A stretch of DNA of 63,700 bases, the filler included, from Candidatus Tectimicrobiota bacterium (GTDB lineage: Bacteria; JACPSX01): NCBI GenBank assembly GCA_016193065.1. It is 5 parts of 5 records of this genome, joined end to end, with 100 filler letters (N's around TTAATTAATTAA, not from the genome) between each part and the next. Parts side by side here need not be neighbours in the genome. Positions count along the whole stretch, not along the records: positions 32,740 to 49,719 come from JACPSX010000055.1; 4 more parts are not named here. One strand, written 5' to 3'. The translations under genes were made by a program, and so were the position numbers. The notes below the pieces were generated by a model. The model was not told the origin of the DNA. It searched no databases and worked only from the letters and a program-made list of their open reading frames with translations. This document shows positions 1 to 63,700 of the stretch, one piece after another (position 1 is the stretch's first letter; each line of letters begins with the position of its first letter).

Positions 1-220
1 CGAGAGCACCGCTCCGATTCCCTCCACTTCCTTGAGCTGCGACAGGGGCACGGAAAAAACCCGTTCCGGGCTTTCAAAAGTTCTCGTCAACCGGGAAAAC
101 AAAACTCCCCCTAACCCCCGCACCACATTGAGAGCAATAAGCCAATGGCGACTTTCCACTCTTCCCCTCTCGGAATGGAGCCCGAGCGAGGTCCTTATTA
201 TACGGGGGCAGGTCCGGGCG

Positions 221-1012
221 TCAAGGGCCGGCGGTGGATTCGACCACGCCCCCCACCGTGAGTTCGCTCAGACTCTTTACGATGCGGGCTGTGGAACTTC
301 CCGCTTGGGTGCTGAGAACGACCAACTCCGCCAGGATTTGTTTCTCCTGGCCGGTTATCTTGGAAGCGGGCCTTTCCGCGCTCCCCTCACGGGCTCCGTA
401 AACGTAAAAGCGGTCTCCTGCGGACACCCCCTGTTGGTTTCCGACGTCCAGGTAGACGATGTCCTCTTCCCCCACTCCCAAGCGATTCCCGCGCAAGGCC
501 ACGATCATCCCGGAAATCTTCTTGGAGCTCCGCCTCGCTTCCCACTGTGCTAAGGGCTGGGAGGGGAGTTCGAGCGGCGCGATCCAGTCACCCGGGCTGA
601 CCTCGGCCAGCGATCTGAGGATAACCCCTTTGGCGTGGGGAAAATTTTCTTCCTGGATCTCGATGATCCCAATGCCCGCCACCAGGCGGCCGAGGGGCTT
701 TTTGCTGCGCGGGTGTCGAACCTCACCGGCGAATCGGAAAACCGCAAACTCTTTCACCCCGGAGGGCAGGCGACTGCGCAAGCGCACGTACACCGGATCG
801 CCTTCCACCAGAGAGAGGCGGGGCTCGGAGCCGCTCGTGATAACTCCGAGGCCCGGCTGCTTCTCCATCGTCAGGTACCCCAGCCCGATCCACTCGATCT
901 TTGCAGCCAGATCCTGCGCGCTTCCGGCGCCGGGAGAACTCAGGACGATTGCTGCCAGCATGGCTATGAGAAGTTTCTTCTTCCAGGTCGAGGTTCGCGT
1001 CACGTTGAACAC
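221..1012 (-). CDS. Secreted protein with FlgT C-terminal-like beta domains
   Basis: Signal peptide (KKKLLIAMLAAIVLSSPGAGSA). Two repeats of a 'VYxxxG..G..GD.F.VY/F' pattern, as in FlgT_C or the C-terminus of LysM proteins. Confidence 0.55.
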   Translation of the reverse strand: MFNVTRTSTWKKKLLIAMLAAIVLSSPGAGSAQDLAAKIEWIGLGYLTMEKQPGLGVITSGSEPRLSLVEGDPVYVRLRSRLPSGVKEFAVFRFAGEVRHPRSKKPLGRLVAGIGIIEIQEENFPHAKGVILRSLAEVSPGDWIAPLELPSQPLAQWEARRSSKKISGMIVALRGNRLGVGEEDIVYLDVGNQQGVSAGDRFYVYGAREGSAERPASKITGQEKQILAELVVLSTQAGSSTARIVKSLSELTVGGVVESTAGP

Positions 1013-1089
1013 CTCCCTTCGCGTAAGCGGAGAATACGCCGGCCACGATAACGAAGAGGGAGGAAATTTGTCAAGGCGATTCCCGGCTT

Positions 1090-1806
1090 TCAGGAGCTGG
1101 GACCCAACACCGGGTAGAGGCGATGGATGTTATCCAGCCACCTCTCCAGGATGGAGAGTATTGCCGCTGCTGACCTATCGGGTGTGTCGCCGGTTGGCAG
1201 GGGTCTGTCGAACTCTGGTGTCTCTTCGCTGGGGGCCGGAAGTGTTTCTGAAGATGGTGCCGCGACGGCAGCACCGGAGAGCTCTGCCGGGATCTCAGGA
1301 ACCTGATCCTCCGCCCCGGAGATTTCCTCGAGGCCGATGTCCTCTGGGTTAAGCTCGGGAAGGTCGTCCCCGCTGAAATCTCTTCCGCGATCTCCCAGCT
1401 CCTGGATCTTCCGATCGTATTTCCGGCTCAGCGGGGCCAATTGTTGCAGAGTTTGGTACTCTTGAATGGCTTTGTCCTCTTGCCCGCGCCGGCAGTACGT
1501 TTCCGCCAAAATTTCCCGGGCCAAAAGATTATTGGGATTGACCTCCAGGACCCGTAAGACCTGGTCCGCGGCTTCTTCCACTTCTCCGCGGTCCAGGTAG
1601 GCCAGCGCCAGATTGACTCGGGCGCTGTGGTAATGGGGGTAGAGCTCCAGCCCATGAAGACAGAGGTCAATGGCCCGATCCGGTTCTCCGTGCTTCCGGT
1701 ATAGGACTGCCAAGGGGAGAAAGAGTCTGCTGTCGGGTTCCGCTTCGAGTCGAAGCCGGTAGACCTCCATCAAGGTCTGGTCATCCAGGACCGGTTTCTT
1801 GCCCAT
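1090..1806 (-). CDS. Tetratricopeptide repeat protein
   Basis: TPR motifs (LAVLYRKHGEPDRAIDLC, LALAYLDRGEVEEAA). Acidic linker and C-terminal 'LERWLDNI' helix. Confidence 0.75.
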   Translation of the reverse strand: MGKKPVLDDQTLMEVYRLRLEAEPDSRLFLPLAVLYRKHGEPDRAIDLCLHGLELYPHYHSARVNLALAYLDRGEVEEAADQVLRVLEVNPNNLLAREILAETYCRRGQEDKAIQEYQTLQQLAPLSRKYDRKIQELGDRGRDFSGDDLPELNPEDIGLEEISGAEDQVPEIPAELSGAAVAAPSSETLPAPSEETPEFDRPLPTGDTPDRSAAAILSILERWLDNIHRLYPVLGPSS

Positions 1807-1831
1807 TCCCGCAGTGTAGCCGATTTGAGGA

Positions 1832-2461
1832 TCAGTGATACAGAAAATCCGCCACGAAAACCCGCTCGATTCCCGGTGGGGACGAGACCCCCTGCGTCTT
1901 GAGCGCTTCCACTGCGGCAGCTGTAATCTGGGTTTTCACCTTCTCCATCCACTGCGGAGATTCCGCAAAGGGGATGCCGTGGGCTGGGTCCAGGAATATC
2001 TTCTCGATGGCCTCCCGGATGGCAGGAATCTGCTCCTGGAGGCGAACCTGGGTCTCGGAGGAGTGTTGGGGATTCAATCCGAAACCGAGTAAGAAGCTGA
2101 GCACGCGCACCTCTCGCGGGGCGTGGACAGGGAGGGCAACAGCGGCAAAGTAAGTGGAGTTGGCCGGGTCGTATTGACCCCGGGCAGCCAGCAAGGCCCG
2201 GTTGGGGTCAAATCCATCCGGGCCCGGGCGCCCTTTGGATGTAGGGGCAGAGGTTGGAGATACGGGGGCAGGGAGGAAGATGAGGCCGCGCAAAAGATAA
2301 ATCGAAAGTGTCGCCGCCGTCAGAGCGATACCCATTCCCAGGAGGAACGGCTTTTGCTTCCACAAGACGGGCTGCGCCGCCTCGGTCGCCACGAACTCTG
2401 GCGAATCGGGTAGTGCAATTTCGGCCTTGTCGATTTCGGTGCGCCGGCGGGTCACAACCAA
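1832..2461 (-). CDS. Single-pass membrane protein, FliL-like
   Basis: One N-terminal TM helix. C-terminal 'IPAIREAI...IERVFVADFLYH' resembles FliL ends. Confidence 0.45.
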   Translation of the reverse strand: MVVTRRRTEIDKAEIALPDSPEFVATEAAQPVLWKQKPFLLGMGIALTAATLSIYLLRGLIFLPAPVSPTSAPTSKGRPGPDGFDPNRALLAARGQYDPANSTYFAAVALPVHAPREVRVLSFLLGFGLNPQHSSETQVRLQEQIPAIREAIEKIFLDPAHGIPFAESPQWMEKVKTQITAAAVEALKTQGVSSPPGIERVFVADFLYH

Positions 2462-2476
2462 TTGTTCCTTGGGAAA

Positions 2477-3652
2477 CTAGGAGGCATGGGCGGCCGCTTT
2501 TTCCTCGGTTTCTACGGTGCTTAGGATATCGCGGGCCTCCTTGAACTTCGGCTCCAGCTCCAGGGCCTTGCGAAACTCCGCGGCGGCCTTGTGCTTTTCC
2601 CCCGCCTCCAGATAGGCCCTCCCCACGTTGTAGTGGAGGACCTCGTCTTCGGGGTCCACCGGGAGGGCCTTCCAGTATTCGTTGATCGCATCCTGATACC
2701 GCCCCTGTTTGCGGAAGGCAATTCCCAGCCGGTTGTAAATATGAACGTCCTGTGGTCTGAGCTTAAGGGCTTCCTGGAAGGCATTGCCGGCCTCCTCCGC
2801 CATTCCGGCTTCCAGGAAGGCTTCCCCGATCTGCATGCGGCGGTCGACGTTGCGAGGGTCCACGTCAACGGCCTTGCTGAAAGCCTGGCGGGCCAGATCC
2901 CCTTTTCCCTCTTTGAGGTAGAGGTGCCCGAGCGCTGTCTGCCGATCCGGATTCCGGGGGCTGATCTTTACGGCGCGCTCCAGAGATTCACGGGCTCTGT
3001 CCCGCTTCCCGCTCTTCTCGAAGTAGTCCGCCAGTGTCTGATACCCCTTGACGTACTGCGGATTTAAATTGATGGCCTCCAGATACTTTTCCTCCGCTTC
3101 CGCTTTTTTCCCCATCTGTTCGTACACTTTCCCGATTCCCTCCAGGACCCGGGCGCTCCTGGGCTTTAGCTCCAGGGCCTTCTCGTACCTGGAGAGTGCT
3201 TTGTCCAGGTGTCCTGCCTCGGCGTCACTTTGAGCGGCTTGCAGCAGGGAATCAAGTTCCGTGGGATTTGCCCTGTGCTCCAGGATTTTTTCGATCTTCT
3301 CCTGCAGAGTGCGGGCCACGAAGGGTTTGATGATGTAGCCGTCCACCTCGGTTTCGGCGGCCTCGGCCACGGTTTCTTCGGCAATCTCCGCAGTCACCAT
3401 GAGGAACGGGATATCTTTGAGCCTGTCGTCTTTGCGGGCCAGGCGTAGGAGTTCAATCCCGGTCATCTCGGGCATGTTCCAGTCGGCGATGACAAAATCG
3501 ATCTTGTGGTGCTTCAACTTGTCCAGGGCTGAGACACCGTAGTCAGCTTCCTCAAAATGAACGTACCCCAGGTGCCTGAGCATATTGCGGATGGTCCGGC
3601 GCATGTTCGCCATGTCATCCACGATGAGAAAGCGCATCTTCGTGTTGGGCAT
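2477..3652 (-). CDS. CheY-like response regulator fused to TPR repeats
   Basis: LIVDD, DWNMPEMTG, LMVTAE and YIIKPF receiver motifs, followed by several TPRs. Confidence 0.9.
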   Translation of the reverse strand: MPNTKMRFLIVDDMANMRRTIRNMLRHLGYVHFEEADYGVSALDKLKHHKIDFVIADWNMPEMTGIELLRLARKDDRLKDIPFLMVTAEIAEETVAEAAETEVDGYIIKPFVARTLQEKIEKILEHRANPTELDSLLQAAQSDAEAGHLDKALSRYEKALELKPRSARVLEGIGKVYEQMGKKAEAEEKYLEAINLNPQYVKGYQTLADYFEKSGKRDRARESLERAVKISPRNPDRQTALGHLYLKEGKGDLARQAFSKAVDVDPRNVDRRMQIGEAFLEAGMAEEAGNAFQEALKLRPQDVHIYNRLGIAFRKQGRYQDAINEYWKALPVDPEDEVLHYNVGRAYLEAGEKHKAAAEFRKALELEPKFKEARDILSTVETEEKAAAHAS

Positions 3653-3681
3653 ACTCGGTCCTTCCCCGGCTTAGCGGGCCG

Positions 3682-4446
3682 TCAGGATTCCAAACTCGTC
3701 CCGGTTCCCACCGGGATCTCAATCCCAAAGGTGCTTCCCTGGTGGTCCTGGCTCTGCACCCAGATCCGGCCGTTGTGAGCCTCGACGGCCATCTTACAAA
3801 AGGTAAGCCCCAGCCCCGTGCTCAGGGGTCTCTTCTTGCCATCCCGTTCAACCTGGGCAAACTTGTGAAAGATCAGTTCCTGGTATTGGTGAGGAATTCC
3901 CTTGCCTTGATCCGTGACCGTGAGCACGACCTGATCCTCGCTCCGGGAACGGGAGAGTTTCAGGACGATCACTCCGTCTTCCGGAGAGTATTCGATGGAA
4001 TTCATGAGCAGATTGAGAACAACCCGCTCCAAGAGGGTGCGGTCCCCCGTGATCGGAACTTCCCCGGCGCCCCTCTGCAAGTCGAAGCGAACCTGTTTAG
4101 CGGCCGCTGTTTTGTGCAGGGACGACATACAGGACTGGACGACCTCTCGAAAGTCGAACTCGTGTCGGTGGACGACCAGGCGCCCCTCTTCCATCTTGTG
4201 AATGTCGAGAAGGTTTAGGACCATCTGGAGGAGGGTATTACAGCCTTGCTGGGCCGTTTCCACGTAGTCCCGCTGGTCTCCCGAGAGATCCTCAGAAGCC
4301 AACAGATCCAGGTTGGCCATGATTTCTCCCAGGGGACCCTTAATATCGTGGATCAGCATGGCCGTCTGCTCTTGCTGCAATGCCAGGAGTTCCTGCAGGC
4401 CCTCAATGTCCCCCTTACGTTTTCTTGTCTTTGCTGTAGCTGGCAC
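3682..4446 (-). CDS. Soluble histidine kinase (HisKA + HATPase) with no sensor domain
   Basis: H-box IHDIKGPL, N-box NLLMNSIEYS, DQGKGI and TGLGL. Confidence 0.85.
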   Translation of the reverse strand: MPATAKTRKRKGDIEGLQELLALQQEQTAMLIHDIKGPLGEIMANLDLLASEDLSGDQRDYVETAQQGCNTLLQMVLNLLDIHKMEEGRLVVHRHEFDFREVVQSCMSSLHKTAAAKQVRFDLQRGAGEVPITGDRTLLERVVLNLLMNSIEYSPEDGVIVLKLSRSRSEDQVVLTVTDQGKGIPHQYQELIFHKFAQVERDGKKRPLSTGLGLTFCKMAVEAHNGRIWVQSQDHQGSTFGIEIPVGTGTSLES

Positions 4447-4498
4447 CGCTGCCTCCCGCCTTGCTCCTGCGCACAGCTCCGGTTATACTCCCGAATTC

Positions 4499-4750
4499 AT
4501 GGCGCATCTCAGCGAGTCCATCCGCTTCCTTATCCAGATTCCGAAACGGGAAATTGTCTATCTTCACGGTCTCCTGGAGGCCTATGAAGGGCTGGCCGTC
4601 GTGCGCACCATCGATCCACTGCAAGGCATCGTGGAACTTTTGGCTTCCCCCTCCTTTGCCGAGGAAGTCGAGGAAGTCCTAAAAAACATCGCCCTGGAAA
4701 TTCCCTTGCGGATCCTTGAGTGCACCACCACCCTCCGTCTTGGCAACTAG
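4499..4750 (+). CDS. DUF4911-like small protein
   Basis: 'EIVYLHGLLEAYEGLAVVRTIDP..GIVEL' pattern. ATG at 4499. Confidence 0.65.
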   Translation: MAHLSESIRFLIQIPKREIVYLHGLLEAYEGLAVVRTIDPLQGIVELLASPSFAEEVEEVLKNIALEIPLRILECTTTLRLGN

Positions 4751-4880
4751 GCCGGCTTTCCGTCCCTTGTCTCTTATCGTCATTGACGGGCAAATCTGAA
4801 CGGTTTTTTCGCCTTGGATGTCCGGTTTCAAGAGGGTGAGGTGAAAGAAGACTGCCAATCGGGAGAAGGGGATAGCGGGT

Positions 4881-5330
4881 TTACCCGATGGCAAGAATTC
4901 CGACGACGGCGACCACGATCCCGCCAATGACGATGAGGCGATTGCCGATCTTGCGAGCCCGGGTCCCCAGGGGACTGGTTTCCGAATCCACAGCAATGGT
5001 ACTGACTTGCTTGCCGTCTACGAAGAAAGCCGAACGAAACGGATTCCGGTAAACCCATTCATAGACCGGCTTGCGACCCTCCAGGGAGCGGAAAAAGAGG
5101 ATGGCTTCGGGGGTCCCCCACTTCTCGAAGACGCCGCGCTCGTCGGGGTTGAGTTCTGAAGCCGCCAGGCGTTCAACTTCCCAGCGAGCTTCCCGCTCCT
5201 CCGTACTCCCAAAGAGGCTGGTCCACAAGGGGGGGGCATTCTTTTCCCGGGCGAGATAGGAGGGCTTGTACCCACAGGCAGACAGGAGAAGGAGGAGAAC
5301 CAGAAAGAGTGCTGCTTTTGGCCGCATCAT
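4881..5330 (-). CDS. Hypothetical lipoprotein with a C-terminal TM helix
   Basis: Lipobox LLLLSAC and a hydrophobic C-terminus. Confidence 0.6.
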   Translation of the reverse strand: MMRPKAALFLVLLLLLSACGYKPSYLAREKNAPPLWTSLFGSTEEREARWEVERLAASELNPDERGVFEKWGTPEAILFFRSLEGRKPVYEWVYRNPFRSAFFVDGKQVSTIAVDSETSPLGTRARKIGNRLIVIGGIVVAVVGILAIG

Positions 5331-5413
5331 TGTCCTTATCCTCCGGGACCTCAAATCGGTTTGACTATAGTCGAGTGCCTCCCCACCTGTCAAACGCATT
5401 CAGAGGGTACCCA

Positions 5414-5476
5414 CCTGTCTGCGTGCGGACCTGCCTGCGCCGCGGCCGGCGCGGCAGGCAGGCACGCACAGGCAGG
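5414..5476. repeat. Nested palindromic REP-like repeat (CCTGYCTG...CAGRCAGG family)
   Basis: Outer unit cctgtctgcgtgcgga|cacgcacaggcagg is interrupted by inner unit cctgcctgc...gcaggcagg (5430-5462). A related single unit lies at 25713-25738. Confidence 0.75.
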
Positions 5477-5549
5477 CGCAGGGGTCTCCTACATAAAAGA
5501 ACCTTTCTTCCTTGACTTGGGGTTTTCCGGCCGATATGTTTAGCGAGCC

Positions 5550-6536
5550 ATGTCCTTAAATTCCAGGGTACTAGAAATCCGCAACCTGAAAACGTACTTC
5601 TTCACTCCGGAAGGCGTGGCGAAGGCGGTCGACGGGGTTTCTTTTACCCTGCACCAGGGGGAGACCCTGGGGCTCGTCGGGGAAAGCGGCTGCGGGAAGA
5701 CCGTGACGGCCCTTTCCATTTTGCGCCTGATCCCTTCTCCTCCCGGCCGGATTGTGGGAGGGCAGGTTCTCCTGGAAGAGAGGGACCTGATTCCCATGGC
5801 AGAGGCGGAGCTGCGGCGCATCCGGGGAAACCAGATTTCCATGATCTTCCAGGAACCCATGACTTCCTTGAACCCCGTGTTTACCATCGGGAACCAGATC
5901 GCCGAAGTTCTCACCCTTCATCAAGGGCTAAACCACCGGGACGCTACCGCAAGAGCGGTTGAACTCCTGGACCGCGTGGGTATCCCTTCTCCCGAGCGGA
6001 GGGTCAAGGAATACCCCCACCAGTTAAGCGGGGGAATGCGGCAAAGAGCGATGATTGCCATGGCTCTAGCTTGCAACCCCCGGGTTCTCATCGCCGATGA
6101 ACCAACGACGGCTCTGGATGTGACCATTCAAGCGCAGATCCTCGATCTGATGGGGAGGCTTAAGGAGGAGTTTCAGACCGCGATCCTTCTCATCACCCAT
6201 GATCTCGGCATCGTAGCGGAAACCGCAAAACGTGTGGTTGTGATGTACGCGGGTAAAGTAGTCGAAGAAGCATCCGTGCAAGAAATCTTCGAAAATCCCA
6301 AGCACCCCTACACTCAGGGATTGCTCAAGTCGATTCCCAGGATCGACCACCATCTGGGATCCCAGAGGGAGCGACTACGGGAAATTCCAGGCACCGTTCC
6401 CAATCTTCTGCGTCTCCCGGGGGGGTGCCCGTTCCACCCTCGCTGCCCCGTGGCCATTGAGCGCTGCTCCCGGGAAGAGCCCCTTCTCGAGCCGAAGGGA
6501 GAGGATCACCTGGCCAGTTGCTGGGTGGCTCGCTGA
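5550..6536 (+). CDS. oppD: Oligopeptide/dipeptide ABC transporter ATP-binding subunit (OppD/DppD family)
   Basis: [27 protein letters not shown] and the HPYT C-terminal domain. Confidence 0.92.
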
Positions 6537-6555
6537 GATAAGGTCATTGTCTGCG

Positions 6556-7527
6556 ATGGCACAGGAACTTCTAGAAGTAATAGAACTGGTCAAGTACTTT
6601 CCGGTCAAAGGGGGTCTGTTCTCCCGCACCGTGGCGAACGTGCACGCAGTCGACGGGATCAGCTTCACGCTGAGGGAGGGAGAAGCCCTGGGCCTGGTAG
6701 GGGAAAGCGGCTGCGGGAAGACCACCCTGGGCCGCACGATCTTGAGACTTCTGGAACCCACCTCGGGGGAAGCCCGCTTTCAGGGTAAGAACGTCTATTC
6801 CTTAGAGAAGGAGAAAATGAGGGCTCTCCGGCGGGAGATGCAGATTATTTTTCAGGATCCTTACTCCTCTCTCAATCCGAGGCTCACCGTGGGAAGCATC
6901 GTGGGGGAACCTCTGGAGATCCACGGGATCGCCAAGGGGAGGAAGAAAGAGGAGATGGTGGCTACCCTTCTCGAGCGCGTGGGTCTGGAAGCCGATTACA
7001 TGAAGCGCTACCCCCATGAATTTAGCGGAGGCCAGCGCCAGCGCATCGGCATTGCCCGGGCTCTGGCCCTGCGGCCGAAATTCATCGTCGGGGACGAACC
7101 GGTATCCGCCTTGGACGTTTCCATCCAGGCCCAGGTGCTCAACCTCCTGAAGGACCTGCAGGAGGAATTTCATCTCTCTTACCTGATCATTGCCCACGAT
7201 CTCAGCATGGTGGCTTACCTCTGCAATCGGGTCGCCGTCATGTACATGGGCCGCATCGTGGAGATCGCGGACTATAAAGAGATCTTCACGAATCCGCTGC
7301 ACCCGTACACGGAGGCGCTCCTCTCCGCCATTCCGGTCCCCACGCCGGGCAAGAAACGAGACCGCATCATCCTCCAGGGCGACGTTCCCAGCCCCCTGGC
7401 CCCCCCGAAGGGATGCCGATTTCAGAGCCGCTGTCCCTACAAAATCAAAGAATGCGAAGCCACCGATCCACCCCTAAAGGAAGTTGCAGGGGGGCACCAA
7501 GTCGCCTGTCTCCTGAGGTGGAAGTAA
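6556..7527 (+). CDS. oppF: Oligopeptide/dipeptide ABC transporter ATP-binding subunit (OppF/DppF family)
   Basis: [31 protein letters not shown] and HPYTEAL. Confidence 0.92.
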
Positions 7528-7607
7528 TTGATCGGGAAGCCGCCGGGTATCCTCCTGGGGGACGCCGCGGGAGGACACCCGAAGACCCCTATCCCTCGAT
7601 GGGACGA

Positions 7608-7806
7608 TTAGCCCCAATCCGAAATTCCCCATCGGGGTCATTCGCCTTTGGCCCGCAGGGCCTGTCGCCGGGGCGCCTCCTCGAACCGCGCTACGTCACC
7701 CTGACGAGGGTCCCACTTTCGCGCGGCTCTGCGGGGGCATCCCCGACGCCACCCGCGGGCCAACGGCGCGAATCAACCAAGTTGGTTCTCTTGGGATCAG
7801 CGTTAG
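7608..7806. mobile_element. 199-bp MITE-like hairpin element, copy 1
   Basis: Bounded by TTAG...TTAG. The core 7648-7763 (ttggcccgc...gcgggccaa) has 4 mismatches against 27652-27767. Confidence 0.75.
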
Positions 7807-8393
7807 TTAAGCTGGTAGGATATGAGCTGCCGGTATGTTTTTAGCACCTTTTCCGGGTACTCGGGACTTCCTAGGCTTCCGTTGTAGGCTGCCAGGGCCA
7901 CATCCAGGGCTTTGTAGCGTTGGAGGTAGTGCTTCAAGATAGAAATTCCCATCCACACATTGGTCTCGGGCTCGAAGATCGCCCGGGGGTCTGCCCCTAA
8001 CTCGGTGGTCCAAAAAGGCATCACCTGCATCAACCCCTTGGCCCCGCGGGGAGAAACAGCCTGAGGGTAGCCGGCGCTCTCCACTTTAATGACTGCGACG
8101 ACAAGCTCCCAGGGGATATTGCTGGCCCGTGCATAGCGGACCACGGAACCTGCCACCTGGTCTGCCAATTCCGCATCCATCCCCAGCTCTTTCTGCAGCA
8201 CCCGGGAAGAAATCCTGGCCTCACCGCGGTTTAGAAGTTCGTCGAGCGGGATCCCCCTCTCCGGGTACATTCCCGTCGCGGCGGGGAAGTAGAAGATGCT
8301 AAGGACCAGGAGCGCGATCACACTCCCCAAAAGTCCCAAATTGCACTTTTTCACCCAGTTCAAGAGGTTTTGTACCCATTTACTGGTTTTCAT
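7803..8393 (-). CDS. Lytic transglycosylase (SLT domain) with an N-terminal membrane anchor
   Basis: VIKVES (catalytic Glu), AVSPRGAKGLMQVMP and ALAAYNG. RBS GGAGGA before the ATG at 8393. Confidence 0.9.
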   Translation of the reverse strand: MKTSKWVQNLLNWVKKCNLGLLGSVIALLVLSIFYFPAATGMYPERGIPLDELLNRGEARISSRVLQKELGMDAELADQVAGSVVRYARASNIPWELVVAVIKVESAGYPQAVSPRGAKGLMQVMPFWTTELGADPRAIFEPETNVWMGISILKHYLQRYKALDVALAAYNGSLGSPEYPEKVLKTYRQLISYQLN

Positions 8394-8413
8394 GGTCAGC
8401 TCCTCCATTTGCC

Positions 8414-8457
8414 AAAAAGCCGGGCTGCCGATCCATTTGCTTCGGCAGCCCGGCTTT
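8414..8457 (-). terminator. Intrinsic terminator forming the riboswitch expression platform
   Basis: 16-bp perfect stem 8416-8431/8442-8457 with a T-run on the minus strand. Confidence 0.8.
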
Positions 8458-8532
8458 CGGTCCCTTGAATTTAGGGAGGACGACCCGTGGCTTTGCGCCC
8501 CCCAATTTCTTGGGGTTTGCCTTTTCGGTCTT
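8441..8532 (-). promoter_or_regulatory. c-di-GMP-I (GEMM) riboswitch
   Basis: Minus strand reads GAAAAGGCAAACCCCAAGAAATTGGGGGGCGCAAAGCCACGGGTC...AGCCGGGCTGCCGAA, matching GEMM-I hallmarks (GGCAAAC, GAAA tetraloop, GCGCAAAGC, GGCTGCCG). Confidence 0.9.
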
Positions 8533-8887
8533 TAGGAGCCAGCCCAAGACCGCCTTCTTGATCACCGTCCCTGGCAATTCAGAGAAGTTTTCCATCTCAA
8601 AACATTATGATTTTTCTACGCTTATGTACTTTTTTTCTCCTTGGCCTTAAGGCCCAGCCCCATGAACAACAGTTCTCGGGTGATCTGCTGCTACGGGGTT
8701 TTTGAGGTTCCTTCCCCCCGGGTACCCTCCGGGCGTGCGAAAGGAACGATCTCTGAAAGAATGAGCGGGCTGCTGCCTGGCCTTTTCACTCCCTCATTCG
8801 ATTCTGGCCAGGTGACGCCATTGTGACCCAAGGGAGGGGGAAAAGTCAACCTCTTTCCACGCAAAAAAGCCGGATTTATTTATGATC

Positions 8888-10111
8888 CTATTGATTTATT
8901 GTGAGTTGTGAAATTAGCGGGGCGGCTTCTGGGGGTGGAGATAGCAGGGCCATAAAGACTTCGTTCGAAAACAGGATCCCCTTCCGGGTCAGTTTTAAAC
9001 AGTTGCCTTCCAGAGAGACGAGACCTTTTTCGACAAGTTCCCGGAAGGAGCTCCGGTAGGCTTCGCCAACGGGAATCCAATATCGGTTGGAAAGCTCTTC
9101 CAAATCAATCCCTTCGAGGAGGCGGAGCCCCATCATGAAGGATTCCCCCAGGGCCGTGGCCCCCGTGGATCTTTCCCGGCTCGACACAGCGGATCCTTTT
9201 TCCCTCACGGCCGCCACGTAACGACGCGGTAGGTGAAAATTGCAGAACCGCTCCCCGCCCAAGAAAGAGTGGGCTCCTGCCCCCAGCCCCAGATACTCCT
9301 GGTTGCGCCAGTAAGTCTGATTGTGGAGCGACCGTCGCCCCGGCAGTGCGAAGTTCGAGATCTCATAATGCTCAAAGCCAGCGGCAGGCAGGAAGTCCAT
9401 GGTCTCCTCCAGCATGGCGACCCCGTCTTCCTCGGGCGGAAGGAGGAGTCCCCCCTGGCGCCAAAGCCGGTAAAAGTCGGTCCCGGGCTCCAGCGTCAGG
9501 TGGTAGCAGGAAATGTGGTCCGGGCCCAGGGCTTTTGCTGCGCTCAGGGTCCATCGCCATTGTTCCAGGGTCTGGCCGGGCACGGCAAACATGAGGTCGA
9601 TCGAAAGGTTGGAAAATCCTGCCCGGCGTCCGGACCGGACCGCCTCCACTCCTTCTGCCACTGTGTGAATTCGTTCCAAGGTCCTCAGCAGTGGATCCGA
9701 CAGGGCCTGAATTCCCAGGCTGAGCCGGTTGAACCCCCCGGAACGGAGGATCTTGAGCTTCTCCAGTGTGAGGGTTCCTGGGTTGGCTTCGAGGGTGACT
9801 TCCAGACCCTCGGCCAGGGAAAAGGAGCGCGCGCAGTCTTCCAGGATCGAGAGGAGAGCCCCGGTGGGGAGGAGGGAAGGGGTCCCCCCGCCGAAGTAGA
9901 GGGTCTCGATGGACCTACCCCGGACTCGAGGGTCGGACTGCCAGTGGTGAAGCTCCCTCCTCAGCGCCGAAACGTACTCCTCCATCTGGGACTCAGGGGC
10001 ACCCGCGTAGGAGTTGAAGTCGCAGTACCCGCACTTGTGGACGCAGTAAGGGATGTGGATGTAGAGACCGAGACCAGCAGCTTCCGGAATGAAGGGACGG
10101 GTTTCAGGCAC
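8888..10111 (-). CDS. hemW: Radical SAM heme chaperone HemW (HemN-like)
   Basis: LYIHIPYCVHKCGYCDFNS, YFGGGTPS, HYEISNFA and HNQTYW. GTG start at 10111 is inferred. Confidence 0.88.
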   Translation of the reverse strand: MPETRPFIPEAAGLGLYIHIPYCVHKCGYCDFNSYAGAPESQMEEYVSALRRELHHWQSDPRVRGRSIETLYFGGGTPSLLPTGALLSILEDCARSFSLAEGLEVTLEANPGTLTLEKLKILRSGGFNRLSLGIQALSDPLLRTLERIHTVAEGVEAVRSGRRAGFSNLSIDLMFAVPGQTLEQWRWTLSAAKALGPDHISCYHLTLEPGTDFYRLWRQGGLLLPPEEDGVAMLEETMDFLPAAGFEHYEISNFALPGRRSLHNQTYWRNQEYLGLGAGAHSFLGGERFCNFHLPRRYVAAVREKGSAVSSRERSTGATALGESFMMGLRLLEGIDLEELSNRYWIPVGEAYRSSFRELVEKGLVSLEGNCLKLTRKGILFSNEVFMALLSPPPEAAPLISQLTINQ

Positions 10112-10218
10112 TAGTGCCGTTCCAACTTTTTGTACCAACTTACTCACCTCACACGGTCGGAATCTTTTACTGCAATGTACGCGGCCCAAATTCGGTATGT
10201 GAGTTGGAACGCTACTAG
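10111..10218. mobile_element. 108-bp MITE with CTAG duplication and terminal inverted repeats
   Basis: ctagtgccgttccaact ... agttggaacgctactag, an inverted repeat matching 15 of 17 bp including CTAG at both ends. Confidence 0.8.
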
Positions 10219-11132
10219 CGCCCCCCCCAGCTCACTTTGCCCAAAAACCGCTTGGGCCACATGAGAACGATGGGGCTAGCAATGAACACCGTGGAATAGA
10301 CTCCGGAGAGTGTCCCCACCAGGAGTGCAAAAGAGAAGTCGTGAATCACCTGTCCGCCGAAAAGGAACAGACCCAACAGGACCATAATCACGGTGGAGCT
10401 CGTGATAATCGTCCGCCCTAAGGTCTCGTTGACGCTCAAGTTCACGATCTCAAGGAGGTCCGTCTTGCGTGTCTTCTTTAAATTCTCCCGAATTCGATCA
10501 AAGATCACAATCGTGTCGTTAATTGAAAATCCTGCAATTGTCAGCAGAGCTGCAATCACGTTCAGGTCGATCTCCTTGTTGGTCAGAGAAAAAATTCCAA
10601 TGGTGATCATGATGTCGTGGATGAGGGCAATGATCCCCCCAAAGGCGAAGGTGTAATGAAACCGGATAGAGACATAAACCAGGATTCCAAGCAGCCCATA
10701 CCCCAGGGCCATGATCGCCTTCTCTGTTAAATCCTTACCCACCTTGGGGCCCACGGTCTCCTCCCGGCGGATCTGGAAGCTCCCCGGTGCGAATTCTTTG
10801 TTCAAGGCTTCACGAACCCTGGGGGTGACCTCTTCTAGACGGGTCGTGGCCAGCCCAGCTCGCACCAGAAATTCACGAGTGGCGCCCAGTTTCTGAATAT
10901 CGCTGTCTCCCATTTGGGCCCCGGCCATGGCGCGGCGCATCCGTTCCACGGAGACATCCTGGTTGAACTGGATCTGGAAAAGGGTCCCTCCGGAGAAGTC
11001 CACCCCGTAGCGAGGCCCCCCTTTGGCCACCAAAGAAATGAGCCCGGCCAGCAGAAGGAGAGTTGAGACTGCCATGGCCTGATTCTTCAAGCGCATGAAA
11101 TCGATTCGAATTCCCGGCTTGATGATCTCCAT
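10215..11132 (-). CDS. secF: Protein translocase subunit SecF
   Basis: GVDFSGG, VGPKVG, ALIHD and FSINDTIVIFDRIREN. Confidence 0.96.
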   Translation of the reverse strand: MEIIKPGIRIDFMRLKNQAMAVSTLLLLAGLISLVAKGGPRYGVDFSGGTLFQIQFNQDVSVERMRRAMAGAQMGDSDIQKLGATREFLVRAGLATTRLEEVTPRVREALNKEFAPGSFQIRREETVGPKVGKDLTEKAIMALGYGLLGILVYVSIRFHYTFAFGGIIALIHDIMITIGIFSLTNKEIDLNVIAALLTIAGFSINDTIVIFDRIRENLKKTRKTDLLEIVNLSVNETLGRTIITSSTVIMVLLGLFLFGGQVIHDFSFALLVGTLSGVYSTVFIASPIVLMWPKRFLGKVSWGGR

Positions 11133-11149
11133 TGTGTTTTCCTGCCCCC

Positions 11150-12700
<1,551 letters not shown>

Positions 12701-12709
12701 AGATTCTCC

Positions 12710-14419
12710 TTAAAACATGCGCACGCCGCGCATCCGGTTAATGGCTGCGGCTACTTCCAAGAGCCTTGGCTCGGCCAGATCCCCCGCGGGAAACGGGGAG
12801 ATCACATCGAGACCTTTTTCTTCGATTTCTCTTTGGGTCAGTTCCAGGGCCTCGCGCAGGCTGCGGCCCCGGTTCCAGTGGTGTCGGGCGGCATACACGA
12901 TGATCCTGCCGATGGCCCGGGTTTGACCCGGGCTGACGAGCTGTTCCAGAGCATTTAGATCCACAGACTCACGACCGAACTGAAGAGTACGCGTTCCCTT
13001 GGCTTCCACGACGGTTTCCCGGCGGCCCTTGCCTGGAGAGAGGCTGGCGGGATCCGGATGGCGATTTGGGGCCGTCCCGAAGGAGTCTCCTCCTTCGCGC
13101 CGGCGCGGGAGCGCCCCGGTGCGAGCGATCTCTCGGGCCCGGGAAGTCACGTCCCGGGGGACAAACTCGTCCATCATGATCACGGTGTCGACCACTTCAA
13201 AGTAATCTCCGGATCCCCCCATCACCAGCACGGTGGAGATTCCATGATCCTGGTAGAGGAGCCGGACTTTATCCAGGAACGGGGTGATGGGCTCTTTTTC
13301 CTTGGCCACCAGTTGCTGCATCCGATGATCCCGGATCATGAAGTTGGTGGCGGAGGTGTCTTCGTCCATGAGCAGGACCTCCGCCCCGGCCTCGATCCCT
13401 TCCATGATGCCGGCTGCTTGGGAGGTGCTGCCGCTGGCGTTTTCCGTGGAGAAGCAGCGGGTGTCCTTCCCCTGGGGCAGAGGTCCGATGAACGGTCTTA
13501 TGTCCACTTGGCAGACGCTGCGTCCTTCCTCGGCTCGCACTTTTAAAGCATCGGGGCGGGAAACCACGTACTCCCGGCCGTCTCCGGGGATGTGGTTATA
13601 GACTCCCCGTTCGATGGCCCGCAGCAGCGTTGACTTGCCGTGAAATCCACCGCCCACGATGAGGGTGACGCCCTCGGGAATTCCAAGACCACGGATGGCT
13701 CCCCGGTTGGGGCACTGGAGTTCCACCTCCAGACTCGGGGGGGCTTGCAGGGGGACCGCTTCTGCCGTGTGGAGGGGGCGGTCATCCACTCCGCTGGCGC
13801 GTGGCAAAATCGAACTGTTGGCTAGAAACGTAACCAGTTTTTTCCCCTTCAACGAAGAGCGCAGGGCATCCTGGTCTTCGACGGTCTCCACGTGGCGGCG
13901 CACGGCCTCCGCATCCAGGTTGGCGAAAAACAGGGAACCCGACGCGAGGGCAGGGATCTCCTGGAAGAACATTACCTGCGCTTCCTGAGCCAGAATTGTG
14001 CGTCCGGCTGCCGGCAACCCGATTCCGAAGCGTGCTTCCACACGGGCATCGTCCAGGATCACCGCATTTCGGTTCAGTACTTCTTGCCCGCAGCGATCGA
14101 TGAAGGTCTGCCCGCTGTGGCCCGTGCCGCGGCGGCCGCGGACATGGCGGCGGATTTGCTCTGCGAAGACCCGGACCAGGTAGTCGCACAGCGCCAGGCG
14201 CCGGATCCGGGTGCTGAAGAGCGCTGGTGGGAAGCCAGCTTTCGCCTGAGAAACCGAAACCCGCAGCCGGGACGGGGAAGCAAAAGGATCGCCCTGGACG
14301 TGGTCGATGCTGAGGGCGAAATCCTCCCCCTGATAAGTTCCCTCCAGATCTTTATAAGCTTTGTATCCCCGGCGATCGATGCAGTTCAGGAGCGCGCGTA
14401 GATCTTGCCAATCCCTCAT
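12710..14419 (-). CDS. Predicted ABC-class P-loop ATPase (ABC_ATPase / MRB1590-like family)
   Basis: HVQGDPFASPS, GGGFHGKSTLL, NASGSTSQAA and MDEDTSATNFMIRD. Confidence 0.85.
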   Translation of the reverse strand: MRDWQDLRALLNCIDRRGYKAYKDLEGTYQGEDFALSIDHVQGDPFASPSRLRVSVSQAKAGFPPALFSTRIRRLALCDYLVRVFAEQIRRHVRGRRGTGHSGQTFIDRCGQEVLNRNAVILDDARVEARFGIGLPAAGRTILAQEAQVMFFQEIPALASGSLFFANLDAEAVRRHVETVEDQDALRSSLKGKKLVTFLANSSILPRASGVDDRPLHTAEAVPLQAPPSLEVELQCPNRGAIRGLGIPEGVTLIVGGGFHGKSTLLRAIERGVYNHIPGDGREYVVSRPDALKVRAEEGRSVCQVDIRPFIGPLPQGKDTRCFSTENASGSTSQAAGIMEGIEAGAEVLLMDEDTSATNFMIRDHRMQQLVAKEKEPITPFLDKVRLLYQDHGISTVLVMGGSGDYFEVVDTVIMMDEFVPRDVTSRAREIARTGALPRRREGGDSFGTAPNRHPDPASLSPGKGRRETVVEAKGTRTLQFGRESVDLNALEQLVSPGQTRAIGRIIVYAARHHWNRGRSLREALELTQREIEEKGLDVISPFPAGDLAEPRLLEVAAAINRMRGVRMF

Positions 14420-14431
14420 GAGTGGCGGGCT

Positions 14432-14791
14432 TCAATCCTTGTCATCCCCGTTATCATCGGAGAGAGCTTGGCTGCCGAAGGAACTGGAGATGGCGCTGCG
14501 GGCCACCCGGATTTTCACCTGGTCGGCTATTTGAAGTAAGACCACGTCCCCGCGCAGCTTGGCAATCGTCCCGTAGATCCCTCCGCTGGTGATTACCTGA
14601 TCTCCCTTCTTGAGGTTGCTGAGAAGCTCCTTGTGTTTCTTTTGCGACTTCTGCTGTGGGCGTATAAGAAGGAAGTAGAATATGACGAAGATCGCGATGG
14701 GGAGCATGAGGCTTCCCAAAACACCGCCTCCACCTCCGCCCGCACCTCCACCCGGTGGTGCTCCTAGAGCCCAAGCAATGCCAACCAACAT
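14432..14791 (-). CDS. yajC: Preprotein translocase subunit YajC
   Basis: FYFLLIRPQQK and LKKGDQVITSGGIYG. Confidence 0.95.
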   Translation of the reverse strand: MLVGIAWALGAPPGGGAGGGGGGVLGSLMLPIAIFVIFYFLLIRPQQKSQKKHKELLSNLKKGDQVITSGGIYGTIAKLRGDVVLLQIADQVKIRVARSAISSSFGSQALSDDNGDDKD

Positions 14792-14908
14792 CCAGTCACC
14801 TCCTTCCCATTTCCGAGATCTCCGTTAGGCCCGCTTCCCCTTCCTGTCCCCAAAAACTCGTCCCGGACTCCCCGGAATCTGAAATTTCCCATAGGAAGCG
14901 AGGCTCTA

Positions 14909-15942
<1,034 letters not shown>

Positions 15943-15963
15943 AAACCACGCTGAGGGTGAGGA

Positions 15964-17553
15964 CTATCGGCTTGGCACCGGAACGCGGGTCAATAGGTAC
16001 TTGAGATCTTCGTCGTCGAAGGCGAATCCCCCGCCCAGGAAGAAGGTGCGCAAGCGGCGGTTGAGGATCTGATCCACCCCGGCGTTGACGAAGAAGGGTT
16101 TGTAGAGGTCGTACCGGCTGGTAAGCTTCAGGTTCGGCTCCCGGTCCCGGGTTCGATCCGGATTAAACTCAAATCCCTCCAGGGATAGGGTCAGGCGATC
16201 TTTGAGGAAGAGCTGATCGACGCCCGCGCCGAACGTGGATTCGATCAAACCGCCACGCACCACGGTATTGTAAAAGCGCTTGGCATACTCGGCACTAAAC
16301 TTTATTTTCCGCGAGGTCCGCTCTTCCGATGAAAGGGTTTCTATCCCATTGTTAATCGCCCTAGTCTGGACGGTACTGGTCTTCCCCCGGGGGTCATCCA
16401 CGATCTCCAGGAGGTAGTATTTATCCTCGCGGGGCTGGATTTTGAGCGAGAAGTACCCCTTGGTCTGCGTATGGCGGGCCTGGTACTCCCCCCTTAGACC
16501 CACGGTGAATTTGAAGGCGTCCGTCGCCGTGACCAGCTTGTTGACGCCGGTCAGGGTCTCGTTGAGGTTCTTGTAGGTTGTGTCTTCGGTGACCAGCTTG
16601 CCGATGGTCCCCTCGCCGCGCTCGATCTTGCCCGTGATCGTGTTCAAGGACTCCAGGGTCTTCTCCAGCTTCTCGGTGGAAGCGCGCAGGTTCTCCATGC
16701 TCTGCTTCAAGTTTTCCCGGTTCTCGGTCACCACGCCCTGTAAGTTTGTGGACAAGTTATCGAGGCTCTTGACCAGACCAGGGGTGTCCTGTTTAAGCGT
16801 GGCCGAGAACTGCTCCAAGTTGCGCAAAGTGTTTCCCAGGGGACCTTCGTTTTCCCGGACGAGAGTTTTCAGGCTTTGCGTGAGTACTTCCGTATTGTTC
16901 ATGATGGCGTTGAACCGGTCCTTGTTCAGGGCCACCGCCTCGTTTAAGTTGTTTACGAGGGCGGTTAAGTTTTGCCGGTTGGAGATCACCAACTGGTTCA
17001 AGTTCGCCGCTAGAGCGTCCACGTTGGCCAGGATTCGCTTGAGGCTCTCCTCTCCCTCGCGGCTGCCAAAGACAGTCTTTAAGGAAGAAGTGAGCTCTTT
17101 CACATCCTCGGTTACACCGGTGAGGCGGGTGACCAATTCGTCAAAATCCGCAGCGCGCCTGGTTTCCTGGATCGATTCCCCGGGCTTGAGATACTGAGCT
17201 TTCTGAACGGGCTCCGTAATCTCGATATACTTCTCGCCGAGAAGACCCTGGGTGCGGACGGTGACTGCAGCGTTCTTTTTAATCTGGTACTTGGGGTCAA
17301 TCCGCATGGTCACCTGGGCCTTGCCGTTGACCAGGTCGATTTTCTCGACTTCCCCCACCCGAACGCCGGCCACCTTGACGGGTGCCTTTACATCCAGGCC
17401 GGCGACCGTGTCGAGGACGGCGCTGATCAGGTATCCCGGCTTTTTCCCGATGCGGATTTCCCCCAGGCGGACGGTCATGTAGGTGAGTAGAATGATTCCC
17501 GCCAGAACAAAGAGCCCGACTTTCGCTTCCGGTGACAATCCCTTACGAGCCAT
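15964..17553 (-). CDS. mlaD: MCE-family protein MlaD with a long helical region and a C-terminal beta-rich domain
   Basis: KVGLFV TM, GLDVKAPVKVAGVRVGEV, GLLGEKYIEI, helical repeats and alternating beta strands at the C-terminus. Confidence 0.88.
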   Translation of the reverse strand: MARKGLSPEAKVGLFVLAGIILLTYMTVRLGEIRIGKKPGYLISAVLDTVAGLDVKAPVKVAGVRVGEVEKIDLVNGKAQVTMRIDPKYQIKKNAAVTVRTQGLLGEKYIEITEPVQKAQYLKPGESIQETRRAADFDELVTRLTGVTEDVKELTSSLKTVFGSREGEESLKRILANVDALAANLNQLVISNRQNLTALVNNLNEAVALNKDRFNAIMNNTEVLTQSLKTLVRENEGPLGNTLRNLEQFSATLKQDTPGLVKSLDNLSTNLQGVVTENRENLKQSMENLRASTEKLEKTLESLNTITGKIERGEGTIGKLVTEDTTYKNLNETLTGVNKLVTATDAFKFTVGLRGEYQARHTQTKGYFSLKIQPREDKYYLLEIVDDPRGKTSTVQTRAINNGIETLSSEERTSRKIKFSAEYAKRFYNTVVRGGLIESTFGAGVDQLFLKDRLTLSLEGFEFNPDRTRDREPNLKLTSRYDLYKPFFVNAGVDQILNRRLRTFFLGGGFAFDDEDLKYLLTRVPVPSR

Positions 17554-17567
17554 GATTCCCCCACCTT

Positions 17568-18320
17568 TCAGTGAACGGTGATGGGTCCCTCCGCCCGCCC
17601 CTGGATAAATTGCTGCACAACCGGATTTTCAGAGGTCTGGATCTGAGAGGGGGTGCCAATCTCGATGATTTTCCCCTGGTGAAGCATGGCAATCCGTGTG
17701 CCGATTTTATAAGACCCTTCGATGTCGTGGCTGATGACGACCGAGGTGACATGGAGGTGTTTGCGGGTGTCAATGATCAGCCGATTAATGGCGTCACACA
17801 GGATCGGGTCGAGCCCAGTCGTCGGTTCATCGTAGAGAAGAATCTCCGGGTTTAGGGCAATGGCCCGGGCGAGACCTACCCGTTTGCGCATTCCCCCGGA
17901 GAGTTCATCGGGCATTTTCCCCTCCACCCCTTCCAGACCCACCAGCCTCAGCTTTTGCCGCACGATCTCCTCAATCTCCCTTGCCGACAGTTTCGTGTGT
18001 TCCTGCAAGGGGAAGGCCACATTTTCTCCCACCGTCATAGAATCAAAAAGGGCCGAGTACTGAAAGAGCATCCCGAACTTCTTGCGCACCTCGTTCATTT
18101 CCCGGTCGTCCAGTCGGGTGATCTCTTGCCCGTCGACAAAGATTTCTCCGTCGTCGGGCTTCAGGAGGCCGATCAGGTGCTTGAGAAAGACGGTCTTCCC
18201 CTCCCCGCTACGGCCGATGACCACCAGGGTTTCCCCTTCCTCAATGCTGAGATCAATGCCCCGCAAGACCTCTTGCCCGTTAAATGACTTGCAAAGATTT
18301 AAAACTTCAATCTTGGCCAT
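17568..18320 (-). CDS. mlaF: MlaF-family ABC ATP-binding protein
   Basis: GRSGEGKT, ALFDSMTVGENV, LSGGMRKRVGLARA and YDEPTTGLDP. Confidence 0.9.
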   Translation of the reverse strand: MAKIEVLNLCKSFNGQEVLRGIDLSIEEGETLVVIGRSGEGKTVFLKHLIGLLKPDDGEIFVDGQEITRLDDREMNEVRKKFGMLFQYSALFDSMTVGENVAFPLQEHTKLSAREIEEIVRQKLRLVGLEGVEGKMPDELSGGMRKRVGLARAIALNPEILLYDEPTTGLDPILCDAINRLIIDTRKHLHVTSVVISHDIEGSYKIGTRIAMLHQGKIIEIGTPSQIQTSENPVVQQFIQGRAEGPITVH

Positions 18321-18388
18321 TGGGTCGCGCCTCAGAATAACACAGGTTTCAAGAAAAGAACAACAACCAGCATTTTCCTCCCGTAGAG

Positions 18389-19159
18389 CTAAAACATCAG
18401 AGCGGTCAGGAAGTAGTCGGAAATAATGATGAGAATTGCAGACAGGACAACCGCTCCCGTAGTTGCCCGGCCCACCCCTTCCGCTCCACCCTCCGTGTTG
18501 AAACCCTTGTAGCATCCGATCAGGGCCAGAATTAGACCAAAGAATGCGGACTTGATCAGGCCATTGACCAGGTCGCTCATCTCCACATACGTGGTCGTGT
18601 TTTGCATGTAAGTCACGGAATTAATTCCCAGCAAGATCACGCCCACGAAATAGCCGCCCACCACGCCGATAAAGTCGCTGATCACTGTGAGAATGGGAAG
18701 CATGAGAACTCCGGCCACCAGACGGGGGACGATCAGGTACCTCACCGGATTGGTGGCCAGAGCGTAGAGGGCATCGATCTGTTCGGTGACTCGCATGGTT
18801 CCCAGCTCGGCGGCCATGGCGGAGCCCGCCCGGGCCGTCACCATGATACCGGTTAACACGGGCCCCAGCTCCCGGGTCATGGACAGTCCCACGATAGCCC
18901 CCACCATGTTCTCGGCGTTGAACTTCTTAAAGCCGATGTAGCTTTGCAGGGCCAAAACCATCCCCGTAAAAGCTCCGGTCAGAAGAACCACCAGGACCGA
19001 TTTGACCCCCACAAACTCCATCTGCTTGAAGATCTGGCGCCAGCGCACCGGGGGGACGGCGAGCCACTGGATCGCCTGGACCAGCAGGAGGAGGATCTTC
19101 CCCATCTGCACGATCAGATCTTCCACGCCGCCCCCGATAAATTCCAGGAATCGAACCAT
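18389..19159 (-). CDS. mlaE: MlaE-family ABC permease
   Basis: RELGPVLT, AELGTMRVTEQIDAL and GAEGVGRATT. Confidence 0.93.
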   Translation of the reverse strand: MVRFLEFIGGGVEDLIVQMGKILLLLVQAIQWLAVPPVRWRQIFKQMEFVGVKSVLVVLLTGAFTGMVLALQSYIGFKKFNAENMVGAIVGLSMTRELGPVLTGIMVTARAGSAMAAELGTMRVTEQIDALYALATNPVRYLIVPRLVAGVLMLPILTVISDFIGVVGGYFVGVILLGINSVTYMQNTTTYVEMSDLVNGLIKSAFFGLILALIGCYKGFNTEGGAEGVGRATTGAVVLSAILIIISDYFLTALMF

Positions 19160-19160
19160 T

Positions 19161-20354
19161 TTATTTCCCCCGCGCTCCTGTGGAAGCCCGGCGGCGCCCG
19201 GACCTCGCCCCTCCGGGTTCCGCCAGCGCCGTTCCCCGGCAGTACACCCGGGGAACCCTCTTGGACACCCAACAGTAAATTTCATAGGGAATCGTCTTTA
19301 GCGCCAAGGCCCAATCCTCAGCGGAAATTTCCTGGTCCCCTTGTCGACCCAGGAGAACCACCTCGTCCTCCACCTGGACTCCGGGAATGTCCGTTACATC
19401 CACCATGATCAGGTCCATGCAGACCCGGCCGATCAAGGGTGCCTTCTGGCCCCGCACGAGCACACTCCAGCAATTGGACAGGAGTCGGTTCAATCCATCC
19501 GCATAGCCCACGGGAAGGGTGGCGATCCGGCTCGGGCGCTCCGTGCGGAAGGTGCGCCCGTAGCTGATGAAGGAACCGGCTGGCATCTCCTGAACCTGCA
19601 AGACCCGCGTCTTCCAGGTCATGACGGGACGCAGGGAGACCCGCCGCACCATTTGAGGGGAAGGATAGGAACCGTAGAGCATGATGCCGGGCCGGACCAT
19701 CTCAAAGTAGGCCTGGAAGCCGTCCAGGAGAATGGCACTGTTGGCGGCATGCCGTCGGGGAACCGCAATTCCACGTTCGCGAATCTCATCGGCCGCCTTT
19801 CGAAAAACCTCCACCTGGTGCTCCGTGTAGCTCTTGTCGGGGTCGTCGGCGCTGGCGAAGTGGGTCAAAATTCCGGCAATTTCAACCCCGGCCTCCCGCG
19901 CCATTTCCAGCGCGGCAGGTCCGACCTGGTCGGGCAAAAGACCCAGACGCCCCATGCCCGTGTCGACTTTGATGTGAATGGGCGACCGCTTCCCCTTGGC
20001 CCGGGCCGCCAGGCCCAGGGCTCGGACCACGGGAAGAGACCAGACAACCGCCTCCAGGTCTCCAGCCACGACCTGTGGAGCCTGCTCGGGAAAGATGCCT
20101 CCCAGCACAAGGATAGGCGCCTGGATCCCCCCCTCCCGGAGTTCGAGGCCTTCCTCGACCCGGGCCACTCCGAGGCCGAAGGCCCCCTGCCGAATGAGCT
20201 CCCGGCCCACGGCGACAGCCCCGTGCCCGTAGGCATCCGCCTTCACCACGGCCAGGATGTCCACCTGCTTTCCAACCTGGGCACGTACGGCGGCCAGATT
20301 GTGGGCCAGAGCGTCGAGGTCGATAATGGCCTGGCTTGCTCCTGCTTTAGTCAT
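19161..20354 (-). CDS. alr: Alanine racemase
   Basis: AVVKADAYGHG (PLP lysine), HIKVDTGMGRLG, VRPGI and GRVCMD. Confidence 0.95.
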   Translation of the reverse strand: MTKAGASQAIIDLDALAHNLAAVRAQVGKQVDILAVVKADAYGHGAVAVGRELIRQGAFGLGVARVEEGLELREGGIQAPILVLGGIFPEQAPQVVAGDLEAVVWSLPVVRALGLAARAKGKRSPIHIKVDTGMGRLGLLPDQVGPAALEMAREAGVEIAGILTHFASADDPDKSYTEHQVEVFRKAADEIRERGIAVPRRHAANSAILLDGFQAYFEMVRPGIMLYGSYPSPQMVRRVSLRPVMTWKTRVLQVQEMPAGSFISYGRTFRTERPSRIATLPVGYADGLNRLLSNCWSVLVRGQKAPLIGRVCMDLIMVDVTDIPGVQVEDEVVLLGRQGDQEISAEDWALALKTIPYEIYCWVSKRVPRVYCRGTALAEPGGARSGRRRASTGARGK

Positions 20355-21615
20355 CGTAGCCTTTGGCGAGGTTTTCAAACCTGGTGTACTCTTTGAGGAA
20401 GACCAGATCGAAACTCCCGGTGGGCCCGTTGCGCTGTTTGCCGATGATCACCTCGGCAGTCCCCGGCTTTTCTTCCGTGTATACCTCTTCCCTGTAGAGG
20501 AACATAACCACATCCGCATCCTGCTCGATGGCGCCCGATTCTCGCAGATCCGAGAGCATGGGCCGCTTGTCGGTGCGGCTCTCCACGTTGCGGCTGAGCT
20601 GGCTGAGCGCCACCACCGGGCAGCGCAGCTCGCGGGCCAGGGCCTTGAGCGAGCGGGAGATCATGGAGATCTCCTGGGTGCGGTTCTCGATCTCCCGCCC
20701 GCGGGCCTTGGCCCGGATATTCAAGACCGAAAGGGCCGGGGAATCATCGATGAAAATTGGGGCCTCGTAGAGGGCCGCCGCGGCCCGGGCCAGGGCAGTG
20801 TGTTCTTCTTTGCGCAGGAAACCGGTCCGTACGCTCGTGGAGTTGACCCGCGCATCGGAGCACAGCAGGCGGATGCCCAGTTGCTCCTTGCTCATCTCCA
20901 GGCTGAAAACGGCCACCGGGAGCTTGGCTTCCACGGCCACGTAGCGGGCGATGTTCAGGGAGAAGCTGGTCTTCCCCATGCTGGGACGGCCCGCGATGAC
21001 GATTAGATCGGAGGGTTGAAACCCCGCAGTCCTTTCGTCGAGATCTTTAAAACCGGTAGGGACTCCGGTGACGAGTTCTTTGCGATCGTAGAGGCTCTCG
21101 ATGTGCCGCAGGCTCTCCTTGACCACTTGATCGAGGCTTACGAAGGCGGGCTGGATCCGCCGTTCGGAAATCTCGAAGATAGCCCGCTCCGCTCGGTCCA
21201 GCAGGACGTCCACGTCCTCACTCTCTTCGTAGCTTTGAGTAACGATCTCGGTGGCGGACTGGATGAGGCTGCGCACAACATATTTCTCCCGCACAATCAT
21301 ACTGTGAAACCGAACGTTGGCTGCCGTAGGAATCATGTCCGTGAGGCTGGCCAGGTAAGCCACCCCACCCACAACCTCGAGTTCCCCCCGGGCTCGCAGG
21401 CGTTCTTGCAGGGTCAACAGGTCGATGGGCTCACCCCGCTCGAAGAGATCGAGCATGGCCTGGAAGATCTTGCGGTGTGCCCCGCTGTAAAATTGGTCTT
21501 CCTGCAGAATGTCCAGCACTCGGGACAGCGCTTCATTTTCTCTGAGAATGGCGCCCAACACGCATTGCTCAGCTTCCAGATTCTGAGGCGGAAGTCTGTG
21601 AATCGCCGTCTCCAA
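20347..21615 (-). CDS. dnaB: Replicative DNA helicase DnaB with an in-frame deletion of the DYLQL segment near 20700
   Basis: PPQNLEAEQ, GRPSMGKT, LSQLSR and LRESGAIEQDAD. RAKAR is joined directly to GREIENRTQE. Confidence 0.93.
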   Translation of the reverse strand: METAIHRLPPQNLEAEQCVLGAILRENEALSRVLDILQEDQFYSGAHRKIFQAMLDLFERGEPIDLLTLQERLRARGELEVVGGVAYLASLTDMIPTAANVRFHSMIVREKYVVRSLIQSATEIVTQSYEESEDVDVLLDRAERAIFEISERRIQPAFVSLDQVVKESLRHIESLYDRKELVTGVPTGFKDLDERTAGFQPSDLIVIAGRPSMGKTSFSLNIARYVAVEAKLPVAVFSLEMSKEQLGIRLLCSDARVNSTSVRTGFLRKEEHTALARAAAALYEAPIFIDDSPALSVLNIRAKARGREIENRTQEISMISRSLKALARELRCPVVALSQLSRNVESRTDKRPMLSDLRESGAIEQDADVVMFLYREEVYTEEKPGTAEVIIGKQRNGPTGSFDLVFLKEYTRFENLAKGYDD

Positions 21616-21621
21616 GGGAGG

Positions 21622-22068
21622 TCACTCCTCTGGGGCCACCTTCACCATGATCTTGGCCGTCAACTGGGGGTGCAGCTTGATGAGGACCTCGTGCTCCCCC
21701 AGCGTCTTGATGGGGCCCTCCATCTCGATTTTCTTGCGGTCGACCTCGACCCCCTTCTCCCGGTAGAAGTCCGCAATGTCCTGAGCAGTGACCGAGCCAA
21801 AGAGCTTGTCTTCCTCTCCGACCTTGCGGGCAATCACACAGGAGATGGACTGCAGGCGCGTGGCCACCTCATCCGCCTGTTTTTTGGCCTTCCGAAGGCG
21901 ATCCTGAATGACCCGGCGCTGGGCCTCCAGCCGCTTGACCTCCCTGGGAGTTGCCTGCACCGCCTTTCCCTGGGGAATGAGAAAATTCCGGCCGAAGCCG
22001 TCGGCCACCTCCACGACCTCGCCGGCCTCCCCCACATTGACGACACTTTCCTGCAAGATGACTTTCAT
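21622..22068 (-). CDS. rplI: 50S ribosomal protein L9
   Basis: MKVIL...VADGFGRNFLIP and KLFGSVT. Confidence 0.96.
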   Translation of the reverse strand: MKVILQESVVNVGEAGEVVEVADGFGRNFLIPQGKAVQATPREVKRLEAQRRVIQDRLRKAKKQADEVATRLQSISCVIARKVGEEDKLFGSVTAQDIADFYREKGVEVDRKKIEMEGPIKTLGEHEVLIKLHPQLTAKIMVKVAPEE

Positions 22069-22191
22069 CGTTTGACTCTCCTTGAAATTAGCCCCGATCC
22101 GAAATGATAACCATGGCAGCCAATCCGCGATTCTACTCCCCGCTGCAATTCGTTGGACGGGGCTGACTCCCGATCTTTTTTCGGATCGGGG

Positions 22192-23163
22192 TTAGCGCCT
22201 GAGCTTCCGAGGATCCATCCAGATGTCGAAGATCCCCAGGATGGCCAGCAGGACCACACCCCAGGGGGTGCCCAGGAGGAAGAAATAGCAAATCACGCGC
22301 AGGATCCGGGGGGAGCCCCAACGGTCGAACAGGGAACTCAGGATCCCGAGCCCCTGCAGCAAGTAGATTAACAGAAAGATGATCAGGCCGTTGAGCCCGG
22401 CAATCCGCACGGGATCCACGGGGACCAGCAGAGCAAAGCCGCTGGCGATCAGCCCCCACACCACAAAGTCGGGCGCGTGCCAGGACTTGAGGGAGTGGGA
22501 GAGTAAGGTTTGCCCTCCGTCCGGGTACCCGACTTTCGGGTGTAGCCACAAGAACCGTAAGAGGCCGTAGTTCAGAAAGGCCACGCTGGAATACCAGATC
22601 ACGCCCAGGGCCGGCAAGGCGCGCAGGAAAAAGCGAGCGGCCTCTGCCGCCTGCTCCCGGACCCCTTCCACCTGTTCCGGCGTCATGCCCATGCGCTGGT
22701 AGAGTTCCAGGCTCATCTGAACCACGGCGTCCACCTGTTCGCGCGCAAACGTGATCGGGTCGAGCCGGCTCACCCACAGGAAAACAGCCAAGGCACCGAA
22801 CCCGACCAGAAACGGGAAGACAACTCCGGCCGTCAGCACGGCCGCCGGTGCTCGTTTCCGCCTCACTCCCTCCCCGATAATCAGCGCTAACATACCATAT
22901 TCCATGACAAAGAGGATTGCCGAGTCGATCCCTCCCCACAAATAGGCCGCCGCGCTGGCAAAGGCAGTGGTCAGGACTCCGGCGGCCGCCCCTCGGCGCA
23001 CATGAAGATAGAGGAGCGGCAGGGGAGTTAGAAGGGAGAGAAAAATGCCCAGCCCCGGCAGGAGCAGCGGGGACCGAAAGAGTAGGACGGACAGGCCCCC
23101 TGCCATGGCAAGAGATAGCGGGTGTCCGACTGGCCACTTCGCACTAGGAAAAATGCCGCTCAC
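22192..23163 (-). CDS. YybS/DUF2232-family membrane protein
   Basis: Multi-TM protein with 'YLLQGLG' and 'LGIFDIWMDPRK', in the usual position between rpsR and rplI. Confidence 0.8.
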   Translation of the reverse strand: MSGIFPSAKWPVGHPLSLAMAGGLSVLLFRSPLLLPGLGIFLSLLTPLPLLYLHVRRGAAAGVLTTAFASAAAYLWGGIDSAILFVMEYGMLALIIGEGVRRKRAPAAVLTAGVVFPFLVGFGALAVFLWVSRLDPITFAREQVDAVVQMSLELYQRMGMTPEQVEGVREQAAEAARFFLRALPALGVIWYSSVAFLNYGLLRFLWLHPKVGYPDGGQTLLSHSLKSWHAPDFVVWGLIASGFALLVPVDPVRIAGLNGLIIFLLIYLLQGLGILSSLFDRWGSPRILRVICYFFLLGTPWGVVLLAILGIFDIWMDPRKLRR

Positions 23164-23190
23164 TGTTTTCTTCCCGAGGCCAGGGCCTGC

Positions 23191-23248
23191 CCTGAGCCCA
23201 GCCGAAGGGCCTGTCCTGCACCCACCGCTCTCCTTCGACGCGCTCAGG
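23191..23248. repeat. REP-like inverted repeat pair (CCTGAGC..CGAAGG / CCTTCGAC..GCTCAGG)
   Basis: cctgagcccagccgaagg (23191-23208) faces ccttcgacgcgctcagg (23232-23248). Confidence 0.7.
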
Positions 23249-23322
23249 AGACAAAGTTTCCCGCTGCCAGGAAGCAGAGCCGCCTCGTTGAAATTTCCCG
23301 CCTGCGATTTTTGTGTTCGGGG

Positions 23323-23574
23323 CTAGTGCTCCACTGTGAACGGCATCAGCGCCATATTGCGCGCTCTCTTGATGGCCACGGTGAGCTGCCGTTGGTGCTT
23401 TGCACAGTTTCCCGAAATGCGCCGGGGAATGATCTTCCCGCGCTCGGTGATCAGACTGCGGAGCCGCTTGATGTCCTTGTAGTCGATGTATTCCACTTTG
23501 TCGGCGCAAAACCGGCAGATTTTGCGGCGTATGAATCGTTTTTTCTTCTTCTTGCTCTTGCTTACTTGAACCAT
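23323..23574 (-). CDS. rpsR: 30S ribosomal protein S18
   Basis: [21 protein letters not shown] and [13 protein letters not shown]. Confidence 0.97.
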
Positions 23575-23593
23575 GATTCCTCCGTCAAAAGCG

Positions 23594-23649
23594 CTCAGTG
23601 CTTAGAGCTTGGCTCTCAGCTCTTAGTTCTCAGCTCTCAGCCCTCAGCT
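23594..23649. repeat. Degenerate heptamer tandem repeat, 8 units (consensus CTCAGCT)
   Basis: ctcagtg-cttagag-cttggct-ctcagct-cttagtt-ctcagct-ctcagcc-ctcagct. Confidence 0.85.
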
Positions 23650-24055
23650 AAAACGGGATATCGTCGTCTCCCCCCGCCTCGGCGGCGCTGGGCGGGGACC
23701 CGGCTTCCGGGTGATCGCCGGGGCGCCCGGAGGGGAGAAACTGCACGTTCATGGCGACGACCTCATGCTTGCTGCGCTTCTGCCCGTCCTCGGTCTCCCA
23801 CGAGCGCCACTGCAGACGCCCCTCGATGAAGGCCAGCCGCCCCTTGCTGAGGAACTCTCCGCAGCTCTTGGCCTGGCGGCCGTAGACCACGATGTCTACA
23901 AAACAAACCTCCTCTTTCCACTCTTCTCCCTGCTTGTAGCGGCGGTTTACGGCCAGTCCGAAGGTGGAGACCGGGGTGCCGTTGGGTGTGTAGCGCAGCT
24001 CGGGGTCGCGGGTGAGGTTTCCCAGAAGAAATATCCGATTCAGTCCAGCCATCAC
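23648..24055 (-). CDS. ssb: Single-stranded DNA-binding protein
   Basis: LGNLTRDPELRYTP and C-terminal DDDIPF. Confidence 0.97.
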   Translation of the reverse strand: MMAGLNRIFLLGNLTRDPELRYTPNGTPVSTFGLAVNRRYKQGEEWKEEVCFVDIVVYGRQAKSCGEFLSKGRLAFIEGRLQWRSWETEDGQKRSKHEVVAMNVQFLPSGRPGDHPEAGSPPSAAEAGGDDDIPF

Positions 24056-24414
24056 GAGACCTCCTCATAGCGCTCCTCGTGGCGCTCTTCTTCCATGTCC
24101 ACGATGTGATCGGAGACCTTGTGGCGTTCGTCGAGCTGGACGGTCATGAAGCGCAAAATGGACTCGTTGAGCTTTAAGTTCCGGTCCAGCTCGGTGAGTA
24201 AGGCGGGTTCTCCTCGGAAGTGAAACAGCACGTAGAATCCATAGCGGTTCTTGGCGATATCGTAGGCAAGCCGTTTCTTTCCCCACTTGCGGATCCGCAT
24301 GACCTCCGCCTGAAATCGAGCGCACAGGTCCTCGATCCGCTTGATCTGGGAGTCGATCTCCTCGTCGCTGAGATCCCCCTTGAACAGTACGATGGTTTCG
24401 TAGAGCCTGATCAT
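24052..24414 (-). CDS. rpsF: 30S ribosomal protein S6
   Basis: YETIVL, WGKKRLAYDI and ILRFM. Confidence 0.95.
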   Translation of the reverse strand: MIRLYETIVLFKGDLSDEEIDSQIKRIEDLCARFQAEVMRIRKWGKKRLAYDIAKNRYGFYVLFHFRGEPALLTELDRNLKLNESILRFMTVQLDERHKVSDHIVDMEEERHEERYEEVS

Positions 24415-24420
24415 CAAAAG

Positions 24421-24467
24421 CCTCCTCTCGGTTTTGCAGCCCCAATTCACGATTGGAGCAAGGAGTT
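24421..24467 (-). promoter_or_regulatory. Probable S6:S18 ribosomal protein leader
   Basis: Minus strand CTCCTT-GCTCCAAT(cgtga)ATTGGGGC-TGCAAAA-CCG-AGAGGAGG: an anti-SD CTCCT can pair with the SD, with an inner hairpin and a CCG next to the SD. Confidence 0.65.
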
Positions 24468-24478
24468 AAATAGGGGGC

Positions 24479-25018
24479 CTATCGCCCCGGCGTCCCTACC
24501 GCGATCTCTTCCAGACGCTGAACAGCTCGGGAGATCATCTCGCTGGCCAGGTCGAGTTCCCCCGGAGAAAACGGCTCTAAAACGTATTCCGCCGGATCCT
24601 GGCCTTCCGCAGGCCGCCCAATGCCGACCCGGAGCCGCACGAATTCAGCACTTCCCACCTCTTCGATGATAGAACGTATACCCCGATGTCCCGCATCGCC
24701 CCCCCGGAGCTTCTTGCGGATCTTTCCCAGGGCCAGGTCAATGTCGTCGTGGACCACCACCAGGTCTTCCAGGGAAAGCGAGAACTCTTTCAAGAGATCA
24801 CGCACGGGCTGTCCGCTGCGATTCATGAATTCCTGCGGCAAAGCCAAAATCACGTCCAATCCGTCGACCTTCCCCTTGCCCAAGAAGCAATGGCAACGCT
24901 TTTCGGTGAGAGTGACTCGGTGTCTTCGTGCCAGTTCTCGAACCACCATCATCCCAATGTTGTGACGGGTAAGCTCGTAGCGTCTCCCCGGGTTGCCCAG
25001 CCCCACGATGAGCTTCAT
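24479..25018 (-). CDS. pth: Peptidyl-tRNA hydrolase
   Basis: LIVGLGNPG..Y..TRHNIG, FMNRSG and RLRVGIGRP. Confidence 0.96.
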   Translation of the reverse strand: MKLIVGLGNPGRRYELTRHNIGMMVVRELARRHRVTLTEKRCHCFLGKGKVDGLDVILALPQEFMNRSGQPVRDLLKEFSLSLEDLVVVHDDIDLALGKIRKKLRGGDAGHRGIRSIIEEVGSAEFVRLRVGIGRPAEGQDPAEYVLEPFSPGELDLASEMISRAVQRLEEIAVGTPGR

Positions 25019-25029
25019 GCTCAGTGAGT

Positions 25030-25598
25030 TTATTCCTTTGTCTTGCCCTTCTCTTTGTCCTTCTCTTTTTCTCTGTCCTTGCCGGCCTCAGCCGCGGGTT
25101 GGGCAGCAGCAGCCTCGGCAGCCTCGCCTTCCACCGGGACTTCTTCAGCAGGCTTGGCAACTTCTTCCACGGTCGGGGCGCTGATGGAGACCACCGCTTC
25201 GTCGGGATCGTTCAAGATCCGGATCCCTTCCTGGACCGGCAGATCCCTCACGTGCAGAGCATCCCCGATGTCCAGTTGGGAAACTTCCAGGGGAATGAAT
25301 TCCGGAATCCGGCCGGGCAAGCATTCCACCTCCACCTCTCGCAAGAGGTGGCCCAGGATCCCTCCCGACATCTTGACCCCGACGGGCTCACCTACGAAGC
25401 GCAGGGGAACAGAGACAACGATCTCCTTTTCCATGGAGACTTCGTAGAGATCCACGTGCAGCATATCCCCGGAAACGGGGTGGAACTGGAGGTCCTTGAC
25501 GATGACCTTGCGTTCCCGGAATTCTTCCCCTTCCAGGTTCAGTTGAAAAATGGCATTTGTCCTGCCGGCCGTGCTCAGGAGATGTTTGAGCTTTTTTA
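25030..25598 (-). CDS. rplY: 50S ribosomal protein L25/Ctc (5' end cut by the gap)
   Basis: QFHPVSGDMLHVDL, GVKMSGG and LDIGDALHVRDL. Confidence 0.9.
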
Positions 25599-25698
25599 NN
25601 NNNNNNNNNNNNNNNNNNNNNNNNNNNNNNNNNNNNNNNNNNTTAATTAATTAANNNNNNNNNNNNNNNNNNNNNNNNNNNNNNNNNNNNNNNNNNNN
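25599..25698. other. Artificial contig linker
   Basis: N-run + TTAATTAATTAA (stops in all six frames) + N-run. Confidence 0.98.
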
Positions 25699-25712
25699 CG
25701 CCTGCAAAACTT

Positions 25713-25738
25713 CCTGCCTGTGCGGACACGCAGACAGG
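25713..25738. repeat. Single CCTGCCTG...CAGACAGG palindromic repeat unit
   Basis: cctgcctgtgcggacacgcagacagg, related to the outer unit at 5414-5476. Confidence 0.7.
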
Positions 25739-25945
25739 TAAGTCGCCCTACGGGGCACACCCGGTCTCTTCCAGCAATCCTGTTAAGGTCGCCTGCGGGG
25801 GGAACTCCCTTGGAGAAAGTAGGGGCAGAGGACCCAGGGGGTGCCCCCCTGCCCAATCGGGTCACTACGAAGCCGCAAAAACTGATGGAGTGGGCAAGTC
25901 GGAGATCGTCCTTTCAATGACAAGTTCGTATGGTATATTCAGACG

Positions 25946-26758
25946 ATGAGGATCGGGAAAAAAGCCAAGGGAAAAAGGGCAGGGAATCGGTTCCCTTCAA
26001 GAGCTTCTCGAAAAAAGGGGAAGCCCCTGAGGTGGGTTTTCCGGCTGGCGGTGTTGATCGTGGCGGCCCTGGGTGGGGCGGCCCTCGCACAGGTCATCCT
26101 CATTCCAAACGTGGCCTCCCTTAAGTTGAGCGCGCCGAAGCGGACGGCGATCATGCTGCAGAGGATGCGGGAACACGAACAACGGGGGCAACCCTACCGC
26201 ATACAGCAGCAGCCGGTCCCCTTGTCCCAGATTTCCAAGAACCTGCGGTGGGCCGTGATTGTTTCCGAAGACGGGGCGTTCTACGGCCACGCGGGGATTG
26301 ATCTGGACGAAATCCGGGCCTCGATTCAGCGAGATCTGGAGGAGAAGCGGGTGGCGCGCGGCGGTTCCACGATCACGATGCAACTGGCCCGCAACCTCTA
26401 TCTTTCTACCTCCAAAAACCCGCTGCGGAAGCTCCGGGAGATCGCCATTGCCCGGGCTATGGAGGCGGAACTTTCCAAGGGCAGGATTCTTGAGCTGTAC
26501 CTGAACTCGGTGGAATGGGGGGAGGGGATTTTCGGCTGCGAAGCCGCGGCCCGGGCTTACTTCGGCGTGAGTTGCGCCGATTTGGGCCCCGAGCAGGCGG
26601 CCCTCATGGCCGCCGTTCTTCCGAACCCCCTGCGGCGCAATGTGCTGAGCCCGTCCAAATCGGTTTTGTGGAAGCAGCGCTGGATCTTGGCTGCCATGAG
26701 GAAACGAGGGGTTCTGGATAGCGGGGCTCCCGGGAGCCCGGGGGGGATGAGCGAATGA
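25946..26758 (+). CDS. mtgA: Monofunctional peptidoglycan transglycosylase
   Basis: SEDGAFYGHAG, GGSTITMQLARN, RKLRE and ILELYLN. Confidence 0.92.
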   Translation: MRIGKKAKGKRAGNRFPSRASRKKGKPLRWVFRLAVLIVAALGGAALAQVILIPNVASLKLSAPKRTAIMLQRMREHEQRGQPYRIQQQPVPLSQISKNLRWAVIVSEDGAFYGHAGIDLDEIRASIQRDLEEKRVARGGSTITMQLARNLYLSTSKNPLRKLREIAIARAMEAELSKGRILELYLNSVEWGEGIFGCEAAARAYFGVSCADLGPEQAALMAAVLPNPLRRNVLSPSKSVLWKQRWILAAMRKRGVLDSGAPGSPGGMSE

Positions 26759-27612
26759 GAGCAGTGCAAGTCCGTTGCCGTTGGTGGTTGATGGTGCTGC
26801 TGGCGGCCGTTGCCGTCGGTGCCTCAGGTGCCCGAGCCCAGGAGGCGGCGGAGGGGAAACGCGCCCTGATCGCGCAGATGCTCGACCTGGCCGGAATGAA
26901 GTCCCAGATTGGCGAGTTGGGTGAAATCATCGCCTCGGCTGCCGAGCAGTATCAGGGTCGCCTTAGCGTGTCGGATCGCAAGAGGGTCACGGATCTCATT
27001 GCGGGAGCCTATGCGGTTGAGAAGGTGTATCCGGGGATCATCCGGGCCTTCGAGAAGGAATACGATCCCTCCTACATGACCGGCGCGATGAACTGGCTTC
27101 AGTCCCCCCTGGGGCGGAAGATGAGCGCTCTGGAAGTGCAGGCAGCCACTCAAAATTCCCCCGAGCAGATCATGGGTTTCAACACTGAGTATCGGCGGCT
27201 GTCGGAGGGGCGGCGGGCCGCCATTGACCGCCTGGCGAATGTGCTCAAGGCGGGAGACGTGCTCGTGAACACGGTCCTCATCACGACCACGGAAATGGTG
27301 ATGGGGATGCAGGCCGAACTCCCCGCGGATAAGAAGATCAACGAACAGCAAATGCGGGCCGGCGCGGAGGGCCTGCGCAACCAGTTGCGGGGGCGCTATC
27401 AGGAACTGGCGCGCGTCTCGATTGCCTATACGTACCGCTCCCTTTCCGATGAGGAGTTGGAGCAGGGCACCCTGTTTTACACCACCGAGGCCGGACAGTG
27501 GTTGAATCGGGTGGGGAATGACGCGCTGGTCGAGGCCATGGGGCAGTCGGCCCGGGAGGTCGGCAAGGGGCTGGGGGTGATCCTGAGAGAAAGGCGAGGG
27601 GTCAAGAGCTGA
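26755..27612 (+). CDS. Exported protein, DUF2059-like
   Basis: Signal peptide; 'WLQSPLGRK' and 'LSDEELE...FYTTEAGQ' repeats. Confidence 0.6.
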   Translation: MRAVQVRCRWWLMVLLAAVAVGASGARAQEAAEGKRALIAQMLDLAGMKSQIGELGEIIASAAEQYQGRLSVSDRKRVTDLIAGAYAVEKVYPGIIRAFEKEYDPSYMTGAMNWLQSPLGRKMSALEVQAATQNSPEQIMGFNTEYRRLSEGRRAAIDRLANVLKAGDVLVNTVLITTTEMVMGMQAELPADKKINEQQMRAGAEGLRNQLRGRYQELARVSIAYTYRSLSDEELEQGTLFYTTEAGQWLNRVGNDALVEAMGQSAREVGKGLGVILRERRGVKS

Positions 27613-27807
27613 CCCTAATCCGAAGAAAACCAACCGGGTTGATCCGTGCCATTGGCCCGCAGGGCCTGTCGCCGGGTCGCCTCCTCGATCCGCGCTCCGT
27701 CACCCTGACGAGGGTCCCACTTTCGCGCGGCTCTGCGGAGGCATCCCCGACGCCACCCGCGGGCCAACGCCGAATGACCCCGACGAGGAATTTCGGATTG
27801 TGGCTAG
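27609..27807. mobile_element. 199-bp MITE-like hairpin element, copy 2 (core inverted relative to its flanks versus copy 1)
   Basis: The core has the same orientation as in copy 1, while the flanks are the reverse complements of copy 1's opposite flanks. Confidence 0.75.
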
Positions 27808-27845
27808 CGCTGGAAATCTCCAGAGGTGTGTAAAGGAGGGGTGTC

Positions 27846-29249
27846 ATGGACGGGGTACGGGTGGAGACGGATTCGTTGGGACCTGTGAGCGTGCCGGCTG
27901 CCGCCTATTACGGTGCGCAAACCCAGCGCGCCGTGGATAATTTTCCCATCAGCGGCCTGCGCTTCCCGCGCCGGTTTATCCGGGCCCTGGGACTGCTCAA
28001 GAGGGGTTGCGCCCAGATCAACCTGGAAAGCGGGGGGCTGGACGAGAAAACAGCCGCGGCGATACTTCAGGCCGCCGGGGAGGTGGCGGAGGGGAAATTC
28101 GACGAGCAGTTCGTGGTGGATATCTTTCAGACGGGATCGGGAACCTCGACGAACATGAACGCCAATGAGGTCATTGCGAATCGGGCCATCGAGCTTCTCG
28201 GCGGCGAGGTGGGCTCGAAAAAACCCGTCCATCCCAACGACCACGTGAACATGGGGCAGTCCTCCAACGACGTTATTCCAACAGCCATCCACGTCGCGGC
28301 GCTGGAGGCCATCGAGCGCGACCTGCTGCCCGCCCTGGCCGAGATGAGGGATGCTCTGGAAGAGAAGTCCCGCGCCTTCGACAGCATCGTGAAGATCGGG
28401 CGCACGCACCTTCAGGACGCGGTGCCCGTCCGCCTGGGGCAGGAGTTCGGGGGATATGCAGCCATGATCCGTGAGGGGATTCGCCGCGTCCATAGCTGCC
28501 GGGAAGGGCTCCGCGAGCTGGCCCTCGGGGGCACGGCGGTGGGCACCGGGCTGAACGCCGAGCCCGGCTTTTCCGAAGCGGTCATCGCCCGGATCTCCGA
28601 GGATACGAGAATCGTCTTCCGGCAAGCCGCCAACTTGTTCGAGGCTCTGGGGGCACGGGACGCCGTGGTGGAGGCCAGCGGCGCGCTGAAGTGCGTGGGC
28701 TGCAGCCTCATGAAGATTGCCAATGACATCCGCTGGCTGGGCTCGGGTCCGCGCTGCGGAATCGGGGAAATCCTGATTCCGGACCTGCAGCCCGGAAGCT
28801 CCATCATGCCCGGAAAGGTGAACCCCGTGATGCCCGAGATGCTCACCATGGTGGCCGCCCAGGTGATCGGCAACGACGCGGCGATCACCATCGGCGGCCA
28901 GGGGGGCAATTTCGAGCTGAACGTCTACATGCCCGTGATGGGCTACAACCTCCTGCAGTCCATTGAACTGCTGGCCCGGGGGACCCGGACATTCACATCC
29001 AGGTGCATCCGGGGGCTGGAAGCGAATCGCCAGCGCTGCGAGGAGATGGTGGAAAAAAGCCTCGCCATGTGCACCGCTCTGGCTCCCAGGATCGGCTACG
29101 ACGCCGCGGCGGCCATTGCGAAGGAAGCTTACACCAGCGGCCGGACGGTCCGGGAGGTGGCCCGGGAGAAGCGGGTGCTCCCCGAAGATGAGTTAAACGC
29201 TGTGCTGGATCCCCGGCGCATGACCGAGCCCGGAATTCCGGGAGCGTGA
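27846..29249 (+). CDS. fumC: Class II fumarate hydratase
   Basis: QTGSGTSTNMN, HPNDHVN, GRTHLQDA and GSSIMPGKVNP. Confidence 0.95.
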   Translation: MDGVRVETDSLGPVSVPAAAYYGAQTQRAVDNFPISGLRFPRRFIRALGLLKRGCAQINLESGGLDEKTAAAILQAAGEVAEGKFDEQFVVDIFQTGSGTSTNMNANEVIANRAIELLGGEVGSKKPVHPNDHVNMGQSSNDVIPTAIHVAALEAIERDLLPALAEMRDALEEKSRAFDSIVKIGRTHLQDAVPVRLGQEFGGYAAMIREGIRRVHSCREGLRELALGGTAVGTGLNAEPGFSEAVIARISEDTRIVFRQAANLFEALGARDAVVEASGALKCVGCSLMKIANDIRWLGSGPRCGIGEILIPDLQPGSSIMPGKVNPVMPEMLTMVAAQVIGNDAAITIGGQGGNFELNVYMPVMGYNLLQSIELLARGTRTFTSRCIRGLEANRQRCEEMVEKSLAMCTALAPRIGYDAAAAIAKEAYTSGRTVREVAREKRVLPEDELNAVLDPRRMTEPGIPGA

Positions 29250-29258
29250 GGTTAGCTT

Positions 29259-29300
29259 CCCTCATCGCGACCCTCTCGCTGTTGTGGGAGAGGGCAAGGG
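29259..29300. repeat. REP-like hairpin (CCCTCTC...GAGAGGG) between convergent genes
   Basis: ccctcatcgcgaccctctcgctgttgtgggagaggg; may act as a terminator. Confidence 0.5.
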
Positions 29301-29354
29301 GATCTATCTGAAAGAATCCTCAGATACGGAAGTAAGTAGGACCCGTGGCCGAGG

Positions 29355-30113
29355 TCATTCCAGGTCACCGACGCGGGTCAGGAGTTGGTCGACGATTTCC
29401 TGCTGGATGCGGAAGATCTCCGGATTGCGGTAATCTCGGGGGCGAGGCAAGGGGATCTCACGGGAGGTGAAGATCTCGGCCGGGCGATTTGTCATGACAT
29501 GCACCACGTCCCCTAAATAGACGGCCTCTAGAGCGTTGTGGGTGATGAAGAGGACCGTCAGGCGCTCCTTTTCCCAGAGATCGAGGAGATCGCGGCGCAA
29601 CTGCCGCGCCGTCAGCTCATCCAGGTTGCTGAAGGGTTCGTCCATAAGCAGGACGTCCGGGTGGATGGCAAAGGCCCGGGCGATCCCGACCCGCGACTGC
29701 ATCCCCCCGGAGAGGGTCAGGGGGTAGACACCCCTGAACTTTTCCAGCCCTACCATCTTGAGATAGCGATCCACTATGGCGGGCCGTTTCTCCCGGGGCA
29801 CCCCTTTGACCCGGAGAGCGAAGTCGATGTTGTCGGCGACGGTCCGCCAGTTCAGCAGACGCGGTTCCTGAAAGATATAACCGATGTTCACCGATTTGGG
29901 ATCCTGCCCCTCGAATTCAATGGCTCCCCCGCTGGGCGAGAGAAGTCCGACGATCATGTTGAGCAGGGTGGACTTGCCGCAACCCGAGGGACCCAGAAGG
30001 CAGGCAAATTGCCCCTCTCTGACCGTGAGGTTCACGTCCTTCAGAACCGCCAGGGAATGCCCGTTTGGGGTGGAAAACGAATGGGAAAGATGGCGGATGT
30101 GAATGGTGGCCAT
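29355..30113 (-). CDS. NitT/TauT-family ABC ATP-binding protein
   Basis: GPSGCGKST, FQEPRLLNW, LSGGMQSR and MDEPFSNLD. Confidence 0.92.
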   Translation of the reverse strand: MATIHIRHLSHSFSTPNGHSLAVLKDVNLTVREGQFACLLGPSGCGKSTLLNMIVGLLSPSGGAIEFEGQDPKSVNIGYIFQEPRLLNWRTVADNIDFALRVKGVPREKRPAIVDRYLKMVGLEKFRGVYPLTLSGGMQSRVGIARAFAIHPDVLLMDEPFSNLDELTARQLRRDLLDLWEKERLTVLFITHNALEAVYLGDVVHVMTNRPAEIFTSREIPLPRPRDYRNPEIFRIQQEIVDQLLTRVGDLE

Positions 30114-30122
30114 CTCTGTCCC

Positions 30123-30959
30123 CTAAGCCTGCGCCATGGCGAAAGCTTCTTTCGTTTCAGGACGCCAGCGGGTAATGCGGCGTTCGATGGGATAGATCAC
30201 GCCGAATTCCAGCAGCAGCATGATCAGGGTGAATGACAGAGTCCAGGCCATCACCTTCATCATGGAAAAGAGGCCGAACCAGTGGCTGATCTGGTGGCCG
30301 ATTCCCTTGTCGAGCCCTACCATCTCCGAGATGACGACCACCTTCCAGGCCAGGGAAAGGCCCAGGCGTGTCCCCGACAGGAGATAGGGAATGAGCTGGG
30401 GAATAACGATCTCGCGAACGATCGTCCGGCGGGGGGCTCTCAGGGTGCGCGCCATCTGCACAAGCTTGGTGTCCAGGGCCTTGGTCCCCTCCCAGATGTT
30501 CAGGGTGATCATCGGGGAGGTGACAATTATGATGGAAAAGATGGCCGCGAAGTCCGTGAGCCCAAACCAGAGGACGGAGATCACGGCCCACATGAGGCCG
30601 GGGATCGTGAGACCGATCAGGATCTCCATCTTCCAGAAGGTCTCCATCTGACGGTTGATCCCCATCCCGACCCCGATCAGGATTCCTACGAGCAGAGCTC
30701 CGGCAACGCCTCCGAGAACTCGCATGAGCGTGTAGTACATGTCGGTGAAGAATTCCCCGCTCCTGAAGATCTCCCAGGAAGTCCGGGCCACGGCCATGGG
30801 GCCGGGGAGGATAAACTCGGGGAAGAACGGGGCAATCGCGGCCCATAGCCCAAGGAGAACCATCACCGAGAGGGCGTAGAGGTGGAGGTTCCTGAACCTC
30901 CCGGATCTCGTCCGGTCAGGAACCGAGGCAGGGATAGCCTCCGGCAGCGTTGGTTTCAT
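30123..30959 (-). CDS. NitT/TauT-family ABC permease
   Basis: TM helices, ILPGP and AWKVVVISEM. Confidence 0.9.
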   Translation of the reverse strand: MKPTLPEAIPASVPDRTRSGRFRNLHLYALSVMVLLGLWAAIAPFFPEFILPGPMAVARTSWEIFRSGEFFTDMYYTLMRVLGGVAGALLVGILIGVGMGINRQMETFWKMEILIGLTIPGLMWAVISVLWFGLTDFAAIFSIIIVTSPMITLNIWEGTKALDTKLVQMARTLRAPRRTIVREIVIPQLIPYLLSGTRLGLSLAWKVVVISEMVGLDKGIGHQISHWFGLFSMMKVMAWTLSFTLIMLLLEFGVIYPIERRITRWRPETKEAFAMAQA

Positions 30960-30972
30960 CGCAGTCCGACTC

Positions 30973-31998
30973 TCAGGCCGAGATCGGGTTCAGGAAACCC
31001 TCGGGGTACCGCTTGAGGATGCCCACCTTGACCGCCTGCTGTAAATAAAACTCGGCCTCTTTTGCGCCATTGGGTCCCCACTCCCATAGGAAGGTATCCT
31101 TGATGCGCTCGGAGGCAATCTCGATCTCTTTTTCCGTGTTAAGTCCCAGGGCCTTTTTCATCCAATCCTTCTGTAGAAATCCCTTCATGTCCTTGGTGAA
31201 CAGCTCGAGGGCTTCGTTCCGGGCTTTGATGAAAGCCACCACGGCCGCGCGGTCATTGCGGATCGTGTCTTCGTGGGCCCCCAGGCCTCCCACCGGAAAC
31301 AGGGTGTAACCCGTGATCTCCTTCCATTCTCTGAAAAAGGGTTTCCCAATGATCTTGTACTTCCCCGTCGCCAGAAGTTTGGACAGGCTGGCTTCAATGG
31401 CGAGCCCGGCGTCGAGTTCTCCTTTTTCCACCAGAGCGGCGGCCAGGGGAGGCGTCACCCTGCGCAGGCGGAATTGCTTTTCCGCATCGATCCCCTTGGC
31501 CTGGGCGATCATCAGCAGCCCGGCGCTTGCCTCCGAGGGCAGGCCGAACCACCCCACGTTCTTGCCGATAAGGTCTTCCATGCGCCGGTAGGGGGCGTCC
31601 GCGCGGACAATCAGGCTGGTGTGGTTCTGGTTGTTCGGGCTCACGTACTGAACGGGACGGCCCTCCAGGCGGCCGATGGATCCCGAGATGAGGGCAAAGG
31701 CGCCGGTCATGTCAATCTTACCGAGCAGGAACTGGGTGTGCTGAGCATTGAGGTCGTCAAACGGCTTGAACTCCAGGTTCACTCCGTACTTCCCGCCCAG
31801 GTTCATCTGCGTGATAATGGAGGACGGGATGGCGGAGGTTCCCGTGTTCACGATGCCGACGACGTACTTTTTCTGGGCGAAGGCTCTTGCCGGAGCGAGC
31901 AGGGACCCTCCCAGTCCCAGCAGGAGGGCGCCGGCAGTTCCGCCCAAAAATTCCCGACGGTTCATGCCTGCAAAGCTATTCGTGGTGGTTGTTCCCAT
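30973..31998 (-). CDS. NitT/TauT-family substrate-binding protein with a Tat signal
   Basis: MNRREFL twin-arginine motif and DLIGKNVG. Confidence 0.85.
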   Translation of the reverse strand: MGTTTTNSFAGMNRREFLGGTAGALLLGLGGSLLAPARAFAQKKYVVGIVNTGTSAIPSSIITQMNLGGKYGVNLEFKPFDDLNAQHTQFLLGKIDMTGAFALISGSIGRLEGRPVQYVSPNNQNHTSLIVRADAPYRRMEDLIGKNVGWFGLPSEASAGLLMIAQAKGIDAEKQFRLRRVTPPLAAALVEKGELDAGLAIEASLSKLLATGKYKIIGKPFFREWKEITGYTLFPVGGLGAHEDTIRNDRAAVVAFIKARNEALELFTKDMKGFLQKDWMKKALGLNTEKEIEIASERIKDTFLWEWGPNGAKEAEFYLQQAVKVGILKRYPEGFLNPISA

Positions 31999-32096
31999 GA
32001 AGAACCTCCTCTCCTTGGGTTCGCGAAAGAAGCACGGTTGCACCCAACTTGCCTATCAGTGAATAATACTGGCTATATACCACAAAAACCTTCTCC

Positions 32097-32639
32097 TTAA
32101 AATATCTCCTTTCCCAGGCCCTTTTCCTTGGCCCGTTTCAGGACCCATGCCCCCAGCGCAACGTCCCAGACTCCGGAGCCCGCCGAGAGAAACAGGGTCA
32201 GTTCATCGCGACCTTGACGGCCGGGCTTTGCTCCCGCAACGATTTCAGCCAGGCTATCAATTTTGTCCGGATTGAGAGCTCCGGTTGCCACCATCGTAGC
32301 AGCCGGTTCCCAGGGCGGATTGTCGTGCAGGATTTGTTCTCTAAGCTCGGCTGCGATGCGATTTGCTTTCGCCAGAGTGTCCGTATCCAGCTCGCCTCTG
32401 CCGATGGAATTGATATGGACGCCTGTTTCAAGCCAGGCACTGGAAAAAACCGGTTCGCCGTGGTTGGTGACCGTCACGATCACTTCGGCCCCCTTCACTG
32501 CCTCCTGCGGGGAGTCTGCCGGAATCATCTCCACCCCCAGGACCGGTTCCATCTCCCTGCAAAAAGCCACCCGGTGTTCTCTGGTTGGACTGTACACTCT
32601 TACCTGTTTTATCGGCCGAACCGCGCAGACGGCGGCCAC
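32097..32639 (-). CDS. Ornithine cyclodeaminase/mu-crystallin family protein (5' end truncated)
   Basis: VRVYSP, GVHINSIG and LTLFLSAGSGVWDVA. Confidence 0.85.
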   Translation of the reverse strand: MAAVCAVRPIKQVRVYSPTREHRVAFCREMEPVLGVEMIPADSPQEAVKGAEVIVTVTNHGEPVFSSAWLETGVHINSIGRGELDTDTLAKANRIAAELREQILHDNPPWEPAATMVATGALNPDKIDSLAEIVAGAKPGRQGRDELTLFLSAGSGVWDVALGAWVLKRAKEKGLGKEIF

Positions 32640-32739
32640 NNNNNNNNNNNNNNNNNNNNNNNNNNNNNNNNNNNNNNNNNNNNTTAATTAATTAANNNNN
32701 NNNNNNNNNNNNNNNNNNNNNNNNNNNNNNNNNNNNNNN
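32640..32739. other. Artificial contig linker
   Basis: N-run + TTAATTAATTAA + N-run. Confidence 0.98.
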
Positions 32740-34187
32740 TTCCGGTCTTCCGCGGCGACCGTCAACAAGTGGCGGGGCTGGTCGCGATCAGTTACTTCCT
32801 TCCGGAGGGGCTGGCCACCAAGGTCTACGACATCAAAGAGGCATTTGAGGAATACAAGCAGAAGAAGATCTTCAAGGCTCCGATCAAAGCGCAGTACGTG
32901 GTGCTTTTCCTGATGTTCACGCTCTTGATCGTGTTCTCGGCCACCTGGTTTGGTTTTTATCTGGCCAAGGGGATCACGGTTCCCATCCAGGAACTGGTGG
33001 AAGGAACCCGGGCCATCGCGGGCGGCAAGCTGGACTTTACCATCAGCGCGCGTGCTGACGACGAGATCGGCATGCTGGTGGACTCCTTCAACAAGATGAC
33101 CGCGGATCTTCACCGCAGCCAGCAGGAACTCGAGCGCACGAACGCGGACCTGCGCCAGACCAATGTGGAGTTGGACCAGCGCCGCAGCTACATGGAAACG
33201 GTCCTGGAAAACATCACGACGGGGGTTCTCTCTCTGGATCCGAAGGGCCGGATTACCACCTTCAACCGGGCCGCCGAGCGCATCCTGGGGATCGATGCGG
33301 CCAGCGCCAAGGGGCGGCACTATCGGACCGTTTTCCGCTCCGATCACATGGATCCCGTGCGGGCTCTCATGAAAAAGATGAACGAAAACGGAGCCACGAG
33401 CACGACGGCCCAGATGCAGCTCTCTTCCGGGGGGCGAAAGATCACCCTGATCACCAGCGTGACTCACCTGCAGGACCGGGAGGGGAACTTCCTGGGAATG
33501 GTCATCGTGTTTGACGATTTGAGCGAGCTCATCAAGGCCCAGAGGACCGCGGCCTGGCAAGAGGTGGCCCGGGGAATTGCTCACGAGATTAAGAACCCCT
33601 TGACCCCCATTCAGCTCTCCACCCAGAGACTCCGCAAGAAGTTGGTGGAGGTCATCAAAGGGATGGTTGACGAGTTTTCGAAATTCGCCCGCATGCCCCT
33701 GCCGAACCCCAAACCCAACAATCTGCATCAGATCATTGAGGACGCCACGGGCCTGTACCGGACTTCCGTGCGAAAAATCGAGATCACCTCGTCCTACGAT
33801 CCGAATGTGCCTGTCATGGAGCTGGATCGCGAGCAGATGCAAAGGGTGTTCATCAACCTGCTGGAGAACTCGGTGGATGCCACACAGGGGAAGGGACGCA
33901 TCGAGATCCGGACCTCCCTGGACGCGCAGCGCCAGAGGGTCTCCATCGAGGTGAGTGACGACGGGGTCGGCATTCCCGCAGAGGACCGGGACAAGCTCTT
34001 TGCGCCGTACTTTTCCACGAAGAAGAGGGGTACGGGATTGGGACTTGCCATCGTCCAGCGAATCGTGGCGGATCATAACGGCACGGTCTACGTGCAGGAT
34101 AACAAACCCCGCGGCACGAAATTCGTGATTGAACTTCCTCTGGGACCCCACAAGGCCCAAGCCAGCAAGAAGATCATTTCGGTCTAG
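32740..34187 (+). CDS. ntrY: NtrY-like HAMP-PAS histidine kinase (5' end truncated; short in-frame deletion near 33643)
   Basis: TM, HAMP (DEIGMLVDSFNKM), PAS, AWQEVARGIAHEIKNPLTPIQLS and GTGLGL. Confidence 0.88.
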
Positions 34188-34200
34188 GGGAGGAAGCATC

Positions 34201-36402
34201 TTGAAAAAGGGCAGTATTCTGATCGTCGATGACGAGAAGTCCATCGTTTCCTCCCTGGAGGGAATTTTGGAAGACGAGGGCTTTCAGGTGATCAGCGCCA
34301 AGGATGGTCAGCAGGCCCTGCAGATTATCCGGGGGCAAAACCCCGACCTGGTCCTCCTGGACATCTGGATGCCGGGAATGGACGGCATCGAGGCTCTGCA
34401 GGCCATCAAGAACCTGAGGGCCGACCTGGGAGTCATCGTCATGTCCGGCCACGGCAGCATCGATACGGCCGTCAAGGCCACCAAGCTTGGTGCTTTTGAT
34501 TACATCGAGAAGCCTCTCTCGATGGACAGCCTCCTCCTTACCGTGAAGCACGCCCTGGAACAGCAGCGGCTTTTGCGACAGAATGTGGAGCTGAAGCGCA
34601 GAGCCAACAAGGGGGAGAATCTGGTCGGCGAGAGTTCCCGGACCCTGGCGGTCCGCAAAAGGGTTGCAGCCGCGGCCCGGCGGGATGACCCGGTCATGAT
34701 CCTGGGTGAAAACGGGACCGGAAAGGAACTGGTGGCGAGGCTGATCCATCGGGAAAGCGGGCGGCGGGATGCCCCGTTTGTCAAGCTGAACTGCTCGAGT
34801 CTCCCCGCCGAGGATTGGAAACGAGTCTTGTGGGGGGCCGAGGGAGCCGCCTCCAAAGAAGGGGAATTCACCCAGGGGAAGCTCGCCCAGGCCGAAGGGG
34901 GCACCCTGTTCTTGGACGACGTGGAATATCTGGGGCCGGAGATCGAGGCGGCCCTGGCCCGCTCTCTGAAGAGCAAAACCTTTACCAGGGCAGGCAGGTC
35001 CGAAACTCTCCCCCTGGACGTGCGGATTATGGCCGCCACCACCAAGCCCTGGACCCGCGGAGATCTGGTCGGCAACCTGTCCTCCGAGTTCCTGGCCTTG
35101 TTTTCCTCTGCGCCGATCCAACTGCCTCCGCTGCGCCAGCGCAAGGAGGACATTCCCGCGCTGGTAGATCATTTTCTCCGGGAACTGGCGGAGGAATACG
35201 GCAGGGGGAGCAAGGAGATGGATGAAGCGGCCATGCAGATTCTGATGAATCATGACTGGCCCGGCAACGTGAAGGAGCTGCAGAACATCCTGGAGCGGAT
35301 CTTCATCACAGTACCCTGGGCCCGGATTTCGCGGGAGGATATCCCCGCCGCGATCCGCAAGAACCCGGCACTGGCCGGAAACGGGTCCGCGTGGGACGGC
35401 GCGCAGTCACTGAAGGATGCCCGCAGGTTGTGGGAGCGGGAATTCATCGGCTACAATTTGCGCCGCCATCGCGGCAGCCTGGCCAAAACGGCCGGGGAGC
35501 TTGGGATTTCTGTTCCCAGCCTGGAGCAGAAGATCAAATCTCTGAAAATCTTCGTTCCCAGGAGGGGTGAGTTCCAACCTCAAAGGAGCCTGAAGAGAAG
35601 CGTGGTGCTGTGCGGACAGGGGCTCCACTCCGGACTCAAGGGCGGGTTGATACTGAACCCCCTGCCTCCCAACAGCGGGATCCATTTCGGGAACATCACC
35701 TCGGGCGAGAGTATCCCGGCCTTGGTGGATTACGTCTATTCAGCGGAGTACGCGACCTCTTTGCGAAGGGGCGTTGTGATTGCCCGCACCATCGAGCACT
35801 TGATGGCTGTCCTGCACATGTACGGAATCTCGAACCTGCTGGTCAAGATCAACGATGAGGTCCCCATCATGGATGGCTCGGCGCTGGACCTGTGCCAGTT
35901 GATCGAGGATGGCGGCGTCGAGGAACAGGGGGCGGAGGCGGAGGAGATCATCGTGAAGGAAACCGTCACCGTGGGCAATCCGCAAAACGGCGGCAAGCAC
36001 ATCCGGATCGAGCCCGCGCAGACTCTTAGTGTCACCTATATCCTGGACTATCCTCGTCCGATCGGTCACCAGGAGTTTACCTTTACCCCCTGCGGAGTTG
36101 AGGACTTCAAGCGGGAAATCGCTCCGGCGCGGACCTTCGGCTTTCTCAAGGACATCGAGAAGCTGGAACAGATGGGGCTGGGAGGAGGGGGCCGCCTGCA
36201 CAACGTGATCCTGGTGGATGAGGACAGAATCATCAACGCCCCCTTGCGGTTTCCCGATGAGTTCGTGCGCCACAAGATCCTGGACGTGCTCGGGGATCTC
36301 TACCTGCGGGGGAAGCGGATCCGGGGGAAGGTCACGGCCTGCATGACAGGTCACGCGGACAACGTGGAGTTGGTTAGGCGGATCGGGGCGGCTCAGCTAT
36401 GA
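34201..36402 (+). CDS. lpxC: Fusion of an NtrX-like receiver, degenerate sigma54-type AAA+ and HTH with LpxC (UDP-3-O-acyl-GlcNAc deacetylase)
   Basis: Receiver [36 protein letters not shown]; then [41 protein letters not shown] and GH. TTG start after GGAGG. Confidence 0.88.
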
Positions 36403-37375
36403 TTACCTACCGCGACGCCGGGGTAGATCTGAATGCGGCCGGGGCCCTGGTCGGCAAAATTGCGGCTCTGGCCCGATCCACGTTTCGCCCCGAGGTCCTG
36501 ACGGATATCGGGGGGTTTGCCGGACAGTTTCGGCTTCCCGCCGGATACCGGGAGCCCGTGCTGGTGGCCTCCACGGACGGGGTTGGCACCAAGGTGAAAA
36601 TTGCCCAATCTCTGGGCCTCCACCATACGGTGGGCATCGATTTGGTGGCCATGTGCGTCAACGATATTGCCGTCCAGGGGGCCGAACCCTTGTTCTTTTT
36701 GGATTATCTGGCCACCGGCCGGCTCGATCTGGGGGTGGTCGAGAAGATCATCGAAGGGATCGTGCGGGGGTGTAAGCAGGCCGGGTGCGCCCTGCTGGGC
36801 GGGGAGACGGCCGAGATGCCCGGGCCATCGATGGTCGTTTCATCGAAAAGGGGGACACCGTCGTGGGGATTCCTTCCAGTGGGCTCCACAGCAACGGCTA
36901 TTCCCTGGTGCGGAAGGTGCTGGAGACGGCCGGCCTTCATCTGGAAGAGGTTGTGTCTGGGCTGGGGCGGAGTCTCGGGGAAGAGCTCCTGGAGCCTACC
37001 CGCATCTACTCCCCCCTGATGCAAGGCCTGATGGCACGCTGCCCGATCCGCGGGGCGGTTCACATTACAGGAGGGGGGTTGATCGAGAACATTCCTCGTA
37101 TCTTGCCCCGGGGGTTGGGAGTCGATCTCGACCCGGGGAAGTGGAGGATCCCGCCAATCTTCGAGCTGTTGCGGGAAAGGGGCGGCATCCCGCGCGAGGA
37201 AATGTTCCGCGCCTTCAATATGGGGGTCGGAATGGTCTTGATCCTGTCCGGCAAGGATGCTGGCGAGGGTCGGGAATGGCTGCAGGGGCAAGGAGAGGAG
37301 TCCTTCCTCATCGGGGAGGTCATCGAACTGCCGGAGTCGGAGACCTGTCGGGTAAAGATCTCGGGAGGAACATGA
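36399..37375 (+). pseudogene. purM: AIR synthetase PurM, frameshifted by an internal deletion as assembled (probably artefact)
   Basis: [16 protein letters not shown] and GGETAEMPG in one frame; [17 protein letters not shown] and FNMGVG in another. Junction near 36822. Confidence 0.88.
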
Positions 37376-38028
37376 ACATTGCAGTGCTGGCCTCGGGGCG
37401 CGGGACAAACTTGCAGGCTCTCATTGATGCGACAGAGGCGGGAAAGATCTCGGCCCGGATCGTTCTGGTAGTCAGCGACGTGGAGAGTGCCTATGCTCTG
37501 CAGAGAGCTGCCCGTCACGGGATCGAGACGCGAGTTCTCAGGCCCAAGGAGTTTCCCGACCGGGTCCGCTTCGAGGAAGAGATGGTCCGGGTTTTGCGTT
37601 CCCGACAGGTGGGCTTGATCTGCCTGGCGGGATTTATGCGGATTCTAGGGTCCACGGTGATCGAGAACTTCCGGGGCCGCATCATGAACATCCACCCCGC
37701 CCTTTTGCCGTCTTTTCCGGGGCTCCACGGCCAGCGGCAGGCACTGGAGTATGGGGTGAAGATTTCGGGCTGCACCGTCCATTTTGTCGATGAGGGGGTG
37801 GACACGGGGCCGATCATCATCCAGGCGGCCGTACCGGTCTTTTCCGGGGATACAGAAGAAAGCTTGTCCAGCCGGATCCTGGAGCAGGAGCACCGGATCT
37901 ACCCCCTGGCCGTGCAGGCGTTTGTGGAAGGAAGACTGAAGATCGAAGGGAGGCGCGTGCATTTTCGGGGAGAAGAGTCCTCGCGAAGCGGGGAGGTCGT
38001 ATTGTCCCCTGTCCCGCAACAGCCTTGA
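37372..38028 (+). CDS. purN: Phosphoribosylglycinamide formyltransferase
   Basis: LASGRGTNLQA, LAGFMRIL, NIHPALLP and GCTVHFVD. Confidence 0.96.
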   Translation: MNIAVLASGRGTNLQALIDATEAGKISARIVLVVSDVESAYALQRAARHGIETRVLRPKEFPDRVRFEEEMVRVLRSRQVGLICLAGFMRILGSTVIENFRGRIMNIHPALLPSFPGLHGQRQALEYGVKISGCTVHFVDEGVDTGPIIIQAAVPVFSGDTEESLSSRILEQEHRIYPLAVQAFVEGRLKIEGRRVHFRGEESSRSGEVVLSPVPQQP

Positions 38029-38112
38029 GAGTTCTCAATAGAGACCCATATCATATCCGGAGTGGAGGATGTGAGAGGGTTGGCGCAGACGCAGAGAGGA
38101 TAGGTTGACGAT

Positions 38113-38835
38113 ATGAGGCGTGGATGGTTTAATAAATTCAGCTTTGGCCTTGTGCTGGTCTCGGGTGCTGTGCTTCTGCCGGGGGCGGTAGGACGAGCCT
38201 CCGGTCCCCTTTCCCTGGCGGAAATTGTTGAGCGTGTTCAAAAGGTATACGAGCTGACTGAGGATATTTCGGCGGATTTCGCGCAGGTTTCAACCTTGAA
38301 GTCCCTGGCGGTGACGGGACCTGCCGGCGGACAGCACGAGCAACAGGCAGCGGGAAAAGTGCGAATCAAGAAGCCGGGCATGATTCGCTGGGATTATTCG
38401 AAGCCGGAGGCCCAGGTGTTGCTCAGCGACGGGAAGGTCCTGTGGCGTTACGCGTCGTCCGAAAAGGTGGCTTATAAGGATAGCCTGGCCGCGACCGGGA
38501 AAACGCCCCTTTCTTTCCTGACAGGCACGGGGAAAATCGAGGAGGATTTCAAGACCCGCCTTGTAAGTAACAAGGAGAATGTGGATCCGCGCACGTATCT
38601 GGTCGAGTTGGTTCCTAAAGAACCCTTGCCCACCGTGGAGAAGCTCTTCCTCGATGTGGACCGGGACAGCTTCTGGATCAAGCGGGTTACTTTCTGGGAT
38701 CATTTTGGCAACAAGACGGCGTTGGGATTCTCCAACATCCGGTTGAATGTGGGGCTTTCCCCCTCACTGTTCCGGTTTACCCCTGCGCCGGGGGTACGGG
38801 TGGAATCCCTGCAGGGGATTTCGATTTGGCGTTGA
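38113..38835 (+). CDS. lolA: Outer-membrane lipoprotein carrier LolA family
   Basis: ADFAQ, KKPGMIRWDY, SDGK and FRFTPAPG. Confidence 0.88.
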   Translation: MRRGWFNKFSFGLVLVSGAVLLPGAVGRASGPLSLAEIVERVQKVYELTEDISADFAQVSTLKSLAVTGPAGGQHEQQAAGKVRIKKPGMIRWDYSKPEAQVLLSDGKVLWRYASSEKVAYKDSLAATGKTPLSFLTGTGKIEEDFKTRLVSNKENVDPRTYLVELVPKEPLPTVEKLFLDVDRDSFWIKRVTFWDHFGNKTALGFSNIRLNVGLSPSLFRFTPAPGVRVESLQGISIWR

Positions 38836-38903
38836 GAAGCCGCGGGTTAAATCAAATTTCTGCCCGTTCCCTCGGTCAGAGATTCAATGGTAGGGGATGG
38901 TAA

Positions 38904-39968
38904 ATGACCACGATCTTGAGTGCTGTCCTGGCCCTGGGGATTTTGATTTTCGTGCACGAACTGGGGCATTTCCTGGTGGCCCGCCGCCTGGGTGTGGGGG
39001 TTGAGAAGTTTTCCCTTGGTTTTGGCCCGAAACTGCTGGCCACACGAAGGGGGGAAACCGAGTACCGCATTTCTGCGGTTCCCCTGGGCGGATATGTGAA
39101 GCTTGCCGGCGAGAATCCCGATGAGGAATGTGCCGATCCGAAGAAGTCTTTCTCGGAAAAGCCTGTGTGGACGCGGATCGCCATTGTTTTGGCCGGACCG
39201 ATCTTTAACCTCCTGTTTGCGGCTGTTCTTTACGTGACGGTCTTCATGGTCGGAGTGCCCGTGTTGACGACGGAGATTCGCGGGGTGGCTCCGGGGTCTT
39301 CTGCTATGCAGGCGGGGCTGCAAAAGGGGGACCGGATCGTGGCGGTTGGCAATATCCCGGTCCAGGAATGGGAGGAGCTGGCCGACGTTATTCACCGGAG
39401 CGCGGGGAAATCGTTGGATTTCAAGGTGCGGCGGGGGGAAAATGAGTTTCATGTACCGATTACTCCCCGGGCGGATTCGGTGAAGAACATTTTCGGTGAA
39501 GAGATCGTGGTGGGCCGGATCGGTATCGAGGCGGGCGGCAAGTTCGTCACGAAGCGTTATAACCCACTGGCAGCTCTGGGAAAAGGGCTGGAGCGCACCT
39601 GGGTCATCATTAAGCTTACGGTGCAGAGCATCGTGAAAATCATTTCTCGCGTCATCCCTGCCAGCACGATCGGGGGGCCGATTCTCATTTTCCAGATGGC
39701 CGGGGAGACAGCTCGATTAGGGCTGATCAGCTTGGTCCACTTCGTCGCCCTGCTGAGCATCAACCTGGGGATCCTCAATTTGCTCCCGATTCCCGTTCTG
39801 GACGGGGGCCACATCGCCTTTTTTGCCCTGGAGGCCATCAAGGGGAAGCCCATCAGCTTACGAAAGAGGGAAGTTGCCCAGCAGGTAGGCTTGGTTTTGC
39901 TGATTTCGCTCATGGTCTTTGCGTTTTACAACGACCTTGTGCGGCTTTTCCTGGGATCCGCCCAGTAA
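38904..39968 (+). CDS. rseP: RIP metalloprotease RseP
   Basis: HELGH, a PDZ domain and NLLPIPVLDGG. Confidence 0.95.
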   Translation: MTTILSAVLALGILIFVHELGHFLVARRLGVGVEKFSLGFGPKLLATRRGETEYRISAVPLGGYVKLAGENPDEECADPKKSFSEKPVWTRIAIVLAGPIFNLLFAAVLYVTVFMVGVPVLTTEIRGVAPGSSAMQAGLQKGDRIVAVGNIPVQEWEELADVIHRSAGKSLDFKVRRGENEFHVPITPRADSVKNIFGEEIVVGRIGIEAGGKFVTKRYNPLAALGKGLERTWVIIKLTVQSIVKIISRVIPASTIGGPILIFQMAGETARLGLISLVHFVALLSINLGILNLLPIPVLDGGHIAFFALEAIKGKPISLRKREVAQQVGLVLLISLMVFAFYNDLVRLFLGSAQ

Positions 39969-40028
39969 TCTTTTGTCTTGAAAATAAGTGGAAAGGTAGT
40001 AAAATTGACATGTTCAATATCCGCTTTG

Positions 40029-40057
40029 AAAAAGTGGGCCGGTGCCCACTTTTTTTG
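40029..40057 (+). promoter_or_regulatory. Terminator-like leader hairpin upstream of the rimP-nusA-infB operon
   Basis: aaaagtgggc-cggt-gcccactttttt, a stem plus T-tract of the kind usually found before rimP. Confidence 0.7.
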
Positions 40058-40086
40058 TTCCTCTTTGATTGGCTGAGAGCTCAGCG

Positions 40087-40551
40087 ATGGTGAAACAAAC
40101 GGTCATCGAGCGGGTGGAACATCTGACACGCTCCGCTATCGAGTCCCAGGGGCTGGAACTGCTCGATGTGGAGTACAAGAGGGAAAGAGGGCGTTGGATC
40201 TTGCGCCTTTTTATTGATAAGGAAGGAGGGGTCGGGTTGGACGACTGCGAGGCCATGAGCTGCCTGGCCGGGGAGCTGATCGAGATGGAGAATGTGATCC
40301 CTCATCACTACATTCTTGAGGTCTCTTCGCCGGGACTCGATCGGCCCCTCAGGCGGCCTCAAGACTTCTCCAGGAGTTGCGGCAAGCTGGTCCGGGTTAC
40401 CACCGGGATCCCTGTTGAGGGGAGGCGGAAATTTCTGGGAAGGCTGCTCAAGTTTGAAAACAATCAAATTGTCCTGGAATCGCAGGATGGTCATTTGGTT
40501 GAACTTCCCTATGAATCTGTCACCCGAGCTCGACTCGAAGTTGAGTGGTAG
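40087..40551 (+). CDS. rimP: Ribosome maturation factor RimP
   Basis: LRLFIDK.GG..LDDC and LEVSSPGLDRPL. Confidence 0.95.
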   Translation: MVKQTVIERVEHLTRSAIESQGLELLDVEYKRERGRWILRLFIDKEGGVGLDDCEAMSCLAGELIEMENVIPHHYILEVSSPGLDRPLRRPQDFSRSCGKLVRVTTGIPVEGRRKFLGRLLKFENNQIVLESQDGHLVELPYESVTRARLEVEW

Positions 40552-40575
40552 TCAGGCGGTGGGGAGGCTTTTCTA

Positions 40576-42147
40576 ATGGGGCAGGAACTCATTCGGGTAA
40601 TTGAACAGATTGGTCGGGAGAAGGGAATTTCCCGGGAAACCCTGGTGCAGGCCGTGGAGGCTGCTGTGGTCTCGGCTTCGAAGAAGAGGTTCGCCAGCAT
40701 GGGCAACATGGAGGCCCGCCTGGATCCCGAATCGGGCGAAGTGGATCTGTTTAACGTGAAGGACGTCGTGGAGGTCGTGGAAGACAGCGAGACCCAGATT
40801 TCCCTGGCCGAAGCAAGAGCCGTAAATCCCAATGCCGACCTGGGAGGGAAATTGGTGATCCCCGTGCAAATGGAGGGATTGGGCCGCATCGCGGCGCAAA
40901 CGGCCAAGCAGGTGATCGTCCAGAGAGTTCGTGAAGCGGAACGGGAGATCGTTTTCAACGAGTTCCGGGGCCGGGAAGGTGAACTGGTCAACTGCGCTGT
41001 GATGCGGATCGAGCGCGGGAACATCATCGTCGACATGGGTAAGACGGAAGGGATTCTGCCGCGCCGCGAGCAGTCTTTTCGCGAAGTGTTCCGGCGCGGT
41101 GAACGGATCAGGGCCTATATCGTGGAGGTGAAGAAAACTCCCAAGGGGCCCCAGGTCATCCTGTCGCGCACCCACTCGGGGTTCCTGAAGAAACTCTTCG
41201 AGCTGGAGGTTCCTGAGGTGGCCGAGGGGACGGTGGAGATTGTGGCCGGAGTTCGGGAGCCGAGCGGTCGGGCCAAAATTGCCGTGCGGGCCAAGGAAAA
41301 GGACGTGGACCCTGTCGGGGCCTGTGTTGGAGTACGAGGGTCCAGGGTGCAGGCGATCGTTCAGGAGTTGCGCGGAGAAAAAATCGACATTATCCAATGG
41401 ACGGACGATCCCGTGGATTTCGTAAAGAACGCCTTGAGTCCCGCGAAAGTTTCCAGGATTACCGCAAATCCTCAGGAAAAGGCCATGGAAGTCATCGTGC
41501 CTGACGACCAACTCTCCCTGGCCATCGGTAAGAAGGGGCAAAACGTCCGGCTCGCTGCCAAGCTGTCGCAGTGGAGAATTGACATCAAGAGCGAGGCCGA
41601 ACACGGCAAGCAGGAAGCGGAACGGCAGAAAATAGCCCTGGAAAAGGCCCGCGGGGATCTAACCGGGGTTCAGGCCCTGAAGGGAGTCGAAGAGGAAACA
41701 ATCCAATTGCTCATGGGAAACGGGTTCACCAATCTCACCTCGGTGCTGGAAGCGCCTCTGGAGAGATTGCAGGAGATTCCCGGAATGGACCAGGAAAAAG
41801 CTCTAAGGATTAAAGAGCTTGCCCATGCCTTCGTGCGCGGAGAGACCCAGGAGTCGCCCGGGGCGGCTGATGAGCGGGAGATCCCGGCCTTGACGGTCTC
41901 TGAAGATTCCCAGTCCCAAGGGCACTCCTTGCTGGATCTGGAAGGAGTGGGGGAGAAAACGGCGCATCTGCTTGAGGAACACGGTATCGCCACTGTTGAG
42001 GTCCTGTCCCAGGCAAGCGAGGAGAAATTAACCGAGATCCCCGGGATCGGCAGGGCTCGGGCCGGGGGATTGATTCAGAAAGCGCGGGAGTTCATTACAG
42101 GCGGTAGTGGGGGATCAGGTGATGAAAAGGACGGAGGAAGTGAGTGA
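40576..42147 (+). CDS. nusA: Transcription factor NusA with C-terminal HhH-type extensions
   Basis: GRIAAQTAKQ, DPVGACVG and AIGKKGQNVRLA. Confidence 0.96.
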   Translation: MGQELIRVIEQIGREKGISRETLVQAVEAAVVSASKKRFASMGNMEARLDPESGEVDLFNVKDVVEVVEDSETQISLAEARAVNPNADLGGKLVIPVQMEGLGRIAAQTAKQVIVQRVREAEREIVFNEFRGREGELVNCAVMRIERGNIIVDMGKTEGILPRREQSFREVFRRGERIRAYIVEVKKTPKGPQVILSRTHSGFLKKLFELEVPEVAEGTVEIVAGVREPSGRAKIAVRAKEKDVDPVGACVGVRGSRVQAIVQELRGEKIDIIQWTDDPVDFVKNALSPAKVSRITANPQEKAMEVIVPDDQLSLAIGKKGQNVRLAAKLSQWRIDIKSEAEHGKQEAERQKIALEKARGDLTGVQALKGVEEETIQLLMGNGFTNLTSVLEAPLERLQEIPGMDQEKALRIKELAHAFVRGETQESPGAADEREIPALTVSEDSQSQGHSLLDLEGVGEKTAHLLEEHGIATVEVLSQASEEKLTEIPGIGRARAGGLIQKAREFITGGSGGSGDEKDGGSE

Positions 42148-42787
42148 GCGGATCCGGACCTGCCTGGGCTGCCGGCGCCAGCTTCCCCAGGGGGAATTCC
42201 TGCGGATACTCCGGGGCCCTGACGGTGTTTTAGTTCCGGACCTGAAGAAGCGCTTGCCCGGGCGGGGCGGCTATGCATGCTTTGACCGGCAGTGTTTGCA
42301 GGAAGCCTTGAGTCCGACCCGCTTGCGGCGTGCCTTTCGAGGGGAGAGCACGGAGAGCATCTCTGTGGATGCCTTTGTGGAGCAACTGCTCCTTCAACTC
42401 AAGGAGAGCGTGAAGAATCTTCTGGGCATGGCCTGCAAAGCCCGGAAGGCAGTCTTTGGAAAGACGGAGGTTAGAGAGGCGCTGGAGAGCGGGCTTCTCC
42501 GGTTTGTGGCTGTGGCCTCGGATTGTGAGCAGTCCCGGCGCCAGGAAATGACGGACAGGTGCGAGAAGCGAACGGTTCCCTATCTCGCCGCCCTATCCGT
42601 GGCCGATCTGGGACAGATCAGCGGGCGAGGAGTCATGGATTTTGTGGGGATTATAGACAGAGGGTTTGCCGAGCAGATGATCGTTCTCGGCGACCGGCTG
42701 CGGCGACTTGACCTTTTGGAAAGGCGCCCGGATGCGCTTCCTGTTTCCACGGGGTCCAGAAAATCCCGGTCCAGAGAAGGGAGGTGA
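42140..42787 (+). CDS. YlxR (DUF448) + L7Ae-like fusion protein
   Basis: RTCLGCR...GRGGY.C, then [14 protein letters not shown]...ASD (L7Ae-like). Confidence 0.82.
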
Positions 42788-44982
42788 TGGGAATGTCAAA
42801 TGTTCGGGTGCACGAGCTGGCCAAGAACCTGGGAATGACCAGCAAAGATCTCATTGGTCTGTTAGCCAAGGAGGGGATTCCTGCCAAGAGCCACATGAGC
42901 GCTTTAGATCCCGAGACGGTGGAGCTTATTGTGGCCTTGCTGAAAGAAGAGAAGACGCCAACCGCAGCCCCTCCGGCACAAGCGGAGCCCGCTGTGAGCA
43001 AGAAGACGAAGGCGGCTGTCAAGAAAAAGGGAGACTCTCTCCAGGCTGCCGCTGCTCCGACCGAGCCTGCCGTCTCGAAGGAGCCTGCGCCCGGGGTGAT
43101 CCCGAAGAGTTTGCATGCCGAGGTGTCCCCCACTTCCGTCGAAGCGCCTGTCGAGGTACCGGAAGAGGTAACACCCCAGCCGGCTCCGGCCGAGGCGCCG
43201 GTTTCCGCAGTTGGTCGCGAGCCGGCCGAAGCGGGAAAGATTATCCGGATCGGGGAGGCAATTACCGTTAAGGAGCTCTCGGAGCGTCTCTCGCTCAAGC
43301 CCCAAGAGGTCATTAAAAAGCTCATCGAAATGAAGGTCATGGCTTCCATTAATCAGCTTCTCGACGTGGAAGCGGCCAGGTCCATCTCCGAAAAGTTCGG
43401 GTTCCGCGTTGAGGGACCGGCCCCGGGGGAGGAAGGGGGCGAAGTCGAAGATGTGGAAGAACTCGCGAGATTGGAGCCTCGGGCCCCGGTGGTCACCATC
43501 ATGGGGCATGTCGACCACGGCAAGACGTCCCTTTTGGACGCAATCCGCAAGACCAACGTAACGGGAGGCGAAGCGGGGGGGATTACACAGCATATTGGGG
43601 CCTATGAGGTTCAAACCGACGGCCGCAAGGTGACCTTCCTGGATACACCGGGACACGAAGCGTTCACCGCCATGCGCTCCAGAGGGGCGCAGGTAACGGA
43701 CATCGTGGTGCTCGTGGTTGCGGCGGACGACGGGGTAATGCCGCAGACCCGGGAAGCCATTGCGCACGCGCGGGCCGCCAAGGTTCCCATTGTTGTGGCC
43801 GTGAATAAGATCGACAAACCCGGCGCCAATCCCGAGCGCGTCCGGCAGCAGCTCTCGGAAGAGGGGCTGGTGGCCGAGGCCTGGGGAGGAGATACGATCT
43901 ATGTGGAGGTCTCCGCCAAGAAGAGTTTGGGGATTGAGAACCTCCTGGAGATGATTCTCTTGCAGGCGGATATTTTGGAACTCAAGGCCAACCCCCACCG
44001 TCCGGCAAAAGGGGTGATCATCGATTCCAAGCTGGATCGGGGACGTGGCCCTGTTGCCACGGTCCTTGTGCAAAGTGGAACTCTGCGGGTGGGCGATCCG
44101 TTTGTGACCGGCACACACTTCGGGAAAGTACGGGCCTTGCTGAATTACAGGGGGCAAAAGATCGATGTAGGAGGGCCCTCGACTCCGGTTGAGGTTTTGG
44201 GACTTTCCGGTGTCCCGTCGGCGGGGGACTCGTTCAAGGTCGTCAGCGATGACCGGAAAGCCAGGCAAATCGCGGCCGCGCTTCTGCAAAAACAGCGGGA
44301 CAAAGAACGGACCCGGATGACGCGAGTGACCCTGGAAGATCTGTTCGCCCAGATTCAGCAAGGGGCTGTCAAGGAACTCAACATTGTTCTAAAAGCGGAT
44401 GTCCAGGGTTCCGTCGAGGCGATTTCCGATGCCCTGGAGAAGCTGAGCACGGCAGAGGTGCGGCTCAAGGTGATTCACGGAGACGCGGGGGGGATCACCG
44501 AGACCGACGTGACTCTGGCGCTGGCCTCGAATGCCATCATCATCGGGTTCAGTGTCCGGCCCACGCCTCAGGCTCACCAGTTGGCGGATCGCGAGCAAGT
44601 CGACGTGCGTCTCTACACCGTCATTTACGAGGTGGTGAACGACATACGGGCTGCGATGGAAGGGTTGCTCGAGCCCACGATGAAGGAGAAGGTGCTGGGC
44701 CGGGCCGAGGTCCGCGAGGTGTACATCATTTCCAGGGTCGGTACGGTTGCGGGGTGCGTGGTCTCCGATGGGCTGATCCCGAGGGGGTCCGAAGCCCGCC
44801 TGGTGCGGGACAACGTGATCGTTTACGAGGGTAAAGTCGGCTCTCTTCGTCGGTTCAAGGAAGACGTCAGGGAAGTCGCCGCGGGCTATGAGTGCGGCAT
44901 CGGGCTGGAGAAGTTCAACGACATCAAGGTGGGAGACGTGATCGAGGCGTTTGCCTACGAGGCAGTAGCTCGAAAACTGTGA
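42784..44982 (+). CDS. infB: Translation initiation factor IF-2
   Basis: [24 protein letters not shown] and ECGI. Confidence 0.98.
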
Positions 44983-44989
44983 GGTCCAG

Positions 44990-45277
44990 TTGCGCGTGGT
45001 GGTAGGGGTTTGCACGGTAGAACTTCTGATCCCGTCCATGGGGTCCCTCAAGGGGAAGAGGCAGGTCGTCAAGAGCCTCATCAGCCGGCTCCAGAATAAG
45101 TTCAAGGTCTCCGTGGCTGAGGTGGATGAAAACGACAAATGGCAAAAGGCGATCATCGGGATCGCTGCTGTCAGCAATGAAGCTAACCATGCAACCCGTG
45201 TTCTCCAAAGCGTGGTGAATTACATCGACCGGGAAACCGCCAGCCAGTTGCTGGACTATTCGATCGAGATTCTGTAG
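44990..45277 (+). CDS. DUF503 (YlxP) family protein
   Basis: SLKGKRQVVKS...FKVSVAEV, in the usual position after infB. Confidence 0.88.
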   Translation: MRVVVGVCTVELLIPSMGSLKGKRQVVKSLISRLQNKFKVSVAEVDENDKWQKAIIGIAAVSNEANHATRVLQSVVNYIDRETASQLLDYSIEIL

Positions 45278-45287
45278 GGGAAATGCC

Positions 45288-46613
45288 GTGTTCTTGGGGA
45301 AGAGATCGGAACGGGTTGGGGAGATGATCCTGGCCGAGATTTCCCGGCTGCTGTTACGGGAGGTGAAAGACCCGAGAATCGGCTTTGTGACTTTGACGGG
45401 GATTGATCTCAGCGATGATCTGAGACATGCCAAGGTATACATCAGCGCGCTGGGAGATGAGGGGACGAAGCAAAAGACCCTGCAAGGTCTGTCGAGCTGC
45501 GCGGGTTTTCTGCGTGGCCGGTTGGGACGTGAACTCCGACTGCGGTACGTTCCGGAGCTTGATTTCCACTGGGACACATCCATCGCACACGGAGTGAGGA
45601 TCTCGCATGTGATTGACGAGTTGAAGGAGTCCAGGGAAGCGGCGGCCGTCTTCGCCATGACACAGGTCGCGGAGCTGATCCAGAACAGCCAGTCTTTTGT
45701 CATCACCAGCCATATTGATCCCGACGGCGACGCGCTGGGCGGCTTGCTGGGCCTGGGGCTTTTTTTGCGGCAGATGGGCAAACAGGTGGCCTTGAAACAC
45801 GTGCAGCCCGTCCCGGAGACCTACCGGTTTCTGCCGGGATCGGAACTCATTGAAGTCTGCCCTGTAAACCGGGAGCCCTACCAGGTGGGAATCATGGTGG
45901 ACTGTGGAGACATGTCCCGCGTCGGCACGCTCTTCCAGGAGAGGCATCTGATTGGAACGTTCATCAACATCGACCATCACGAAAGCAACGGGGGGTTTGG
46001 TGACTACAATCTCTTGGACCCGAAAGCCGCGGCCTCCTCGGAAATTGTCTACCGGCTCATTTCGGCTGTGGATCCGGGAAAGGCAATTACCGCGGATATC
46101 GCCACGAACCTGTTCACGGGGATTCTGGTCGATACGGGATCGTTTCATTACGGGAACACGACGCCCGAAGTCCTGATGGTGGTCGCTGACCTGGTGGCCC
46201 GGGGGGCTTCACCTGCCGGCATCACCAGGAACCTGTATGAACAAAGGTCCCTGCCCCAACTCCGTCTTTTGGGGGAAGCTCTGCTGACAGTCGAATGCGC
46301 GCTTGCCGGCAGGGTTTCTCTCATGGTCGTTTCCGAGGAGATGTACCGGCAGACGGGCACCACAGCCGGTGACACGGAGGATCTGGTGAACTTTGCCGGC
46401 TCTCTTGCTGGGGTGGAGGTGGCGATCCTGCTGAAGCAGAAGGGGACCGCTCAATACAAGGCGAGCCTGCGGGCCAAGGACCGGGTCAATGTGGCTTTGG
46501 TGGCCGAGCGGTTCGGAGGAGGTGGGCACCCCAATGCGGCGGGCTGCCATATCGATGGTACTCCAGAGGAGGTCAAGGCCCGTTTGCTCTCCGTGATCCA
46601 GGAATTTCTGTGA
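45288..46613 (+). CDS. rbfA: RbfA fused in frame to a DHH/DHHA1 phosphoesterase (NrnA-like)
   Basis: KDPRIG, DLRHAKVY and LRYVPEL (RbfA), then SHIDPDGDA, IDHH, DTGSF and GGGHPNAAG. Confidence 0.85.
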   Translation: MFLGKRSERVGEMILAEISRLLLREVKDPRIGFVTLTGIDLSDDLRHAKVYISALGDEGTKQKTLQGLSSCAGFLRGRLGRELRLRYVPELDFHWDTSIAHGVRISHVIDELKESREAAAVFAMTQVAELIQNSQSFVITSHIDPDGDALGGLLGLGLFLRQMGKQVALKHVQPVPETYRFLPGSELIEVCPVNREPYQVGIMVDCGDMSRVGTLFQERHLIGTFINIDHHESNGGFGDYNLLDPKAAASSEIVYRLISAVDPGKAITADIATNLFTGILVDTGSFHYGNTTPEVLMVVADLVARGASPAGITRNLYEQRSLPQLRLLGEALLTVECALAGRVSLMVVSEEMYRQTGTTAGDTEDLVNFAGSLAGVEVAILLKQKGTAQYKASLRAKDRVNVALVAERFGGGGHPNAAGCHIDGTPEEVKARLLSVIQEFL

Positions 46614-47533
46614 ACGGCTTTCTCAATCTGAATAAAGAAGCAGGAATGACCTCTCACGATGAGGTGCTTCGGGCCCGGGAGCTTCTGGGGATCAGGAAAG
46701 TCGGCCATCTGGGCACTTTGGATCCTCTGGCAACGGGGGTATTGGTCCTGTGCATCGGCAGTGGTACGAAGCTGGTCTCTTATTTAGAGCACACCTCAAA
46801 GGCCTACCGGGCAACGGTGGCTCTGGGGATGGTGACGGATACCATGGATATTTCTGGCCGTGTTTTGGAAACCCGGCCAGTCGCCCCCCTTTCGCCGGAC
46901 GCCGCCTCCCAAATCCTGGAGCGGTTCTGCGGGCAAATCGAACAGATCCCGCCCATGTATTCGGCCGTTAAAGTCCGAGGCAACCGCCTCTACAAACTGG
47001 CCCGCCGCGGGATTGAGGTGGAGCGCCAGCCGCGTCAGATCACCATTTTCCGCCTGGTCCTCCAGGATCTGCGGGAAAATTCCCTGACCATCGAGATTGA
47101 ATGCTCGAAGGGGACTTACATCCGGACTCTGTGCGCGGACATCGGTCAGGCGCTGGGGTGTGGAGGGTGTCTTAGGTCTCTGGTCCGAACGAGAGTCGGG
47201 CCCTTCAGACTGGAGGAATCGTTGACCTATGAGCAATTGTGTGGGATCCGGGAGCGGGGTGAGGTCGGCAAGGTCCTGTGGTCTCTGGATCAGGTTCTCT
47301 CGGACTATCCGCAAGTCGTTGTCCCCGAGAAGGTTGCTGATCGGGTCCGGCACGGTTCCTCATTCCGTGAGGATTGCCTTGCGGGAGGGGGCTCCCCGGT
47401 GTCTACGGGTACGATGATGCGCGTTTATGATCCTTCTGGGAACCTTCTGGCTTTAGCAGAACTCCAATGGGATCAAATGGATAAAGGGCTTTCTCGGATC
47501 TTTCGGATCTCCAGGCTTCTGGTCCCGGGGTGA
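46610..47533 (+). CDS. truB: tRNA pseudouridine(55) synthase
   Basis: GHLGTLDPLATG, PPMYSAVK and CSKGTYIR. Confidence 0.96.
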   Translation: MNGFLNLNKEAGMTSHDEVLRARELLGIRKVGHLGTLDPLATGVLVLCIGSGTKLVSYLEHTSKAYRATVALGMVTDTMDISGRVLETRPVAPLSPDAASQILERFCGQIEQIPPMYSAVKVRGNRLYKLARRGIEVERQPRQITIFRLVLQDLRENSLTIEIECSKGTYIRTLCADIGQALGCGGCLRSLVRTRVGPFRLEESLTYEQLCGIRERGEVGKVLWSLDQVLSDYPQVVVPEKVADRVRHGSSFREDCLAGGGSPVSTGTMMRVYDPSGNLLALAELQWDQMDKGLSRIFRISRLLVPG

Positions 47534-47654
47534 TTTCCTGGACCGACCCGAGGTCGCAGCGCAGAGAAACTGCCAGTAAGGATGGACTTTACAAGCATTG
47601 ATCGTCCTGCTAACATACGCAAATTAAATTTAGAAAGGAAATAAGGAGAAGAGG

Positions 47655-47924
47655 ATGCCCTTAGAGCAGACGAAGAAAAACGAGGTTATCCAAGCCTATC
47701 GAAAGCACGAGAAAGACACAGGCTCGTCCGAAGTACAAATTGCCCTATTGACCGAGAGGATTTCTTACTTGACCAACCACTTTCAGACTCACGCCCGGGA
47801 TCATCTTTCCCGCCGGGGTTTGCTCAAGCTTGTCGGCCGCAGACGGAGGCTCCTGGACTATTTGCGACGGAACGATTTTCAGCGCTACCAGACGGTCATC
47901 GAGAGGCTGGGGCTTAGGCGCTAG
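47655..47924 (+). CDS. rpsO: 30S ribosomal protein S15
   Basis: [13 protein letters not shown] and RRGLLKLVG. Confidence 0.97.
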
Positions 47925-47945
47925 GAACCTTGGAGAGAGAGGGAT

Positions 47946-49719
47946 ATGATCCACAAAGTTGAACTGGAAGTCGGGGGGAGAACCCTTACCATCGAGACTG
48001 GAGAACTGGCCAAGCAGGCCGATGGGGCGGCGCTGGTAAGGTACGCCGATACGGTCATTTTGAGCACTGCAGTCTCTGCCAAACAGCCCCGGGAGGGGGT
48101 CGATTTCCTGCCGTTGACCGTCGACTACCGCGAGAAAGCCTACGCGGCCGGGAAGATTCCGGGGGGGTTTTTCAAGCGGGAGGGTCGCCCCAACGAGAGG
48201 GAGATCTTAATCTCAAGGTTGACGGACCGCCCCATCCGTCCTCTGTTCCCCGAGGGGTATTGTTACGATACCCAGGTCGTTTGTTTTGCTCTCTCAGCGG
48301 ATCAGGAAAATGACCCAGATATACTGGTCGTCACCGGAGCTGCGGCTGCATTGGTCCTTTCGGACATTCCCTATGAAACTCCCCTGGCGGGTGTAAGGAT
48401 GGGGAGGATTAACGGTCAGTTTGTGATTAACCCGACCTATCTTCAGATGGAAGAGAGCGATCTCCAACTCACCATGGCAGGAACCTCCGAAGCTGTGGTG
48501 ATGGTGGAAGCCGGAGCGAAAGAGGTCTCCGAAGAGGTTTTCCTGGAGGCTCTGGATGTCGGTCACCGGCAGATCCGGCGGATCGTGGAGGCCATCTCCG
48601 AGCTTACCCGCAAGGCCGGGAAGCCCAAGCGTTCGTGGAGTTCCCCTGTTCCGAACGAGGTGCTCAGACAGCGGGTTGAGGAGATTGTCGCCCCGGGGGT
48701 CCGTGAATGCGTCCGCATCAAAGAAAAACTCGACCGGGAAAACCGCATGGAGGCCTTGCTGGGGCAAGTCGTCGGGCAAGTTCTCGGTGAATATCCGGAG
48801 GTTGCTGAAAAAGAAATTAAGAAAGTCTTTGAGGAAATCGAGTACCGGGAAGTCCGCAGCAATATTCTTCAAAATGGGATTCGGGCCGATGGCCGAGGCC
48901 TCAAGGACATCCGGCCAATCTCCATCCGGATCGGGATCTTGCCCAGGACCCATGGCTCTGCCCTGTTCCAGCGGGGAGAGACACAGGCGCTGGTCGTCTC
49001 GACGTTGGGCACGTCTGTGGACGAACAGCGGCTCGACGATCTGGAAGGAAAATCGACCAAGTCCTTTATGCTGCACTACAACTTTCCTCCGTTTTCGGTG
49101 GGAGAGTCGACTCCTCTGAGGGGCACGAGCCGTCGCGAGGTAGGACACGGGGCCCTGGCGGAACGAGCCATACAACCGGTGCTCCCGAAGAGCGAAACGT
49201 TCCCATATACCATTCGGATTGTTTCGGACATTTTGGAGTCCAACGGCTCCTCTTCCATGGCGACCGTCTGCGGGGCTTCCCTTTCGCTCATGGATGGAGG
49301 GATTCCACTTGCAACTTCGGTGGCCGGAATCGCCATGGGGCTGATCAAAGAAGGCAATGAGGTCCGAATTCTGTCGGATATCCTGGGTTTAGAAGATCAT
49401 CTGGGAGATATGGATTTCAAGGTGGCCGGAACACGCCGGGGGATCACAGCCCTGCAGATGGATATAAAGATCGGAGGCGTGACCCAGCAGATCTTGTCCC
49501 AGGCTCTGGCTCAGGCTCGGGAGGGTAGGATCCATATTTTGAACATCATGGATCAGGTGATTGCAGCCCCCAGGACGGAGATTTCCATGTATGCGCCGCG
49601 GATCTTTACGATGAAAATTAATGCGGATAAGGTTCGGGAAGTAATCGGACCCGGGGGTAAGATGATCCGCAGCATTATTGAGGAGACCGGCTGCTCCATT
49701 GACGTGGAGGACGACGGCA
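47946..49719 (+). CDS. pnp: Polyribonucleotide nucleotidyltransferase (3' end truncated)
   Basis: GKIPGGFFKREG, ESNGSSSMA and GDMDFKVAGT. Confidence 0.97.
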
Positions 49720-49819
49720 NNNNNNNNNNNNNNNNNNNNNNNNNNNNNNNNNNNNNNNNNNNNTTAATTAATTAANNNNNNNNNNNNNNNNNNNNNNNNN
49801 NNNNNNNNNNNNNNNNNNN
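49720..49819. other. Artificial contig linker
   Basis: N-run + TTAATTAATTAA + N-run. Confidence 0.98.
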
Positions 49820-49821
49820 GC

Positions 49822-52395
49822 GTGACACAAGACGAGTGGGTGTATAGCTGGTGCCGCCAATGCGCACTACCCCCCTGCGGAATCAAGGCACACGTTCGGG
49901 ACGGAGTGGCCGTCAAGGTGGAAGGAGATCCGCAGTGCCCCACCAATCAGGGCATGCTGTGCTCCAGGGGGCACTCCGCCATCATGACCCTCTACAACCC
50001 CTACCGGGTCAAGACCCCTCTGAAGCGCACCAACCCGAAAAAGGGCCTGGACCAGGATCCGGGCTGGAAGGAGATCAGTTGGGAGGAAGCCCTCGATACG
50101 ATCTCCAAGGAGCTCCGGCGGGTGCGTGCGGAGGACCCGCGCAAGTTCGTGTTCAACAACGGCTTCGCGCGCTGCGGGAGCATGCTGGAAGGCATGGAGT
50201 TTTGCGCCGCCTTCGGCACCCCGAACTACGTGGAAGTGGACGGCCCCACCTGCTCGGTGCACTTCGGCTCTTCCCTCGTCCTGGGGAATTTCACGGGGCC
50301 CCGATTCGACGACCGCTACACGAACTACACGATCCTGATGGGACAAGGCAGTACGGCCAACGGCGGGTACGCGGCCGGCACCAGGGAGATCATGGATGCC
50401 TTGGAGCGGGGGATGAAGCTCGTCGTGGTCGACCCCCGCTGCTCCGTGGAGGCATCCAAAGGAGAATGGATCCCTATCCGACCCGGCTCCGACATGGCCT
50501 TCGTCCTGGCGCTCCAGCACGTGATCCTGTATGAAATCGGCCGCTACGACGCGGACTTCCTCAAGACCCGCACCAACGGCCCCTATCTCATCGGCCCCGA
50601 CGGCCATTACGTGCGGCACAAGGCATCGGGCAAACCGTTGATGTGGGACGTCGCGGCAGGGAAAGCCAAGACCTTCGATGATCCGACCGTCCAGGACGTA
50701 GCGCTGGAAGGCGAGTACACCATGAGCGGCGTCCCTTGCCGGCCGGCCTTCCAGATCTACCGGGACGCCATGGCCCCCTACACGCCGAAATGGGCGGAAG
50801 AGAAGACCTCGATCCCGGCCGTGACCATTCGCCGGATCGCCCGGGAATTCGTCGACGCCGCCCGGATCGGTAGCACGATCACCCTCGACGGCATGGCGTT
50901 TCCGCTGCGCCCGGCTTGCCTGCAGGCCGGTCGCGGCGCCATCACCCAGTATTACGGCGGGAACCTCCACACCGCCGTCGTTCTGGTGAACATGCTGGTG
51001 GGGGCTCTGGACGTGCCCGGCGGCGGACGCGGCACCACGGGACCTCCTCACAAGAGCACTCCTCCTCCCCTGGCCCTCAAGCCGGACGCCGACGGCGTCG
51101 TGGCCCCCAAGGTGGAGGCCGTCCCGAGGGCGTTCGAATTCCCCCCGAACCAACTCGACGGCAAGACCTACATGCCGTTCTCCCATGACAACCCTCACGT
51201 CGTGTACCACGCGATCCTGCACCCGGACCAGTACCACATCGGCTACAAGCCCGAGGTGCTCATGTTGTGGGCCGGCAACCCGGTGCTCCGCATGTACCGT
51301 CCGGAGCCGGTCATCGACGCCATGCGCACCTTCAAGTTCGTCTTCGCCCTCTCCTACAGCTTCGACGAGCCCACCGAGTTGGCGGACGTGGTATTGCCCG
51401 AGACCACCAGCTTGGAGCGCTGGTCGTGCGGCGGCGGCGCGGCTCTTATCGACACCAAGGCCGGCCCCAAAAACGCCGTGGCGCGGCTCATCGCCCGGCC
51501 CGTCGTGAAGCCTCTGTACGACACCCGCCAGGTGGACGAAGTTTTCATGGAGCTCGGCCGCCGGATCGGGATCCTGTTCGGGCCCGGCGGCATCAACGAC
51601 CTGTTCAACTCGGGACGGTACGCTCCCCCGAGAGTTCAGGATCCCTACAAGCTGGCCCTCGACAGGCAATACACCCCCAAAGAGATCGTGAACCTCGTGG
51701 TCAAGTCCGACTTCGGCCCCAAGGCCGACCCGGAGGCGTTGCGCAACAAGGCAAGCTGCCTCGTCAAGTACCTGCCGCACAAGCTGTTCTACCCCTACAC
51801 CGGCTTCCCCGCCGGAAAGACGCGCTACCCCATTTACCAGGATTATCTCAAGCGCGCCGGCGAGGAGCTGTACGCGAACCTGAAGGCCGCCGGGGCCACG
51901 CTGCCCGGCTGGAAGCTCGACGCCATGATCGCGCACTATCAGCCCGTGCCGGTGTGGCTGGAACCCAATCGCTCGGCCCCGGCTGGCTACGACCTGTATG
52001 CGATCAACTGGAAGACGGCGCAGTTCTCCTTCGGGGCGGGCGCCACGCTGGAGAACCCTTGGCTGCAGGAAGTGTCGGCGCAATTCGACCCCTACGTGCT
52101 GGTCGTCTGCCTGAACCGCAAGACCGCGCGAGCCCGGGGGCTCAGGGACGGAGACGAGGTCTGGGTGGAATCCATGTACGGCGGCAAGGTGCGCGGCAAG
52201 GTCAAGATTTCCGACCTCTTCCACACGGAAGCCGTCGGCATCGCGGGAAATTACGGACATATCAGCAAGCAAATGAATCCCGGCGCCCGCGTGGGGATCC
52301 ATTTCAACACGCTCATGTCCACGGAGCCGGGGGACATCGATCCGATCAGCGGCGGCTTCGACGGCGCCCCCAAGGTCAGGCTGTACAAGGCCTAG
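49822..52395 (+). CDS. Mo/W-bis-PGD (DMSO reductase superfamily) catalytic subunit, PadB/dehydroxylase-like
   Basis: N-terminal CRQC...C...C FeS motif, PLKRTNPKKG..DPGW.EISWEEALD, VVVDPR, PIRPGSD and ADVVLP. Confidence 0.9.
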   Translation: MTQDEWVYSWCRQCALPPCGIKAHVRDGVAVKVEGDPQCPTNQGMLCSRGHSAIMTLYNPYRVKTPLKRTNPKKGLDQDPGWKEISWEEALDTISKELRRVRAEDPRKFVFNNGFARCGSMLEGMEFCAAFGTPNYVEVDGPTCSVHFGSSLVLGNFTGPRFDDRYTNYTILMGQGSTANGGYAAGTREIMDALERGMKLVVVDPRCSVEASKGEWIPIRPGSDMAFVLALQHVILYEIGRYDADFLKTRTNGPYLIGPDGHYVRHKASGKPLMWDVAAGKAKTFDDPTVQDVALEGEYTMSGVPCRPAFQIYRDAMAPYTPKWAEEKTSIPAVTIRRIAREFVDAARIGSTITLDGMAFPLRPACLQAGRGAITQYYGGNLHTAVVLVNMLVGALDVPGGGRGTTGPPHKSTPPPLALKPDADGVVAPKVEAVPRAFEFPPNQLDGKTYMPFSHDNPHVVYHAILHPDQYHIGYKPEVLMLWAGNPVLRMYRPEPVIDAMRTFKFVFALSYSFDEPTELADVVLPETTSLERWSCGGGAALIDTKAGPKNAVARLIARPVVKPLYDTRQVDEVFMELGRRIGILFGPGGINDLFNSGRYAPPRVQDPYKLALDRQYTPKEIVNLVVKSDFGPKADPEALRNKASCLVKYLPHKLFYPYTGFPAGKTRYPIYQDYLKRAGEELYANLKAAGATLPGWKLDAMIAHYQPVPVWLEPNRSAPAGYDLYAINWKTAQFSFGAGATLENPWLQEVSAQFDPYVLVVCLNRKTARARGLRDGDEVWVESMYGGKVRGKVKISDLFHTEAVGIAGNYGHISKQMNPGARVGIHFNTLMSTEPGDIDPISGGFDGAPKVRLYKA

Positions 52396-52414
52396 AAAGG
52401 AGCAGGTGAATACC

Positions 52415-53086
52415 ATGCGTTACGGGATGGTGATTGATCTGGATCGCTGTGTGGGGTGCAACGCCTGCACGGTGGCCTGCAAGGCCGAGAACGGCACACC
52501 CCCGGGCATCTTCTGGCAACGCATGCTCTTGACCGAGCGCGGCCGCTACCCCTTCGCCCGCCTGGAGGCCACCCCCCTGCCCTGCATGCACTGCGAGGAG
52601 GCCGCCTGCGTCAAGGTCTGCCCCACCGGCGCCTCCTCCAAACGAAAGGACGGCCTCGTGCTCATCGACGCCGACAAGTGCATCGGCTGCCGCTACTGCA
52701 TGGTGGCCTGCCCCTACGGCGCCCGAAGCTTCAACTCCGGGGCCCGCCCCTACTACCCCGGCAAGGGCCTCACCCCCTACGAAAAAGTGCGCTACCAGGA
52801 GCACCCCGCCGGCAAGGTCGAGAAGTGCACCTTGTGCTCGCAGCGGGTCGACAAGAAAGAGGAGCCCGCCTGCGTGGCCACCTGCATCGCCAAGGCCCGC
52901 TTCTTCGGCGACCTCGACGACCCCAACAGCGAGGTCTCCCAGCTCATCGCCCGCAAGGGCGGCTATCAACTGCTCCCCGAAAAGGGGACCAAACCCCAGG
53001 TCTACTACGTGGGAGGAGGTAAACGACGGTGGATACGCAGAGAACTGGCCAAGGCATCCTCAGCGGCTCAAGTCTCGCTCTCCTGA
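52415..53086 (+). CDS. Four-cluster 4Fe-4S subunit (DmsB/NrfC/PadC-like)
   Basis: CVGCNACTVAC, CMHCEEAAC..VCP, CIGCRYCMVACP and KCTLC...PACVATC. Confidence 0.93.
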   Translation: MRYGMVIDLDRCVGCNACTVACKAENGTPPGIFWQRMLLTERGRYPFARLEATPLPCMHCEEAACVKVCPTGASSKRKDGLVLIDADKCIGCRYCMVACPYGARSFNSGARPYYPGKGLTPYEKVRYQEHPAGKVEKCTLCSQRVDKKEEPACVATCIAKARFFGDLDDPNSEVSQLIARKGGYQLLPEKGTKPQVYYVGGGKRRWIRRELAKASSAAQVSLS

Positions 53087-54144
53087 TCCTGTTCGCGGCC
53101 GGCGTCCTGCTCTGGCTCGTGCTGGGCGCCGCCACGGGCCTGGGGGAAACGACGGCCTTCGGTCTCTACGTGGCCGCCTTCTTCGCCCTGATGGCCGCCG
53201 GGGCCGGCCTGCTCATCTTCTCGGCCCTGCCCGACACCCTGGGCTTCTCCGCCCTCCAGCCCCTCTCCGGCAAGGCCAACCTGCTGGCTCTGGCCTGCTT
53301 GGTAGGCGGGGGTCTCTTCATCCTGGCCGACGTGGGCAGCCCCCTGACCTTGTGGCGCATGCTCACCGGGCCCAACGTCTCCTCCCCCTTCGTCTGGGAT
53401 CTGCTCTTCTTCGCCGCCGCCTTCGTGCTCGGAGCGGCCTTCCTGCCCGTGAGCCTGCAGAAGCGGGAGGCCAAAGGGCTCTCCTGGGTGTTGAGCCTGA
53501 TCTGCCTGGCTCTGCTGGTCGTGGAGGGCTCCATTGTGGCCACGGTGTGGAGCAACCCCCTGTTCGTCGCCGGCTTCGTGGTCACGGGGCTTCTGGCCGG
53601 GGGAGCCCTCCTGCTGTGGCTCGCCCCGACCGACTCGCCGCCGGAACTCATCCGGCCCCTGTGCACCACCCTGGCCTCGCTCATCGCCGCCTGGCTCTTC
53701 TTCAGCCTCCTCGATCCCCTGACCGCCCTGTTCCTGGGCGCGACCGAGGTGGGCGAGACGGCCCGCCTGATCCTGGCCGGGCCCTACAGTCCCCTGTTCT
53801 ACGTCCAGATCCTGATCCTCGGGGTCCTCCCTCTGGTCCAGTTCGCCCGCAAGAAAGAGGCCGGTCTCACCTACGGGCAGGGAGTGGCCGCGGGTCTCGT
53901 GCTCCTGGGGGTGTTCGTGGACAAGTACATCGTGCTGGTGCCCCGGCAGATGAATCCCGCCATCGCGTTCCCGAGCACCCCCTTCACGGCCGGACCCGCC
54001 TATGCCGCCACGGTGGCCGAGTGGTCCCTGACCATCGCCCTCCTGGCCCTGGTGGGACTTCTCTACACCCTGGCCGCCCGCACCATGATCCGCGAGGTCC
54101 CGGCCGCCGCTCAACTCCCCTTCGAACAGAGGAGAGTCGCCTGA
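53029..54144 (+). CDS. NrfD/PsrC-family membrane anchor
   Basis: Multi-TM protein with ADVGSP, PNVSSPFVWD and DKY. Confidence 0.85.
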   Translation: MDTQRTGQGILSGSSLALLILFAAGVLLWLVLGAATGLGETTAFGLYVAAFFALMAAGAGLLIFSALPDTLGFSALQPLSGKANLLALACLVGGGLFILADVGSPLTLWRMLTGPNVSSPFVWDLLFFAAAFVLGAAFLPVSLQKREAKGLSWVLSLICLALLVVEGSIVATVWSNPLFVAGFVVTGLLAGGALLLWLAPTDSPPELIRPLCTTLASLIAAWLFFSLLDPLTALFLGATEVGETARLILAGPYSPLFYVQILILGVLPLVQFARKKEAGLTYGQGVAAGLVLLGVFVDKYIVLVPRQMNPAIAFPSTPFTAGPAYAATVAEWSLTIALLALVGLLYTLAARTMIREVPAAAQLPFEQRRVA

Positions 54145-54155
54145 TAGGAGGGCAA

Positions 54156-54887
54156 ATGAACCGAGAGGAAACGATTTCGCACCAAGAGATGGCCGACCTG
54201 GCCCGCCTGCGCAGCCAGACCTACGGCTTCCTGGGCTCGCTGTATATCCAGAGACCCGACCCGGCCTTCGTCGGGCGGCTCACGGACGGCGCCATGATCT
54301 CCCTGCTGAATTCCATGACCTGCGGGGAAGCGTCCGGAGAAATCGCAAGCGGTCTCGAGCTCGTGAAACGCTACCTGACGAGAATCCGGGAAATGCCGGC
54401 CCAGGAGATAGAGACGGAGCTGGCCGTGGAGCGCACCAGGCTGCTGCGCGGGATCAAGCCGGGCTACGGTCCTCCACCGGCCTACGAGTCCGTGTACGCG
54501 GGGTCCGACGAGCAACCGTTGATGCAGACCAGCGTGGCGGTGGCCCGAGCATACGCCGAGGCCGGCGTGGGACTGCCGGAGGAGGTGCGGGACCAGCCCG
54601 ACTTCATCGGCTTCGAGCTGGACTTTCTGCGCCATCTCACGGACAAGGAGGCCCGGGCTTGGGCCTGCGGTGACCGTGGGGAAGCGTTCAAGCTTCTTGA
54701 GAAAGAGCGGGCCTTTCTGGACGAGCACGCGGCCGGCTGGATCCCGCGCTTCTGCGACCTGATGTTTCAGGACGCGAAGCTCGACTTCTACCGGGGCGTC
54801 GCCCGCCTGACCAAGGCTTTCGTGACAGACGAGGTCCGCCGGTTGGTGGATCTCCAGAATTGGGCCCGCGCTGCCCGGGCAGCATAA
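54156..54887 (+). CDS. TorD/DmsD-family molybdoenzyme chaperone
   Basis: PPAYESVY, QPDFIGFELDFL and FLDEH..WIPRF. Confidence 0.88.
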   Translation: MNREETISHQEMADLARLRSQTYGFLGSLYIQRPDPAFVGRLTDGAMISLLNSMTCGEASGEIASGLELVKRYLTRIREMPAQEIETELAVERTRLLRGIKPGYGPPPAYESVYAGSDEQPLMQTSVAVARAYAEAGVGLPEEVRDQPDFIGFELDFLRHLTDKEARAWACGDRGEAFKLLEKERAFLDEHAAGWIPRFCDLMFQDAKLDFYRGVARLTKAFVTDEVRRLVDLQNWARAARAA

Positions 54888-54995
54888 CAGGAGGTCAAAC
54901 AGATGAGTCGCATGCTGATGTTTTCCGGTCTTACTCGCAGGGCAGGCATTTGAATCGGCATGCGGCCGTGCCTTGCCGTTTATATAATTCAAGAG

Positions 54996-56060
54996 CTAGA
55001 AAGAACCCCTCTCAGGATTGTCACAGAGGAACCAGTTGGCCCACTCGGCAGGCATTTCCTGACCCACGCCGCGCTCCCGGGCACGGGAGTAAACCACGGA
55101 CCCCACCGCGGCAAATTGCACCCCTGTGCCTTCACTGAAGAAATAATTTCTTTCCTCACTGCTTTCACGGCCCGGGGCTTTCTTGAGGAGCACATCGGTT
55201 AACGTATGGTGCTTCGGTATGACCTTGAAGAATCCCAAGGACCCTTCGCTTGTAGCGTTCATCCAGGGACGGTAGCCGGGCTCCGTATTGTGATGGATGG
55301 AAACACCGCTCAAGTAGGTGACCAGTCGCTGAAATCGTTTCAACCCTTCCGGTCCCAGTTCTCCCTGGTTCCCCAGTTGCACGCCGGTCATGTGGACACC
55401 CGGCTGATCAAGCCAGTCTGCTTTCAGGATGGGTACCCTGGCATTGGTGCACGAGGCAACGATGTCCGATCCTCGCACCACGGCCTCCGCATTGTCCAAG
55501 GCTTCCGCAGGGACCCCCGTCATCCGGGTAATCCATTCAGCAAAAGCAGTCCGGTGTCCGGCATCGGGGCTGTAAACCTTGAATTGTTCCAGCTTGCGGA
55601 CGGCGGCATAAGCGAGCGCGTGGGCGTGGGCCAAGCCCCCGGAACCAATGATCCCCACGACGTTCGCATCGGGCCGGGCCATCTCCCGAGCCGCGAGGCC
55701 AGCCATGCCCCCGACTCTATAGGAAGAGATCACCCTCTGCTTCAGCAAAGCCAGCAACTCACCCGTTTCTCCGCTGAAAAGCATCATCATACTCACCCGC
55801 TCAGGACCAGGGCCACGCTGTTCCGCAGTAGGCACATGAGTCCTCAGGCGCAGGGCAAACACCGCTGGGCTGCGAATCCCCCCCTCCATGCTGACATACT
55901 GGCACATCAAACCCGACCGCGAGCGGATGTAGATGGTAGACTTGGTGCGGTTTGCCGCAGCCCCAAGCTCCTCCTGCTTGCAGGAATTCTCCAGCGACCT
56001 CAAACAGTCGTCCATGGTCAGAACCCTGCGAACGTCATCTTCGCTCAACAGCAGTGGCAT
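54996..56060 (-). CDS. Ornithine cyclodeaminase/mu-crystallin (imine reductase-like) family protein
   Basis: LLLSEDDV, ETGELLA, IIGSGGLA and GTGVQFAA. Confidence 0.85.
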   Translation of the reverse strand: MPLLLSEDDVRRVLTMDDCLRSLENSCKQEELGAAANRTKSTIYIRSRSGLMCQYVSMEGGIRSPAVFALRLRTHVPTAEQRGPGPERVSMMMLFSGETGELLALLKQRVISSYRVGGMAGLAAREMARPDANVVGIIGSGGLAHAHALAYAAVRKLEQFKVYSPDAGHRTAFAEWITRMTGVPAEALDNAEAVVRGSDIVASCTNARVPILKADWLDQPGVHMTGVQLGNQGELGPEGLKRFQRLVTYLSGVSIHHNTEPGYRPWMNATSEGSLGFFKVIPKHHTLTDVLLKKAPGRESSEERNYFFSEGTGVQFAAVGSVVYSRARERGVGQEMPAEWANWFLCDNPERGSF

Positions 56061-56117
56061 GGTTTACCCCCGTTGAAAATCGATCAGCCAAATTACTGCA
56101 GCGGCCTGTCTTACCCG

Positions 56118-57113
56118 CTAAAACCCCAGCTCTCTCTTGGCCCTCTCGTAGAAGCTAAAGTCGCAGTAGTCCTGCCAGGGCTTCGGGTCTTTTAACTGAC
56201 CGTACTTGGCCAGGATATCAACCGACGCCTTCATCCCCTCCGGGTCAATGGCTCCCTCCCCGCGAAAGACCTTGTTTCGGACAATGGTGTAGTCATAGGT
56301 CCGCCGCGCTGCCTGCTCCGTGGTTCCCTGGACATGCTTTATGAGAAGCCTGACTGCTTCTTCCCTGTTGGCCGGGTTGTTGAGCCAGCGCTGAGATTGG
56401 ATCATGGCCTTCATGAACCGTGTGACGATGTCCGGGCTGCTCCTGGCAAAATCCGTGTTTACGAAGGACCCGACGAACTGCAGGTTCTTGATGACGTCCG
56501 AATATTGAGCCAGGGTTGGATAGCCCTGGTCGTTGGCCACGAAATTAAGCGGGGGGGTCAACATGGTCGCCGCGGCTCCTCCCGACTTCAGGGCAGCATA
56601 GCGATCGCCAGCCGCCCCCACCACGAGGAGCTGGTATTCCTCCTTCTTGACCCCATTCCTTTCCATAACCTCAACGAAAAGGTGGGTGAGAATGCTGCTC
56701 AAACCAGCCGTTGCGATTTTCTTTCCCTTAAGATCTTTGAGCGTTTTGATCTCGGGGAGGGTGACAATGTCGGTAACCAATGTATAGACCCTGCCGGCAA
56801 TGACCCGGATCTTTCCACCCCGCTCTTGGGCTGTCATGCTGAAGTGAACCCCGCCGGAACCCAGCGGGGCGGAACCGGCCACCACGAGCCGAATCACGTC
56901 CGGGGGCTGGCGCAGGAAGATGATCTCAGGGGACAGCCCCTCTTTGGCAAAGAATCCCTTATCCATCGCCGGGTAGAGATCCCAATCCTGGGAGGAGGGA
57001 GCTGTACTCGGGAGCTTTAGGGACTGGAGCTCTGCCGCCAGGGAATGTGAAAATCCATACAAAAAGACCAGGGCAAATACGATACCTGCTAGGAGATTTG
57101 CCGTTGCTTTCAT
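56118..57113 (-). CDS. NitT/TauT-family substrate-binding protein (no adjacent permease or ATPase)
   Basis: Signal peptide, KGFFAKEGL, DLKGKKIA and RYAALKSG. Confidence 0.85.
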   Translation of the reverse strand: MKATANLLAGIVFALVFLYGFSHSLAAELQSLKLPSTAPSSQDWDLYPAMDKGFFAKEGLSPEIIFLRQPPDVIRLVVAGSAPLGSGGVHFSMTAQERGGKIRVIAGRVYTLVTDIVTLPEIKTLKDLKGKKIATAGLSSILTHLFVEVMERNGVKKEEYQLLVVGAAGDRYAALKSGGAAATMLTPPLNFVANDQGYPTLAQYSDVIKNLQFVGSFVNTDFARSSPDIVTRFMKAMIQSQRWLNNPANREEAVRLLIKHVQGTTEQAARRTYDYTIVRNKVFRGEGAIDPEGMKASVDILAKYGQLKDPKPWQDYCDFSFYERAKRELGF

Positions 57114-57281
57114 TCCTCGCCCCCTCCCTGAACTGAATCCGTGATGTTTCTGGATCGGCAGAAGCCGATTCGTTCCGCGGGCTGCAGCAGTCGCTTGCCT
57201 TCTTGCATCCCACGGAATATGGGCAGAAATCGTTGGCACGACACGAAGTTCAATGATGAGAACTGGATTTGAATACGGCGC

Positions 57282-57310
57282 ATTATAGGTGGAGGGAGCC
57301 TATGTGTCAA
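57282..57310 (-). promoter_or_regulatory. Consensus sigma70 promoter for the SBP-cyclodeaminase pair
   Basis: Minus strand TTGACA-N17-TATAAT. Confidence 0.75.
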
Positions 57311-57470
57311 GCAAGCCAGGAAGCGCCGAAAGAAGATGATGTCCACCTTTCGATTCCTCGAGAAAGGGATCCCGGTGGTATAATCACCACGGCCTCTACC
57401 GGTGTGACCTGAGGAGACCGGAAGGTGGAGTTCACCCGGACCCGAACTTCCCCGAAAAGGAGATCACGAA

Positions 57471-57758
57471 ATGTTCATCGCATTGACACGTTATGAAGGC
57501 AACCCCGACCAGCCCATCGACGAACAGCGCCTGAACGCTATCCAGGAGGCGGCAGCCGAAATCGAGGGCTGGCTGGGCTCCATGGTCTTTCGTTCCACCA
57601 CCGATCCGAAGAAAATGATGCGCATTACCATGTGGGAGTCCTTGGAGGTAAGGGACCGATTCCACGCCAGTGAAAGCGGCCGCCGGCTCGGTCTCGGTGA
57701 AGGCCCGCAGCGGGAGTATTACGAATTGGTCCGCGAGACCCGGCCCCGAAAAAAATGA
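57471..57758 (+). CDS. ABM (antibiotic biosynthesis monooxygenase)-like small protein
   Basis: MFIALTRY...GWLGS....ITMWES.E...FHAS pattern, with RBS AGGAG. Confidence 0.6.
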   Translation: MFIALTRYEGNPDQPIDEQRLNAIQEAAAEIEGWLGSMVFRSTTDPKKMMRITMWESLEVRDRFHASESGRRLGLGEGPQREYYELVRETRPRKK

Positions 57759-57888
57759 CGCGTGGAAGATCATCGGTCCGTGAGTGTCAATCATGGCTCT
57801 GGTAACCCCGAGCCGGGAGAAGCAAAGAGAACGAAACTGCCCTATGTCAAAGTGAAGGCAATATTTTGGGGAAACCGCCAGCAACTCA

Positions 57889-57918
57889 TTGACAACGGGA
57901 CGGCGGTCTATTTATACT
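57889..57918 (+). promoter_or_regulatory. Probable sigma70 promoter pointing into the gap
   Basis: TTGACA-N18-TATACT. Confidence 0.45.
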
Positions 57919-57940
57919 GCGGGCCGATCTTGCCGGGAGC

Positions 57941-58040
57941 NNNNNNNNNNNNNNNNNNNNNNNNNNNNNNNNNNNNNNNNNNNNTTAATTAATTAANNNN
58001 NNNNNNNNNNNNNNNNNNNNNNNNNNNNNNNNNNNNNNNN
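57941..58040. other. Artificial contig linker
   Basis: N-run + TTAATTAATTAA + N-run. Confidence 0.98.
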
Positions 58041-58780
58041 CGCTTCTGCCGGGCCACGAAGGCAAACCCGGCGCCGAGCTCGAGCAGAAAGGATTCCATT
58101 TCCCGCAGGATGCCGGCTTCGAGGTCTTTCTCGCTGTAGGTGTCCTTCAGCCCGAGAAAGTCGAGGAAGTAGGGATCGCGGAAGACAAGGTCGGGGGAGA
58201 GGCGATCCTCATCACGCAGGGTCTGAAGTTCCTGCTTGATGAGCTTCTCCGGCTTTTTCGAGAGGGCGGTGCGCTCGTAGAGCATCGAACCAATCTGTCT
58301 GCGCAGCATGCGGACGCTCCAACGTTCGATGCGGCACATCTCGGCGTAGAAGTCGCGCTGGAGCGGGTCTTTGATCGGGAGCAAGGCAATGAAATGGCTC
58401 CAGCTCAATTGTCGTAACAGTGTCACGACAATTTGTTCATCCGGGATCGCTTCGGTAAATTGCACCATCCGGCGGAGGTTCTTCTCCGAGAAGCCACGGC
58501 CAAACTCCTGCTCCAATTGTCGTGACAGCGATACGACAATTTCTTCGCCGTATTCCGCCCGCTTCTCCTTCAAAATCTCCCGCCGGACGCGGTCGCCCAC
58601 CTGCCAATAGAGCCTGGTTAGTCCGGCATTGACCGCCTGCGCCACCTGATTGCGGGCAGATAGGATCAACTCCCGGATTTCGGTATGCAGGGATGGCGGC
58701 GGATGTATGAGCGATGCAGCGCGCTGGAGAGATCCCCGTTTGCTGCTTCGGGTATGCTTCTTCTCTGCTCTCTCAGGCAT
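58041..58780 (-). CDS. YhcG/DUF1016 PD-(D/E)XK-family protein (3' end truncated)
   Basis: YWQVG, GRGFSEKNL, LSWSH, WSVR, DPYFLDFL and FLLELGAGFAFVARQK. Confidence 0.92.
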
Positions 58781-58910
58781 GGATTATTCCTTTTTGGTGA
58801 GCAGCAAGTATCGGTCGTTTCGCGCCATGGAGTTTATGCGGGCCATTATCCAATACCCCGACCTTTACTTCAATTCCTTTAGGCTGGCAGCAACGGAACG
58901 GCTGGTGTAA

Positions 58911-59138
58911 GACCTGAAAGCCGAACTCGATTCCCTTCGGCAATCCAGGGAGCAGGTCTTCAAGGCCCCGCCCCGGGAGTGGATCCAGGAGAGAGTCGCG
59001 AACATCCAGTCGGTGCTGGAACGGCGGGTCGCCAAGTCGGCGGAGTTTTTAATGAAGCCCGACCCCGAGAACTCGGGGCCGGGCTCAAAGGCCGAACCCC
59101 GCCCGGAGGATATGGAGCGGGGTTCGAATTCTTTCCGA
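58911..59138 (+). pseudogene. Probable C-terminal remnant of a large serine recombinase abutting the tmRNA 3' end
   Basis: Startless frame DLKAELDSLRQSREQVFKAPPREWIQERV...GSNSFRWWRRGESNPRP runs into the antisense of the ssrA 3' end. Family assignment is from recall. Confidence 0.5.
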
Positions 59139-59497
59139 TGGTGGAGGCGGGGGGAATCGAACCCCCGTCCGGAAATACTAGTCAGAAGCCTCTACATGCT
59201 TAGTCTGCGCTTTGATTTTCGCCTTTCCCGTCTCCCGCAAACTGGATCCGGAATCGGCTAGCTCGGTGAGTTTTCGCCTTGGCAGCCCCTGAGCACAGCC
59301 GCCGTGGCTAGCCTGCTAATCTGACGCCCTTATCCGCCCTGTAGGCGCCGGACGGTAAGAACGCTAGCGGGTCTTAAGCCGCTAGAGCGACTTGATAATC
59401 GTTGGCGATTATCGTTTCCCATGTGTTTTACGAGCCCATGGGACCTCGGCATGCCACCCCTGCCTTTCCGCATCCCCGTCGAAGCCATGTCGCCCCC
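59139..59497 (-). ncRNA. ssrA: tmRNA; tag peptide ANDYQVALAA*
   Basis: 5' GGGGGCGACATGGCTTCGAC and 3' GGTTCGATTCCCCCCGCCTCCACCA. Tag ORF at 59374-59406, next to smpB. Confidence 0.96.
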
Positions 59498-59595
59498 AAC
59501 GGTTTCGGCAGTCCGGTTGGACAACCTTATTGTATCCTTCGGAAACCGGGTACGCAACAGAACCTGCGCCTGAAGATCCGCACAAACTGGTGGAT

Positions 59596-60060
59596 TTACT
59601 CCCGTTTCTTGCGGTCCCGGAACGCCCGTTCCACTTCCCGGTCCGCCTCCCGGCGCTTAACGTCTTCCCGGCGGTCGTATTGCTTCTTCCCACGGGCCAG
59701 GGCAATCTCCACCTTCGCCCTGCCCCGCACGAAAAAGAGGCGAAGGGGGATCAGCGTGTACCCCTTCAGGGTCGCCCCCCCGTACAGTTTCTTGATCTCG
59801 CGCTTGTGCAGGAGGAGCTTGCGGGAGCGCAGCGGTTCGTGGTTAAACTGGTTGCCGGCCGAGTAGGGGCTGATGTGGCAATGCTGGAGATAGACTTCCC
59901 CATCCACGACCTCGGCGTAGCTGTCCTTGAGGTTTGCCTTCCCCTCGCGCAGGGATTTGACCTCGGTCCCCTTCAGAGCGAGCCCCGCCTCAAAGACCTC
60001 TTCAATGAAGTAGTCATGGTGCGCTCTGCGGTTCGTGCAGATGATCTTTTCGCCGGCCAT
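59596..60060 (-). CDS. smpB: SsrA-binding protein
   Basis: [23 protein letters not shown] and GKKQYDRR. Confidence 0.97.
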
Positions 60061-60144
60061 GAATCGTATCCCCTGTACTCATCTACCTCTATCATATCGG
60101 TTTCCGGCCGGTCCGGGGCGAATTTTTCGCTTTGCAGGTGTTCC

Positions 60145-60211
60145 TGCCACCTGAATCCTCCCCCACAAAGGTGGGAGGAGATGCGGAAGGGGAAAGGTTG
60201 GGATGGGGGGG
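60145..60211. repeat. REP-like GC-rich hairpin remnant
   Basis: tcctccccac-aaag-gtgggagga plus a purine-rich tail; resembles the element at 29259. Confidence 0.45.
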
Positions 60212-60221
60212 GACTCCTGGG

Positions 60222-61289
60222 TCAGCCGACGGAGGCGGAAACGGCAAGCTCGTTCAAGATCTGAGGATTGGTGACCAGTTGCCCGCAGGCGGCCAGGATG
60301 TCGGCCCCCCGGCTTTCGCGGATCGTGGCCGTCAGATGGCTGCTCTGCAGGATATCTTGAAAAGCCGCCAGCTTCTGGGGAGACGGACGGTGAAACAAAG
60401 CACCCGGAAAGGGATTAAAGGGGATCAGGTTGATCTTACAGGGGATGCCACGCAGCAGGCGAGCCAGTTCTGCAGCCTGTTCGGGGGAATCATTGACGCC
60501 TTCCAGCAAAACATACTCAAAGGTGATGCGCCGGCGCGGGGCGAGCGGGAACTGGCGGCAGGCCTCCAGGAGAACCGGCAGGGGGTATTTCTTGTTGATG
60601 GGCATGATCCGGGTGCGGACCGGATCAGAAGACGCATTTAAGGACACCGCTAAGTTGACCTTCAGGTCCTCCTGCCCGAGCTTCTTGATGGCCGGAGCCA
60701 AGCCGCTTGTGGACAGGGTGATGCGCCGGGGGGAGATGGACATCCCTTTGGGGTCAGTCATCAGGCGGATGGCCTTGACCACCTCCCGGTAGTTGTCCAG
60801 TGGTTCCCCCATTCCCATGAAGACATAGTTCGTGAGCTTTTCTTCGGGAGAGAGTTCCCGGGCCACCGACAGAACCTGATCGACGATTTCCCAGGCCCGC
60901 AAATTGCGTGTAAAGCCGCCCACCCCCGTCAGGCAGAACTTGCAGTCGAGCTTGCAGCCCACCTGGGTGGAGATGCACAGCGTGCGGCGGTCTTCGTCCG
61001 GGATCAGGACGCTTTCGATCCGGAGGCCGTCTTCCAGCCCGAAGAGAAATTTCCGTGTCCCATCAGCGGCGGTATGCGCGCGGACCAACTCCAGCGTTCC
61101 AATCCCCGCCACTTCCCCGAGGCGGCTGCGAAACTCCTTGGAAAGGTTGGTCATGTCATCAATCTGTGTCACCCCCTTCGCAAAGACCCAGTCGTAAATC
61201 TGGCGGGCGTTATAGGCCTTGCCCTCCAAATCCCCGACCATCTCCTCCATTTCCGGAAGAGTGAGATCTTTCAGATTGACAGACGACAT
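60222..61289 (-). CDS. rlmN: 23S rRNA/tRNA adenine-C2 methyltransferase RlmN
   Basis: CISTQVGCKLDCKFC, FMGMGEP, FEYV and AACGQL. Confidence 0.96.
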   Translation of the reverse strand: MSSVNLKDLTLPEMEEMVGDLEGKAYNARQIYDWVFAKGVTQIDDMTNLSKEFRSRLGEVAGIGTLELVRAHTAADGTRKFLFGLEDGLRIESVLIPDEDRRTLCISTQVGCKLDCKFCLTGVGGFTRNLRAWEIVDQVLSVARELSPEEKLTNYVFMGMGEPLDNYREVVKAIRLMTDPKGMSISPRRITLSTSGLAPAIKKLGQEDLKVNLAVSLNASSDPVRTRIMPINKKYPLPVLLEACRQFPLAPRRRITFEYVLLEGVNDSPEQAAELARLLRGIPCKINLIPFNPFPGALFHRPSPQKLAAFQDILQSSHLTATIRESRGADILAACGQLVTNPQILNELAVSASVG

Positions 61290-61365
61290 GGAATCCTCGC
61301 AGTCTTCAGAGTCTTCTCCGGACCCACCCGCACGTTACCACAGCCCCCGAACCCGGACAAGGCGA

Positions 61366-61404
61366 TGCACCGAGAACTGTGCAATTTGCACATGGATTTG
61401 TGCA
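61366..61404. promoter_or_regulatory. Tandem palindromic TGCAC-N8-GTGCA sites (probable enhancer-binding-protein UAS)
   Basis: 61366-61383 and 61387-61404, spaced 21 bp apart. Confidence 0.7.
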
Positions 61405-61501
61405 ACGCTTTCGTCGCGGCCGGACACGGGAAAAAATTACCTGCAACCCATTATCTTCCATGAGGTACCCGGGGACACTTTTCTCTGCGGGCGCCGTGTC
61501 G

Positions 61502-61517
61502 CGGCACCATTCTTGCT
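61502..61517 (+). promoter_or_regulatory. sigma54 (-24/-12) promoter
   Basis: CGGCACCATTCTTGCT fits GG-N10-GC and is close to the TGGCAC-N5-TTGCW consensus. Confidence 0.7.
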
Positions 61518-61606
61518 TTCGAAATTGGTATCTATCTTTCCCACGGCAACAGAGACGCAACCCACGGAAATGGCCACTGAAACTCCTGCCTCCAGAAGGA
61601 GCCGCC

Positions 61607-62701
61607 ATGGACACCACGAATGACCTCCACGAGAACATCATCGAAAGCCTCACCTCCGGCCTCATGGTCATCGATTCCCGCACGTTTCAGATCCTGAGCT
61701 TCAACAAGGCGCTGGAGCGGATCACGGGTCTTTCCCGAACCCAGGTCCTCAACAGGTCCGTCGAGGAAGTTTTCTCTTACGTCCAGGGACTCTCCTGCGC
61801 GGACCTGGCCCGGGAGATGTGGGAAAAAGGGGTGGTCACCCGCCCCCGCATGCGCGTCACCCGTCCCACGGGGGAGGACGTGTACCGGGGACTCAAGGCC
61901 GAGCCCCTTTATTCCCGCCAGGGGGAGGCGATGGGGATCGTCGTGCACATTGAAGACGTGACCGAGCGGGAGATCCTGCGGGAGAGCTTCAGCCGCTACG
62001 TGGCCCACCAGGTCGTGGAGGCGATCCTCTCCGAGAAGCAAAAACTCAACCTCTCCGGGTGCCGGCAGGAAGTGACGATCCTCTTCGCCGACATTCGCGG
62101 GTTCACGGAGCTCGCCGAGAGCCAGGAGCCGGAAGCGGTGGTCTCTCTCCTGAACGGATACTTCTCCCGCATGGTCGACGTGGTCCTCAAATACGAGGGG
62201 ACGCTGGACAAGTTCGTGGGAGATACCGTGATGGCCGTCTTTGGCGCCCCCATGAGCCGGGAGGATGACACCGAGCGGGCCCTGCGCGCCGCCATTGAAA
62301 TGCAATCCGAGATGGTGCGCTTCAACGCCGAGCGGGAGGAGGCAGGCGAAGAGCCCATCCACATCGGCATCGGCATCAATACGGGGATCGCCATCGTGGG
62401 CAACGTGGGCTCCGAGAAGCGCATGGACTACACGGTGATCGGCGACGCCGTCAACGTGGCCGACCGCATCCAGAACCTCTCCCGCGGCGGCGAGATCCTG
62501 GTGAGCGAGCACACCTACCGCAAGGCGAGCCAGGTGATCCGGGGAAGACCTCTATCCTCGGGACGAGTGCGGGGGAGGGTGAACCCCGTGAAGATTTACC
62601 TGATTGAAGGGCTCAAGGAAGAGGGTGCTCCGGAAGACTCGCAGGCATTGGAAAAGAACGCGGCCACCTCGGATTTCACCTCCGCGAGCCTCTCAATCTG
62701 A
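61607..62701 (+). CDS. PAS-domain class III adenylate cyclase
   Basis: PAS domain, LFADIRGFT, LDKFVGD (K), RMDYTVIGDAVNVADR (D, N, R). RBS AGGAG. Confidence 0.92.
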   Translation: MDTTNDLHENIIESLTSGLMVIDSRTFQILSFNKALERITGLSRTQVLNRSVEEVFSYVQGLSCADLAREMWEKGVVTRPRMRVTRPTGEDVYRGLKAEPLYSRQGEAMGIVVHIEDVTEREILRESFSRYVAHQVVEAILSEKQKLNLSGCRQEVTILFADIRGFTELAESQEPEAVVSLLNGYFSRMVDVVLKYEGTLDKFVGDTVMAVFGAPMSREDDTERALRAAIEMQSEMVRFNAEREEAGEEPIHIGIGINTGIAIVGNVGSEKRMDYTVIGDAVNVADRIQNLSRGGEILVSEHTYRKASQVIRGRPLSSGRVRGRVNPVKIYLIEGLKEEGAPEDSQALEKNAATSDFTSASLSI

Positions 62702-63618
62702 TTGATCCGGTCGCGGAAGACTGCGGCCCCGGGCAGGCCTCGGGTGTAGTGGGGGAGATGCTTCCGCATGTGAAACACGGCTTCCCGCTCCTCCAGGTAA
62801 GTCTCCAGGAGCTCGATGTGCCGGTTCACCAGGGAAAGCTTTTCGGCAGTGGACGGAGGAGGGGGGATTTCCCCGCTCTGCATGTAATGGGCGATCTGGC
62901 GGAAGATCCAGGGGGAGCCCACGGCGCCGCGGCCGATCATGACTCCGTCGCACCCCGTTTGCTCCAGCATCCGCCGGGCGTCTTCCGGAGACTTCACGTC
63001 TCCGTTGCCGAACACGGGAATGGAGACGGCCTCCCTGAACGCGGTGATGAGGCTCCAGTCCGCCTCGCCGGAGAACTGCTGGGAGCGGGTGCGGGCGTGG
63101 ATGGCAATGGCCTGGACCCCGCACCCCTCGGCAATGCGGGCGATCTCGGGACCGTTGATCGAGCGGTCATCCCAGCCGGCCCGGGTCTTCACCGTGACCG
63201 GGACAGAGACCGCTTTCACCGTGGCCGTGAGGATCGCCTCCACCAGGGGAGGGTTGCGCAAGAGAGCCGCCCCTGCCGAGGCTTTGACGATCTTGGGCAC
63301 CGGGCAGCCCATGTTGATGTCCACGATGTCGGCGCCGCTCTCCTCAACAATCGCCGCCGCCCGAGCCACCACTTCCGGGGAGGAGCCAAAGACCTGCACG
63401 CTCAGCGGCTTTTCCTTCGGATCGGAGGCGAACAGCCGGCGGGTCTTCTCGTTGTTGCGCACCAGGGCCTCGGTGCTCACCATTTCCGTGCACACCAGGC
63501 CGCAGCCGGCCTCCCGAGCCAGAAGGCGGAAGGGGAGGTTCGTCATCCCGGCCAGCGGAGCCATGACCAGATTGTTTTCAAGCTGAACAGTGCCGATCCG
63601 AACCGGTCTCAGCGTCAC
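62596..63618 (-). CDS. dusB: tRNA-dihydrouridine synthase DusB
   Basis: MAPLAG, DINMGCP, IHART, GNGDV and GVMIGRG. Confidence 0.93.
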   Translation of the reverse strand: MTLRPVRIGTVQLENNLVMAPLAGMTNLPFRLLAREAGCGLVCTEMVSTEALVRNNEKTRRLFASDPKEKPLSVQVFGSSPEVVARAAAIVEESGADIVDINMGCPVPKIVKASAGAALLRNPPLVEAILTATVKAVSVPVTVKTRAGWDDRSINGPEIARIAEGCGVQAIAIHARTRSQQFSGEADWSLITAFREAVSIPVFGNGDVKSPEDARRMLEQTGCDGVMIGRGAVGSPWIFRQIAHYMQSGEIPPPPSTAEKLSLVNRHIELLETYLEEREAVFHMRKHLPHYTRGLPGAAVFRDRINQIERLAEVKSEVAAFFSNACESSGAPSSLSPSIR

Positions 63619-63700
63619 TCGTTCTCCGATCCTGCTGAAACGACCCCATCGGGCCGTACCTCTTCAATGGGCCAGTCCGCCCGGGCATCCAGGGAAAGAA

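Follow-up and report, generated by a model that had tools for sequence, protein, structure and literature searches.

LpxC commits the cell to lipid A; it is the enzyme at which lipopolysaccharide synthesis is controlled, and many antibiotic efforts are aimed at it as a major target. To our knowledge, every characterised control of LpxC works through separate partners (FtsH/LapB, MurA or Lon) or through transcription. A locus of Candidatus Tectimicrobiota (assembly GCA_016193065.1), lying in a window of 63,700 nucleotides (the whole stretch of DNA that was analysed, filler included), raises the question of whether LpxC can also be the output of a response regulator, carried on the same chain as a receiver domain and encoded next to a sensor kinase. 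A preliminary description of this locus had read it as one frame of about 733 aa, with a receiver, a degenerate AAA+ domain, a helix-turn-helix (HTH) and a full LpxC, downstream of an NtrY-like kinase gene.

Architecture of the fusion gene

The fusion gene occupies 34201..36402 on the plus strand (733 codons plus stop) and encodes, in this order, a receiver (REC), a degenerate AAA+ domain with its lid, an HTH and LpxC. The open frame extends further upstream, to 757 aa at 34129..36402 (+), and opens with TTG; homology to the 733-aa relatives P0001 and L001 places the predicted start of the fusion at the TTG at 34201. Pfam positions were given in the 757-aa numbering (Response_reg 30-139, Sigma54_activat 165-307, AAA_lid_14 336-413, HTH_8 435-470, LpxC 485-752), from which 24 is subtracted to obtain the 733-aa numbering used below. 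On this scale, and always on the plus strand, the receiver covers residues 6-115 (34216..34545; Response_reg, 112.5 bits), and the codon of its phospho-acceptor Asp54 lies at 34360-34362 within LLDIWMP. The sigma54-type AAA+ core follows at residues 141-283 (34621..35049; Sigma54_activat, profile 1-144 of 168), then a well-conserved lid at residues 312-389 (35134..35367; AAA_lid_14, 87.1 bits) and a weakly matched Fis-type HTH at residues 411-446 (35431..35538; HTH_8, 20.7 bits with a cut-off of 22). A linker of about 14 residues (35539..35580), unconserved in the conservation profile, leads to a complete LpxC domain at residues 461-728 (35581..36384), where the Pfam match begins at the position proposed in the preliminary description. 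This domain matches PF03331 at 263.5 bits (cut-off 27; profile 1-266 of 268) and the NCBIfam lpxC model TIGR00325 at 243.7 (cut-off 187.25), and it has no C-terminal tail, the Pfam match reaching residue 728 and residue 733 being the last. For residues 1-450 the best NCBIfam model is NtrX, whose 373.7 bits lie below the 600-bit equivalog cut-off of NF051870.

Both ends of the protein keep the residues expected of a working domain, as had been claimed from the window alone. The receiver has D10, D11, D54, S82 and K104-P105, which vary little or not at all among 121-129 fused proteins; across 129 long forms, D10, D11, D54 and K104 are each conserved to 90% or more. The zinc-ligand and catalytic residues of LpxC are the E and H of TxEH, the H-K-x-x-D of HKxLD, the D that follows and the H of GH. 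In the fusion, TIEH, HKILD..GD, TGH and ARTFGF line up with Pseudomonas LpxC (4fw3), and E532, H533, H691, K692, D695, D699 and H718 are invariant in the 129 long forms. Long forms still show a recognisable HTH region (consensus like A..LGI....L.RKI..LGI), and of the 120 homologues among the matches listed, 20 carry a precomputed PF02954 annotation. AF2 models the individual domains of the long form with confidence (mean pLDDT 87.4) but predicts no fixed arrangement of REC and LpxC (pTM 0.50). A complex prediction of REC residues 1-125 with LpxC residues 458-733 scored 0.00 and is evidence neither way.

The fusion is not an artefact

Is this one chain, or did assembly or gene calling erase a stop and a start between separate ntrX and lpxC genes? 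The worry was a reasonable one, since the window does carry internal losses on both sides of the fusion. Upstream, the 3' part (about 480 codons) of a gene for an NtrY-like sensor histidine kinase lies at 32740..34187 (+), with HAMP, PAS, HisKA and HATPase_c domains; its 5' end is cut by the contig join N44-TTAATTAATTAA-N44 at 32640-32739, and its HisKA match covers only profile 2-30 of 66 in Pfam. After 33643, in the HisKA region, 63 nt are missing that are present in contigs of runs X1 and X3 and in the relative L001, whose kinase orthologue is full-length (770 aa, with NtrY_N and an intact HisKA). NtrY_N is found in the orthologues of both L001 and L003 (40.0 and 31.1 bits; cut-off 23.2), each with a full HisKA and preceded by DUF4390, in line with the NtrY-like reading of the kinase. 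Downstream, purM (36399..37375, +) has a start that overlaps the fusion stop and is split in the window into two frames, 36399..37019 and 36785..37375. In L001 purM is intact (346 aa); the window is about 64 nt short at about 36822-36826, and the run contigs stop within purM at 36821-36824.

The suspected deletions are thus real for ntrY and purM but do not extend to the fusion junction. Contigs from four metagenome runs of one study span the HTH-LpxC junction with no gaps and bridge the whole gene, and the independent contig of L001 is colinear with the window. The single frame recurs in all 120 listed homologues, which come from many assemblies and have lengths of 701-773 aa, 46-85% identity and matches to PF00072, PF00158 and PF03331. 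The linker and the beginning of LpxC (PQRTLKRSV) are in frame, the latter stretch being conserved across relatives. Because of the homologues, the colinearity of L001 and the bridging contigs, the artefact reading is refuted, and we give it practically no chance: the response regulator-LpxC fusion in one chain is real. An internal start for a separate LpxC was also considered and rejected. LpxC lacks a Met at its start: beyond the HTH, no ATG, GTG or TTG is in frame before the GTG at 35602, which already falls within the conserved first strand, and the AGGAGG at 35560-35565, 36 nt before that GTG, reads in frame as Arg-Arg. The architecture also proved, as suspected, to be in databases already, in an Atlas cluster of 381 members that are named only LpxC or NtrX.

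Decay of the AAA+ domain

In bacterial enhancer-binding proteins the GAFTGA loop contacts sigma54, while the Walker B Asp-Glu, the arginine fingers and the sensor II arginine are needed for ATP hydrolysis. Alignment to the solved structures 3dzd and 5m7n agrees with the earlier judgement that the AAA+ domain is degenerate: GAFTGAL of Aquifex NtrC4 (3dzd) is GAASKEG in the window protein, Walker B reads LFLDDV rather than LDE, and SSEFLALF stands in the position of REDLYYRL. Sensor II is GNVKEL in fused forms, with Lys, versus GNVREL in unfused ones, with Arg. Walker A is kept (GENGTGKE in the window), G169, E170, G172, G174, K175 and E176 being at least 90% conserved. A GAFTGA-like motif occurs in none of 124 fused long forms versus 64 of the 76 closest unfused relatives; the corresponding counts are 40/124 versus 75/76 for the Walker B DE and 0/124 versus 73/76 for the arginine-finger motif. 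Loss of GAFTGA alone is not diagnostic, because Brucella NtrX (5m7n) likewise lacks it. What is special to the fusion is that the Walker B glutamate, the arginine fingers and the sensor II arginine are gone as well, and AAA+ decay of this extent is specific to the fusion in the alignments. The uniform absence of GAFTGA, in a fused clade that reaches about 40% identity, bears out the proposal that the fusion is old.

Unfused relatives place lpxC beside a sigma54 activator

By their motifs and gene order, the closest unfused relatives are intact sigma54 activators clustered with lpxC. At 45 of 59 assessable unfused loci a separate lpxC immediately precedes ntrY-ntrX and is read from the same strand, in many of them with DUF4390 in between. 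A sigma54-type promoter is predicted upstream of lpxC in 32 of 42 unfused loci (33 matches versus 0.99 expected), and at 16 of these 32 loci a TGTC-N7-10-[GC]ACA palindrome lies 60-160 nt upstream of the promoter (versus 0.0165 expected per search window). Neither a sigma54 promoter nor a TGTC...ACA site was found in fused loci. Since the closest unfused relatives are such activators, the fusion would have joined a regulator to its own target, and the ancestral target of the regulator, as read from gene order and promoters, seems to be lpxC.

A characterised counterpart exists in Desulfovibrio, where a histidine kinase and an NtrC-family regulator dedicated to lpxC (DVU2931/DVU2934 in D. vulgaris, Dde_3000/Dde_3003 in D. 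alaskensis G20) have been described (PMC3333781, PMC4045070, PMC4641369). Experiments there give lpxC as the only target of the system, and lpxC has a sigma54 site with a regulator site at -101 (PMC3333781, PMC4045070, PMC4641369). The sigma54 promoter and upstream GTGT...ACAC site given there resemble the adjoining lpxC, sigma54-type promoter and TGTC...ACA palindromes of the unfused relatives, and this similarity of synteny, promoter and site suggests that those relatives are orthologous to DVU2934. Some lpxC-linked orthologues may already be listed in the orthologue and motif tables of the Desulfovibrio papers. The Desulfovibrio regulator has GAFTGA and acts on the transcription of a separate lpxC, whereas the fusion carries LpxC covalently and has lost the sigma54-activating features.

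Short REC-LpxC forms and repeated loss of the middle

A second, shorter family consists of a receiver, a linker and LpxC (about 425 aa), with an LpxC domain in the same clade as that of the long form. It accounts for 93 of the best 120 LpxC-domain matches sized 151-483 aa, and intermediates (REC-HTH-LpxC and forms with a partial AAA+) are also found. Across 129 long and 109 short forms, the receiver residues and the catalytic residues of LpxC either never vary or are conserved to 90% or more. When metagenome contigs were scanned with the alignment of short forms, most of the matches were ordinary LpxC genes. Two loci were informative: L084 holds a fragment of a long form, and L092, the single short-form locus with flanking sequence, has no kinase beside the short form.

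All fused LpxC domains fall in a single clade (support 100). Within it the long forms are interleaved with the short ones, and a tree with just one long/short split is rejected (lnL difference 329.7, p-AU 9.5e-47). Because of this interleaving, AAA+-HTH would have been lost repeatedly while REC and LpxC were kept. In a FastTree of LpxC alone, rooted on unfused genes, short forms are basal, which might have meant REC-LpxC as the ancestral state. In the concatenated REC+LpxC tree, however, full long forms pair with shorter forms at the tips, and there are intermediates with HTH remnants; for these two reasons we favour repeated loss.

These losses bear on a simpler reading, in which the single chain serves only co-expression and equal dosage, the receiver controls DNA binding alone and LpxC is indifferent to phosphorylation. 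Such a passive fusion would fit the recognisable HTH region of the long forms and the lack of a fixed REC-LpxC contact in the AF2 model, and LpxC fusions that are bifunctional and without regulatory coupling do exist, such as LpxC-FabZ (NF009667, whose model scores 190.7 bits against the LpxC part of the fusion). However, the sigma54-contact loop and arginine fingers are gone in all 124 long forms, and the fused loci are devoid of the promoter and palindromes found in unfused ones. Furthermore, the 93 short forms have no DNA-binding part and retain their phospho-acceptor residues, so that the receiver has nothing else in the chain to act on. We regard a passive fusion as rather unlikely. Comparative evidence instead lends strong support to a receiver that acts on LpxC rather than on transcription, an idea strengthened because loss of AAA+-HTH leaves a REC-LpxC with intact phospho-acceptor and catalytic residues.

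Is the fusion the cell's LpxC?

The preliminary description had proposed checking whether the fusion is the only LpxC of its genome, and LpxC copies were counted in three fusion-bearing genomes of relatives. In two of them, G001 and G003, the fusion is the only LpxC match, whereas in G002 it is not. In G003 it shares contig and strand with lpxD, lpxA and lpxB. G001, the closest relative, carries LptF, LptG and LptD, and a search of it gave no match for LpxA, LpxB, LpxD, LpxK or KdtA; it is probably an incomplete MAG. G002 has a second LpxC in a canonical lpx cluster, within a 440-aa frame, and the fusion there lies on a 2.9-kb contig that could be mis-binned.

Some regulators carry sensor domains derived from enzymes, and the LpxC domain might likewise be a ligand sensor, informing the regulator part of UDP-acyl-GlcNAc or a lipid A precursor rather than serving as the cell's enzyme. 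The separate LpxC of G002 would suit this idea. Against it, the 129 long and 109 short forms show no variation in the zinc ligands, the general base or the residues that contact substrate, the fusion is the sole LpxC found in G001 and G003, and it is the regulator part, not LpxC, that decays or is lost. A sensor role is thus very unlikely, and the fusion is predicted to be the enzyme of the pathway.

A model for control of LpxC

Most likely, an activator devoted to lpxC captured the very gene it served and has since come to control LpxC post-translationally. The regulator would have originated as a sigma54-dependent, NtrX-like activator of the DVU2934/Dde_3003 kind, in an ancestral lpxC-DUF4390-ntrY-ntrX cluster where it drove lpxC from a sigma54 promoter. 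Fusion of lpxC to the 3' end of the regulator gene would have been followed by loss of everything that AAA+ needs for sigma54 contact and ATP hydrolysis, with Walker A and the lid retained, and then, in many descendants, by complete deletion of AAA+-HTH to give REC-LpxC. We infer that NtrY phosphorylates Asp54 and that the receiver then alters how the protein assembles, in long forms through receiver dimerisation together with the vestigial AAA+/HTH scaffold and in short forms through receiver dimerisation alone. The activity or stability of LpxC would be raised or lowered as a result, and control of lipid A synthesis would have shifted from transcription to the protein itself. We consider it reasonably probable, taken as a whole, that the protein is a response regulator of NtrX-like descent with LpxC as its effective output, decay or loss of AAA+, and control of LpxC by phosphorylation.

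The manner of control could be another. Short-form linkers are disordered (21-84 residues), which argues against rigid allosteric coupling, and phosphorylation might set the amount or location of LpxC rather than its catalysis, as a mark for proteolysis or by membrane recruitment, similar to FtsH/LapB. Flexible linkers fit a receiver that works as a tag or adaptor, and the fused LpxC ends soon after its last helix. LpxC elsewhere is controlled by turnover or by partner proteins, according to a 2025 review in JBC (PMC12444477). However, no conserved protease or adaptor gene adjoins the fusion in the window, L001 or L003, and we judge this variant unlikely. With phosphorylation control of LpxC as the preferred reading, the sensor kinase probably controls lipid A synthesis directly through the fusion.

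Comparison with known systems

Response regulators with enzymatic outputs are well known, such as the methylesterase CheB, the cyclases PleD and WspR and the phosphodiesterase RpfG. The short REC-LpxC forms share their layout, with the receiver at the N-terminus joined by a linker to the enzyme at the C-terminus. The outputs of those regulators are signalling enzymes, whereas LpxC is a biosynthetic enzyme of the envelope, and the long form, unlike any of them, has a vestigial AAA+-HTH between receiver and enzyme. Our literature search found no paper that describes LpxC as an output domain. LpxC-FabZ is also a natural LpxC fusion, but its partner is a C-terminal metabolic enzyme rather than an N-terminal signalling module. 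Likewise, proteolysis through FtsH/LapB in E. coli, activation by MurA in P. aeruginosa and Lon in α-proteobacteria all involve separate partner proteins, whereas the putative control module of the fusion sits on the LpxC chain itself and is connected to a sensor kinase.

NtrX of Brucella has solved structures (5m7n, 5m7o, 5m7p), of which 5m7n gives a full-length match at 273 bits. Brucella NtrX keeps LDEV and REDLFHRL, both of which the fusion lacks. NtrX of α- and β-proteobacteria carries no enzyme domain. In R. sphaeroides and Caulobacter, NtrYX reduces the level of lpxC mRNA (PMC7240162, PMC12444477), an effect that is reported to be indirect and to work through transcription.

Implications

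What this analysis adds is the short REC-LpxC family with its repeated loss of AAA+-HTH, the counts of motif decay, the lpxC synteny and promoters of unfused relatives, and a single LpxC in two of three genomes. We see an even chance that these proteins are a widespread new class of response regulator with LpxC as output, through which a kinase would switch outer-membrane lipid synthesis by phosphorylation within seconds, without transcription or proteolysis; the class would have arisen by fusion of an lpxC-dedicated sigma54 activator with its target, and its AAA+ domain would have become a nucleotide-binding, non-hydrolysing scaffold, later discarded many times independently. The long form offers structural study a natural pseudo-ATPase of a bacterial enhancer-binding protein. 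Moreover, the fused and unfused members together support the view that NtrYX-type systems are specifically linked in function to lpxC across several phyla, where the earlier basis was a few model organisms. They also make up a natural series, from separate regulator and target, through a fusion with a decaying ATPase, to a minimal REC-enzyme, which illustrates how control can shift from transcription to protein. If the model is true, a receiver wired to LpxC would be a new and simple way of regulating envelope synthesis.

The fusion gene and its genomic setting

The gene for the receiver (REC)-AAA+-HTH-LpxC fusion lies at the opening end of the contig at 32740-49719, behind a kinase gene that is cut at its 5' end. 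The contig opens inside this kinase gene, which runs to 34187 and matches the Pfam domains HAMP, PAS, HisKA and HATPase_c, in agreement with the NtrY-like kinase that the preliminary description placed ahead of the fusion. A single long open reading frame (34129-36402) follows, and the position of the start in relatives places the first codon of the fusion at a TTG at 34201, giving a protein of 733 residues. Pfam recognizes in this frame Response_reg, Sigma54_activat (profile positions 1-144 of 168 only), AAA_lid_14, a sub-threshold HTH_8 and a complete LpxC domain (263.5 bits, profile 1-266 of 268). The fusion also scores as an NCBIfam lpxC equivalog (243.7 bits versus a cut-off of 187.25), and for the N-terminal 450 residues the top NCBIfam model is NtrX, at 373.7 bits and under the 600-bit cut-off. 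Downstream are purM, purN, lolA, rseP, rimP, nusA, ylxR, infB, rbfA-nrnA, truB and pnp.

The fusion is genuine. Each of the 120 listed whole-protein matches is 701-773 residues long, shares 46-85% identity with the window protein and carries PF00072, PF00158 and PF03331; the matches go by the name LpxC or NtrX and come from sources named, among others, Nitrospinae, Tectomicrobia, Schekmanbacteria and Thermodesulfobacteriota. Together with an ESM Atlas cluster of 381 members that has the same long-form architecture, with Nitrospinota as the commonest phylum, they bear out the earlier suspicion that the architecture may already sit in databases. The contig of the closest relative (locus L001, 85% protein identity) is colinear with the window over the entire fusion gene. 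Moreover, the HTH-LpxC junction, which the preliminary description singled out for confirmation in reads, is crossed gap-free by independently assembled contigs of four groundwater metagenome runs, all from a single study (X1, 34540-36288; X2, 33644-35749; X3, 33644-36288; X4, 35303-36765). Since these runs may contain the source sample of the window, they test the assembly rather than occurrence elsewhere.

The preliminary description had also suspected deletion artefacts in this assembly, which is correct for ntrY and purM but not for the HTH-LpxC junction, intact in both the X1-X4 contigs and L001. In ntrY, 63 nt of the HisKA region are absent after 33643 (33643/33644); the X1 and X3 contigs and L001 have them, so the organism's kinase is most likely intact. 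Compared with L001, about 64 nt are absent from purM at about 36822-36826, which leaves purM in two frames. Comparable losses may exist at 15034-15942, where the tgt reading frame spans only Pfam positions 2-196 of 357, and at 20350-21615, where DnaB_C is matched in two pieces in dnaB. Linkers of the form N44-TTAATTAATTAA-N44 at 25599-25698, 32640-32739, 49720-49819 and 57941-58040 join five draft or metagenome-assembled contigs end to end; gene order across the joins is meaningless.

Elsewhere in the window, at 2480-4446 (minus strand), a receiver-TPR protein and a small kinase of the HisKA-HATPase type are encoded side by side, a further two-component pair whose output does not bind DNA. A separate contig carries genes (49822-54884, plus strand) for a molybdopterin oxidoreductase, for a 4Fe-4S subunit and for a protein whose domain is of the nitrate-reductase delta (chaperone) type. 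Another protein combines PAS with an adenylate/guanylate cyclase catalytic domain (61379-62698, plus strand).

Decay of the AAA+ domain

The preliminary description reported replacements of GAFTGA, Walker B and the arginine finger next to preserved LpxC motifs, and these residue-level claims hold when the protein is aligned to solved structures. GAFTGAL, LFLDEV (Walker B) and REDLYYRL of Aquifex NtrC4 (3dzd) align to GAASKEG, LFLDDV and SSEFLALF in the window protein, while the fused LpxC part aligns over its whole length to Pseudomonas LpxC (4fw3), with TxEH, HKILD..GD, GH and ARTFGF all in place. Brucella NtrX (5m7n) lacks GAFTGA too but, unlike the window protein, keeps LDEV and REDLFHRL.

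A GAFTGA-like motif is found in none of 124 long forms but in 64 of the 76 closest unfused relatives, and the arginine-finger motif likewise in 0/124 versus 73/76. Walker B Asp-Glu is retained in 40 long forms, compared with 75 unfused relatives, and the sensor II consensus reads GNVKEL in the former and GNVREL in the latter. Judging from these motif counts, erosion of the AAA+ domain is particular to the fused proteins. As Walker A and the lid motifs are conserved in the long forms and the other motifs are lost, the middle part looks like a nucleotide-binding module incapable of ATP hydrolysis or sigma54 contact. The structure prediction proposed earlier, an AlphaFold2 model of the long form built on 129 homologues, folds each domain confidently (mean pLDDT 87.4) and gives no fixed inter-domain arrangement (pTM 0.50); among its three low-confidence stretches is the position corresponding to the GAFTGA loop (216-222).

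Short forms and repeated loss of the AAA+-HTH block

When the LpxC domain alone was searched against proteins of 151-483 residues, 93 of the best 120 matches were REC-linker-LpxC proteins, the linker measuring 21-84 residues, 11 were fragments of long forms, and 16 were LpxC only, all of these last on contigs of ~1-3.2 kb. Some short forms are carried on contigs of 1.99 and 5.5 Mb. One short form, P0129, shares 48% identity with the window protein in the receiver and 65% in LpxC. Intermediates also exist among the 50%-identity representatives, namely REC-HTH-LpxC proteins (P0247, P0250) and proteins with a partial AAA+ core (e.g. P0245). Receiver residues (acidic pocket, phospho-Asp and Lys) and LpxC catalytic residues are invariant or at least 90% conserved in a comparison of 129 long with 109 short forms.

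In a FastTree phylogeny of 287 LpxC domains, the receiver-linked LpxCs form a single clade, whose stem of 0.84 (support 100) separates it from the unfused lpxC of related loci. The fused clade also has 100% support in an IQ-TREE analysis of concatenated REC and LpxC columns from 70 hand-picked rows (50% representatives, rows per FastTree group and 14 of the 42 unfused pairs). Long and short forms are interleaved in this tree, with 10-11 parsimony changes, at least 4-5 of them forced by starred branches, and with tip-level cases such as P0096 (long) paired with P0247 and P0079 (long) within a short-form group. A single split between long and short forms, a grouping named after the tree was seen, is rejected by the AU test (lnL difference 329.7, p-AU 9.5e-47). 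It is implausible that separate lineages each acquired a homologous AAA+-HTH block, hence the interleaving is read from these trees as repeated deletion of the block within the fused clade.

Unfused relatives and putative sigma54 control of lpxC

A scan of species-representative genomes gave 79 loci, three fused (L001-L003) and 76 unfused. The unfused ones belong to Geobacter and other Desulfuromonadales, Desulfobacterales, Rokubacteria/Methylomirabilota and further groups. Of these 76, 59 combine an upstream NtrY-like kinase with sufficient flank to judge, and 45 of the 59 have a standalone lpxC immediately upstream of ntrY-ntrX in the same orientation. The remaining loci comprise 14 without lpxC despite enough flank, 11 with too little flank and 6 without an NtrY-like kinase. 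Many unfused loci have a DUF4390 gene between lpxC and ntrY; a DUF4390 gene also stands directly upstream of ntrY in the fused locus L001 (3734-4330), and DUF4390 is thereby a constant neighbour of ntrY whether or not the regulator is fused.

The 350 nt upstream of lpxC were scanned for TGGCAC-N5-TTGCA, with at least 9 of 11 positions matching and GG and GC obligatory. A sigma54-type promoter precedes the standalone lpxC in 32 of 42 loci (33 matches, where the background rate of these loci predicts 0.99), most often 32-93 nt before the start codon. In 16 of these 32 loci, TGTC-N7-10-[GC]ACA palindromes occur 60-160 nt upstream of the promoter, with 0.0165 expected per search interval. Across loci L005-L079 (Geobacter, Desulfobacterales, Rokubacteria and other genomes), the standalone lpxC often has a pair of TGTC...ACA palindromes, one about 90 nt and the other about 126 nt ahead of the promoter. 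Placing lipid A commitment under sigma54 seems to be a widespread arrangement beyond the Proteobacteria sensu stricto. No match to either signal came up on the coding strand of L001 and L003, both fused, or within window positions 32740-36500.

The lpxC-ntrY-ntrX loci of unfused relatives fit the picture from Desulfovibrio. In D. vulgaris, lpxC is the single target of DVU2934, a sigma54-dependent response regulator with GAFTGA, and the authors of that work noted that Syntrophobacter fumaroxidans has lpxC immediately ahead of the operon for the orthologous regulator (PMC3333781, PMC4641369). In D. alaskensis G20, kinase Dde_3000 acts on Dde_3003, with lpxC as the sole target; lpxC has a sigma54 site, and its GTGT...CACACA site for the regulator is centred at -101 (PMC4045070). 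NtrYX lowers lpxC mRNA in R. sphaeroides and Caulobacter (PMC7240162; review PMC12444477).

In the fused loci L001 and L003 and in the window, purM follows the fusion. Four Nitrospira-type loci (L023, L032, L037 and L062) have an unfused ntrX followed by purM and no lpxC upstream, a layout that may be close to the arrangement in which the fusion arose.

Is the fusion the LpxC of the cell?

LpxC copies were counted in three fusion-bearing genomes. In G003, the fusion is the only LpxC match and shares its contig and strand with lpxD, lpxA and lpxB; the gene order runs lpxA, oxidoreductase, lpxB, DUF374, DUF2889, dprA, ntrY, fusion, purM, purN; lpxK and kdtA are elsewhere in the genome. The GFO/IDH/MocA oxidoreductase between lpxA and lpxB (L003 1035-1991) is a lead that may hint at a diamino-sugar modification of the lipid A backbone. 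The fusion is likewise the only LpxC match in the closest relative, G001 (2.7 Mb), where LptF, LptG and LptD were found and LpxA, LpxB, LpxD, LpxK and KdtA were not; G001 is therefore read as an incomplete bin of an LPS-making organism. G002 has a second LpxC inside a canonical lpx cluster, and the contig carrying its fusion, 2.9 kb long, may have been binned wrongly. The window contains no lpx gene besides the fusion; it does encode MlaDEF, LolA and RseP, typical of a diderm envelope.

Proposed origin and function of receiver-linked LpxC

The best-supported account would begin with a sigma54 activator dedicated to lpxC and its NtrY-type kinase, the activator becoming fused to its own target. 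Transcriptional activation would then have been lost, the receiver and enzyme retained under strong constraint, and the AAA+-HTH middle reduced to a scaffold and often deleted. Since the short forms consist of a receiver and LpxC and nothing else, the output of the receiver in this family would most simply be the enzyme itself. The earlier gating interpretation is supported in its comparative part, REC and LpxC being conserved and AAA+-HTH decayed or lost. As to the mode of action, phosphorylation would drive receiver dimerisation and thereby change the assembly state, which is the idea that accounts most economically for linkers this flexible. A serious alternative is that phosphorylation would control the stability or location of the enzyme.

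Literature searches on LpxC with response regulators, NtrX or receiver domains found no paper describing a receiver-LpxC protein, and the words "fusion" and "fused" are absent from a review of lipid A regulation. Thus, as far as these searches reach, the class is present in databases and not described in print. It belongs to a known kind, response regulators with enzymatic output, and bears clearly on envelope biology and on the evolution of regulation.
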